Source: Malacoraja senta (lineage: Eukaryota). From it: a stretch of DNA of 64,000 nucleotides. The stretch is from NCBI GenBank assembly GCA_038087875.1, contig CM075990.1:4280001-4344000 (forward strand), in the 5' to 3' direction. Made by a program: the position numbers and the translations under genes. This document shows positions 1 to 64,000 of this stretch, in pieces. Each line of letters opens with the position of its first letter. Within the stretch, counting starts at the first letter, position 1. The notes below the pieces were generated by a model. That model had not been told where the DNA came from, made no database searches, and saw only the letters and a list, made by a program, of their open reading frames with translations.

Positions 1-430
1 CTCAGTCTTAAATGACCTCCCCTTTATTCTAAGACTGTGGCCCCTGGTTCTGGACTCGCCCAACATTGGGAACATTTTTCCTGCCTCTAGCTTGTCCAGT
101 CCTTTTATAATTTTATATGTTTCTATAAGATACCCTCATCCTTCGAAACTCCAGTGAATACAAGCCGAGTCTTTTCAATCTTTCCTCATATGACAGTCCC
201 GCCATCCCAGGGATCAATCCCGTGAACCTACGCTGCACTGCCTCAATCTCAAGGATGTCCTTCCTCAAATTAGGAGACCAAAACAGTACACAATACTCCA
301 GATGTGGTCTCACCAGAGCCCTATACAATTGCAGAAGAACCTCTCTACTCCTATACTGAAATCCTCTTGTTATGAAGGCCAACATTCCATTAGCTTTCTT
401 CACTGCCTGCTGTACCTGTAAGCCAACTTT
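1..430 (-). mobile_element. CR1-type LINE ORF2 3' fragment
   Basis: KKANGMLAFITRGFQYRSREVLLQLYRALVRPHLEYCVLFWSP...LGLYSLEFRRMR. Confidence 0.9.
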
Positions 431-883
431 CAGTGACTGGTGCAGGAGGGGATGAAGAGGGAAACTTGGTCGTTCAATATTTTCTCAGGGATGATGCGTG
501 AGATTGCGGGGGTCGGTGGGAGGGGGGGGTTTGTCGTGTGACCTGTGTGGAATGTGACGTGTTGGTTCTGCATGCGGGGGCATGGTGTCAGGTGTACTTG
601 GCTGTAATGGCGGGCGCTGCATTGCATGCTGGGAAATTCGGCATGGTTGTCGGCGCTGGTGCCGTGAGCAGTGCATGCTGCAGCAGCGGGCCGCGCAGCC
701 CTGGAGCCGCACACGGGCGGAAACAAGGTGGGAAAGAGGCCGAGCGTCCGTTAAAATCCAAACGCACGTCTCCCGCGAACGGAAAAGCAGGAATATTTCC
801 CTCTCGCCAGTGCCAGCAGAGGGAAGGGTGGAGGCCAGGAACACCGGGCCTCCACAGTAACATCAGGCGGCTTACAGCAGCTA

Positions 884-1180
884 GTTTAGTTTAGAGATAC
901 AGCACCGAAACAGGCCCTTCGGCCCACCGATTCCACGCCAACCAGTGCTCACCTCCTACACTAGCATCACGCTACACACACTAGGGACAGTTTACAATTA
1001 ACCTACAAACCTGTACGTCTTTGGAGTGTGGGAAGAAACTGGAGATCCCAGAGAAAACCCACGCAGGTCACGGGGAGAACTTACAAACTCCGTACAGACA
1101 GCACCCGTAGTCAGGATCGAACCCGGGTCTCTGGCGCTGTAAGTGTTGTAAGGCAGCAACTCTACCGCTGCGCCACCATG
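884..1180 (-). mobile_element. tRNA-derived V-SINE/HE1-like SINE; further copies at ~1545-1835(-), 3018-3315(-), 13550-13850(-), 19068-19335(-), 32880-33130(-), 33830-34120(-), 43787-44078(-), 59995-60222(-), 62600-63328(-)
   Basis: tRNA-like head (ggtggcgcagcggtag...ggttcgatcc), V-domain (gttctccccgtgacc...ggtttcctcccac), CR1-like tail ending (ctaaa)n. Confidence 0.85.
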
Positions 1181-1284
1181 CCAGCCTAAGGCTTGTGCAG
1201 CTACTGCCCTTCTGCCACTAACCCCTGAGCTTTCCCCCCGTACCGGCCACCCTTCACCCTCTGTTCCTCTCTCCCCGTGGACAG

Positions 1285-1488
1285 TAGCAACTATGTGGAG
1301 CGCTTCAACCCCAATGTGCTGAAGGATTCGGTGATGTCCACACACAAGCCCATCGAAGTGAAGGGCCCGGGGGGGAAGGCCACCATCATCCACGCCCAGT
1401 ACAACACTCCCATCAGCATGTACTCCCAAGATGCCATCATGGACGCCATCGCAGGCCAGGCCCACGCCAGGGGCAGCGACCTCTCCAG
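1285..1488 (+). CDS. LDB3: LDB3 exon with skeletal-type ZM motif (equivalent to human exon 6), 204 bp, phase 2/2
   Basis: ctctccccgtggacag|TAGCAAC...CTCTCCAG|gtaggc; translates SNYVERFNPNVLKDSVMSTHKPIEVKGPGGKATIIHAQYNTPISMYSQDAIMDAIAGQAHARGSDLS. Confidence 0.95.
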
Positions 1489-2084
1489 GTAGGCCCGCGA
1501 CTCCCCGAGTGCATGCAGGGGGAACATGCAACAACAATGGAAAGATGCAGCTCGGAAACAGGCCCCTCGGCCCCCCTGAGTCCACGCCCCGATCACGCAC
1601 CATCTCCATGTTTTCCCACTTTCCCATCCACTCCCTGCGCACCAGGGACACGTTCACCTGCAAACCCGCACGTCTTTGGGATGTGGGAGGAAACCGGAGC
1701 GCCCGGAGGAAACCCACGCGGTCACACGGGGGGAACGTGCAAACTCCACACACAGGCAGTACCCGAGGTCGGGATGGAACCCGGGTCTCTGGCGGTGTGA
1801 GGCAGCGGCTCTACCAGCTGCACCACCGTGCCGCCCACACTGGAGTTGTTTTACGTCTCTGATATAAAAAATCAAGCAGATTTAATGTGTTCATTTGAAG
1901 ATCCAGTAACAATATGATTTAATGAAAGATGCTAAATCAACGGTGGACTTCTGGCCTATTAAATCAGTCCGACATGAAACTTCACCTATCCATGCTCCCC
2001 AGAGATGCTCTTGACCCACTGAGTTACTCCAGCACTCAGTGTCTTTTCTTCAGTAAAGCAGCATCTGCAGTTCCTTGTGTCCAT

Positions 2085-2433
2085 GAGTGTGTATGTGTGT
2101 GGTGTGTGCGTCTGTGTGTGTGTGCGTCTGTGTGTGTGTGTACGTCTGTGTGTGTGTGTGTGCGTCTGCGTGGGTGTATGTGTGCGTCTGCGTATGTGTC
2201 TGTGTGTGTGTGTGCGTCTGTGTGTGTGCGCGTCTGTGTGTCTGTATGCGTCTGTGTGTGCGTCTGTGTGTGTGTGTGCGTATGTGTCTGTGTGTGTGTG
2301 TGTGCGTCTGTGTGTGTGTGCGTCTGTGTGTCTGTATGCGTATGTGTATGTCTGTGAATGTGTGCGTATGTGTCTGTGTGTATGTCTGTGTGTGTGTGTG
2401 CGTATGTGTCTGTGTGTGTGTGTGTGTGTGTGT
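2085..2433. repeat. (GT)n-rich compound microsatellite
   Basis: Direct reading. Confidence 0.95.
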
Positions 2434-3429
2434 TGGGGCACTGGTAGTCCTTGCACACTGGAACCAGCTCTCGCCCCCCCCCCCTCCCCCCACGTCACGC
2501 TCCCCCACTCCAGAGCTTCCAGTCCCACAAGGGAACTTGACGTGTTGGGGTTTTGACGGGAAAGAGATTCTCACTGAGAAACTCCACGCATCGCTTAAAC
2601 GGAAGGCGAGATTTTGCTGCTCGCCTCCGTTCCTTGCCAAGACCCCGGTCACCACATAGTGCCTGTAACCCAGCGCGCTGAGTAGGGGATTTTCGAGGCC
2701 ACCAAGGCACGACTCATGGGTTTTCAAGTGTCACATTCAGCCTCTATGCGGGGGAAGGTCTGGAAAGGCTTGCACCTTCCTGTGGAGATCTGAGACTCAT
2801 ACCCACTCCTGGCCTCCCAGCCCCACACTGCTGCACCAGAGAGGCCTGCAGTTCACAGCCTCTGGCAGTGTGAGCTCTGGGCCTATGTGTTGAACGGGTT
2901 AACGGAGTGATCTTGCTGCTGCCATCTTCCCTTTGGTCTGTTTCTGGAGCAAGGAAGACCAGGTGTGCTCCCCGCCGGCAGGTATAAGGGCCGAGAAACA
3001 CCGGCACCTTCGCTTTTCTTAGTTTAGAGATACAGCGTGGAAACAGGCCCTTCCGCCCACCGAGACAGCGACCCCCGTACACAAGCGCAATCCTACACAC
3101 ACTCGGAACAATTTACAATTTTACCAAAGCCAATTAACCTACGAACCTGCACGTCATTGGAGTGTGGGAGAAAAACCGGAGCACCCGGAGAAAACCCACG
3201 CGGGTCACGGGGAGAATGTACAAACGCAATACAGACAAGCACCCGTAGTCACGATCGAACCCGGGTCTCTGGCGCTGTAAGGCTGCAACTCTACCGCTGT
3301 GCCACCGTGTCGCCCCCATCTCTGGTCCTGTACCTGAGACCCATCGGTGTGGTGTTAAACACTGGAGCACAACAGAGAGAGCTGACCCGCAACCTCGAGA
3401 ACTGACCCAACAATGCACCATGCCACTAA

Positions 3430-3647
3430 AGGGCCCGTCCCACTTTCACCACCTCATTCACCACCTTTTTCACTCGTGGACATTTTTCATCATGTTGAAA
3501 AAAACGCCCCGACCTACTTGATGCCACGAGTACCTACGACTAGCATCACGACCTTCCTACGACCTCGTGGCGGCCATGCTGCGAGTATGAGTCAAGGGCA
3601 AACTCGGCAGAGGTCGTGAATTAGGTCGTGAAAGTGGGACCGGCCCT
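3430..3647. mobile_element. PIF/Harbinger-type MITE
   Basis: TIR AGGGCCCGTCCCACTTTCAC / GTGAAAGTGGGACCGGCCCT; TAA on both flanks. Confidence 0.75.
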
Positions 3648-4196
3648 TAAGGCACAGTACAGAATATAATCCCCACTCGTTGTCACAAGTTGAGACAACC
3701 CCACCCAGGATTGAAGTTTGGTCGGTGTGTAACAGATATTTATAAGGGTGGGAAAATAATGGTGTCAGATTGTTCAAAGGTTTGTAGACTCGGGTGGTTG
3801 TGAACCGGCCCACTGAACACCATGGTGGCAGCTTATGGGGGGGAGGGAGGGAGGGGGGGGGGGGGAATGCACCTCATAACCTTGTGATGGTCCTGTGGGT
3901 GGCTCACCAGAACTTCAGCCAGCGTGGACCATCCGATATCTTCTGTAGATCTGGGGAATAGTGTTGCAACTCAACTCTTTATGTTTCTAACGGTATGTTG
4001 CTTCTCTTTCTTCACCCCCTCCTTCTCCAACCTCAACCCACTCACACACACCCTTCCCCAACCCCCCCCCCCCACACCCAATCCCCATCACTAACACACA
4101 ACTCTCATTGTCACGTTGTGTCTGCTGGTCTATCAAACCAACCCACCCTGTGGTCAATGCCTTGTCCGGTGTTTGGTCATGTGACCCCCCCCACAG

Positions 4197-4217
4197 TGGT
4201 CCCGAACTTCCGTTTGC
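4197..4217 (+). CDS. LDB3: Candidate LDB3 21-nt microexon (S)GPELPF(A), phase 2/2
   Basis: cccccccacag|TGGTCCCGAACTTCCGTTTGC|gtaagt. Consensus donor, ~230-nt AG-free upstream region containing ACTAAC, frame-preserving. Confidence 0.65.
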
Positions 4218-4398
4218 GTAAGTAGGCCCATTTTTCACGAGTGTTTTATTGTCAATATATCCCGATAGGACAATGATACCTTGCATAACCAGACTGCCAT
4301 TCCTTAACCAACTAAACTCAGACGGGCAAGAAACACTATTTCAAATCGCCAAGGTGGGAGACTCCCCCTTCTTGGTTCCCGGCTGTTGATGTTGAAAT

Positions 4399-4420
4399 CA
4401 AAGATCCTATAGGATCTTTG
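4399..4420. mobile_element. 22-bp collapsed hAT MITE (TIR-only palindrome)
   Basis: GTTGAAAT-CAAAGATCCTATAGGATCTTTG-GTTGAAAT. Confidence 0.85.
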
Positions 4421-4734
4421 GTTGAAATTGTGTGGTGACATCCTTCTCTTGTTTGGTTTCCTGTCCTTCAGCGAGGAGTTCGCAGCAGGTTCTGTCATCA
4501 CCACCAGGGGGCAGACGTTTATGATGAGGGTCTTTGTCTTTTGTTCTTTGTCATTGGTGCAAAGGATGGATAGAATTTGGAGCGTGTTTCCTGGATGGTG
4601 GAACCACATACTCCGACAACATTGAAGAAAGAACTAGGCGAGCACTAGAATTTTAAAAAAGGCGCAGAGAGCCATGGACTAGGTGCCGGTAACTGGGATA
4701 GGCAAATTCCGAGGGGACATTTTGTAAGGCTGTG

Positions 4735-5100
4735 ACTCTATTCCTTGGAGCGCAGGAGGATGAGGGGTGATCTTATAGAGGTGTAAGTGTATACAATCAT
4801 GAGAGGAATAGATCGGGTAGATGTACAGAGTCTCTTGCCCAGAGCAGGGGAATCGAGGACCAGAGGACGTAGGTTCAAGGTGAAGGGGAGACGAATTACT
4901 AGGAATCTGAGGGGTAACTTTTTCATACAAACAGTATGGAACGAGCTGCCGGAGGAGATAGTTGAGGCTGGGACTATCCCAACGTATAAGAAACAGTTAG
5001 ACAGGTACATGGATAGGACAGGTTTGGAGGGATATGGGCCAAATGCACGCAGGTGGGACTAGTGTGGCTAGGACATGTTGGTTGGCGCGGGCAAGTTAGG
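4735..5100 (+). mobile_element. CR1 LINE 3' fragment
   Basis: IMRGIDRVDVQSLLPRAGESRTRGRRFKVKG...VWNELPEEIVEAGT. Confidence 0.85.
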
Positions 5101-7052
5101 CCAAAGCTTTACTGCTGCACCAACCTTCTTAGTATCACCTTGATGATGTTTGGTTGGGGTTGGGGAAGGTGTAAGAGGCGGGGACATTACAGAGCTAGCC
5201 ACCGGTCAGTAATTAGACCGTGTGGGACCACTAGATGCCTTGGCCAGCCACATATATCTGGTTCCCAAGAGGGTGAAAGGTGGGCAATCTACCAGCCATA
5301 ATCCAAGTGTCAGAACGGCTTCCTTTCACATCAAAGCAGATCTGACTTAAAAGCATTGAAACCTTGAACATCGATAACAAATACAACTTAATGTGGAAGA
5401 ATACAAAATAGAACATAGAACAGTACAGCACACGAAGGGGCCCTTTGGCCCACAATGTTTGTGCCAAACATGATGCTTCGTTAAACTGATCCTCTCTGCC
5501 CGTACATGATCCATATCCCTCCATTCCCCTCATGTCCATGTACCTACCTAACAGCATCTTAAACGCCATTCTCGTATCTGGCCCCACCACCACCTCTGGC
5601 AATGCATTCCAGGCCCCCCAGTCTAGGACTAGAGGCCAAAGCCTCAGAATTAAAGGACGTTCCATTAGGAAGGAGATGAAGAGGAATTTCTTTAGTCAGA
5701 GGCTGGTGAATCTGGGGAATTATTTTCCACAGAAGGCTGTGGAGGCCTAGTCGGTGGATATTTCTAAGGCAGAGATGGATAGATTCTTGATTAGTATGGG
5801 TGTCAGAGGTTATGGGAAGAAGGCAGGAGAATGGGGCTAGGATGAAGAGGTAGATCAGCCATGACTTGATGGGCTGAATGGCCTAATTCTAACCCTATCA
5901 CTTATGACCTTATGACCCTCTGTGTTTAAAAAAAACTTGCCCACACATCTCCATTATATGTTCCCCTTAGTCTCACCTTACAGCTCCCCCCCCTCCCCCC
6001 TCCAGAGTTGGACATTCCCGCCCATGGGGAGAAAGGCTCTGACTGTCTACCCTATCTGTGCCTCTCATGATTGTACATCTGGGTAGCGTTGAGTAGAAAG
6101 GCGGGCTTATCAATCCGTTCACCATTGCAGTCGGTAAAACAGACCAAAGGGCGCAGTTGTTGGAGGCTGGAATGGAAGTCAAGAAACCAGGGATTATGTG
6201 TAGAAGGATTTTGATCACTAAGAACGATCTGTTGGGTTATTCCTTGCACACGTACCACTGGGAAACACCGTATCAGAGAGAACAGGCGGGCTTTGATCTC
6301 AGGGCTTTAATTGTAAGGAAATGTTGGGGAAACAAGTTTTTATTCAAAAATATATATGAAGGAATGCTAGTTGATTCTTGATTAGCACGGGTGCCAGGGG
6401 TTACGGGGCGAAGGCCGGAGAATGGGGTTGAGAGGGAAAGATAGATCAACTTTGATTGAATGGTAGAGTCGATTTGATGGGCCGAATGGCCTAATTCTGC
6501 TCCTTGAACTGATGATCTCGGCATGTTAATCCCACCGGCGGTGAATTCAAAATTGGGAAACCTGGGAGAGGAGGTTTCTTTGGCACAACTACCCGATGGC
6601 GAGACGGTACCAAGGAAGCAAAGGGTGCAAATACTCTGTGTGAGTGTGTCTTTGTGTGGATGTAGTCAGTAGATGGATTCAGATGCACCACGATCTGGTG
6701 GGTCGGTCAAGTCCTTCCCTGTTGTTAAGATGATCGACGTTTCAAATGCGGTTCTGAAAATTCGGGTGGCCATGGTCCTTATGTACCCAGTCAATGAATT
6801 TGTGCTTTGTTGGAAATCAGAGTGGACTTGAAATGTTGATGCCTGCCCCTCAACCTCTCCATCCACAGTGCTGCATGTAATGTTGGGTTGAGTGTGAAAA
6901 ATGTACTCGCATCAAAACCATTTGACACTGGGTGTTCAAGGTTTACACTTGCACCTATACTAGCAAATCCTGACTGTAATTCGTTTTTTCGTTTTGTTTG
7001 CTAACCCGAGCTAACCACCGTGGTCGTGTTTTTTATTTGCGTCCTGGTTTAG

Positions 7053-7070
7053 ACTCGAGCTGAGAGAAAA
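7053..7070 (+). CDS. Candidate LDB3 18-nt microexon (LELRE), phase 2/2
   Basis: gtcctggtttag|ACTCGAGCTGAGAGAAAA|gtaaca. Two CTAAC motifs and a U-rich tract upstream; frame-preserving; weak donor. Confidence 0.35.
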
Positions 7071-7083
7071 GTAACATTTGTAT

Positions 7084-7297
7084 TCGAAGGTAGACAAGAT
7101 TGCTGGAGAAACTCAGCGGGTGCGGCAGCATCTATGGAGCGAAGGAAATAGGCAACGTTTCGGGACGAAACGTTGCCTATTTCCTTCGCTCCATAGATAC
7201 AATGATGATACAATGATACAAGGATGCTGCTGCACCCGCTGAGTTTCTCCAGCGATCTTGCCTACCTTCGATTCTCCAGCATCTGCAGTTCCTTCTT
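7084..7297. repeat. Fold-back (palindromic) Penelope-pLTR-derived element
   Basis: Long inverted arms around cgtttcgggacgaaacg; flanking direct repeat TAACATTTGTATTC. Confidence 0.75.
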
Positions 7298-8511
7298 TAA
7301 CATTTGTATTCATTGCGATTGATCCTGAACCTCTGGAATGTCTCGGGGAGAAGGGCGAAGCTTGTTTTCCGTTTTTTGGAGTGTTTTGCGCAAAGACCTT
7401 ACGATCATGTATCTCAAGGGGACACGCGTACCCTTACTCCGAAACCAACCCTCAGCTAACAAAGGGCAGGAAATTTGCGATCGGGATTATTCTTCTATAC
7501 AAAGAACAAGTTTACTTGTTGTCAAGTAAGTAAGTAAGTACGTTTATTGGCCAAGTATTCACATACAAGGAATTTGCCTTGGTGCTCCGCCCACAAGAAA
7601 CAACATAACATACAGTGACAGTTAACGAATGACTCAGAAAACACTAAACATTAATAATAATAAAACATTAATGATGAAACAAGCACGTGAACCAACAAAA
7701 TACCAGATCAAAGGGAGGCTACAGATTTTTGGCTGTTGAGTAGAGCAACTACTCGTGGTTAGAAACTGTCTTTATGTCTGGCTGTGGCAGCTTTGACAAT
7801 CCGGAGTCGCCTTCCAGAGTCGCCAAGTAGCGACTACGGTCACAGACCTCAGTTGCTCATCGTGCGACAAGATGGTGCAGCGATCAGTATGATATGGAGA
7901 GGGGAGGAGGTGGCGTAGAGGCGGTGAAATATAGCCAGGGAACAAAGGCTGAAGTACCTGGTTGTAAATGTATGTGGTTCTCAATGGACTCCATCTATGT
8001 CCTTTCCAAGTGACTCTTGCAACTGTACTCCAATTAGTGAGAACCCATTAATGTTTCAGCTCAAAGGCTATTCAAGTTATCAACCTGAAGGGTTGGATTG
8101 TGTAGGGAGACTCCAGTCTCCTGCTCCCCCGACTCTCAGCCTGTAGAAGGGTCTCGACCCGAAACGCTACCCTTTCCTTGTCTCCAGAGATGCAGCCTGG
8201 CCTGCTGAGTTACTCCAGCATTTTGTGTCTAATTATCGAACCTGATGTGTTAACCATTTCATTCTCCATAGAAGCTGCCTGACCTGCTGAATATTTCCTG
8301 CATTTTCTGCTTTAATTGAAGGTTAGACGTACCGAGTAACGGCCACTCTGTCTGTGCCTTGTGCGTGTTTTGGAATGACAGGGGGGGGGGGGGTGGGGGT
8401 CATTGCTCCCACCCTACAGTGGCTGGCACAGATTGTGGAGCAAGGCATTTGCTGGATGTCTCTTACAAAGTAAAACCAGCAGGCTCTGCTCATTTGTATC
8501 AGACATGGTTC

Positions 8512-8845
8512 TCTCCCTCTCTCACACGCACACTCACTCACTCACTCACTCACTCACTCACTCACTCACTCATACTCTCTCTCTCTCTCTCTCTCCCCCC
8601 TCCCTGCCCCCTCTCCCTCTCCCTCTCCCCCTCCCCTCTCCCCCTCTCTCCATCTCTTTCTCTCGCTCTCCCCCTTCCCCTCTCCCTCTCCCCCTCTCCT
8701 TCCCCCCCTCCCTCTCCCCATCTCTCTCTCTCCCCTCTCTCTCTCTCTCTCCATCTTTTTGTCAGTTTTTGTCTGTCTCATTCACTCTCTCTCTCTCCCT
8801 CTCCCCCCTCTCTCTCTCTCTCTCCATCTCTGTCAGTTTTTGTCT

Positions 8846-8938
<93 letters not shown>
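8512..8938. repeat. (CACT)n/(CT)n/(CA)n microsatellite block
   Basis: Direct reading. Confidence 0.95.
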
Positions 8939-9449
8939 TAAACGTACATTGATAGCTTATTGATGTGCAGCCTGCTCTTTGCTGTAAATGGCCGTGAGGA
9001 GTTGTGTTCCGTTACCTGCTGCTGGATGATGTGGAAAGTTTGGGTTGACTGGTTGCGGAGGAAGCTTTGGTTTAGTCCGGGATGATGTGGTGGATTTGGT
9101 TTGACGGTGTGTTCATTGGAGCTGCAGTGATCAACAATTGTCCCAGTGGTGGATGGGAACCAGAGTTATCTAGTGGTTTATTAAAATTCATCTGATATTT
9201 GATGTTGATTTGGTGCCGGCAAGATAACGGCTGATTTGGGTCTTTATTATTTGTCTGCTATCTTCAAAGGTCCTGGCTTGTTGAAGATGTAATTCATATT
9301 TCTTGCTATAAGAACTGCAAACAATCCGCTGTGTGAAGTAGTGCATGATCCTCTCATGTAGTTAGTTGCGTCCGACCAATGCCCGCGCAGTTTAATGTCG
9401 TGCTCCAGTCTCCAGTGGTTTGGGGATATTTATTCTGCAAAATAACTCA

Positions 9450-9900
9450 GTTCAGTTCAGTTTATTGTCACGTGTACCGAGGCCCAGTGAAAAGCTTCTG
9501 TTGCGTGCTAACCAGTCAGCGGAAAGACAATACACGATTATAATCGAGCCATTTACAGTGTACAGGTACATGATAAGGGAATAACATTTAGTGCAAAGGC
9601 AAAGGCAGCAAGGTCCGATCAAGGATAGTCCAAGGGTCATCAAAGAGTCATCAGCACCGCTCTCTGGTTGTGGTAGGATGGTTCAGTTGCCTGATAACAG
9701 CTGGGGAAGAAACTGTCTCTGAATCTGGAGGTGTGCGTTTTCACACTTCTGTACCTTTGACCTGATGGGAGAGGGGAGAAGAGGGAGTGACCTGGGGTGC
9801 GCCTCGTCCTTGATTATGTTGTTGGCCTTGCCGAGGCAGCGTGAGGTGTAGATGGAGGCAATGGAAGGGAGATTGGATTGTGTGATGGTCTGGGCTGCAT
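9450..9900 (-). mobile_element. Rex1/Babar-like LINE 3' end (shorter relatives at ~11755, 24110, 25385, 40610, 60250)
   Basis: Minus strand reads HSLFSPLPSGQRYRSVKTHTSRFRDS-like; 3' tail ...gacaataaactgaactgaa. Confidence 0.65.
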
Positions 9901-11484
9901 CATGTTCTCAGCTACAGGTGACCCGGACCTGGTTCTGTCTAGGAGCCTGATTCACAGATGTAGCAATGTGACCCTTTGAGGAGGTGGCTTTATTCCTTGT
10001 GTCGCCTTGTGTTTGGAGACAGTTGCCGCGTGTGGACAGATCCCACCTTATACGTTCGTCCGTACATGCTGGGGGAACCAAGTGATTTTGGATCTAGTGC
10101 TGTTGGACGTTGGGGCAGTAGATCAGCCAGCATCTTATTGACTGGTAGACAAGACTCGAGGAACTCCTCAACGTCTCTTTCCAATGGAATCTCTCAGCCA
10201 TCAACGCAACGGCTGCAGTGGTTACACTTGGAGTGTGGAGTCTGGATGTGGGCGGTGCAGTCCTCTCTCTCTCCCTGGCAATGTCCATGTGCGGGACCAG
10301 AATAACGGGAGAAGGAACCCTGGAGACCTCCCTGCTCTCCCACTCCCTGAGCAAGCTGGAAGACCAAGAGCTTTTGTCCTCCAGGACTACATCCATCTAT
10401 CTGGGGAGCCCAGTGTGTAAGTTGTCGACTGACACCAGGGGCGTAGAGGTGCCTGGGTTTATAAGGATGCCATTGTCAGGTTATCCCATACTCCACAGTG
10501 CATTCTGACCGCCACCTTGCCCCGGTACACATGCTCTTCTCCCATTCCTATCATGTTCCCTTCCCGGTGAACGATCCACGGCCGTATCCCGTCTCATCTT
10601 GTCTCGCCCGGCGAGGAGCCGGGAACCTGCCCTGAGAGGATGACGGAGAGAGACGGCAGCGGACACTGGGCAAACTTGGACGGTGAGAGGAACTTGGGTG
10701 GGGGGGGTCTTACCTTAGGCGCCCTCGAGGTCAGCTGCTGGAGCCCCCCTCCCCCGGGGAACAAGGGCAGGAGAGGGACGATGGTTCATGGGACGATCGG
10801 GATACAGGCGACGGCGGCAACAGTCCTTTGCGGCCGGCTACAGCTGGGACTGGTAACTTGCCCCAACCTGGCAACTCTTGCATATGGACTCAGTGGGCTG
10901 TTGTTACATTCTGTACGAACAAGTGGACTGTCCTTATTAATGGTGATAGTCTTGCTGAGCTGAAGGCACGTGAAAATAAAGAAGCAATTGATTAGCCTCC
11001 AATTCTCCAGACACGTTTGGATGATGATAGGCAAAGTTGTCACCTCACCTTCACGGACCCCTGCCACGATGCTGCCGTGTATTTAGCCCTGGCACAACAG
11101 GTCGTCCCTCCTGCTGCCCGACTGCTCCTGAGGCTGTTCACTGAAGCCACGAGGTTCACTTACAGAACTGAAAGCAACAACTGCTGAGGCAGAAGCGTCA
11201 CACGGCCATACACATGCCGCAGAACCTAAAACTGAATTGAATGATCCCCTTCCTCGACAACGACTTTGGGGAAAGAATTGCAACTCAGGATATTAAAGAA
11301 ACGTGTGATCTTTGTCAGAAGGGAAGGAAGTTTTCAAGGGGGAATTAGATTTAGCTCTTAGGGCTAACAGAATCCACCACCTCCAGTTTAAATTCCATTT
11401 GGAATATTTTGGATGACCAAGAACCAAGATATGGGGGGGGGGGGGGGGAGAAGGCAGGAACGGGGTACTGATTTGGGATGATCA

Positions 11485-11684
11485 NNNNNNNNNNNNNNNN
11501 NNNNNNNNNNNNNNNNNNNNNNNNNNNNNNNNNNNNNNNNNNNNNNNNNNNNNNNNNNNNNNNNNNNNNNNNNNNNNNNNNNNNNNNNNNNNNNNNNNNN
11601 NNNNNNNNNNNNNNNNNNNNNNNNNNNNNNNNNNNNNNNNNNNNNNNNNNNNNNNNNNNNNNNNNNNNNNNNNNNNNNNNNNNN
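11485..11684. other. Assembly gap (200 N)
   Basis: Run of N. Confidence 1.
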
Positions 11685-12617
11685 GGAGGGGTAGAGGGGT
11701 GGGGGCAGAGCTAACTGCTGGGCAACTGAAGACAGTGGTTGATGATTTAACCCCGTTTATTATTGCCGCGTGTACCGAGGTACAGTGAAAGGCTTTTGTT
11801 TGCCTGCTGTCCTGTCAAAGAAAGGACTTTGCGCGAAAACAATGAAGCCGTCCACAGCGCAGAGATCAAGGGTAAAATAACGCCGGTGACTGAGGGGAGA
11901 CCTGGTAGGAATATATACAATCATGAAAGGCATAGATAGGGTGGTCTTGGCATCATGTTGGGCACAGACGTTGTGGGCCGAAGGGCCTGTTCTTGTGCTG
12001 TACAGCTCTGTACAGGTCATGATGCACATGACGAGGGCAATGAATCATGGTTTGCTGATGAAAGGAGGAGCTGGAGAGTGAGTCTGCTCTGTTCATCATG
12101 AGTCTGTTACAGGTGGCAAAGTGTGTTGAGAATCACAGGCTTCAAGCTCCTTAGGGTTAAGGAGGCCTTAATGTATGAAGGTCATGAATGTGTGGAGGCC
12201 AAGTCAGTGGATATTTTTAAGGCAGAGGTAGATAGATTCTCGATTAGTCCGGGTGTCCGGGGTTATGGGGAGAAGGCAGGAGAATGGGGTTAGGAGGGAG
12301 AGATAGATCAGCCATGATTGAATGGCGGAGTAGAGTTGAGGAGCCGCAAGGTCTAATTCCGCTCCCTATCACGTATGAACTTTATAAAGCATGGTCAGAC
12401 GTCAGCAGGAGCGCTGTGGGCAGATCAGGAGAGGCTGGGAAAGGGAGACAGAGGGGTTTGTGCAATGTTCCTCGGGATGGGAAGCCTCAGCATTGAGGAG
12501 AGGCTGGATGAGTTAGGATGGTTTTCTTGGACAGAGGTTTTGATAGAGGGGACAGACAGACAGAAGCCTTTCCCTCTAGGGTGTTTGGAGAAGCAGGAGG
12601 CACAGATGGACATTTAC

Positions 12618-13090
12618 AAGAATGATCCCAGGAATGACTGGGTTAACATATGATGAGCGTTTAACAGCTCTGGGCCTGTACTCGCTGGAGTTTAGAAGGA
12701 TGAGGGGGGACCTCATTGAAACTTACCGAATAGTGAAAGGCCTGGATAGAGTGGATGTGGAGAGGATGTTTCCATTAGTGGGAGAGTCTAGGACCAGAGG
12801 CCATAACCTTGGAATAAAAGGATGAGCCTTTAGAAAGAGGAGGTTTTTCTTTAGTCGGAAGGTGGTGAATCTGTGGAATTCATTGCCACAGTAGGCTGTG
12901 GAGGCCAAGTCAATGGATATTTTTAAGGCAGAGGTAGATAGATTCTTGATTAGTACGGGTGTCAGGGGTTATGGGGCGAAGGCTGGAGAATGGGGTTAGG
13001 AGGGAGAGATAGATCACCCATGATTGAATGTCGGGGTAAACTTGATGGGCCGAATGGCCTAATTCTGCACCTATCGCTTGCGTGTTTATG
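12618..13090 (+). mobile_element. CR1 LINE 3' fragment
   Basis: MIPGMTGLTYDERLTALGLYSLEFRRMRGDLIETYRIVKGLDRVD plus 3' UTR gggccgaatggcctaattctgc. Confidence 0.88.
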
Positions 13091-14644
13091 AATTCAGCGA
13101 GTCTGTAGCTGGAGGGGAGTTGAGGAGAGTAGAATGGTGCATTAATCCATCTCCTGAAAATGTGCTGGAGAATAATACTATTAATGGTCTGAAAAGGAGT
13201 TGGATAGGTTATTGTACGGGTAAGGAACATGCAGGGATACATACAGACAGGATGGGATCAAGCCAGAGAAGGAACTTACAAAAATTCCAGGGATGAGGTC
13301 TAAAATTCATAACACAGAACAGTGAAGCACAGGAACAGGCCCTTCAGCCCACAATGGTTGTGTTGAACATGATGCCCAGCAACATAGACAATAGGTGCAG
13401 GGGTAGGCCATTCGGCCCTTTGAGCCAGCACCGCCATTCAATGTGACCATGGCTGATCATCCAAAACCATTGGACGGGGTAACACGCTGATACTTTCTAA
13501 ACAAACATAAATGAACCGACCTACAACTCCCAAAATAACCTGAATTCTAGTTTAATTTAGCTTAGTTTAGTGGTACAGCACGGAAGCAGGCCCTTCGGCG
13601 CTGAACCAGTGATCCCTGCACACTAACACCATCCTACACACACTGGGGACAATTTACAATTTTACCAAAGCCAAATTAACCTCAAAACCCGTACGTCCTT
13701 GGAGTGTGGGAGGAAACCGAAGCACCCGGAGAAAACCCACGCAGGTCACAGGGAGAATGTACCAACGACTTACTGACAGCACCCGTAGTCAGGATCGAAC
13801 CTGGGTCCCTGGCGCTGTGAGGCAGCAGCTCTACCGCTGCCCCACTGCCACCAGTCTAAAATACATAACTTTAAATTCCTAACAGAGCAGTTTTGAAGTA
13901 AACTGGTCTAATTTGATGCCACTGTGAATTTGGAAAAGGCACATCACACTGAAGTGAGGAACTGCCTTGGGTTCTCCATCTACATTGGGCTCAGGTTCAC
14001 AGTCAAGTTGACCTTTCCAAGTGAAGGCCTGTCTTAGTCACACCCAATATGTGGGCAACTCCAAGGTCCAAGCTCCTGTGAACCCCTCTAATGTCAGGCC
14101 ATTTTAAAGGCTAGGATGCTTCACTATCACCGGTCATTGACAAGACACTCTTACCAACAAAGCACTAAAGACGAATGCAGCCGAATCATCGGAACATATT
14201 ACCATCCAGTCCTGACAGTGGACGTCTCTTTCCAAGAGAAGTCTAACTCCTGGATAACTAGGAACCAAGTCAGCGATGACCTTCGATAAGCTGCGTAGAT
14301 GGAAGTAGACTCCTTAAAAATCCTGGTTGGACTTTGATAAGATGGACGGAAGTGATGCAGGTGTGACACGTGGGCAAATAGACTTCCTGAGAATTGTGCA
14401 AAATAATAAACTTGAAGATTGTGTTCCATGGCACGAGCCGAAACAGAAAGAGGCCTCAGGTAAACTGCTTGTCTGGTGGTGACATAGGGAAATCTCCACC
14501 CTACGGCGGGCTGTGCCTTTCCCAAGCCAACACTAACCCACCCTCCTGGCATTGATGCTCCTGGTGGCTGCCTGACTACTGACCGCATGCCTCGCACATT
14601 GACACTTGCCGATGCCTTGTGTTGCCGGGGTGACTTGCTCTGAC

Positions 14645-15280
14645 ATCTATCTCTCTATCTCTCTCGCTCTCTCTCTCTCTCTCTCGTCTCCCCCTCGCTC
14701 TCTATCTCCCTTTCGTCCTTCCCTTTCTCCCTCTCCTCTCTCTCCCTCTCCCTTTCCCCTCCACTCTCCCTCCCTCTTCCCTCTCTTTGTCTCTCCCTCT
14801 ACCTCCCCCTCCCATCTCCCCCTCTCTCCCTCTCTCTCCCTCTCCCTTTCCCCCTCCCCTCTCTCCCTCTCTCCCTCTCTCTCCCTCTCCCTTTCCCCCT
14901 CCACTCTCCCTCCGTCTTCCCTCTCTTTCTCTCTCCCTCTACCTCCCCCTCCCCTCTCCCCCTCTCTCCCTCTCCCTCTCCCCCTGTCCCTCTTCCCCCC
15001 TAATCTCTCCCTCCCCCTCTCCCCTCTCCCCCTCTCTCCCTCTCCTCCCTATCTCTCCCTCTCCCTCTCTCTCCCTCTCCCCCTCTCTCCCTCTCCCTCT
15101 TCCCCCCTAACTCTCCCTCTCCCCTCCCTCTCTCTCCCTCTCCTCCCTATCTCTCTCCCTCTCCCCTCTCCCCCTCTCCCCTCTCTCTCCCTCTCCTCCC
15201 TATCTCTCTCCCTCTCCCCTCTCTCCCTCTCCCCCTCTCTCCCTCTCCCTCTCTCTCCCCCCACCCTCCCTCTCTCTCGC
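14645..15280. repeat. CT-rich polypyrimidine low-complexity tract
   Basis: Direct reading. Confidence 0.95.
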
Positions 15281-16144
15281 GCGCGTTTGTTCCTCCTTCT
15301 CCCTCCGAGCCAACACCAGTCACTTCATTGCCCCAAGTTCACTGACATCTAATTCCTTCATTCTACTGACACCCACCCCATCCCATCCCCCCCTCCCCTC
15401 CCCGGAAGGCTCCACTTTGGCAGCACTCTGGCGGCATTGATCCGTTTAACCATCGATTACTAATTTTTTTTGTGGAAAATTGCCTGTGAAGCCCCGATTC
15501 TCGGTCGTTATCAATTTGCGTGTATTTTTCCATCACTGAATCCACTCTCCATTGCCAAGTAAATCGACATTTAACGGCTCTTCTGAGAATGGATTTTCAA
15601 CAAATACAAAACCTCTCACCTTTTTTGCGTGAAAGCAATTTTTGAATGGAATGGCCGCGAGGTGGCAACTTCTTGATGACATGGGAGGTGTAAAGGAGGG
15701 AGTGTAGACATGGGTCATTGTGTACACCAGCACACTCAGCATCAACAGAGCCCAGCTGGAGTGTTCCTATCTGTCAGAGGCTTCCACTCTACAAGTCATG
15801 CATGGTTTACCCGCTCCGTACATGACCTGGCTCCACATGTTGTTGACCCAATCCTCGGGAGCAGCGAGCAGGGTTGTGTGTCCGACGTGAGCCTGTGTTC
15901 TTCCCAATCTGTGACTGTGCCCTTTGCTTTGATGTTGTGTCAAGTCCGTGTGCAGTATACTTGTTTGCGCTGCGGTTTACTCTGCAAGGCCGTTCCCTGC
16001 ACGTCAGCTTCTGAGAGTGGCTGCTTTGGAAGGTAGCCGGCTGACACTGCAACTCCCTAATCATTTGCCGGCGCTTCTTGCCTTTGCTGAAGGCTCCTCC
16101 TAATTCCACTTTAAGTAGGGGGACCGCACGTTAAGAATGGGGTC

Positions 16145-16565
16145 GACTGGGCTTGTATTCGCTGGAATTTAGAAAGATGAGAGGGGATCTTCGAGAAACA
16201 TAAAATTCTTAGAGGATTGGACAGGGTAGATGCAGGAAAAAGGTTCCCGATGTTGGGGGAGTCCAGAACCAGAGGTCACAGTTTAAGAATAAGGGGGAGG
16301 CCATTTAGGACTGAGATGATTAAAAACTTTTCACCCACAGAGTGGTGAATCTGTGGAATTCTCTGCCACAGAAGGCAGTGGAGGCCAATTCACTGGATGT
16401 TTTCAAGAGAGTTAGATTTAGCTCTTAGGGCTAATGGAATCAAGGGATTTGGAGAGAAAGCAGGAACGGGGTACTGATTTTGGATGATCAGCCATGATCA
16501 TATTGAATGGCGGTGCTGGCTCGAAGGGCTGAATGGCCTACTCCTGCACCTATTGTCAATGCTTC
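16145..16565 (+). mobile_element. CR1 LINE 3' fragment
   Basis: Similar to the other CR1 copies, ending gaatggcctactcctgcacctatt. Confidence 0.85.
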
Positions 16566-18507
16566 TATTAGCAATGTGAGCAAGCAAGGCAGCTTAACTT
16601 TCTAGGGCGAAAAGAAGCATAGATCCAGTCCATCCCCCCCCACCCCGGGCCAAGCCCACTCTCAGTCTGAAGAAGAGTCTCGACCCGAAACATCACCCAT
16701 TCCTTCTCCCCAGAGATGCTGCCTGTCCCGCTGAGCTACGCCAGCTTTTAGTGTCTATCTTCCGTTCTTGAAACTATTTCTTCCAAGTTAAGTGAGAAGA
16801 ATCGGCAACAGATAGATATTTACAAACTGAGGCAAATAGGAAGATTTAAATTGGCCGAAGATTTCAGTGTTAGGTCCAACGAGCACAACTTAACCTTTGC
16901 CTCGAAGACAGACACAAAATGCTGGAGTAACTCAGCGGGACAGGCAGCGTCTCTGGAGAGAAGGAACGGGTGGAGTTTCAGATCGAAGAGGGTCTCGTCC
17001 CGAAATGTCATGCATTCCTTCTCTCCGGGGATGCCGCCTGACCCGCTGAGTTACTCCAGCATTTTGTGTCTACCTTCGGTGTAAACCAGCATCTGCAGTT
17101 CCTTCCGACACACTTAACCTTTGCCTCGTCGGGGTTAGACATTAGTTGTGGGAGACAAGGAATGATAGATGTGACGTGGGCCCAAGAGGGTGACCCCAGT
17201 CTAATGTAAACATTAAGGGTCACAGAGTCATGGGCAGAAGGTTCTGCTGACTAGGAGAAACCTTGGTTGGAGTTTAGTCTCTGGTGTGAGGGGTGAAGAG
17301 ATGGGTTTGGGGATCACAAGCAAAGCCCTGGTCCTCCATTTTAGCCTCACGCATGCAAAGCACTTCCTCCCTGCACTGACCCCATGTAAAGCACTTCCTC
17401 CCTGCACTGACCCCATGCTTTTTGCTCTTGCGCCACCTTCTCTGCACGATTTCTTTCTCTAGGCACGTTTTTCCTCTGCTCTCCGTAAATTCTGGCAGCT
17501 GCGACATTTTCCATGAGCTCCGCTGTAACGGCATGTGCATGCTCGGAGACCGCCCTGTGTCTATAACATTCGCGGTGATTCACCCACTGATCCATCATCC
17601 CGCTCGGCGGTCTGGTCTGCATTAACACATCCAACCCTCGCCCCCTCCCAATGCCAGGGGGTCCTGATTTCTCTATGTTAAGACTGCAAGCAGACTCAGT
17701 TTAGATTAAAGAGCGGGCCTCGGATAAAGCCCTCTGTGCGTGGGACCTGCCTCTAACTGCAGTGGCTGAGAAAGACAATATGGCTGTACCTGCCTCTAAA
17801 AGAGTTGTGAACTAAAATCAGCATGAAATCAGCTACGATCTTATCGTTCTCACCTTTCCTTTCAGCCGCTGTTGTCTCTTTCTCTTGTTTTTGTCTCTTC
17901 CCCTGCCGGCTTTTACGGTGCCTCTTCTCTGGTCCGTATATTCTACCATCACGGGGTCAGGGGTTATGGAGAAGAAGGCAGGAGAATGGGGTTAGGAGGG
18001 AGAGATAGATCAGCCATGATTGAATGGCGGTGTAGACTTGATGGGCCGAATGGCCCAATTCTGCTCCTATCGCTTATGAACCCCAAGTTCGGAGACACCC
18101 TTCTCTCCTTCTGTGGCGGGATGTGGAGAATGTTGTTATTCCCCAGTTATCTTGCCGTGGGGTGCAATGGGTTCAGTATTGGTGAGGCAGAAGCGCGAGG
18201 TGCATGGGGAGGAATGAGGAGGGAAATAGCAACAACCAGCTCTCCACACACACAGTCACGGCGGGGCTCGACTAGCAGACTCAGCCAAACCTGAACCAGA
18301 CCAGCCCCACTGTTAACTGGAGCAAACCATGCTTGGTGTGATAAGATGATGGTTAAATAGGATTATTAAATATTGGGGAGCAATTGATCAGCAAGTGTGT
18401 TTGACACTGCATTTATTCCCTGAGCGTGAACGTTACTGTTTTCAAGCTGGAGCCAAAACCAATTGTGTAGTTCTCCAAAATCAGGAACGTGGGGTCTCTT
18501 TTGGAGG

Positions 18508-18940
18508 TAGGCCTGTACTCGCTGGAGTTTGGAAGGATGAGGTGGGATCTCATTGAAACTTACCGAATAGTGAAAGGCCAAGACAGAGTGGATGTGGAGA
18601 GGATGTTTCCACTAGTGGGAGAGTCTAGGACCAGAGGCCACAGCCTCAGAATAAATGGACGTACCATTAGAATGGAGATGAGGAGGAATTTCTTTAGTGG
18701 TGAATCTGTGGAATTCATTGCCACAGACGGCTGTGGAGAACATCTTTGGGTATTTTTAGTGTAGATTGATATTTCTAAGGCAGAGATTAATAGATTCTTA
18801 ATGCGAGTGGGTGTCTAAGGTAACAGGGAGAGGGCAGGAAAATGGGGTTGAGAAGGAAAAATAGATCAGCTATGATTGCATGGTGGAATAGACTCGATGG
18901 GCTGAATGGCCTAATTCTGCTCCTCTGTCTTATGTTCTTA
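18508..18940 (+). mobile_element. CR1 LINE 3' fragment
   Basis: GLYSLEFGRMRWDLIETYRIVKG... Confidence 0.85.
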
Positions 18941-21900
18941 TAGGCCGGTCACAAAACACAACCAAGTCCCACTGTTCAGGGGTCTGGCCCTTTTAAAAAA
19001 TTGTTGAGACACAAATTCAGGCCCTCACTGATCAAGTGGCAGAGGGGAATTTTGGTACAAACGGTAAGCTTAGTTTAGTTTCGAGATACAGCGTGCAATC
19101 AGGCACTTCAGCCCACCGAGTCCACGCCGACCCGTGATCACCCATTCACACTAGTTACATCCTGGACACTTGGGACAATTTACAGAAGGCAATTAACCTA
19201 CAAAGCTACACGACGTTGGGATGTGGGAGGAAACCGGGGAGGTCACAGGGAGAACGTGCAAACTCCGTATAGACAGCACCCGTAGTCAGGATTGAACCCG
19301 GGTCTCTGGCGCTGTAAGGCAGCAACTCCGTGCCGACCCCAGTTATGGTTGTGTTTTGTGACGGGTATCGTGCGGAACTTGGAGGGTTATCTGACACAAC
19401 TCATTCATGAGTTTGTTGCAGTTTGATATTCCACGTCCAAGCTGGCCATTTATTGAACTGTACAGAACCGGAAAGACAGTGGGTTCGTAGCTGGAAGTCA
19501 GCAGATCAGTAGGAATCAAAATGCAGGTTAAATGTAAATAATAATCTGTTTATTTAGTTGTTTTTTCTGTTGCCTTATCCAACCAGTTTGATGAGTAGAG
19601 AAGGCAGGTCAGCCTCCATGGGTGGACAGGGATTGTCTCAGTCAGATGCACTGAGCTCCAGGCTGACTACTACGGTGTTTGTGGTCTGCGCTGTGCAGTG
19701 GCTGGTTGTGTGTGTCCGTGTTTGGCTGCCCTGTGTCCCCTGTGAAACCCTGTCTCCGTGCTAAAGCTGTTGCTAGAAGACGTCACTTCTCCACTCTGGG
19801 TCGCGGCCACAGTGCGATGCGAGACCTCCTCTCGCCTCCGTATTAATCTGCAACTGTCTTCCCAAATCTGGAATCTGCTGATGGACTGAAGTGTCTCAAA
19901 ATGGTCGGGCAAAATTGGTCGGTCTTGGGTGGCGGAGGAAACGGGACGGTCTGGGTGAACGCCTGGAAGTCTGATGACCATCCTGACATCCGCCCAAGGC
20001 CAACCAAAAACCCAACGGACCATTTGAGGAGTCTTCTATTTGTGTGTTGCCTGGGAAATTGGTCAGCCTTGGGTAGTGGAGAAACGAACCCCTTTCAAAC
20101 TGAAGGGGTCTGATGTCCATCCTTACCTCCGCCCAAGGACAACCAAAAGCCCACTTGAGGGGCTCCTCTATTCTCCCGCCGCCACCAAGAATTCTAGCAA
20201 CAGCCATTTGTTTTCTCCTGTCCTCTGTCCTCCGCAGTTGTCTCCTCAAAAGTCCCGTCACCTCACCCCTCCCCCCCCAGCTCCGACACTTCAGGGCCAC
20301 CCCACTCATGCTCCACACACATGTGCATGTAGAGGGCTTAGCAACAGAGGGGTGGGATGGCTAGACATTGACCCAAAGGCCTAGATGCTGCTGGAAGCCT
20401 GAAGACAAGTTGCCACCTCGCTACCTCTCCTGGTTGTTGATCGTTTTTTTTTGTCCCACGACAAATGTCGGCACCACAGAAATAAAGGCAGCCTAAAATA
20501 CCATCGTTGGACAGTGTGTTTTTTTTGTGTGTCAACTAATCACATGCCTGCATGGGTCTGCAACTCCTCAGCACCTCGGCACAAGTTCACCAACTTTATT
20601 TTGATCCATCAGGTTTTTCTTGAGCTTGTCTCCTCGCCTCCGGCCTGCCGACCGAGGCGGCTCCACAGTTGTGTGTGTGTGTGCGCGTCACCCCCCAACT
20701 TGCACTGCTCGATCCGCGGCACAGCCTCACTCCGCGCCCTGCTGCCACCCGCCCCACACCGTCACGGAAAGGACAGACGCCCGTGGGCACGAGTCTCCGG
20801 TGCCAAGAGGTCCCAACCCTGTATGAGTTCCGGCTCGTCTCCAGTGGCAGAGGGTCCGCTGTTGTTTGGCCAAGCTGGAGTCCAAACTGGAGGTCAGACG
20901 TTCTTTCCAAACGAGAGGACCATTTGCCCCCTGTGACATGGAGGTGCAACATTTGAGGTCAGCAACTCTATTGAACTTTCAAACCCTCAAGGCCTCTTGA
21001 CTCGTGGACTTTGCGGAGATGGGACCAAGGTCCTGCTGGGTTGTGGGGGTGCTGTTAGACCTGCCCCACGTAGGTTGTTTGCTACGGCGTGACCACAGGG
21101 GGCAATCCAGTGTTCCAGCACCAGAGACCTTCGGTTGGTGGGCTCCATATTGCACTGTTGACTGGTACAGGTCCCTGCACAAAGTAGCCTGAGCTAGCAA
21201 CGGTGTAGATGTGGGTGGGAGAGTGTGTGTGTACCATCCCTCCAACCACAGCGGTGGGAGGAAGGGACATCAACTTCTCCGTTGGCCACCCAGGCTGGCA
21301 CCAGTGTTGGTGGACCTGGTCATTCCTGCGCTGGAAGAATATTGATTCCGACATTGCCAAGGCGGTAACTGCATCTCTGATGCACTCAAGCATTTGGCGA
21401 AGAATATCGGTTGCATTGTAGCAGGCCAGGGTGAAGCTGGAGGTCCTCCTAACTCAGTACGTTGACCAGCTGCTGGGAGGTGCCAGAGGTTCTAGTCCAT
21501 CCTTGCTGTGCGAGCTTGCGGAGATAGTTGGTGCCTTCTCAATCATTCCATCCAGGCATGAGTCTTCACCTCTCCCCAGCGGAGAAGGCCATGTGGTTCA
21601 TCGACAGGGGGCCCAGAGGCAGCTGTCTGTTTCTATCTTCATGAAACCTCCTGTGACTTCGGTCAACCTCTGTGTAAAACGGAGATTCATCGCTCTTCAC
21701 CTGTTGTATCATGGACGGAGCGTACAGCTGGGTTGTGGTGTGCTGTCGTCAATCAGGAATTACAGCCAGACACTCGGCCATCTGTTCTCAGGCAGTGGGG
21801 GCCTGTTTATGAGCAGCCTGGTTCTTCAGGAGTTTCTGTTTTGTCATTCTGGTTGCACTGCCTCTAGTCCCTTCAGCCTCCTTCTTCCTGCTATCACCTA

Positions 21901-21954
21901 GAGCCTGCTGAAAATAGGTGATGCACAGGCGTTGTCCCGTGTGTGTGCGTGTGT

Positions 21955-22430
21955 GTCTTTACCTGTCCCTCTCTGCCTTCCTCTCTTTATCATCCCCTCT
22001 CACTATCTTCCCCTCTCTCTCTCTACCACTCTCTACCTCGCTCTCTGTCTCGCTCTCTCTCTACCTCTCTCTCTATCTCTGCTCTTCCTCTTTAACCCCA
22101 ATTCCTACCTCTCTCACCACCCCCCCTCTTCCTTCCTATTTCTACCCCCCTCTCTAACCCTCTCTCTCTCTCTACGTCTCTCCCTCCATCTCTACCTCCC
22201 TTTCTCTATTTCTACCTCCGTATCTCCATTTCTCTCTACCTCTCTCTACCTCCCTCACCACCTCTCTTGCTACCTCCCCCTTTCTGCCTTCCTCTCTCCC
22301 TACCTTCCTCTCTCTATTTTTACCAGTCACCCTCTCCCTCCCTCTCCCTCCCTCTCCCTCTCTCCATCTCTACCCCATCCTCTCTCCCAAACCCCCATTT
22401 GTATTTCCCCTTCTGTTCACACTCTCTGTA
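21955..22430. repeat. CT-rich low-complexity tract
   Basis: Direct reading. Confidence 0.9.
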
Positions 22431-22679
22431 TTTCAGACAGGTCACTGCCAGTGTGAGCTGTACAGTGTCAGTGATTCACACCACTGTGGCCCCACTCACA
22501 AGAGAATCAACCTCTGTCTCTACCTCCATTTTACATCCAGGGATGGTGTTTGGAGCAGCATTTGACTTGCATCTTATGTCTAATCATAACAATAATTACA
22601 TAATTTACAATATATATTTTGTGGATGAGATAAATCTCACTGGTACTGCAGGTGAAGCACAATATCACATGTGTACTGT

Positions 22680-23402
22680 GGGCGAGGTGCCATCTTCCAC
22701 ATGTGCACTGAGGGAGAAGTGCCATCTCACGTGGGTGTAGCGTTGATGAGGTGCCATCTGTGTGTATGGCGGGTGAGGTGCCATCTTGAGTGTACTGAGG
22801 GTGAGGTGCCATCTTGAGTGTACTGAGGGTGAGGTGCCATCTTGAGTGTACTGAGGGTGAGGTGCCATCTTGTGTGTATGGCGGGTGAGGTGCCATCTTG
22901 AGTGTACTGAGGGTGAGGTGCCATCTTGAGTGTACTGAGGGTGAGGTGCCATCTTGAGTGTACTGAGGGTGAGGTGCCATCTTGAGTGTACTGAGGGTGA
23001 GGTGCCATCTTGTGTGTACGGCGGGTGAGGTGCCATCTTGAATGTACTGAGGGTGAGGTGCCATCTTGAGTGTACTGAGGGTGAGGTGCCATCTTGAGTG
23101 TACTGAGGGTGAGGTGCCATCTTGAGTGTACTGAGGGTGAGGTGCCATCTTGAGTGTACTGAGGGTGAGGTGCCATCTTGAGTGTACTGAGGGTGAGGTG
23201 CCATCTCGAGTGTACCATGGGTGAGGTGCCATCTTGAGTGTACTGAGGGTGAGGTTCCATCTTGAGTGTACTGAGGGTGAGGTGCCATCTTGAGTGTACT
23301 GAGGGTGAGGTCCCATCTTGAGTGTACTGAGGGCGAGGTTCCATCTTGAGTGTACTGAGGGTGGGGTGCCATCTTGTGTGTACTGAGGGTGGGGTGCCAT
23401 CT
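22680..23402. repeat. 28-bp minisatellite (GAGGGTGAGGTGCCATCTTGAGTGTACT), about 24 units
   Basis: Period 28; variant units contain GTGTAYGGCGG. Confidence 0.95.
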
Positions 23403-23551
23403 TCTCCCCTGCAGGAGTGAGTCTTCACTGACCTGTTTGTGACCTGCTTGCTCGCAGCCTCACTGAGGCTCCGCTCTCCCCTGTCCTCCCTGGGAGATGA
23501 CTTGCCGATCCTCCAGTACTGAGGGTTACCTGTAAAACCAGAGCACCATAT

Positions 23552-23824
23552 GGGCGGCACGGTGGCGCAGCGGTAGAGTGGCTCTCTTACAGCGCCAGAG
23601 ACCCGGGTGGTGTCTGTACGGAGTTTGTAAATTCTCCCTGTTACCGCGTGGGTTTTCTCTGGATGCTCCGCTTTCCACCCACATCCCAAAGACGTGCAGG
23701 TTTGTAGGTTAATTGGCTTTTGTAAATTGTCCCTGGTGTGTTGGATAGAACTAGTATGCAGGTGATCGATGGTCGGCACAGACTGTGGGCCGAAGGGCCT
23801 GTTTCCATCCCTGAACTAAACTAG
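23552..23824 (+). mobile_element. V-SINE/HE1-like SINE, + strand; others at ~26318-26622, 28440-28625, 42928-43215, 62312-62600
   Basis: ggcggcacggtggcgcagcggtagag head, V-domain, gggccgaagggcctgtttcc tail. Confidence 0.85.
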
Positions 23825-23878
23825 GGGGTGGGAGGTTGCAACCTTCACGTGGTCCGTCCTGTTTCAACTAATGCAATC
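23825..23878 (+). ncRNA. Minimal HDV-like (CPEB3-type) self-cleaving ribozyme motif
   Basis: P1 GGGGTGG/CCGTCCT, P2 GGTTGCA/TGCAATC, P3 ACC/GGT, L3 TTCACGT, GT after P1, vestigial P4, J4/2 CTAA. Confidence 0.75.
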
Positions 23879-23966
23879 AACTCGACGTGCACAAACAGAA
23901 GATCAAATAGAACAAGTTGTCCAACAACTTTAGGCTGTGCACGCCACACGGAAGAAGAAGAAGAAG
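23825..23966 (+). mobile_element. Short non-autonomous retroelement with a 5' HDV/CPEB3-like ribozyme and a (GAA)n tail
   Basis: TSD CTAAACTAG at 23816-23824 and 23967-23975; ribozyme fold at 23825-23878; GAAGAAGAAGAAGAAG tail. Confidence 0.8.
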
Positions 23967-24627
23967 CTAAACTAGCTGGTGAAGAGAGGAAGGCCAGTGT
24001 TAAATCATACAGATTTATCTGAAGACTATGTGTTGCTATGGAGAGTTCTGGAGATGTGAAGGTTGTTGTGGTTTTGGCCCACAGTCAGAGTGTAGTTTCG
24101 TTTCGTTTGGTTGAGTTTAGTTTATTGCTGGGTGCACCGAGGTGCAGTGAAAAGCTTGTTTTGTTGCAAGCTATCCAGTCAGTGATGTGGTGATCTTGCC
24201 TTGACTTCACTCCCCACAAACGTCCCTTGTTGTCTGGGCTTTCAGAGTTCCTTGTTAAAGCCAGCAAGAAGTCATGAGATGCAGAGAGAAGGCGAGCGAT
24301 ACGCCAGTGAAGGACAGGAAATGCCTTGGTTCATGAAAGCCCGGGGGAATAGTATATTCCTGGGTGGTGTCTGTGGTAAAGCGGTGGCCACGGAGACCGA
24401 TGGATGTGAGGTGGGTCGGAGGCGAAGGTTTTGATCAGGGGTGCCGTGCTATGGTGTTGCTGACTCGGGACGCTGGGCTGCAGCGTCCCACTGTGGACAA
24501 TGACCTGACCTGTGATAGTCAGTGTGATGTTTGGTGGACTGTGTGGGGTGGGAGGACCCGTTGCTCCTCCCGTGCAGCAGGTGGCGCTGCACAGGACAAA
24601 GGGAGATGTCTTGTATATCGTTTTTTC

Positions 24628-25015
24628 CAAAGATCCTATAGCGGAGTAAGAAGACCACTCCTTCTAAATGCAATGGGCTGACGTGTAGTACGCAACGGAG
24701 CGCAACGTGGGCCTTTTTTCATCCATTTCAGTAACCCGACCCGACTCGCAGTGTAATCAACGTTGCGGGGGAACAGTTTGTGTTAATAAGTTATAATTCT
24801 GAAAATGAGGAGAAGATTTTTCCCAAATAACTTTTATTTTTACGAGGATGTTTCCGTAACCGACTTCCGTCTCCGCACTAGTTATCTTTGGGATCTTTGG
24901 TGCGGAGACGGAAGCCGGTTACGGAAATGGGACCGAAAATTACCCATGAATCTGCTCATGACTGTACTACGTCCTTTTCGTCAAGTGGACTATCTTGCTC
25001 GCTATAGGATCTTTG
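24628..25015. mobile_element. hAT-type MITE (TIR CAAAGATCCTATAGCG)
   Basis: 8-bp TSD GTTTTTTC/GTTTATTC; internal long hairpin. Confidence 0.85.
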
Positions 25016-27780
25016 GTTTATTCTCTGTGTGCAGCCATTTTGAGTTGTCTTGCTGCCAGCATTGAAGTAATGTAATAAAGATCTGTGTTGTACCTTGAAG
25101 ACTCGCAAGTACTTGTGCAGACCTAGAAGACGAACACTAAAGTCAGGTCATCACCGTCGTGTTCTTCCTTCACAAGGAGCTTTTATTCCATTATTTCCAG
25201 AGAAGTGAAACATTTCAAGACTGCCACAGGAAGTTTGCAATCAACAATCAAACCGTTATCAAATGACAATGTTGTCAACCTTACCCACAATGCACTCATC
25301 CACCCCTCCCCCACAGACGATGGAAATCTGAAACAAAATGCTGGAAACACTCAGCAGGACAGGCAGCATCTGTGAAGAGAGAGTTCAGTTCAGTTAAGTT
25401 TATTGTCATGTGTACCAATGTACAGTGAAAAGCTTTAGTTGCGTGCTAACCAGTCGGGGGAAAGAGTACATGATTACAATCGAGCCATCCGCGCAGTGTA
25501 TAGATACATGAAAAGGGGAATAATGTGAATAACACCTGTAAAGTCCAATCAAAGATAGTTTGCAGGTCTTCAATGAGGTAGACAGTAACTCAGGACTGCT
25601 CTCTAGTCGTTGGTAGGATGGTTCGGTTGCCCGATAACAGCTGGGAAGAAAGACACAAAGTATTGGAAACACTCAGCTGGTCAGTCAGCGTCTGTAGAGA
25701 GAGTAATCATGCTCCAGCATCAATGCTAATATTTTCCTGGCTCTTTCTGTTGAGATTGTGATCTGCTGCCAGTTCCATGACCTTTAATGGTCAGTAAACC
25801 AGGCCCAGTGTCAGTGGGTGGTGGTGGGGATGGGGAGACATTCAGCTCTGGGCTGGGTGCTGGGCAGTGCCGGTGCAGAGGCCCTCTGCTGGCTGGCCGC
25901 AGTATTACTGGCACTGTGGTCAACCTCACCTCCACCTGTCCAAGGTGTCCATCTTGGAAGATGCCTCAGAAGACATCAACCCACCAAAGTCTGCCTTTGG
26001 ACCCCTGAAACACTCTGAAGAGGGTTTGATCCAAACGCTTTGATTTGACAAACTGCGATCCATCTTAATGCTTATCTGACATGAAATGTCAGCTCTGTTT
26101 CTCTTCCCACAGGTGCAGCCTGACCTGCGGAGAATGTGCAGCGTTTTCTGCTTATATTTTAGTGTTTCAGCATCTGTGTTTTATTCTGACTTTTCTATGT
26201 TTTACTGATGACAATGCCTTCATTGCAGAGTCCTTTATCTGTGAGGAACCGCACATCTCACAGTGCAGCTCCCCCCCCCCCCCCCCCATAGTCTCCTCCT
26301 GGGTGGCATAAAAACGTGTGGCACAGTGGCGCAGCGGTAAAGTTGTTGCCTCACAGCGCCAGAGACCCAGGTTCAATCTTGACTATGGGTGCTGTCTGTA
26401 CGGAGTTTGTACGTTCTCCCTGTGACCATGTGGGTTTTCTCCGGCTGCTCCGGTTTCCTCCCACATTCCAAAGACGTGCGGGTTTATAGGTTAATTGTCG
26501 TTAGTATAATTGTAAATTGTCTCCAGTGTGTAGGATAGTGTTAGTGTGTGGGGGTCGCTGGTCGGCGCGGACTCGGTGGGCCGAAGGGCCTGTTTCCGCT
26601 CTGTATCTCCAAACTAAACTAGAGTAAAAAAATCCTCCGGCATGTTATTCTAAGCTCTCTGAGTTCCTGACTGAATCTCCCACTGTTGGAGCTAGGCCCT
26701 CTCCGGTCTACGGTCTGGATCAGGGAGTGGGAGTGCCGGGAGTGGGGAATACCTGTAGCTTGCAGCCCGCCTGTGGGATCCGCTTTGCCAAGGTGTAGCT
26801 TTGCTCAGTGTTGTTTCGCCAGCCACATTGAGAATTAACCAGGCATGTTAACGTCCCGGAGATGCTCATACAACAGCAGCTAGGAGCGCTGGCATGCTGA
26901 ACAGTCTCTGTACAAATTTAAAATAATCCTCTTCACAAAACCGAAAGCATCCTGTGGCTTTATGGCCCTTCATCACCAGGAGAGAGATATTCATGTTCAG
27001 AGTTACCAGGCCAGGTTAACAGCTACACTTCCCTAGTCATCGGAACTGGATTGGAAACGTGCATAGGGATATAGGATATAGGAGCAAAATGAGGCCATTT
27101 GGCCCATCGATTCTGCTCCGCCATTCAATCAGGCTGATCTACCTTTCGCTCTCAACCCCATTCTACTGCCTTCTCCCCACAACCTTTGACCCCCTTCCTA
27201 ACACAGAGCCTGTCATTCTCCGATTTAAAAAAATACCCAACGACTTGGCCTCCACAGCCGTCTGTGGCAATGAATTAATTCCACAGATTCACCACCCTCT
27301 GGCTAAAGAAATTCCTCCTCATGTGGGTCAAACGCAGGCAAATGGGGACCGGGGTAAATGGGCATGTTGGTCAGCATGGAGGAGTTGGGCCGAAGGGCCT
27401 GATTCATGCTGTGTGACTCGAGCCAGGCCAGGCCTGTTATGTGTAGGAAGGAACTGCGGATGCTGGTTTAAACCTAAGATAGACACAAAGTACTGGAGTA
27501 ACTCAGTGGGTCAGGAACCTCTCTGGAGAAAAGGGATAGTTGACGTTCCAGGTCTGAAGAAGGGTTTCGGGCCAACGCGTCACCTATTCCTTCTCTCCAG
27601 AGATGCTGCCAGACCTGCTGAGTTCCTCCAGCATTATGTGTCTAGTGTAGAGCGTGTTCGTGTGAGATGCCCAGCCTACGTTGGTGTTGCTGTGGTGTTC
27701 AGCTGGCCCTGGTTCTGGGTGGGTTGTGTGGTTCTCAGGCTGGGCTAACCATGTGCTTTTCCTTCCGCGCTTGTGACCAG

Positions 27781-27945
27781 TCCCATTGAGCATGTGCAGA
27801 CCGCCTGGCCGGCGACCAGCTCCGCCCACCCGGCCCCTCCCCGCGCTCCGGCCGGCCAACCCGCTCTCGCTAACCCCATGATGTCGCCGCCCGCCACTGC
27901 CAATCAGGATGGTGTCGCTGTGTCCGCCTCGCCCGCTCGCCTAAG
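27781..27945 (+). CDS. LDB3: LDB3 alternatively spliced exon (equivalent to human exon 10, STPIEH...), 165 bp, phase 2/2
   Basis: ttccgcgcttgtgaccag|TCCCATTGAGCAT...CGCCTAAG|gtatca; translates SPIEHVQTAWPATSSAHPAPPRAPAGQPALANPMMSPPATANQDGVAVSASPARL. Confidence 0.85.
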
Positions 27946-27960
27946 GTATCAGTTGCTTAA

Positions 27961-28090
27961 TAGAGCTTGGTAGAGCTGGGTAGAGCTTGGTAGAGCATGG
28001 TAGAGCTTGGTAGAGCTGGGTACAGCTTGGTAGAGCTGGGTACAGCTTGGTAGAGCATGGTAGAGCATGGTACAGCTTGGTAGAGCATGG
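27961..28090. repeat. 10-bp tandem repeat (TAGAGCTTGG-type), 13 units
   Basis: Direct reading. Confidence 0.92.
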
Positions 28091-29315
28091 TGGCGCGATT
28101 GCTGGTGTGCATGTCTGCCAATGCGCGGGTCTGCTAACCCCTTGTCTGCTGGGCCAAGGTACCAGAGTTGCTCGCGGTGGGATGGGCCGATGCAACATCT
28201 GTGCAGATGTGGGGTGCCCAGGGTAGTTGGGAAGGGCACGCCCATCGGGGAATGGATCTGCTACACAGCGTTGGCCCACGTTGCCCACTTCCATTTGCCG
28301 AGGTAGAGTGGTGTACATGGAGTCATTGGAGGGGAGCGTTCCATCTCCTAGGCCCTACACTCATCCCTGGAACACCTGGATAATAGAGACACCTATGCCA
28401 GGTGGGGGCAAGACAAAGCCTAACATGGACATGGGAGTGTGGTGCAGGTGTGGAGTTGCTGCCTCACAGCGCCAGAGACCCTGGTCCGATCCTGACTACG
28501 GGTGCTGTCTGTAAGGAGTTTGTACGTTCTCCCCGTGACCACGTGGGTTTTCGCCGGGTGCTCCGGCTTCCTCCCGCTCTCCAAAGACGTGCAGGTTTGT
28601 AGGTTAATTGGCTTCGGTAAAATTGCGGAGGAATTGCAAGATGCTGGTTTACCAACTAAAGGACACAAAGTGCTGGAATAACTCAGCAGGTCAGGCAGCA
28701 TCTCTGAGGAACATGGATAGGCGACATTTCAGGTCGGGACCCTTCTTCAGACTGATTGCAGTGGGAGAGGGGTGTGAAGAAAGGTGGAAGAGGGGAGAGG
28801 CAGGACAAAGCCTGGCAGGTAATAGGTGAACACATGTGAGGAGGGGGGGGGGGGTTCGATAGGTAGCTGGTTGGCGTCGGGTTATTTTGGGGATGCCTTG
28901 TGTCTGCCCCACTGCATAATCCTGGGGAAAGATGAATGAATAAGTTTATTGGCCAAGCATGTACACATACAAGGAATTAGCCTTGGTGCTCTGCCCACAA
29001 GTAACAACACGACATACAGTAACAATTAAGAATGACACATAAAACATTAAACATTAAGAATAAAACATTATAGTTTAAACATGTGAATGAAATAAAATAC
29101 CAGAGCAAAAGGAGGCTACAGACTTTTGGTTATTGAGTAGAGCTACTAATATGCTGTGTTTTGGTTAAATATCCTGACTCTTTCTCCCCAAAGATCTCCC
29201 TCTGTTTATTTTCTCTTCTGCAGCTCGCACTGATAGTTTATAATACTTGGCTTTGCTTGAGCAACCCAGAACTAATCCTTCTGCCTCTTCTCACTTTATC
29301 TTTCATTTGTTTCAG

Positions 29316-29450
29316 CTGTGTATCCGTTCCTGCCCTCCCTTCCCCAGTTATCCCTGCCTCCGATATTCCCAGCTGCACCTTCTCTTCCAATTCCCCCTCC
29401 TCTCTTTCAGCAACCGTTTTATCTCAGTTCGTGGTCTCCCCAACCGCACG
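29316..29450 (+). CDS. Candidate extra Ser/Pro-rich LDB3 cassette exon, 135 bp, phase 2/2
   Basis: tttcatttgtttcag|CTGTGTATCC...CCGCACG|gtatgc; open frame CVSVPALPSPVIPASDIPSCTFSSNSPSSLSATVLSQFVVSPTA; ACTAAT upstream. Confidence 0.5.
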
Positions 29451-30469
29451 GTATGCAAATTCTTCACGTACTGTACTTAACCCTGCCTTTGGTCTTCACA
29501 GCTTCAGTGGAAACGGCACACTCTCTCCCCCTCTCTTCTCCGTCCTAATGTTACTCAATGGGAACCAATTGGTCCTAATGGATTTTGTTGATGCTGTTAA
29601 TCCTTTGATGCTCCACTTTATCCGATTGTCAGCATCTTACCGGCTTACGGGCAAAGCTGGCAGTGCAATTATGTCTCGAGCAAGCGTAATCTCTGTAATA
29701 ACTCTGCAATTATGTTGTTGACTATGGGGGAGTTGATGGGAGAATGAGATGGGATTAGTGTAGGGTTAATGGATGTGGCTGCTGGATGGCTGGCACAGAC
29801 TTGGCAAAGAAAACCATCTTCTCGCGTGGCGACATGGCAGCGCTGCTGGTAGAGCCGCTGCCTCACAGCTCCAGAGACCAGGGTTCAATCCCCGCCTCGG
29901 GCGCTGTCTGGGTGGAGTTTGCACGTTATCCCTGTATCCCAGAGACGTTGGAGAACGTCTTGCCCGGCCTTTCTAAACTGCACCATTCCCAATTCAATGA
30001 AGTGCTCTGCTCAAACCCAGTAATAAGTAGGAAGGAACTGCAGATGCTGCTTTACACCATAGATAGACACAAAATGCTGGAGGCATGTTGTCACAGGCAG
30101 CATCTCTGGAGAAAAGGAACAGGTGGCATTTTGGGCCAGGACCCTTCTTCAGACTCTCGAACTGTAGAGTCTAAGAAGTGTCTCGACTCGAAACATCACC
30201 TGTTGCATTTCTCCATAGATGCTGCCTGACCCGCTGAGTAACTCCACCTTTTGTGTCTATTCTGTTGTATGTAGTTGGTTACAAGGACATGCAGCAAAAA
30301 CAGAAGTCTTAACTGGTGGTGGGGTGGAAGCTGGGAGCTCACCAACACCAGCTGGTCCCTCGGAAGATGCAGGGTGAGTGGAGTGGTGGTGCCACACAGA
30401 CCAGGGTAGGTCTGCTCTGACCGTCTGTCCGTGCTGGGTTAGCGACCTTGGTTGTGGTAGCTGCTAGTG

Positions 30470-31080
30470 CGCAACATCTGGCGAGGCACTGGGGAGCAAC
30501 ATCTGCTCAGCAATCCTGGGCTGGTCACTGGCTTACATCAGCTGGTTAGTACCTCTGGGCCAGTCTGCCGTGCAACATCTGGGGAGCACCCATTGGTGAG
30601 TCCCTGGGGTACAACTTCTGTTGGGCACCCATGGGTGAGTTACGATGCCACATCTGGGGAGCACCCATTGCGGGGCAACCCCTTGTTGAGTCACTAGAGT
30701 GCAACATCTGGGGAACACCATCTGGTAATCACTATTGATCAATCACTGGGGTACAACATCTGTGGAGCATCCATTGGTGAGTCCCTGAGGTACCACATCT
30801 GGTGGGCACCTGTAGGTGAGTCCCTGGGGTTCAAGATCTGTAGAGCACCCATTGGTAAGTCATGGTGATACAACATCTGGTTGGCACTCATTGATACGTC
30901 ACAGGTATATCTGCAACCACCCATTGGCGAGTCCCTGGAGTAGAACATCTGGTGAGCTCCCATTGGTGAGTTGTGGGGTTGCAACATCTGGGGAGCACCC
31001 CTCAGAGAGTCATGGGGTACAACATCTGGTGGGCACCCATTGGTGAGCCCCTGGGGCACAATATCTGGTGGGCACCACCG
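30470..31080. repeat. Degenerate ~39-bp minisatellite (CAACATCTGGGGAGCACCCATTGGTGAGTCCCTGGGGTA)
   Basis: Recurring units. Confidence 0.8.
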
Positions 31081-31393
31081 TATGGACAAGCAGAACTATC
31101 AGAGCCGGGACCTCTGCTGGCTGTGAGATTGGGTTGACATCATCCTTGACCAAACGCCATGGCATCCCTCATAGTCTGGGTTCATCGGTAAGGAGAGGCT
31201 TCTCAAGCTTAGGCCGGGGTGTCACCAACGCCAGCAAACGTCAGCAGAGAACTGACCCGAACTGGTGAAATTAACCCGATCATCTCCTATATATCGGCAA
31301 GACCGAGCGCAGACTGGGCAATCATTTCTGCTGAACATCTCCATCCAGTCTGCCTTAGCCTATGTGATCTCCTGGTTGCTAAACACTTTAACT

Positions 31394-31625
31394 CAAGGAT
31401 TCCCAACCTGGGGGGTAAATTTCGTCTACCCAGGGGGGTCAATTTCACCTACCCAGGGGGTGAATTTGTTGATTCTGGATTTGTACATATTTTTTCTCAT
31501 TGACTGACTGTGTTTGGTTCCGGTATCTGTTCATCATTAGTTGTTCAAAAATAAGTGAAATAACATTGTTATGTGCTATTAAAGTTGCCAGGGGTGAACG
31601 GGACGAAAAAGGTTGGGAACCCCTG
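31394..31625. mobile_element. hAT (Charlie-like) MITE
   Basis: TIR CAAGGATTCCCAACCT / AGGTTGGGAACCCCTG; 8-bp TSD CTTTAACT. Confidence 0.8.
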
Positions 31626-31635
31626 CTTTAACTCT

Positions 31636-32030
31636 CATAGAAACATAGAAAATAGGTGCAGGAGGAAGCCCTTCGGCCCTTCGAGCCAGCACCGCCATTC
31701 ATTGTGATCATGGCTGATCGTCCCCTATCAATAACCCGTGCCTGCCTTCTCCCCATATCCCTTGACTCCACTAGCCCCTAGAGCTCTATCTAACTCTCTC
31801 TTAAATCCATCCAGTGATTTGGCCTCCACTGCCCTCTGTGGCAGGGAATTCCATAAATTCACAACTCTCTGGGTGAAAAAGTTTGTTCTCACTTCTGTCT
31901 TAAATGACCTCCCCTTTATTCTAAGACTGTGGCCCCTGGTTCTGGACTCGCCCAACATTGGGAACATTTTTCCTGCATCTAGCTTGTCCAGTCCTTTTAT
32001 AATTGTATATGTTTCTATAAGATCCCCCAT
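31636..32030 (-). mobile_element. CR1 LINE 3' fragment nested in a Penelope fragment
   Basis: GDLIETYTIIKGLDKLDAGKMFPMLGESRTRGHSLRIKG...KAGTGY. Confidence 0.88.
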
Positions 32031-33283
32031 CTATAAGATCATCCCTCCCATTCCCACATTGACCTTTCTGTTCTGGGCCTCCTCCACTGTCAGAGTGAAG
32101 CCAAATGCAAAATGGAGGAACAGCACCTCATATTTCACTTGGGCAGCTCACACCCCAGCAGTATGAATGTTGGTTTCTCTAACTTAAAGTAAACCTTGCT
32201 TTCCCTCTGTCTCCATCCCTCCCCCACCCTAGTCACCGTACTAGCTTCAGTGTCTATGACCATTGTCAGCTCCACCTCCCTCGATCATGATTACATTTTG
32301 CATATCTTTCATTCATTTGTTCCACATCTCTCTATATCACCGTCTGTATCTCTCGTTTCCCTCTCCCCTGACCCTCAGTCTGAAGAAGGGCCTCGACCCG
32401 AAACGCCACCTATTCCTTCCCACTGGAGGTGCTGCCTGACCCGCTGAGTTACTGCAGCTCTTTGATTTTATCTTCTGTAGTCTTTGTAATACATGTGTTC
32501 TCTAATGTTCTTCTCGGAGTAGATCCGATGTCAAGCCACCCAAACCAAGGACTGCTTTAGAGGCGATTTGCATCACTCCTCTTTTCAACGCGTCCTATTT
32601 GCCCCAACGAACCCGACCTAGTACCATTCCCCTGGGAAAGGCCAAGATGAGGTACCATAACTCAGTGGAAACTAATCCAGCAAAGGGCCACATGTGCAGA
32701 GCATATACGGATAAACATGGATTAATAACTGGACAACAAGCCCTAGCAATAGTTGAACTGTTCATCCTGACTTCTGTCCGGAATGAATATTAGCGTGTGC
32801 TAAGACATTACTTGGTGTGTTGCAGATATATTGCAGTTTCTCAGGCAGAAGATGCACCTGTTCCTCTGTCTCTCCAGTCTTAGTTTAGTTTACAGGTACA
32901 GTGCGGAAACGGGTCCTTCAGTCCACCGAGTCCGCGCTGACCAGTGATCCCCATTCACTAGCACACTCCTACACACTAGGAACAATTTACAATTCTTACC
33001 AAAGCCAATTAACCTACACATGTGTTTGGAGTGTGGGAGGAAACCGGAAGGAATCAGCAGTAGTCAGGATCGAACCCGGGTCTCTGGTGCTGTTAGGCAG
33101 CAACTCTACCACTGTGCCATCATGCCGCCCAGTACAACACTGTTCCCACCTGCTGTCTCCAAGTGAGCTATGTTCTAATAGTTCAGAGCTGGCCTCTGAG
33201 CCAAGAGTTTGTGGATTCCAGTCCCATCCCGAGAGAACTGAGCACAAAATCCTGGCTGATCCACAAGTCCAGTACCAAAGTGT

Positions 33284-33470
33284 TTAAGAAGGAACTGCAG
33301 ATGCTGGAAAATCGAAGGTAGACAAAAGTGCTGGAGAAACTCAGCAGGTGCAGCAGCATCTATGGAGCGAAGGAAATAGGCAACGTTTCGGGTCGAAACG
33401 TTGCCTATTTCCTTCGCTCCATAGATGCTGCTGCACCCGCTGAGTTTCTCCAGCACTTTTGTCTACCTTC
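33284..33470. repeat. Fold-back Penelope-pLTR-derived element
   Basis: About 75-bp near-perfect inverted arms at 33314-33470; flanking repeat CAGTACCAAAGTGT. Confidence 0.8.
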
Positions 33471-35606
33471 AGTACCAAAGTGTGTTGTTGCAAGAGAGGT
33501 GGAACTTAGCTCACATCTGCCCTCTAGAGGCCATCAACGATCCCAAGACACCACTGAGCTAGTTGTTAGACTTTAGTCATAGAGTGATACAGCATGGAAT
33601 CAGGCCCTTCAGCCCAACTTGCCCACACCAGCCAACATGTCCCATCTATACTAGTCCCACCTGCCTGATTTTGGCCCATAGCCTTCTAAACCTATCCTAT
33701 CCATGTACCTGTCTAAATGTTTCTTAAACAGGTGATAGTCCCTGCCTTCCTACGTCAGCTAGTTCCATAATCCCACCACTTTTTGTATGAAAAAATTACT
33801 CCTCAGGTTCCGATTTTAGTCTTTAGACTCTAGAGATACAGCGGAGAGAAAGGCTCTTCAGCCCACCGAGTCCGTACCGACCATTGATCACCCCGTACAC
33901 TAGCACTATCCTACACACTAGGAACAATTTACAAATTTACTAAAGCCAATTAACCTACAAACCCGCACGTCTTTGGAGCGTGGGAGGAAACCGGAGCTCC
34001 TGGAGAAAACCCACGCAGGTCACGGGGAGAACGTACATGCCCCGTACAGACAAGCGCCTGTAGTCAGGATCGAACCCGGGTCTCTGGTGCTGTAAGGCAC
34101 CAACTCTCCCACTGTACCACCCGTTGTCCTCCATATCTTGGCCCAATAGTTAACCCACAGGCAACACCGTAATACTAGCGATCTGCCCCATAGCTCACTT
34201 TTTGTTGGAAGTCGGCGAGCTTTATACACACACGAGTGGCTGCACAGTTGCTGGAAAGATGACGTGGCATCTCCTGAGTTTGCAGAAGGCGCCAAAGAAA
34301 AGCAGTGTTGAGATGTGAGAGGGCAGAGTGGGATAAGTGGTCCTTTCATTCTTCCTGTGCTGTGAGGAGCCTGCACGACCCCCCCCCCCCCTCCTTTCAT
34401 GAGCGTGGTGTTTAGGGGTGGTGGTGGAGGGAGAGATACTGGGGCCTTACAGGGACTGCACTCAGTCACCTGATGGTCAGACACCCCTTGCTCTTGCTCA
34501 CCACGAGCAGGCTCTCTGGGTTTGGAACTGGGACGTTGGCCTCGCAGCAGGTAGTGCTGCTGCCTCGCAGCGCCAGTGACTCAGGGTCAATCCCAAATGA
34601 CATGAAGTCAGAAGCGCTCAGCTGCGAAGTGTTCAGTGAGTTATATCTGCAACACCAGACGGTTGTAAATAACACATTTATTACGATAGGATAAAACGTT
34701 ATTCATCCCTGGAGGGAAATTTGTCTGCCAACAGTCATAACACACAATAAGGTACATGAAAACTTGAAATTAAAATTAAATTAAAAGTGAATTGAGCAAT
34801 ATCTGACCTGGGGTGATAATGTTAATAGGTTTTTTAGAATGAATCTTTGCTTGGAGTTGGGTCTGCCACGGTAAACATTCCATGTATACCCTTCCCATGT
34901 GGACAGCATGAAGAAAGCTTATGCCTCCCCCACCCTCTTCACCTCACTCATGCCTAATATGCAGCTGTGACGCCCAGTTACCAACTAGCTTCACTTCTTC
35001 CACTGTGTGTGTGGGGTTTCTCTGGGCTTTGTTTCAACGCGATGACAATTTATAAAGAATTTAAAAAATAATAATAATCGCACTTTTCTTAATCGCCGAT
35101 TGCACTAATAAATGTGGAATCTGCTTTTACTGCAACTGATGAATCTCCAGGGAGTGGTGAAGCAGTCTCTCTGAGCGCTACTTTCAATAGGCAGTCAGAT
35201 GCTCACCTTTCCCCATGTTCTTTCTCCAATATCATGTTTCTCATTATTAAGGTAGAATTTCCAGGTCTGTGCTTGAATCTAAGCCCAATGCAAGACCATC
35301 TCTTCCGGGGGTTGGCATTGTGTTGGGCCACCTCTGGGACAGAGTTCCCTGTCAGAAGAGTAGACACAATGTGTAGGAAGGAACTGCAGATGCTGGTTTT
35401 AACCCAAGATAGACTGGAGTAACTCAGCGGGACAGGCCCGAAAAAGTCACCCATTCCTTCTCTCCAGAGATGCTGCCTGTCCCGCTGGGTTACTCCAGCT
35501 TTTTGTGTCTGTCTTCTTTTTAGAAGAGTAGACACTTTGCTTTGACCAGGGTAGTGGGCATTTCCAGTTAGGGTCAGTTAGGGTGGTTGACATGGTCAGA
35601 GAGATA

Positions 35607-35966
35607 CAGCTTCACCACCGATTTTCCAGCAACTGGTGGTCCGGCCCCACTTTAATCCAGACACAATCTAGCCCACCCCCCCCCCCCCCCCCGAAAATGT
35701 GCCACCTAAACCGGGTGAGGCGGCCGGTCTAGACCTCGTTGGGACTTCCGCGGCCGATCGGCCGGTCAAATTTACCGCAGGGTTCTGGAAATCCGGCGGG
35801 GCCGGAGCCGGCAGCTCCGTTCCCATTGCCGACTTCCGGGGCTGACTTTGCGGGTCAGTATCTCGGCCCCCCGAGGCCGTGACCTCTGTTGGTCTGGCAA
35901 AACGGAGAATCCACAAAGGCTGTGGAACCAAGCACACCAAGAACTGGAGAATCAGTGGTGGACCTG
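35607..35966. mobile_element. Possible Tc1/mariner-Tigger-like MITE
   Basis: Imperfect TIR CAGCTTCACCACCGATTTTCCAG / CTGGAGAATCAGTGGTGGACCTG; TA on the left. Confidence 0.5.
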
Positions 35967-38706
35967 TGATCACATTTGTGCCACAGTATTTAGAAATTTT
36001 AACATGTTGTCTCCATGTTATTAAATTGACATGCAGATTCACCCTCAGCACAGGCAGACAAGTAGGTTATGATGCTTATGGAAAGCAAGGGTACAAGTCC
36101 AAAAATGAATGTCCCCGCTTACATTTCAGAAACTGTGGTGCTCTACGCTGTAAGCATAGAATTGAGTATGATCTGATGAGATTCTTGATTAGTACGGGTG
36201 TCAGGGCAAAGACAGGAGTGTGGGGATGAGAGGGAAGGATTGATCAGCCATGATTGAATGGCGGATTCGACTTGATGGGCCGAATGGCCTAATTCTGCTC
36301 CTATCACTGATGACCTTATCTATGACCTAGGAATAAGGAGTAAGCCATTTAGAACGGAGACGAGGAAACACTTTTTCTCACAGAGAGTGGTGAGTCTGTG
36401 GAATTCTCTGCCTCAGAAGGCGGTGGAGGCAGGTTCTCTGGATGCTTTCAACAGAGAGCTAGATAGGGCTCTTAAAGATAGCGCAGTCAGGGGATATGGG
36501 GAGAAGGCAGGTACGGGGTACTGATTGGGGATGATCAGCCATGATCACATTGAATGGCAGTGCTGGCTCAAAGGGCCGAATGGCCTACTCCTGCACCTAT
36601 TGTCTATTGACATTGGGGCAAATTTTGTATAATTTTGCTCCCAGCAGAAAATCTAGAAATATGAATCCAAGTTGGAGATGGAACTTGCTGCCGTAGCTCT
36701 GGGAAGTGCATGTTGTTGCTCAGAGCCTTGGCTTGTAAAGCTCCAAGCACTAATCTCCAAGCTCCAATCTTGGACACAGTTCATGTGCAATCCCGCTGAC
36801 CCGGTGCTGCCTTCACCCGCGGCAAATTGTTGGGGACGGATGCACATTTTGCTCTGGCCAAATAAAGTCAGACCTTAACGGAAAGCAATATTTCATTTCT
36901 TTGTTCTGTATTCTCTTGCTATTCCTTAAAATATTTTGAAAGTATTTGAACAAGTGAAACCAACAGGCTTTTTGGAAGTCAGCAGTCTCTGCTCTGCAGG
37001 AGAAACTGCACTGTGTGTTATATTTGCCGAGGGAGTTGAGATTAACGTTATTTTGTCTCCTTTTCAACGTAGTTGGCAGCAGACGAACTCTTCCTCACTT
37101 AACTACCCGGCTGAATCTGCTCACGTCAATAGAACTAGGTACTTTCCTACTGATTTGTGTCTAAGTCATTACAAGTTGGTAACAGAGCACTAATGCAGTT
37201 ACCCACAAGGGTAATATTAACCGGTTAACAGAGGCACCGAGTATTCACGTTGCATGGATACGTGCATTGCTCCTGCTTCATTCACAGCGCAGGCTCATTT
37301 CTGCATTTAAACAAGGCTAACATCAAGTCTACTCCACCCTCACATCAGTCTGAAGAAGGGTTTCGATCCGAAATGTTGCCTATTTCCTTCGCTCCATAGA
37401 TGCTGCCTCACCCGCTGAGTTTCTCCAGCATTTTTGTCTACCATCAAGTCTACTCCGCCATTCAATCATGGCTGATCTATCTCTCCCTCTCAACCCCATT
37501 CTCCTGCCTTCTCCCCATAACCCCTGACACCCGTACTAATCAAGAATCTGTCAATCTCTGCCTTAAAAATATCTATTGACTTGACCTCCACAGCCTTCTG
37601 TGGCAACTAATTCCACAGATTCACCACCCACTGAGTAAAGAAATTCTTCTTCATCTCCTTTCTAAAGGTATATCCTTATATTCTGAGGATATGGCATCTG
37701 GTCCTAGACTCTCCCACTAGTGGAAACATCCTGTCCACATTCACTCTATTTCACAATTCAGTAAGTTTCAATGAAGTCCCCCTCACCCTTGTAAACTCCA
37801 GCAAGGACATGCCCAGTGCCGTCAAATGTTCATCATATGTTAACCCAATCATCCCTGGTTTGCTAATCTCTTTCTCTCCCAACCTTGTGGGTTTTAGATT
37901 TGTAGACTCCAAATCAGACCCAACTGCACTGAAACCCAGTATATGGCCTTTCTTTGCTAACCTACAAAAGAGCAACATAGCTTGGAAGACATAACTCTCT
38001 AAAAAAGAGGTGGACACAACTTGCATGCTGATGTAACTGACAAATCCATAACTAATATGCGGCTGTTTCTTAAATTATCAACGCAGTCCCCCTACCTGGC
38101 TCTGGGGCACAGGACCTGCTGACTGAGACTTTTTAAGTCACATCTGTGTGTCACAAGGAAAGTGGAAGGAAAGGACGCTAAGTGATGGAGTAACTTGGCG
38201 CCTCAGGCAGCATCTCTGGAGAATATGGACAGGTGGCGTTTCGAGTCGGGTCCCTTCTTCGACATGGGGAGAGTTGATGTGGAGAGGATGTTTCCACTAG
38301 TGGGAGAGTCTCGGACCAGAGGCCAAAGCCTCAGAATGTAAGGACATACCTTTAGAAAGATGAGGAATTTCTTGAGTCAGAGGGTGGTGAATCTGTGCAA
38401 TTCATTGCCACAGATGGCTGTGAAGGCCAAGTCAATGGATATTTTTTAAGGCAGAGATTGACAGATTCCTGATTAATTTGGGTGTCAGGGGTTATGGGGA
38501 GAAGGCAGGAGAATGGGGTTGGGAGGGAAAGATAGATCAGCCATGATTGAATGGCGGAGTAGACTTGATGGACTAATTCTGCTCCTATAACCTATGAACT
38601 TATGACATGAAGAAGGGTCCCGACCCAAAATGTAATCTATCCATGTTCTCCGGAGATGCTCCAGAAACGCTGAGTTCCTCTCGCACTTTGTTTTCTTTTG
38701 TGCAAA

Positions 38707-38795
38707 GCAACATCTGCAGCAACATCTGCAGCAACATCTGCAGCAACATCTGCAGCAACATCTGCAGCAACATCTGCAGCAACATCTGCAGCAAC
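38707..38795. repeat. 12-bp tandem repeat (GCAACATCTGCA) x7; duplicated at ~51557
   Basis: Direct reading. Confidence 0.92.
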
Positions 38796-39933
38796 CTGTC
38801 TCTACGAGGTGCAAGGAACGGTGAGCACGCGATATTCACGGGGAACGGTCCGTTTTGTTTCTGGTTTCCTTTTCTCTGTGCAGGAGCTTGATAAAGCCAC
38901 TCCTGCATTGGAAAGTGAAGGTACATAAGTACAAAGTGCTCTCTTAATGCCCGAGGATTGATAAGGGCAGAGCTGTGGACGTTACTGATATGGACTTGAA
39001 ACAAAGCGTTTGACAAGATTGTGGTCATCTGGAAGGTAAGGGAACTATGGGGAGTGCTAGCTAATTGGATACCTAGTTGGCTTGATGGTAAGAAGCAGAA
39101 GTTGATGGCGGCAGGTTCGTTATCGGACGAGAGGCCCTGATCAGTGTTGTGTCTCTGGGAACGATGTTGGGCTCATTGTTGTTTGTCATTTATATAAACG
39201 ATTTGGATGCATCAAATAGTGAAAGGCCTGGATAGAGTGGATGTGGAGAGGATGTCTCCATTATTGGGAGAGTCTAGGACCAGAGGCCACATCCTCAGAA
39301 TAACAGGACGTACCTTTAGAAATTGAGATGAGGAGGAATTTCTTTAGTCAGAGGGTGGTGAATCTGTGGAATTCTTTGCCACAGAAGGCTGTGGAGGCAA
39401 AGTCATTGGATATATTTAAGGCAGAGATTGATAGATTCTTGATTAGTACGGGTGTCAGGGGTTATGGTGAGAAAGAAGGAGAATGGGGTTAGGAGGGAGA
39501 GATAGATCAGCCATGATTGACTGGCAGAGTAGACTTGATAGTTGGAATGGTCTAATTCTGCTCCTATCACTTGTGACCTGATGAACTTTGTTATAGACTA
39601 CTTTGAAGAAGTTCTCCCACGGGAGTTCTGCAACACCCTCTCTCGTTGTTCCCCCTCTGTGATTCCTCCTGCTCCAGCTCCACCACCACGTTTTATCATT
39701 GTCTGCTTTGATCAGTCGTTTTCACACCTTACATTCTCTTTGTAAACCCTTCCATACCTCTAGTTTCCTGCTCCCCTGACTCTCAGTCTGAAGAAGGGAC
39801 TCGACCTGAAACGTCACCCATTCCCTCTCTCCAGAGATGCTGCCTGTCCCAGCATTTTGAGTCTATCTTTGTTATAGATGTCTCTTGCTGAAAGGTCCTC
39901 GTGGGCATGAGGCGGGGAGAGTGTGAGTGGAAC

Positions 39934-40453
39934 TAGAGTTGCCAACTTTCTCTCTCCCAAATAAGGGACAAAAGGTCAAAATACGGGACAAATACCCGAC
40001 GGGAATTTGATTACCGACTCGGCGGTGGCTGGATGAATGATGAGTTGGCCCGGGTGCTGGACTGCACACAAAGCCCAGCCGGCGGGCCAGCTGAGGGGTT
40101 TTGGCCCGCGTGATGTCACGCGCAAAGTTCGGCGCCCCATCCAACTCATGAACCGATGATCGGCCATGAGAAGGAGGGGTGGTGGTGTCGGCGGTAAGCG
40201 AAGGTGCGAAGGTCGGACAGCTGGCCGGGCTGCCGACCGACGGGGCCACGGGCGAGGTGCTGCTGCTGCACTCCATGGGCTGCACAACGTCGGGACGGGT
40301 GAGGCGGGGCCGGACGCGGCGCTCCGACCCGACAGTCCCCTCGACCCGAGTAGTAGCAGTCAAATACGGGACAAGGGCGGTCTCGTTTGGGACAAACCAA
40401 TTTAACCCCAAAAAAGGGATGTCCCGGCTAATACAGGACTGTTGGCAACCCTA
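39934..40453. mobile_element. hAT MITE with TAGRGTTGCCAAC TIRs (duplicated at ~52784-53303)
   Basis: 8-bp TSD AGTGGAAC on both sides; subterminal ACGGGACA repeats. Confidence 0.82.
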
Positions 40454-41198
40454 AGTGGAACGCAGGATGTTTAATGCCAGTTCCGCATCACCATTACACT
40501 GGCTATTGCCCTTGTTGCCTGACCCGCCACTCCCACCAAAGGTACACTGGACGACAGCCAGTGGCAAAAACTTGGGGGGATAAAAAAGAGAGGAAAATGT
40601 TTTTAGTTTAGTTTATTTATTGTCACATGTACAGTGAAAAGCTTTTGTTGCGTGCTAAAGGGTCTTGACCCGAAACGTCGCCCATTCCTTCTCTCCAGAG
40701 ATGCTGCCTGTCCAGAGTCCTGAGTTACTCCAGCATTTTGTGTCTGTCAGCGGAAAGACCGTACATGATTACCAGCGAGCCATCCACAGTGTGCAGAGAG
40801 ATTTGAAAGAGTGGAGCGATTGTAGTGGGTGATTACCGATGACCAACACCCAAAGAGTCCCTTGGCTTGGGCACCATCTTGGATCGAGCAAAGCCAAACC
40901 AAGCTCCTCACACTGGGCTGGGGCCACCGGAGCCTGATTGTGATTAACCGTTTAAACTTGCTGCTGCCATAATCATAGACAACTAATGCTTCTGTACTTT
41001 ACCATCGAGCGTGGGTGAGAGTTGGCGGTTCATTGCACTTCCAGGATCCGGCTCTCTGGCTCCCCCACCTGATCGGAGGTCTGCGCCATTGACGATGAGG
41101 AGGACTCTGCAGTTCGCTACCTGTTGACCAACCTGCCTCCACTGCCCGCATATTCCCCACTCACTCTCCACCCTGTCTTTTTTCTCTTTCCCTCGCAG

Positions 41199-41323
41199 TG
41201 ACGGCTTCAGAAGCGGCGGCATGGCGAGCAGCCCCCCGGCCCCACCACCCCCAGCACCTGCCTCCAAACCCAACCTGGTCAGCACGGCCAGCATCAGACC
41301 TGCTCCCTATCAGCAGCCTAAAG
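41199..41323 (+). CDS. LDB3: LDB3 exon (equivalent to human exon 11), 125 bp, phase 2/1
   Basis: ttccctcgcag|TGACGG...CCTAAAG|gtaaca; translates DGFRSGGMASSPPAPPPPAPASKPNLVSTASIRPAPYQQPK (cf. human KPRVVTTASIRPSVYQP). Confidence 0.88.
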
Positions 41324-41836
41324 GTAACAACCGGAGCAGCCACTCCCACTGCAGGAGCAGGTTCCCAGAGAGGAGCATGTGATGGGAGGCTCCCAGAGGG
41401 AAGGAAGAAATCGGGGGGTTCCCAGATAGGAGGAAGTGATGGGAGTGATTCATTGCCACAGACGGTTGCGGAGGCCAAGTCAATGGATATATTTAAGGCA
41501 GAGATAGATAGATTCTTGATTAGTGCGGGTGTCAAGGGTTACGGGGAGAAGGCAGGAGAATGGGGTAAGGAGAAAGAGATAGATCAGCCATGATTGAATG
41601 ACAGCGTAGACTTGATGGGCCGAATGGCCTAATTCTGCTCATAATTTATGAACATTTCCGCATTTAGTGGGAGATTGTTCAGTTTCATTTCGCTGGCAGA
41701 CGTCTGTGAACTCCAGCCTCCGGCTAGACTTTTTATATCGATGGGAGGGAGTTTAAAAAACTTGCAAGAGTTTGGCGGTGGGAGTTTGTGGAGTTTGCAC
41801 TTTGCAATCTGATTGCGTGTGTGTTGTATTGCTCAG

Positions 41837-42203
41837 CCCCCCCTGCTCAGGTGCACAGCAGCACGGCTGCATTCAACGTGGCCAAGCCGGCTGCATCGCT
41901 GGAAGCCGTGCAGCCCCCGGCAACGGGCAGCCGCCCGCCGTGGGTGACAGACGACACTTTTGCCCAGAAGTTTCAGGCGGGGAAAAGCACCACCACGCTG
42001 ACCAAACACATCCAGCCGCTGCCTCACTCTGCTCCGCCCAAGCCGCCGGTGTTGGCGCCGCCCCAGCCTCCTGCCCGTGAACCCGCTCACGGCCCGCTGC
42101 CCGGCCAGACCGCCGGGGGCATCCGCAACCTGGTGCAGAGAGCAGAGCGCTTCCCCGCCAGCAGCCGCACCCCACTGTGCGGGCAGTGCAACAGCATCAT
42201 CAG
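41837..42203 (+). CDS. LDB3: LDB3 exon (equivalent to human exon 12) ending at the start of LIM1, 367 bp, phase 1/2
   Basis: gtattgctcag|CCCCCC...ATCATCAG|gtacgc; contains [22 protein letters not shown] and [23 protein letters not shown]. Confidence 0.93.
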
Positions 42204-42222
42204 GTACGCTCTCGGTTCCACC

Positions 42223-42631
42223 CAAAGATCCTATAGCGAGCAAGATAGATCACTCGACGAAAAAGACGTACTACGGTCATGGGCAGATTCATGGGTAATT
42301 TAAGGCCCCATTTCCGTAACCGGCTTCCGTCTCCGCACCAAAGATCCCATAGGATAATAGTGTGGAGACGGGAGACGGAAGCCGGTTACGGAAACATCCT
42401 CGTAAAAATAAAAGTTATTTGGTAAAAATCTTCTCATTTTCAGAATTTTAATTTATTAACACAAACTGTTCCCCCACAACGTTGATTACACTGCGAGTCG
42501 GGTCGGGTCGGGTTGGATCCGGTTACTGAAATGGATGAAAAAAAGGCCCACGTTCCGCTCCGTTGCGTACTACACGTCAGCCCATTGCATTTAGCAGGAG
42601 TGGTCTATCTTGCTCCGCTATTGGATCTTTG
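42223..42631. mobile_element. hAT-type MITE, same family (duplicate at 55076-55484)
   Basis: Perfect 8-bp TSD GTTCCACC. Confidence 0.88.
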
Positions 42632-43554
42632 GTTCCACCAGGACCGGCCATGGGCGTGGGCGCTGATTGACTTGTAGTGCCACCAGGTGGAACTATGAGG
42701 AAGTGCGGCGCTACGGTAGAGTTGCTGCCTTATTGCGCCACAGACCCGGAATCAAATCCTGTTCTTTTGCTGCAGACAAAAACTTGTCGCTAATCCAAGT
42801 TGGTTTTGTTGGTGGACAGCACGGTGGCGCAGCGGTATTCTTGCTGCCTTCCTGCGCCACAGACCCGGGCTCGATGCTGACTCTGTTTTCCTGCAGTCAC
42901 TGTTTATCCAAGCTGCTTTAATTTGTGGGCAGCACAGTGGTGCAGCTGGTAGAGTTGCTGCCTCACAGCACCTGAGATCCACGCTCCATCCAATCCTCAG
43001 GTACTGTCTGTGTGGAGTTTGCACGTTCTCCATGTGACCGTGTGGGTTTCCTCTGGGTGTTCCGGTTACCCCCCACACTCCAAAGACATGCTGGTTTGTA
43101 GGTTAATTTTCTTCGGTAAATTTGTAAATTGTTCTTAGCATGCAGGATAGTGTTAGTGTATGGGGATCACTGATCGGCGTGGACTAGGTGGGCCGATGAG
43201 CCTGTTTCCGTGTTGAACGGGAGCGGAACCAGAGCACCCGGAGAAAACCCATGCGGTCACGAAGAGAATGTACAAACTCCATACAGACAGCATCCGTAGT
43301 CCGGATCGAACCTGGGTCTCTGGTGCTGTAAGGCAGCAACTCTTCCGCTGCACCACACTGAGTTGGGAAGTTGTGTTGTGAATCTGACCTCTCCTGCCCT
43401 CTACAGTTTCTATATGATTCAGGATCCAAGGAGAGTTTAAAATTCAAATCTCAAAAGCCAAGTGGAAATGTTGGCACCAATCCTATAGCAGAGGAAAATA
43501 GTATTCTGGAATGATGACCAAACTAATTGTTGGAACAAATTTAAAGAGTTCAGC

Positions 43555-43693
43555 CTCTTCGTCTTGCGTATGGCGTGCACTGCCTAAGGTTGTAGAACAA
43601 CTTGTTCTATTTGATCTTATTTGATTGTGCACGCCGGGTTGATTGCATTTGTTGAAACAGGGCGGACCACGTGAAGGTTGCATCTCCCACCCC
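43555..43693 (-). mobile_element. Second copy of the ribozyme-headed element (ribozyme at 43641-43693); duplicated at 56408-56546
   Basis: Reverse complement reads GGGGTGG GA GATGCA ACC TTCACGT GGT CCGCCCT GT TTCAA CAAA TGCAATC; flanking direct repeat AAGAGTT(cagc/aggc). Confidence 0.78.
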
Positions 43694-44652
43694 AAGAGTT
43701 AGGCAATTTCTTGTTGGGAAAGCTGTTGCAGGATTTAGTTGTAGAACACAGAGTGAAATGATAGTTGGTTTGGACGGATGTGGTAGTTTAGTTCAGAGAT
43801 ACAGCATGGAAACAGGCCCTATGGCCTACCTTGTCAGCACCGATCAGCGATCCCCATACACTAGCACTATCCTACACACTTGGGACAATTTACAACCAAA
43901 GCCAATTAACCTACAAACCTGTACATCTTTGAAGTGTGGAAGGAAACTAGAGCACCCGGGGAGAACCCACGCGGTCACAGGGAGAAATTACAAACTCCAT
44001 ACAGACAGCACCCGTAGTCAGGGTCGAACCCGGCTCTCTGGCACTGTAAGGTAGCAACTACCGCTGCACCACCGTGCCTCTCACTAGTTGAAGAGCAGTG
44101 TTGCCGACTTCCGGAGGTGCCGCCGTGGCAGATGCCTTCAGGAGGTGCCGCTGAGAAGCTGAGGCCGGAGCCTCATGGCCCGGGCCTCGCGGGTCAGAGC
44201 CTGGGCATCGCGGGTCGGAGGTGGAGCCTCGCGGGTCGACAAAGCCTGTGGCCAACGGCCCCTGGGTCTGTGGAGCCCGTGACGGCCTGGGTCGGCGCCA
44301 CGGAGGCGTCCGGACTGGACCCGGCGGCGATACTGGAGAGATCGGTGCGGCGGGCGATGATGGCATATGAGGACGGACCACGTGGAAGTGAGGACGCCGC
44401 TGGCGGGGGATGGAACAAAGGAGGACCCGGGGGGGGGGGGGTGAGAACAAAGGGGGAACTGGCGCGGGAGGGGGGATGGGTGTGGAAGAATATGTAACTA
44501 TGTAAGCGCCCATTATAGGCGACTATTTGCATACCTTGGGTACGCAAGCAAAACATTTCACTGTGACTTGTCACATGTGGCAATAAAGTATTCAATTCTC
44601 TTCCACAAGTACCACATGTCACTTTACAAGACGTCTCTCCTTCTGTTTCCAG

Positions 44653-44833
44653 AGGTCCTTTCCTTGTGGCTTTGGGCCGCTCCTGGCACCCGGAGGAGTT
44701 TAACTGCACTTACTGCAAGGTCTCCCTGGTTGACACTGGCTTTGTGGAGGAGCAGAACAATATTTACTGTGAGAAATGCTACGAGCAGTTCTTCGCTCCA
44801 AATTGTGCCAAATGCAATGCAAAGATCATGGGG
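44653..44833 (+). CDS. LDB3: LDB3 LIM1/LIM2-start exon, 181 bp, phase 2/0
   Basis: ttctgtttccag|AGGTCCTTTC...ATGGGG|gtaagt; translates [60 protein letters not shown]. Confidence 0.96.
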
Positions 44834-45157
44834 GTAAGTGAAGGCCTGTAGCCAACAGTACTGCCAGCAGACAGGTAGGTGGCAGCACTGATCTAGCAGA
44901 GGAACTAACCATCCACTCATCCATAGGATGCCGTTCTGAAATACACTGTGATTCGCTTGCAGTAGAAGCTAGATAGTTTATATCACATGCATTTTTAGAA
45001 GTAAAAGAGAATAATTTATGTACTCTTCATGTAGGGACTCAAGATAATACTTACAAGAATGATCCCAGAAATAATTGGGTTAACATATGATGAGCTTTTG
45101 ACGGCACTGGGCCTGGTTTAGTTTAAACTCGCTCTAGTTTAGAAGGATGAGGGGGAC

Positions 45158-45357
45158 NNNNNNNNNNNNNNNNNNNNNNNNNNNNNNNNNNNNNNNNNNN
45201 NNNNNNNNNNNNNNNNNNNNNNNNNNNNNNNNNNNNNNNNNNNNNNNNNNNNNNNNNNNNNNNNNNNNNNNNNNNNNNNNNNNNNNNNNNNNNNNNNNNN
45301 NNNNNNNNNNNNNNNNNNNNNNNNNNNNNNNNNNNNNNNNNNNNNNNNNNNNNNNNN
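45158..45357. other. Assembly gap (200 N) separating two copies of a 12.7-kb block
   Basis: Run of N. Confidence 1.
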
Positions 45358-48300
45358 GTCTTTGTAATACATGTGTTTCTCTAATGTTCTTCTCGGAGTA
45401 GATCCGATGTCAAGCCACCCAAACCAAGGACTGCTTTAGAGGCGATTTGCATCACTCCTCTTTTCAACGCGTCCTATTTGCCCCAACGAACCCGACCTAG
45501 TACCATTCCCCTGGGAAAGGCCAAGATGAGGTACCATAACTCAGTGGAAACTAATCCAGCAAAGGGCCACATGTGCAGAGCATATACGGATAAACATGGA
45601 TTAATAACTGGACAACAAGCCCTAGCAATAGTTGAACTGTTCATCCTGACTTCTGTCCGGAATGAATATTAGCGTGTGCTAAGACATTACTTGGTGTGTT
45701 GCAGATATATTACAGTTTTTCAGGCAGAAGATGCACCTGTTCCTCTGTCTCTCCAGTCTTAGTTTAGTTTACAGGTACAGTGCGGAAACGGGTCCTTCAG
45801 TCCACCGAGTCCGCGCTGACCAGTGATCCCCATTCACTAGCACACTCCTACACACTAGGAACAATTTACACATCTTACCAAAGCCAATTAACCTACACGC
45901 GTGTTTGGAGTGTGGGAGGAAACCGGAAGGAATCAGCAGTAGTCAGGATCGAACCCGGGTCTCTGGTGCTGTTAGGCAGCATCTCTACCACTGTGCCATC
46001 ATGCCGCCCAGTACAACACTGTTCCCACCTGCTGCCTCCAAGTGAGCTATGTTCTAATAGTTCAGAGCTGGCCTCTGAGCCAAGAGTTTGTGGATTCCAG
46101 CCCCATCCCGAGAGAACTGAGCACAAAATCCTGGCTGATCCACAAGTCCAGTACCAAAGAAGGAACTGCAGATGCTGGAAAATCGAAGGTAGACAAAAGT
46201 GCTGGAGAAACTCAGCGGGTGCAGCAGCATCTATGGAGCGAAGGAAATAAGCAACGTTTCGGCTCGAAACATTGCCTATTTCCTTCGTTCCATAGATGCT
46301 GCTGCACCCGCTGAGTTTCTCCAGCACTTTTGTCTACCTTCAGTACCAAAGTGTGTTGTTGCAAGAGAGGTGGAACTTAGCTCACATCTGCCCTCTAGAG
46401 GCCATCGACGATCCCAAGACACCACTGAGCTAGTTGTTAGACTTTAGTCATAGAGTGATACAGCATGGAATCAGGCCCTTCAGCCCAACTTGCCCACACC
46501 AGCCAACATGTCCCATCTATACTAGTCCCACCTGCCTGATTTTGGCCCATAGCCTTCTAAACCTATCCTATCCATGTACCTGTCTAAATGTTTCTTAAAC
46601 AGGTGATAGTCCCTGCCTTTACTTCCTACCTCAGCTAGTTCCATAATCCCACCACTCTTTGTATGAAGAAATTACTCCTCAGGTTCCGATTTTAGTCTTT
46701 AGACTCTAGATATATAGCGGAGAGAAAGGCTCTTCGGCCCACCGATTCCGTACCGACCATTGATCACCCCGTACACTAGCACTCCTACACACTAGGAACA
46801 ATTTACAAATTTACTGAAGCCAATTAACCTACAAACCAGCACGTCTTTGGAGCGTGGGAGGAAACCGGAGCCCCTTGAGAAAACCCACGCAGGTCACGGG
46901 GAGAACGTACATGCCCCGTACAGACAAGCGCCTGTAGTCAGGATCGAACCCGGGTCTCTGGTGCTGTAAGGCACCAACTCTCCCACTGTACCACCCGTTG
47001 TCCTCCATATCTTGGCCCAATAGTTAACCCACAGGCAACACCTTAATACTAGCGATCTGCCCCATAGCTCACTTTTTGTTGGAAGTCGGCAAGCTTTATA
47101 CACACACGAGTGGCTGCACAGTTGCTGGAAAGATGACGTGGCATCTCCTGAGTTTGCAGAAGGCGCCAAAGAAAAGCAGTGTTGAGATGTGAGAGGGCAG
47201 AGTGGGATAAGTGGTCCTTTCATTCTTCCTGTGCTGTGAGGAGCCTGCACGCCCCCCCCCCCCCCCTCCTTTCATGAGCGTGGTGTTCAGGGGTGGTGGT
47301 GGAGGGAGAGATACTGGGGCCTGACAGGGACTGCACTCAGTCACCTGATGGTCAGACACCCCTTGCTCTTGCTCACCACGAACTGGGACGTTGGCCTCAC
47401 AGCAGGTAGTGCTGCTGCCTCGCAGCGCCAGTGACTCAGGGTCAATCCCAAATGACATGAAGTCAGAAGCTCTCAGCTGCGAAGTGTTCAGTGAGTTATA
47501 TCTGCAACACCAGACGGTTGTAAATAACACATTTATTACGATAGGATAAAATGTTATTCATCCCTGGAGGGAAATTTGTCTGCCAACAGTCATAACACAC
47601 AATAAGGTACATGATAACTTGAAATTAAAATTAAATTAAAAGTGAATTGAGCAATATCTGACCTGGGGTGATAATGTTAATAGGTTTTTTAGAATGAATC
47701 TTTGCTTGGAGTTGGGTCTGCCACGATAAACTTTCCATGTATACCCTTCCCATGTGGACAGCATGAAGAAAGCTTATGCCTCCCCCACCCTCTTCACCAC
47801 ACTCATGCCTAATATGCAGCTGTGACGCCCAGTTACCAACTAGCTTCACTTCTTCCACTGTGTGTGTGGGGTTTCTCTGGGCTTTGTTTCAACGCGATGA
47901 CAATTTATAAAGAATTAAAAAAATAATAATAATCGCACTTTTCTTAATCGGCGATTGCACTAATAAATGTGGAATCCGCTTTTACTGCAACTGATGAATC
48001 TCCAGGGAGTGGTGAAGCAGTCTCTCTAAGCGCTACTTTCAATAGGCAGTCAGATGCTCACCTTTCCCCATGTTCTTTCTCCAATATCATGTTTCTCATT
48101 ATTAAGGTAGAATTTCCAGGTCTGTGCTTGAATCTAAGCCAATGCAAGACCATCTCTTCCGGGGGTTGGCATTGTGTTGGGCCACCGCTGGGACAGAGTT
48201 CCCTGTCAGAAGAGTAGACACAATGTGTAGGAAGGAACTGCAGATGCTGGTTTTAACCCAAGATAGACTGGAGTAACTCAGCGGGACAGGCCCGAAAAAG

Positions 48301-51300
48301 TCACCCATTCCTTCTCTCCAGAGATGCTGCCTGTCCCGCTGGGTTACTCCAGCTTTTTGTGTCTGTCTTCTTTTTAGAAGAGTAGACACTTTGCTTTGAC
48401 CAGGGTAGTGGGCATTTCCAGTTAGGGTCAGTTAGGGTGGTTGACATGGTCAGAGAGATACAGCTTCACCACCGATTTTCCAGCAACTGGTGGTCCGGCC
48501 CCACTTTAATCCAGACACAATCTAGCCCACCCCCCCCCCCCCGAAAATGTGCCACCTAAACCGGGTGAGGTGGCCGGTCTAGACCTCGTTGGGACTTCCG
48601 CGGCCGATCGGCCGGTCAAATTTACCGCAGGGTTCTGGAAATCCGGCGGGGCCGGAGCCGGCAGCTCCGTTCCCATTGCCGACTTCCGGGGCTGACTTTG
48701 CGGGTCAGTATCTCGGCCCCCCGAGGCCGTGACCTCTGTTGGTCTGGCAAAACGGAGAATCCACAAAGGCTGTGGAACCAAGCACACCAAGAACTGGAGA
48801 ATCAGTGGTGGACCTGTGATCACATTTGTGCCACAGTATTTAGAAATTTTAACATGTTGTCTCCATGTTATTAAATTGACATGCAGATTCACCCTCAGCA
48901 CAGGCAGACAAGTAGGTTATGATGCTTATGGAAAGCAAGGGTACAAGTCCAAAAATGAATGTCCCCGCTTACATTTCAGAAACTGTGGTGCTCTACGCTG
49001 TAAGCATAGAATTGAGTATGATCTGATGAGATTCTTGATTAGTACGGGTGTCAGGGCAAAGACAGGAGTGTGGGGATGAGAGGGAAGGATTGATCAGCCA
49101 TGATTGAATGGCGGATTCGACTTGATGGGCCGAATGGCCTAATTCTGCTCCTATCACTGATGACCTTATCTATGACCTAGGAATAAGGAGTAAGCCATTT
49201 AGAACGGAGACGAGGAAACACTTTTTCTCACAGAGAGTGGTGAGTCTGTGGAATTCTCTGCCTCAGAAGGCGGTGGAGGCAGGTTCTCTGGATGCTTTCA
49301 ACAGAGAGCTAGATAGGGCTCTTAAAGATAGCGCAGTCAGGGGATATGGGGAGAAGGCAGGTACGGGGTACTGATTGGGGATGATCAGCCATGATCACAT
49401 TGAATGGCAGTGCTGGCTCAAAGGGCCGAATGGCCTACTCCTGCACCTATTGTCTATTGACATTGGGGCAAATTTTGTATAATTTTGCTCCCAGCAGAAA
49501 ATCTAGAAATATGAATCCAAGTTGGAGATGGAACTTGCTGCCGTAGCTCTGGGAAGTGCATGTTGTTGCTCAGAGCCTTGGCTTGTAAAGCTCCAAGCAC
49601 TAATCTCCAAGCTCCAATCTTGGACACAGTTCATGTGCAATCCCGCTGACCCGGTGCTGCCTTCACCCGCGGCAAATTGTTGGGGACGGATGCACATTTT
49701 GCTCTGGCCAAATAAAGTCAGACCTTAACGGAAAGCAATATTTCATTTCTTTGTTCTGTATTCTCTTGCTATTCCTTAAAATATTTTGAAAGTATTTGAA
49801 CAAGTGAAACCAACAGGCTTTTTGGAAGTCAGCAGTCTCTGCTCTGCAGGAGAAACTGCACTGTGTGTTATATTTGCCGAGGGAGTTGAGATTAACGTTA
49901 TTTTGTCTCCTTTTCAACGTAGTTGGCAGCAGACGAACTCTTCCTCACTTAACTACCCGGCTGAATCTGCTCACGTCAATAGAACTAGGTACTTTCCTAC
50001 TGATTTGTGTCTAAGTCATTACAAGTTGGTAACAGAGCACTAATGCAGTTACCCACAAGGGTAATATTAACCGGTTAACAGAGGCACCGAGTATTCACGT
50101 TGCATGGATACGTGCATTGCTCCTGCTTCATTCACAGCGCAGGCTCATTTCTGCATTTAAACAAGGCTAACATCAAGTCTACTCCACCCTCACATCAGTC
50201 TGAAGAAGGGTTTCGATCCGAAATGTTGCCTATTTCCTTCGCTCCATAGATGCTGCCTCACCCGCTGAGTTTCTCCAGCATTTTTGTCTACCATCAAGTC
50301 TACTCCGCCATTCAATCATGGCTGATCTATCTCTCCCTCTCAACCCCATTCTCCTGCCTTCTCCCCATAACCCCTGACACCCGTACTAATCAAGAATCTG
50401 TCAATCTCTGCCTTAAAAATATCTATTGACTTGACCTCCACAGCCTTCTGTGGCAACTAATTCCACAGATTCACCACCCACTGAGTAAAGAAATTCTTCT
50501 TCATCTCCTTTCTAAAGGTATATCCTTATATTCTGAGGATATGGCATCTGGTCCTAGACTCTCCCACTAGTGGAAACATCCTGTCCACATTCACTCTATT
50601 TCACAATTCAGTAAGTTTCAATGAAGTCCCCCTCACCCTTGTAAACTCCAGCAAGGACATGCCCAGTGCCGTCAAATGTTCATCATATGTTAACCCAATC
50701 ATCCCTGGTTTGCTAATCTCTTTCTCTCCCAACCTTGTGGGTTTTAGATTTGTAGACTCCAAATCAGACCCAACTGCACTGAAACCCAGTATATGGCCTT
50801 TCTTTGCTAACCTACAAAAGAGCAACATAGCTTGGAAGACATAACTCTCTAAAAAAGAGGTGGACACAACTTGCATGCTGATGTAACTGACAAATCCATA
50901 ACTAATATGCGGCTGTTTCTTAAATTATCAACGCAGTCCCCCTACCTGGCTCTGGGGCACAGGACCTGCTGACTGAGACTTTTTAAGTCACATCTGTGTG
51001 TCACAAGGAAAGTGGAAGGAAAGGACGCTAAGTGATGGAGTAACTTGGCGCCTCAGGCAGCATCTCTGGAGAATATGGACAGGTGGCGTTTCGAGTCGGG
51101 TCCCTTCTTCGACATGGGGAGAGTTGATGTGGAGAGGATGTTTCCACTAGTGGGAGAGTCTCGGACCAGAGGCCAAAGCCTCAGAATGTAAGGACATACC
51201 TTTAGAAAGATGAGGAATTTCTTGAGTCAGAGGGTGGTGAATCTGTGCAATTCATTGCCACAGATGGCTGTGAAGGCCAAGTCAATGGATATTTTTTAAG

Positions 51301-54051
51301 GCAGAGATTGACAGATTCCTGATTAATTTGGGTGTCAGGGGTTATGGGGAGAAGGCAGGAGAATGGGGTTGGGAGGGAAAGATAGATCAGCCATGATTGA
51401 ATGGCGGAGTAGACTTGATGGACTAATTCTGCTCCTATAACCTATGAACTTATGACATGAAGAAGGGTCCCGACCCAAAATGTAATCTATCCATGTTCTC
51501 CGGAGATGCTCCAGAAACGCTGAGTTCCTCTCGCACTTTGTTTTCTTTTGTGCAAAGCAACATCTGCAGCAACATCTGCAGCAACATCTGCAGCAACATC
51601 TGCAGCAACATCTGCAGCAACATCTGCAGCAACATCTGCAGCAACCTGTCTCTACGAGGTGCAAGGAACGGTGAGCACGCGATATTCACGGGGAACGGTC
51701 CGTTTTGTTTCTGGTTTCCTTTTCTCTGTGCAGGAGCTTGGTAAAGCCACTCCTGCATTGGAAAGTGAAGGTACATAAGTACAAAGTGCTCTCTTAATGC
51801 CCGAGGATTGATAAGGGCAGAGCTGTGGACGTTACTGATATGGACTTGAAACAAAGCGTTTGACAAGATTGTGGTCATCTGGAAGGTAAGGGAACTATGG
51901 GGAGTGCTAGCTAATTGGATACCTAGTTGGCTTGATGGTAAGAAGCAGAAGTTGATGGCGGCAGGTTCGTTATCGGACGAGAGGCCCTGATCAGTGTTGT
52001 GTCTCTGGGAACGATGTTGGGCTCATTGTTGTTTGTCATTTATATAAACGATTTGGATGCATCAAATAGTGAAAGGCCTGGATAGAGTGGATGTGGAGAG
52101 GATGTCTCCATTATTGGGAGAGTCTAGGACCAGAGGCCACATCCTCAGAATAACAGGACGTACCTTTAGAAATTGAGATGAGGAGGAATTTCTTTAGTCA
52201 GAGGGTGGTGAATCTGTGGAATTCTTTGCCACAGAAGGCTGTGGAGGCAAAGTCATTGGATATATTTAAGGCAGAGATTGATAGATTCTTGATTAGTACG
52301 GGTGTCAGGGGTTATGGTGAGAAAGAAGGAGAATGGGGTTAGGAGGGAGAGATAGATCAGCCATGATTGACTGGCAGAGTAGACTTGATAGTTGGAATGG
52401 TCTAATTCTGCTCCTATCACTTGTGACCTGATGAACTTTGTTATAGACTACTTTGAAGAAGTTCTCCCACGGGAGTTCTGCAACACCCTCTCTCGTTGTT
52501 CCCCCTCTGTGATTCCTCCTGCTCCAGCTCCACCACCACGTTTTATCATTGTCTGCTTTGATCAGTCGTTTTCACACCTTACATTCTCTTTGTAAACCCT
52601 TCCATACCTCTAGTTTCCTGCTCCCCTGACTCTCAGTCTGAAGAAGGGACTCGACCTGAAACGTCATCCATTCCCTCTCTCCAGAGATGCTGCCTGTCCC
52701 AGCATTTTGAGTCTATCTTTGTTATAGATGTCTCTTGCTGAAAGGTCCTCGTGGGCATGAGGCGGGGAGAGTGTGAGTGGAACTAGAGTTGCCAACTTTC
52801 TCTCTCCCAAATAAGGGACAAAAGGTCAAAATACGGGACAAATACCCGACGGGAATTTGATTACCGACTCGGCGGTGGCTGGATGAATGATGAGTTGGCC
52901 CGGGTGCTGGACTGCACACAAAGCCCAGCCGGCGGGCCAGCTGAGGGGTTTTGGCCCGCGTGATGTCACGCGCAAAGTTCGGCGCCCCATCCAACTCATG
53001 AACCGATGATCGGCCATGAGAAGGAGGGGTGGTGGTGTCGGCGGTAAGCGAAGGTGCGAAGGTCGGACAGCTGGCCGGGCTGCCGACCGACGGGGCCACG
53101 GGCGAGGTGCTGCTGCTGCACTCCATGGGCTGCACAACGTCGGGACGGGTGAGGCGGGGCCGGACGCGGCGCTCCGACCCGACAGTCCCCTCGACCCGAG
53201 TAGTAGCAGTCAAATACGGGACAAGGGCGGTCTCGTTTGGGACAAACCAATTTAACCCCAAAAAAGGGATGTCCCGGCTAATACAGGACTGTTGGCAACC
53301 CTAAGTGGAACGCAGGATGTTTAATGCCAGTTCCGCATCACCATTACACTGGCTATTGCCCTTGTTGCCTGACCCGCCACTCCCACCAAAGGTACACTGG
53401 ACGACAGCCAGTGGCAAAAACTTGGGGGGATAAAAAAAGAGAGGAAAATGTTTTTAGTTTAGTTTATTTATTGTCACATGTACAGTGAAAAGCTTTTGTT
53501 GCGTGCTAAAGGGTCTTGACCCGAAACGTCGCCCATTCCTTCTCTCCAGAGATGCTGCCTGTCCAGAGTCCTGAGTTACTCCAGCATTTTGTGTCTGTCA
53601 GCGGAAAGACCGTACATGATTACCAGCGAGCCATCCACAGTGTGCAGAGAGATTTGAAAGAGTGGAGCGATTGTAGTGGGTGATTACCGATGACCAACAC
53701 CCAAAGAGTCCCTTGGCTTGGGCACCATCTTGGATCGAGCAAAGCCAAACCAAGCTCCTCACACTGGGCTGGGGCCACCGGAGCCTGATTGTGATTAACC
53801 GTTTAAACCTTGCTGCTGCCATAATCATAGACAACTAATGCTTCTGTACTTTACCATCGAGCGTGGGTGAGAGTTGGCGGTTCATTGCACTTCCAGGATC
53901 CGGCTCTCTGGCTCCCCCACCTGATCGGAGGTCTGCGCCATTGACGATGAGGAGGACTCTGCAGTTCGCTACCTGTTGACCAACCTGCCTCCACTGCCCG
54001 CATATTCCCCCACTCACTCTCCACCCTGTCTTTTTTCTCTTTCCCTCGCAG

Positions 54052-54176
54052 TGACGGCTTCAGAAGCGGCGGCATGGCGAGCAGCCCCCCGGCCCCACCA
54101 CCCCCAGCACCTGCCTCCAAACCCAACCTGGTCAGCACGGCCAGCATCAGACCTGCTCCCTATCAGCAGCCTAAAG
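54052..54176 (+). CDS. LDB3: Duplicate copy of LDB3 exon 41199-41323 (within probable false duplication)
   Basis: Same sequence at offset +12853. Confidence 0.6.
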
Positions 54177-54689
54177 GTAACAACCGGAGCAGCCACTCCC
54201 ACTGCAGGAGCAGGTTCCCAGAGAGGAGCATGTGATGGGAGGCTCCCAGAGGGAAGGAAGAAATCGGGGGGTTCCCAGATAGGAGGAAGTGATGGGAGTG
54301 ATTCATTGCCACAGACGGTTGCGGAGGCCAAGTCAATGGATATATTTAAGGCAGAGATAGATAGATTCTTGATTAGTGCGGGTGTCAAGGGTTACGGGGA
54401 GAAGGCAGGAGAATGGGGTAAGGAGAAAGAGATAGATCAGCCATGATTGAATGACAGCGTAGACTTGATGGGCCGAATGGCCTAATTCTGCTCATAATTT
54501 ATGAACATTTCCGCATTTAGTGGGAGATTGTTCAGTTTCATTTCGCTGGCAGACGTCTGTGAACTCCAGCCTCCGGCTAGACTTTTTATATCGATGGGAG
54601 GGAGTTTAAAAAACTTGCAAGAGTTTGGCGGTGGGAGTTTGTGGAGTTTGCACTTTGCAATCTGATTGCGTGTGTGTTGTATTGCTCAG

Positions 54690-55056
54690 CCCCCCCTGCT
54701 CAGGTGCACAGCAGCACGGCTGCATTCAACGTGGCCAAGCCGGCTGCATCGCTGGAAGCCGTGCAGCCCCCGGCAACGGGCAGCCGCCCGCCGTGGGTGA
54801 CAGACGACACTTTTGCCCAGAAGTTTCAGGCGGGGAAAAGCACCACCACGCTGACCAAACACATCCAGCCGCTGCCTCACTCTGCTCCGCCCAAGCCGCC
54901 GGTGTTGGCGCCGCCCCAGCCTCCTGCCCGTGAACCCACTCACGGCCCGCTGCCCGGCCAGACCGCCGGGGGCATCCGCAACCTGGTGCAGAGAGCAGAG
55001 CGCTTCCCCGCCAGCAGCCGCACCCCACTGTGCGGGCAGTGCAACAGCATCATCAG
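54690..55056 (+). CDS. LDB3: Duplicate copy of LDB3 exon 41837-42203 (one Ala/Thr difference)
   Basis: Offset +12853; EPTHG versus EPAHG. Confidence 0.6.
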
Positions 55057-57505
55057 GTACGCTCTCGGTTCCACCCAAAGATCCTATAGCGAGCAAGATA
55101 GATCACTCGACGAAAAAGACGTACTACGGTCATGGGCAGATTCATGGGTAATTTAAGGCCCCATTTCCGTAACCGGCTTCCGTCTCCGCACCAAAGATCC
55201 CATAGGATAATAGTGTGGAGACGGGAGACGGAAGCCGGTTACGGAAACATCCTCGTAAAAATAAAAGTTATTTGGTAAAAATCTTCTCATTTTCAGAATT
55301 TTAATTTATTAACACAAACTGTTCCCCCACAACGTTGATTACACTGCGAGTCGGGTCGGGTCGGGTTGGATCCGGTTACTGAAATGGATGAAAAAAAGGC
55401 CCACGTTCCGCTCCGTTGCGTACTACACGTCAGCCCATTGCATTTAGCAGGAGTGGTCTATCTTGCTCCGCTATTGGATCTTTGGTTCCACCAGGACCGG
55501 CCATGGGCGTGGGCGCTGATTGACTTGTAGTGCCACCAGGTGGAACTATGAGGAAGTGCGGCGCTACGGTAGAGTTGCTGCCTTATTGCGCCACAGACCC
55601 GGAATCAAATCCTGTTCTTTTGCTGCAGACAAAAACTTGTCGCTAATCCAAGTTGGTTTTGTTGGTGGACAGCACGGTGGCGCAGCGGTATTCTTGCTGC
55701 CTTCCTGCGCCACAGACCCGGGCTCGATGCTGACTCTGTTTTCCTGCAGTCACTGTTTATCCAAGCTGCTTTAATTTGTGGGCAGCACAGTGGTGCAGCT
55801 GGTAGAGTTGCTGCCTCACAGCACCTGAGATCCACGCTCCATCCAATCCTCAGGTACTGTCTGTGTGGAGTTTGCACGTTCTCCATGTGACCGTGTGGGT
55901 TTCCTCTGGGTGTTCCGGTTACCCCCCACACTCCAAAGACATGCTGGTTTGTAGGTTAATTTTCTTCGGTAAATTTGTAAATTGTTCTTAGCATGCAGGA
56001 TAGTGTTAGTGTATGGGGATCACTGATCGGCGTGGACTAGGTGGGCCGATGAGCCTGTTTCCGTGTTGAACGGGAGCGGAACCAGAGCACCCGGAGAAAA
56101 CCCATGCGGTCACGAAGAGAATGTACAAACTCCATACAGACAGCATCCGTAGTCCGGATCGAACCTGGGTCTCTGGTGCTGTAAGGCAGCAACTCTTCCG
56201 CTGCACCACACTGAGTTGGGAAGTTGTGTTGTGAATCTGACCTCTCCTGCCCTCTACAGTTTCTATATGATTCAGGATCCAAGGAGAGTTTAAAATTCAA
56301 ATCTCAAAAGCCAAGTGGAAATGTTGGCACCAATCCTATAGCAGAGGAAAATAGTATTCTGGAATGATGACCAAACTAATTGTTGGAACAAATTTAAAGA
56401 GTTCAGCCTCTTCGTCTTGCGTATGGCGTGCACTGCCTAAGGTTGTAGAACAACTTGTTCTATTTGATCTTATTTGATTGTGCACGCCGGGTTGATTGCA
56501 TTTGTTGAAACAGGGCGGACCACGTGAAGGTTGCATCTCCCACCCCAAGAGTTAGGCAATTTCTTGTTGGGAAAGCTGTTGCAGGATTTAGTTGTAGAAC
56601 ACAGAGTGAAATGATAGTTGGTTTGGACGGATGTGGTAGTTTAGTTCAGAGATACAGCATGGAAACAGGCCCTATGGCCTACCTTGTCAGCACCGATCAG
56701 CGATCCCCATACACTAGCACTATCCTACACACTTGGGACAATTTACAACCAAAGCCAATTAACCTACAAACCTGTACATCTTTGAAGTGTGGAAGGAAAC
56801 TAGAGCACCCGGGGAGAACCCACGCGGTCACAGGGAGAAATTACAAACTCCATACAGACAGCACCCGTAGTCAGGGTCGAACCCGGCTCTCTGGCACTGT
56901 AAGGTAGCAACTACCGCTGCACCACCGTGCCTCTCACTAGTTGAAGAGCAGTGTTGCCGACTTCCGGAGGTGCCGCCGTGGCAGATGCCTTCAGGAGGTG
57001 CCGCTGAGAAGCTGAGGCCGGAGCCTCATGGCCCGGGCCTCGCGGGTCAGAGCCTGGGCATCGCGGGTCGGAGGTGGAGCCTCGCGGGTCGACAAAGCCT
57101 GTGGCCAACGGCCCCTGGGTCTGTGGAGCCCGTGACGGCCTGGGTCGGCGCCACGGAGGCGTCCGGACTGGACCCGGCGGCGATACTGGAGAGATCGGTG
57201 CGGCGGGCGATGATGGCATATGAGGACGGACCACGTGGAAGTGAGGACGCCGCTGGCGGGGGATGGAACAAAGGAGGACCCGGGGGGGGGGGGGTGAGAA
57301 CAAAGGGGGAACTGGCGCGGGAGGGGGGATGGGTGTGGAAGAATATGTAACTATGTAAGCGCCCATTATAGGCGACTATTTGCATACCTTGGGTACGCAA
57401 GCAAAACATTTCACTGTGACTTGTCACATGTGGCAATAAAGTATTCAATTCTCTTCCACAAGTACCACATGTCACTTTACAAGACGTCTCTCCTTCTGTT
57501 TCCAG

Positions 57506-57686
57506 AGGTCCTTTCCTTGTGGCTTTGGGCCGCTCCTGGCACCCGGAGGAGTTTAACTGCACTTACTGCAAGGTCTCCCTGGTTGACACTGGCTTTGTGG
57601 AGGAGCAGAACAATATTTACTGTGAGAAATGCTACGAGCAGTTCTTCGCTCCAAATTGTGCCAAATGCAATGCAAAGATCATGGGG
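57506..57686 (+). CDS. LDB3: Duplicate copy of the LDB3 LIM1 exon 44653-44833
   Basis: Offset +12853; same translation. Confidence 0.6.
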
Positions 57687-58144
57687 GTAAGTGAAGGCCT
57701 GTAGCCAACAGTACTGCCAGCAGACAGGTAGGTGGCAGCACTGATCTAGCAGAGGAACTAACCATCCACTCATCCATAGGATGCCGTTCTGAAATACACT
57801 GTGATTCGCTTGCAGTAGAAGCTAGATAGTTTATATCACATGCATTTTTAGAAGTAAAAGAGAATAATTTATGTACTCTTCATGTAGGGACTCAAGATAA
57901 TACTTACAAGAATGATCCCAGAAATAATTGGGTTAACATATGATGAGCTTTTGACGGCACTGGGCCTGGTTTAGTTTAAACTCGCTCTAGTTTAGAAGGA
58001 TGAGGGGGACCCTCATTGAAACTTACCGAATAATGAAAGGCCTGGATAGAGTGGATGTGGGAAGAATGTTTCCACTAGTGAGAAAGTCTCGGACTAAAGG
58101 GCACAGCCTCAGAATAAAAGGACGTACCTGTAGAAAGGGGGTAA

Positions 58145-58640
58145 GTGCAGCGTAGGTTTACAAGATTAATTCCCGGGATGGCGGGACTGTCATATGCTGA
58201 GAGAATGGAGCGGCTGGGCTTGTACACTCTGGAGTTTAGAAGGATGAGAGGGGTTCTTATTGAAACATATAAGATTGTTAAGGGTTTGGACACGCTAGAG
58301 GCAGGAAATATGTTCCCGATGTTGGGGGAGTCCAAAACCAGGGGCCACAGTTTAAGAATAAGGGGTAAGCCATTTAGAACGGAGACGAGGAAACACTTTT
58401 TCTCACAGAGAGTTGTGAGTCTGTGGAATTCTCTGCCTCAGATGGCGGTGGAGACGGGTTCTCTGGATACTTTCAAGAGAGAGCTAGATAGGGCTCTTAA
58501 AGATGGTGGAGTCAGGGGATATGGGGAGAAGGCAGGAACGGGGTACTGATTGGGGATGATCAGCCATGATCACATTGAATGGCGGTGCTGGCTCGAAGGG
58601 CCGAATGGCTTACTCCTGCACCTATTATCTATTGTCTATT
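58145..58640 (+). mobile_element. CR1 LINE 3' fragment nested in another CR1 copy (about 57905-58740)
   Basis: QRRFTRLIPGMAGLSYAERMERLGLYTLEFRRMRG...KAGTGY. Confidence 0.88.
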
Positions 58641-59838
58641 GTCTAAAGGAGATGAGGAGGAATTTCTTTAGTCAGAGGGTGGTGAATCTGTGGAATTCAT
58701 TGTCACAGAAGGCTGTGGAGGCCATGTTAATGGATATTTGACTCTGATGCTCAATGAATGAAGTCCCAAAACCGTCAGCAGATCTGTTGAATGCTCATCG
58801 TTCTTTATGTACACTTTGAATATGTGGCTGGAAAATCCTGGAGAAACGTACCCATTCATTACATCTTTATATAATCCCACTGTTTGAGAGCCGGCAGGTA
58901 CTGGCTCGCCGACTACCAGGTTGTCCTCACCTATAAACGGGGCAGCGAGTACAGCAGGTTCTAAACATCCCAGGAGGCACAGAAGGCAACACACCCCCAG
59001 TCCTTTACTCCAGCTATATGTCCATTAGGGTATTGACCAGAATTGGGAAACTGAATTCATCCCTCTCCCCATCTTCATCATGCTTTGCCTTCTGCTGATC
59101 CAATGGTCTGACCACACCACAATCCTTCATCTGGTTTAAATAGTTCAGTAATAGTGATCCAAACAATGCAACATCTTCTCACTTTCTGTCAACTCCAATT
59201 AGTTCTTGATGCAGATAGACGCAGAGTGCTGGAGTATCTCAGAGGCAGCATCTCTGGAGAAAATGGACGGGTGACGTTTCGGGTTGGAACCTGCCTCCAG
59301 TCTGAAGAAGGGTCTCGACCTGAAACGTCACCTATTGCTTTTCGCCAGAGATGCTGCCTGACCCGCTGAGTTACTCCAGCACTTTGTGTCTATCTTCGGG
59401 ATAAACCAACACCTGCAGTTCCCTGCTATACACGTTCTTGGTGTCAAAGTCAGTTTTCACACCAACCTTTGGTTCCATTTTACTCTGATCTATAACCTTG
59501 CATCCCTATAAATCAGCCAGGCATTATAATTACTCGATGAGGGAATGCTTGCGTTTGTGTAAAGTCAGTGCTGTTTTTGTGAGCTGGTACACACACACAT
59601 ACAACTGTCGCCCTGCGCTGTTGGCTGTTGTACATCAATCTAGCTTTTATATTTTTTTAGTGGTGCCACTAGTTTTTAACTTCTTAGAGGTGTCAGTGTG
59701 CCGCAGTGGTGCGTAGCGTCACAATAAAAGCACTGGGTGAAATATGAACTGAGCAAATAGACTTGTGATATTTACGACGCCATATTCACTGGAGGAGCAG
59801 CATCTGCAGTTTAATAATGCGTCCGTTCTCCGTTGCAG

Positions 59839-59959
59839 GAAGTGATGCATGCCCTGCGACAGACCTGGCACACCACCTGCTTTGTCTGTGCCGCCTGTGG
59901 GAAATCCTTTGGGAACAGCCTTTTCCACATGGAAGATGGAGAACCCTACTGTGAAAAAG
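59839..59959 (+). CDS. LDB3: LDB3 LIM2 exon, 121 bp, phase 0/1
   Basis: ttctccgttgcag|GAAGTG...GAAAAAG|gtatcc; translates [40 protein letters not shown]. Confidence 0.96.
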
Positions 59960-61492
59960 GTATCCAGCACTCCTGGCTCCACGGATAACATAACAGTCTA
60001 GTTTGGAGGTACAGCGCGGAAACAGGCCCCACGGCCCACTGGATTCGTGCCGACCAGCGATCCCCGCACACTAACCCTATCCTACACACACACACAAGGG
60101 ACAGTTTCCGTTTATACCCAGCCAAATAACCTACAAACATGTACGTCTTTGGAATGTGGGAGGAAGCTGAAGATCTCGGAGAAAATCCACGCAATCACGG
60201 GGAGGACGTACAAACTCCATACATATTAAACCCTTCATTTCCGTTCACCTGGACAGCTTGATTGTAATCATGGACTGTCTTTCCGCTGACTGGTTAGCAC
60301 GCAACAAAAGCTTTTCACTGTACCTCGGTACACGTGACAATAAACTCAACTCAAACTCACTGCAACTCCCCCTTTTTGTCATCGGCAACTCCTGCAGGGG
60401 TTTGGTGCCAAGCCTCCTCCGCAGTTTCATCTGGAAGGTAGTGGAAATACATCATCCACAAGCTGAGAGTGACTGGAAATAGAGGACACAAAGTGCTGGA
60501 GTTACTCAGCGGGTCAGGCGGCAGCTCTAGCGAACATGGATAGGTGACGTTTCGTGTTGGGGCCCTGCTAGAGATGGGATAAACTTCTGTTTAATGAGTT
60601 CTGGAATAACTCAGCAGTTCAGGCAGCATCTCTGGAGAACATAGATAGGTGACGTTTCGGGTTGGGGCCCTGCTAGAGATGGGATACAGCCTGGAGTAGG
60701 TTCTGGAGTAACTCAGCAGTTCAGGCAGCATCTGCAGCAGACAAGGAGTGCCTGACTCGTCCAGTTACTCCAGCACTGTGTCTTTTTTTGTAAACCGGCA
60801 TCTGCAGTTCTTTCAGTCTACTTTGTCGTAGGTTCTGCTTTCCCTCATAACTGCTCTTTAAAAGAGCAAGTGGTCACACACTTTAAAGAAAGGACTGTTG
60901 CAAGTTTATTTAAGCACCATTCTTACATGATAGTCCAGGGATGTGTTTGTTGTCATCATGGTGAAGGACTAATAGCTGAAAACAGAGCCAGCCCTGACTC
61001 AACCTCAGTTGCCTAGGGATAATGAGCAATTGTGGGTGCAGTTTCTTTGGACATGACTTATTAGGTGAGACACCTACCAGTGAGTCATGAAGATTGAGTG
61101 AGCAATGAAAGAAATGTGCTCATTTACTGATAGTTTCTATGAATGCTACCACCAGTAGTCACTGACATGTTTCCAAAGAACACGTTTTAGCAGACTACAG
61201 AGGGAACTAGAATTCATCAAGTTGTTCCCCCAACCTCATGAAACCTTGAAGCTGTAGTTATGAGAAATTGTGTAGGAAGGAACTGCAGCTTTAAACCGAA
61301 GATAGACACAATAAGCTGGAGTAACTCTGCGGGACAGGCAGCATCTCTGGAGAGAAGGAATGGGTGACGTTTCCCCCTCTTTCTATCCCAAGTTTTCACT
61401 CAACAAGCAGCTGGCAACGGCCTGTTCCCTCTATCATTGATACTTTTTTTGCATATTCATTGTTCTTTATCTCTCTACATCACCGTCTATAT

Positions 61493-61898
61493 CAAAGATC
61501 CTATAGCGAAGCAAGATAGATCACTCGACGAAAAAGACGTAGTATGGTCATGAGCAGATTCATGGGTAATTTTCGGCCCCATTTCCGTAACCGGCTTCCG
61601 TCTCCGCACCAAAGATCCCATAGCGGAGCAAAGATAACTAGTGCGGAGACGGAAGCCGGTTACGGAAACATCCTCGTAAAAATAATAGTTCTTTGGTAAA
61701 AATCTTCTCCTCATTTTCAGAATTATAATTTATTAACACAAACTGTTCCCCCGCAACGTTGATTACACTGCGAGTCGGGTCGGGTCGGGTTACTGAAATG
61801 GATGAAAAAAAGGCCCACGTTCCGCTCTGTTGCGTACTACACGTCAGCCCATTGCATTTAGTAGGAGTGGTCTATCTTGCTCCGCTATAGGATCTTTG
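61493..61898. mobile_element. hAT-type MITE, same family
   Basis: Perfect 8-bp TSD GTCTATAT. Confidence 0.88.
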
Positions 61899-62898
61899 GT
61901 CTATATCTCTCCTTTCCCTTACCCCTAACCAGTCTGAAGAAGGGTCTTGACCCGAAACATCACCCATTCTCTCCATCGATGCTGCCTGTCTTGCAGAGTT
62001 ACACCAGAACCTATTAAACTGGTCGATATCCCATCTCTTGCAGGGCCCCAACCCGAAACGTCACCTATCTATGTTCTCCAGAGATGCTGTCTGACCCACC
62101 ACAGCTTTTTGCGTGTATCTTCGTGATGAGAGATTGGATAGATTGCCTTTATTCTCACCGGCTCACAGGAGACTGGAGGGTGATCTTTACCGAGGTCTAT
62201 TGAATTATGACGGACATAGGATAAAGCAGCAGAATCTTTATCCCATGGTAGTGGAGTCTAGAACCACCAGCCACTGTGGAAAATGTAGCCGCTCAGATTT
62301 CTATTTTGACCGGCACGGTGGCGCAGCGGTAGCGTTGCTGCCTTACAGCGCCAGACACCTGGGTTCAATCCTGACTACGAGTGCTGTTTGAATGGAGTTT
62401 GTACATTTTCTCTGTGACCACGTGGGGTTTCTCCAGGTGCTCCAGTTTCCTCCCACACTCCAAAGACGTATAGGTTTGTATGTTAATTGGCTTCGGTAAA
62501 ATTGGAAACTGTCCCAAGTGTGTAGGATAATGCTAGTGTACGGGGATCGCTGGTTGGCGCGGACCCGAAGGGCCTGTTTGCGTGCTGTATCTCTAAACGT
62601 TAGTTTAGTTTAGTTTGGTTTAGAGATACAGAGTGGAAACAGGCCCTTTGGCACACGGAGTCCACACCGACCAGCGATCCCCGCACATTAACACTACCCT
62701 ACACACACACAGGACAATTTACATTTATCCCAAGCCAATTAACCTGCAAACCTGTACGTCTTTGGAGTGTTGGAGGAAACCGACTGAAACCGAAGATCTT
62801 GGAGAAAACCCACGCTGTCATGGGGAGTACAAACTCCATACAGACAGCACCCGTAGTCGGGATCGAACCCGCATCTCTGGTGCTGAAAGCGCTGTGTA

Positions 62899-63289
62899 AG
62901 CCCCTGTCCCACTTAGGAGACCTAAACAGCAACCTCTGGTGACCTTGCCCGCCACCCAAGGTTTCCATGAGGTCACCAGAGGTTTTGGTCACTCTCCCTA
63001 ATGGTCGAAAGTGGTTTCCGCGTGGTCGAGGCTTCATCTAGGTTGCTGCTATTTTTTCATCATGATTAAAACCGGCCTCGACTAAAAATAGTGTTGCCGT
63101 TTTAAAAATCGATAATTTTTTAGTCGCAGGTCTAGTCGAAGCCGGTTTTCTTCATAGTCGAGGAAGGTTTTCAACATATGCGTGGGAGGCGGTAGGAGGT
63201 TGCAGGTCACCTCGACCTTGATTTTTTTTTGGGTGGCGGGCAAGGGCACCAGAGGTTGCTGTTTAGGTCTCCTAAGTGGGACAGGGGCT
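62899..63289. mobile_element. Harbinger-like MITE with ~60-bp TIRs, inserted in a SINE
   Basis: AGCCCCTGTCCCACTTAGGAGACCTAAACAGCAACCTCTGGT and its reverse complement at the other end; interrupts the SINE at gctg-taaggcagc. Confidence 0.75.
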
Positions 63290-64000
63290 TAAGGCAGCAA
63301 CTCTACTGCTGCGCCACCGTGCCGCCCACTGACCTAAACTCCCAAATCTAACCCCTCTCACCTTCCACCTATGTCTCTGGTTCTTGATTCCCCTACTCTG
63401 GGTAAAAGACTATGCATCTTCCCTATCTATTCCCTTTATGACCTTATACACAACAAGATCACCCCTTATCCCCCTGCGATCCGAGGAATAAAATCCTAGG
63501 AAAATTCATTTTCATTTTGCCCTTTTACACATTTCCTAACAATTTGATCTACTATTCATATAATAATTTACTGAAACTTAACTTTCATTGCAAGTGTGAA
63601 TTAATACATAATCCCAGCTGTTCATCACTGGGTCACTAAGTACCAAGTCCATTCAAGCCTCTTCGCTGGTCTCCTGCTCTTCTTTCTCTTGGCTCTGGTG
63701 GCACGAGTCCCTTCTGCCCATTGGCACAAGTCTCCAATCTGAAGAAAGGCTGTCTGTTGGGTCCCTCTGCAGATGCTGCCTGACCCGTTGAGTTCTCCCA
63801 AGCTGCTTGTATTTTGTGCAAGATTCCAGCATCAGTAGTTCCTTGCATCTCTAGCCCAAGAGTCATCTGCTTCCCTTCACTTGGACAGTCCTTCAGATAG
63901 AGTACTCAATGGCCCATAGTGAAGTTACTTATTCAGACACGACACCAGCTAACATCGGCCAATGTCTGAAGAAGGGTCCTGACCCGAAACGTCTCTCATC

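Follow-up and report, generated by a model that had tools for sequence, protein, structure and literature searches.

Positions 23825-23966 of the DNA analysed here (the window, a 64,000-nucleotide stretch of Malacoraja senta contig CM075990.1) hold a 142-bp retroposon headed by an HDV-like ribozyme fold in the register of the mammalian CPEB3 ribozyme. That this is a real feature is well supported, and its partner in retroposition is probably a Vingi-type LINE. As the best explanation, in which we place considerable if not full confidence, the element is a frame-less, non-autonomous derivative of a Vingi-type (Ingi-related) LINE, consisting of a ribozyme head and a structured tail, which would be released by the ribozyme and copied in trans.

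Architecture of the element and its surroundings

The features of the element, of its surroundings and of related loci elsewhere in the genome are compiled in Table 1. The element is flanked by a 9-bp target-site duplication, CTAAACTAG, the upstream copy of which directly abuts the first base of the element (G1). The coordinates, the duplication at G1 and the (GAA)n end given in the initial annotation are thus borne out by the sequence.

Table 1. Features of the ribozyme-headed element in the window (first sixteen lines) and of related loci in the genome
Feature	Position	Strand	Remark
5' target-site duplication	23816-23824	+	within the tail of the host tRNA-derived SINE
54-nt HDV-like ribozyme fold, CPEB3 register	23825-23878	+	predicted activity
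Ribozyme P1; J1/2	23825-31/23854-60; 23832-33	+	
Ribozyme P2; P3	23834-40/23872-78; 23841-43/23851-53	+	
Ribozyme L3	23844-50	+	P1.1 is C22-G37
5-nt loop replacing P4	23863-67	+	
J4/2	23868-71	+	predicted catalytic C at 23868
Predicted cleavage site	immediately 5' of 23825	+	
3' body	23879-23950	+	long hairpin 23884-93/23936-45 around short hairpin 23914-19/23925-30
(GAA)n tail	23951-23966	+	
3' target-site duplication	23967-23975	+	
Host SINE, tRNA-derived	23553-23824	+	very high-copy as judged by contig depth; element inserted into its tail
Second family copy	43556-43693	-	older subfamily; one-base deletion in P2
Third family copy	56409-56546	-	duplicate of the 43556 copy; within the 12.8-kb tandem duplication listed below
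Inverted repeat, 29 bp, near-perfect	24851-24927		within repeated segment 24627-25016; possibly a small DNA transposon
Tandem duplication, 12.8 kb	32480-45157; 45358-58140		repeats one host-gene exon and one element copy
Vingi-like LINE, about 3.1 kb, CPEB3 head over cut-off (up to 64.2 bits)	C8:934641-937698	-	
Same	C1:217550485-217553585	+	
Same	C21:8957196-8958189	-	
CPEB3-core short repeat	C13:8596080-8596144		no P4
Same	C13:7158706-7158770		no P4
Same	C5034:20980-21044		no P4

Downstream of the ribozyme, the loop of the short hairpin in the 3' body differs among copies, and the folding z of the 3' body is -1.5 in the window copy and -2.3 in a more typical copy (L066). We infer that the 3' body may serve as a recognition signal for the reverse transcriptase. 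The SINE copy into which the element has inserted, presumably an HE1-like one, has a perfect A box and is without a segment after 23608 that is present in other copies (loose ends at 23608) and probably corresponds to its B box. This copy is therefore unlikely to have driven Pol III read-through into the element. The tandem duplication listed in Table 1 could be a real duplication or an assembly artefact.

A dispersed family with 5' ends at the predicted cleavage site

In the 1.94-Gb genome an exact 18-mer from the core of the element is matched 5,025 times (control, 0), and a 21-mer around the catalytic position has 6,345 matches with C and 423 with another base at this position, giving a family of at least 6,768 copies. 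The first 34.4 Mb of C1 yield a listing of 75 tail matches, and an exact core match accompanies 40 of them, a share from which we estimate about 9,000-9,400 copies.

Furthermore, 108 loci were taken, 88 of which are distinct. A target-site duplication scoring at least 7 was found in 73 of 86 distinct copies as compared to none of 86 shifted controls. These duplications are 8-15 bp long. Where a call was made (82 copies), the end of the upstream duplication lies no more than one base from G1 in 69. The head plays no part in the selection of samples that are anchored on the element's 3' end. In one such sample 29 of 30 best matches to the 3' 72 nt start at G1 (a set that includes duplicates; the remaining match has a rearranged, doubled head), and so do 17 of 18 tail matches without an exact core, these being 18 of the 35 listed matches of this kind; in the eighteenth, the head is displaced by an insertion. 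Copy number, clustering of the 5' ends at G1 and target-site duplications, the points by which the initial annotation was to be checked, hence agree with its reading as a ribozyme-headed, non-autonomous retroposon that starts at the predicted cleavage site. With dispersed copies bearing duplications and a simple-repeat tail, and with no coding frame, the element is a target-primed, non-autonomous non-LTR retroposon. The label SINE that it had been given is better replaced, as such elements are non-autonomous LINEs by the usage in the available part of PMC4494074. At the loci L013, L073, L086, L100 and L109-L113, element copies are nested in older copies or split by later insertions.

The family comprises an older subfamily with CGAA in J4/2, 5.2% from consensus, and a younger one with CTAA, 2.5% from consensus. 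Inside the ribozyme the two consensus sequences differ only at the unpaired positions 8 and 45, and both retain every catalytic-core position. Contigs of the organisms A, B, F and G, whose alignments are dominated by the host SINE, all show deep coverage of the element, so that the family is common to related species. Viral contigs do not contain the element core, and a Vingi-like locus could not be confirmed in them.

Of the 6,768 matches, 423 no longer have the catalytic C, mainly through C-to-T change at CpG: 76 of 100 listed non-C matches read TG (about 320 of the 423), and 9 of 100 listed C matches read CA (about 570 of the 6,345, with a wide error). As the rate of C loss is not clearly below that of the adjacent G-to-A change, selection on the catalytic C is not apparent in inserted copies.

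The ribozyme fold

In the window copy all 18 pairs of P1, P2, P3 and P1.1 can form, the last being a single Watson-Crick pair, and U20, G25 and C44-N-A-A are present. All parts of the ribozyme that had been recognized at the outset are in place, namely P1 with its G1-U wobble, P2, P3, a nearly absent P4 and a J4/2 of the form C-N-A-A. The L3 loop, then described as identical to that of CPEB3, does agree with L3 of the Rfam CPEB3 consensus, and the helix lengths of the 54-nt, P4-less head are exactly those of CPEB3. A fixed-register HDV descriptor matches solely at 23825 on both strands of the 64-kb window and has no match in 30 shuffled windows.

Comparison with the Rfam models, which had been proposed as a check, was less clear-cut: at E<=10 over 2 kb around the window copy no HDV-family match is listed, and a 101-nt stretch of copy L066 scores 19.2 bits (E 0.0033) with the CPEB3 model RF00622, whose cut-off is 35. 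The covariation expected by the initial annotation was likewise found only in part. Within the family, none exceeds that of shuffles in 80 aligned copies, which we attribute to the youth of the family; this alignment leaves out 8 of the 88 distinct copies (large rearrangements or near-duplicates) and has one window copy added. Between copy L066 and three distinct CPEB3-class ribozymes from metagenomes, on the other hand, both sides have changed in 9, 10 and 10 of the 18 pairs, and 0, 0 and 1 pairs are broken. Over 34 pairs (18 of the ribozyme and 16 of the 3' body), pairing is kept in 95.2% of 2,714 cells of the 80-copy alignment, as compared to 31-40% in slid controls. P4 measures 17-51 nt in five CPEB3-class metagenome loci versus 5 nt in the element. 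As judged by sequence comparison, the fold of the element appears to be homologous to those of the CPEB3 and Vingi ribozymes.

All core bases together with all pairs are kept in 13 of 27 core-selected and in 4 of 13 core-negative sampled copies. The nested-fold z of the head alone, 0 to +1.5, is unremarkable, as expected for a pseudoknot.

CPEB3-class ribozymes and Vingi-like LINEs in the genome

The supplement of PMC5786205 (Kojima 2018) prints Vingi 5' ends from gharial, another crocodilian, sea urchin and amphioxus, and the head of the element has the same ribozyme type and register as these. Compared by eye with the Rfam CPEB3 consensus, the 5' end of the gharial element Vingi-2_Gav agrees at 48 of the 50 bases compared, with 36 of 38 identical between G2 and the beginning of P4 and 12 of 12 beyond it. 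The printed Vingi-2_Gav, Vingi-4_Crp, Vingi-2_SPur, Vingi-1_BF and SINE2-1_AMi are all near-identical to this consensus, a likeness that goes unremarked in the available text of PMC5786205.

A motif built from the printed Vingi 5' ends has 108 matches in the genome (control, 3). With RF00622, named 'Mammalian CPEB3 ribozyme', at least 60 genome matches are listed, 39 of them over the cut-off and the best at 64.2 bits (59 of 102,231 candidates scored); none of 14 control genomes gave a match over the cut-off. A Vingi-like endonuclease frame lies at most 1 kb downstream on the same strand in 10 of these 39 matches, and in 11 of all 60 listed (coordinates compared by hand; chance expectation about 0.002). 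In seven ribozyme-endonuclease pairs the gap is 117-120 nt, and eight pairs also have a C-terminal match about 3.1 kb away (about 3.8 kb in one case). One Vingi-like LINE under a CPEB3-class head has an unbroken frame of 1014 aa. Two frames, of 1014 and 1008 aa, are open and match Vingi-like proteins at both termini, and thus represent a candidate partner with an intact frame in the genome.

The CPEB3-class ribozymes of the five metagenome loci score over the Rfam cut-off at 51-66.5 bits and have the helix lengths of the element. At one of these loci (L115) the ribozyme precedes an endonuclease frame by about 80 nt. This frame has 113 longer relatives, many of them endonuclease and reverse transcriptase proteins of about 1000 aa from sea urchin, amphioxus, insects and fish, and no RNase H match was found in the seven relatives scanned. 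According to the available part of PMC13708176, the layout of Vingi is that of such proteins of about 1000 aa without RNase H. The label Vingi as used here reflects this protein layout and the heads printed in the supplement, and was assigned by no tool.

Several further observations were made in these searches. At 16 further places the CPEB3 core is present at 22 of 23 bases; those scored span 59-65 nt like the match of the element and have no adjoining endonuclease match, so that these repeats may form a short sister family. Among two-mismatch matches, the most frequent form is a third head variant (e.g. C3304:19066-19088 and C2:54943566-54943588); in two or more places, endonuclease frames follow it at a greater distance. 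At C2:72572002, C3:51717376 and C2:156807995, a CPEB3-class head has a Vingi-like C-terminus close by on the other strand, an arrangement like that of 5'-inverted insertions. The metagenome contigs L116 (4852-4941) and L117 (4974-5063) contain a CPEB3-class ribozyme of 66.5 bits with a compensatory change in P1 and no long frame directly downstream. Vingi-like sequences in prokaryotic genome bins (L119-L121, P0092) are probably animal contamination.

The copying LINE and alternative explanations

A Vingi-type LINE is the more likely partner of the element than an RTE. Transcription of a source copy would come about by read-through from outside or start at a promoter that overlaps the head, and the ribozyme would then cut just 5' of G1 and leave a folded 5' end. 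In trans, the endonuclease/reverse transcriptase of a Vingi would bind the 3' hairpin together with the (GAA)n tail, nick the DNA and copy the RNA into new sites, leaving duplications of the length seen.

The initial annotation had proposed a LINE with a matching tail. Among the places listed, no LINE with the element's own head or tail was found. The exact tail motif is present beside none of six Vingi-like C-termini in the listed part of C1, and the tail of the element is no more similar to the Vingi-like 3' end of L121, the one such 3' end read, than shuffles are (384/1000). For the 100 listed out of 219 heads whose continuation is altered, there is no endonuclease match nearby; most have small indels, and by design this test misses about four in ten parents. 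Two head-tail pairs 3.35 kb apart on C1 were considered as a parent LINE and rejected, as both are element copies split by later insertions, in one case by what we take to be a CR1-like LINE.

According to the available part of PMC5786205, bipartite elements of this kind are reported to arise from RTE, Ingi, Vingi and R2 alone. Copying of the ribozyme-headed element by an RTE, the guess of the initial annotation, or by another endonuclease-type LINE after an exchange of tails is in our view unlikely. HDV-like ribozymes and bipartite derivatives are both known from RTE elements, exchanges of tails have been described (PMC5786205, available part), and the abundant Vingi-like family is without the exact tail motif in all six testable copies. 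However, the head matches the Vingi/CPEB3 register exactly, it is of the type printed for Vingi 5' ends, and in this genome it is on Vingi-like LINEs that CPEB3-class heads sit. In addition, there is an anecdotal likeness at the 3' ends: a comparable short motif, with a microsatellite or a run of purines after it, closes both the Vingi-derived SINE2-1_AMi and the Vingi-like L121. The head might instead be kept as an internal promoter or protective fold, with the sharp 5' ends marking transcription starts and cleavage being weak or dispensable. The head of L1Tc/NARTc, which is homologous to that of the element, does serve as promoter and ribozyme both, and some SIDER heads are inactive despite adequate predicted folding (both PMC4035085, available part); moreover, P1.1 is a single pair, P4 is absent, and the genome-wide comparison at the catalytic C does not discriminate. 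Yet the consensus sequences of both subfamilies keep the whole catalytic core and differ at tolerant positions only, HDV-like ribozymes without P4 exist (PMC10879173, available part), and a weak P1.1 does not preclude fast cleavage (PMC13635239, available part). We therefore consider this explanation quite unlikely. A conventional Pol III SINE whose head is merely ribozyme-like would account for the SINE-like length and copy number, and one-mismatch resemblances to a B box are present at nt 51 or 77-79. This reading is already largely refuted and hardly deserves credence: the best A box of the element has at least three mismatches, against the perfect one of the host SINE, and neither the absence of descriptor matches in the shuffles nor the 9-10 compensatory changes relative to CPEB3-class ribozymes fit a chance resemblance. 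The initial annotation was accordingly right that a tRNA-type A/B-box head is missing, and ARAGORN finds no tRNA in the window.

The window copy lies, in sense orientation, in an intron of a LIM-domain gene (Pfam LIM match at 59869), which we take to be LDB3; an exon near 1350 presumably encodes its ZM motif. Here it might cut the intron, as the initial annotation had suggested, and could even regulate the host gene by cutting its pre-mRNA, as proposed for CPEB3. The orientation and the 18 pairs still able to form are compatible with this. On the other hand, the copy is young, and its P1 and P3 together reach -6.8 kcal/mol, whereas two typical copies reach -12.4 kcal/mol. The predicted ensemble is dominated by a competing hairpin at nt 8-21, and when 60 nt of flank are included in a nested-fold model, pairing of P1 has a probability near zero, the upstream flank being predicted to pair with the 5' strand of P1. 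According to these models the window copy is probably a poor cutter, and as it looks weakened, cutting of the host intron is doubtful. Furthermore, in organism F the alignment of one contig begins exactly at the 3' duplication, a weak hint of an empty site in that organism. Regulation of the host gene by this copy thus appears very unlikely.

Known relatives and the origin of the CPEB3 ribozyme

Ribozyme-headed, non-autonomous LINE derivatives are known from NARTc, RIME and SIDER of the L1Tc-ingi clade and from R2 SIDE, which are likewise short and frame-less and start with an HDV-like ribozyme (PMC4035085, PMC5786205, PMC6765202, PMC8256844; available parts). The element differs from these in its vertebrate host, its length of about 145 nt, its P4-less head in the CPEB3 register, its (GAA)n tail and its thousands of dispersed copies. 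Deletion derivatives of Vingi, such as those of Vingi-1_EE, are known as well (PMC5786205, PMC4494074; available parts), and so are the Vingi-containing SINEs SINE2-1_ACar and SINE2-1_AMi. The Vingi 5' ends printed in the supplement of Kojima 2018 share ribozyme register, L3, GU and CGAA with the element, whereas the element has no tRNA head before the ribozyme, different but paired stems and no P4. Minimal HDV-like and theta ribozymes resemble it in being without P4, and in the available part of PMC10879173 the minimal HDV-like ones are nearly 99% confined to bacteriophages, the eukaryotes surveyed being human, mouse and protists; unlike these ribozymes, the element's heads a vertebrate retroposon and has no tRNA link. 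With the mammalian CPEB3 ribozyme (RF00622), finally, the element shares the lengths of P1, J1/2, P2, P3 and L3, the L3 sequence and the single-pair P1.1, and its older subfamily also the CGAA. It differs at 10 of 17 stem pairs (by eye, Rfam consensus), in the absence of P4 and in a score well short of the Rfam cut-off, and it is multi-copy and mobile whereas CPEB3 is one conserved intronic locus.

In literature searches at the level of titles and abstracts, we found no published account of the element family or of a link between CPEB3 and Vingi. The family may already carry a name in Repbase or Dfam, and the likeliest places for a prior mention are Webb 2009, Ruminski 2011, Webb and Luptak 2011 and Kojima 2011. 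What we regard as new is the presence of a minimal ribozyme at thousands of copies in a vertebrate, together with evidence on where the CPEB3 ribozyme comes from.

No self-cleaving RNA in a human gene has been studied more closely than the CPEB3 ribozyme, which has also been linked to memory. On the strength of the Vingi-like LINE heads scoring up to 64 bits, the short repeats with a core of 22/23 and the 48/50 agreement of the gharial Vingi-2 in the printed supplement, we think it probable that the mammalian CPEB3 ribozyme is the domesticated 5' end of a Vingi-type retroposon, and that the same process is under way in the genome studied here. As part of this, the element would scatter thousands of minimal ribozymes of CPEB3 build through introns.

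The element is among the smallest ribozyme-headed retroposons and brings a P4-less HDV-like ribozyme by the thousands into a vertebrate genome. With a 54-nt head and a tail of about 90 nt, it is also a candidate minimal template for Vingi-based RNA-only gene insertion, which is in development (PMC13708176, available part). The available part of PMC8233481 (2021) reports that the CPEB3 ribozyme was not found outside mammals and that an outgroup was lacking. If the CPEB3 ribozyme does derive from a Vingi, Vingi-type elements would be this outgroup. With the same ribozyme heading Vingi-type LINEs, the origin of CPEB3 becomes directly testable, and natural sequence variants are supplied for this purpose.
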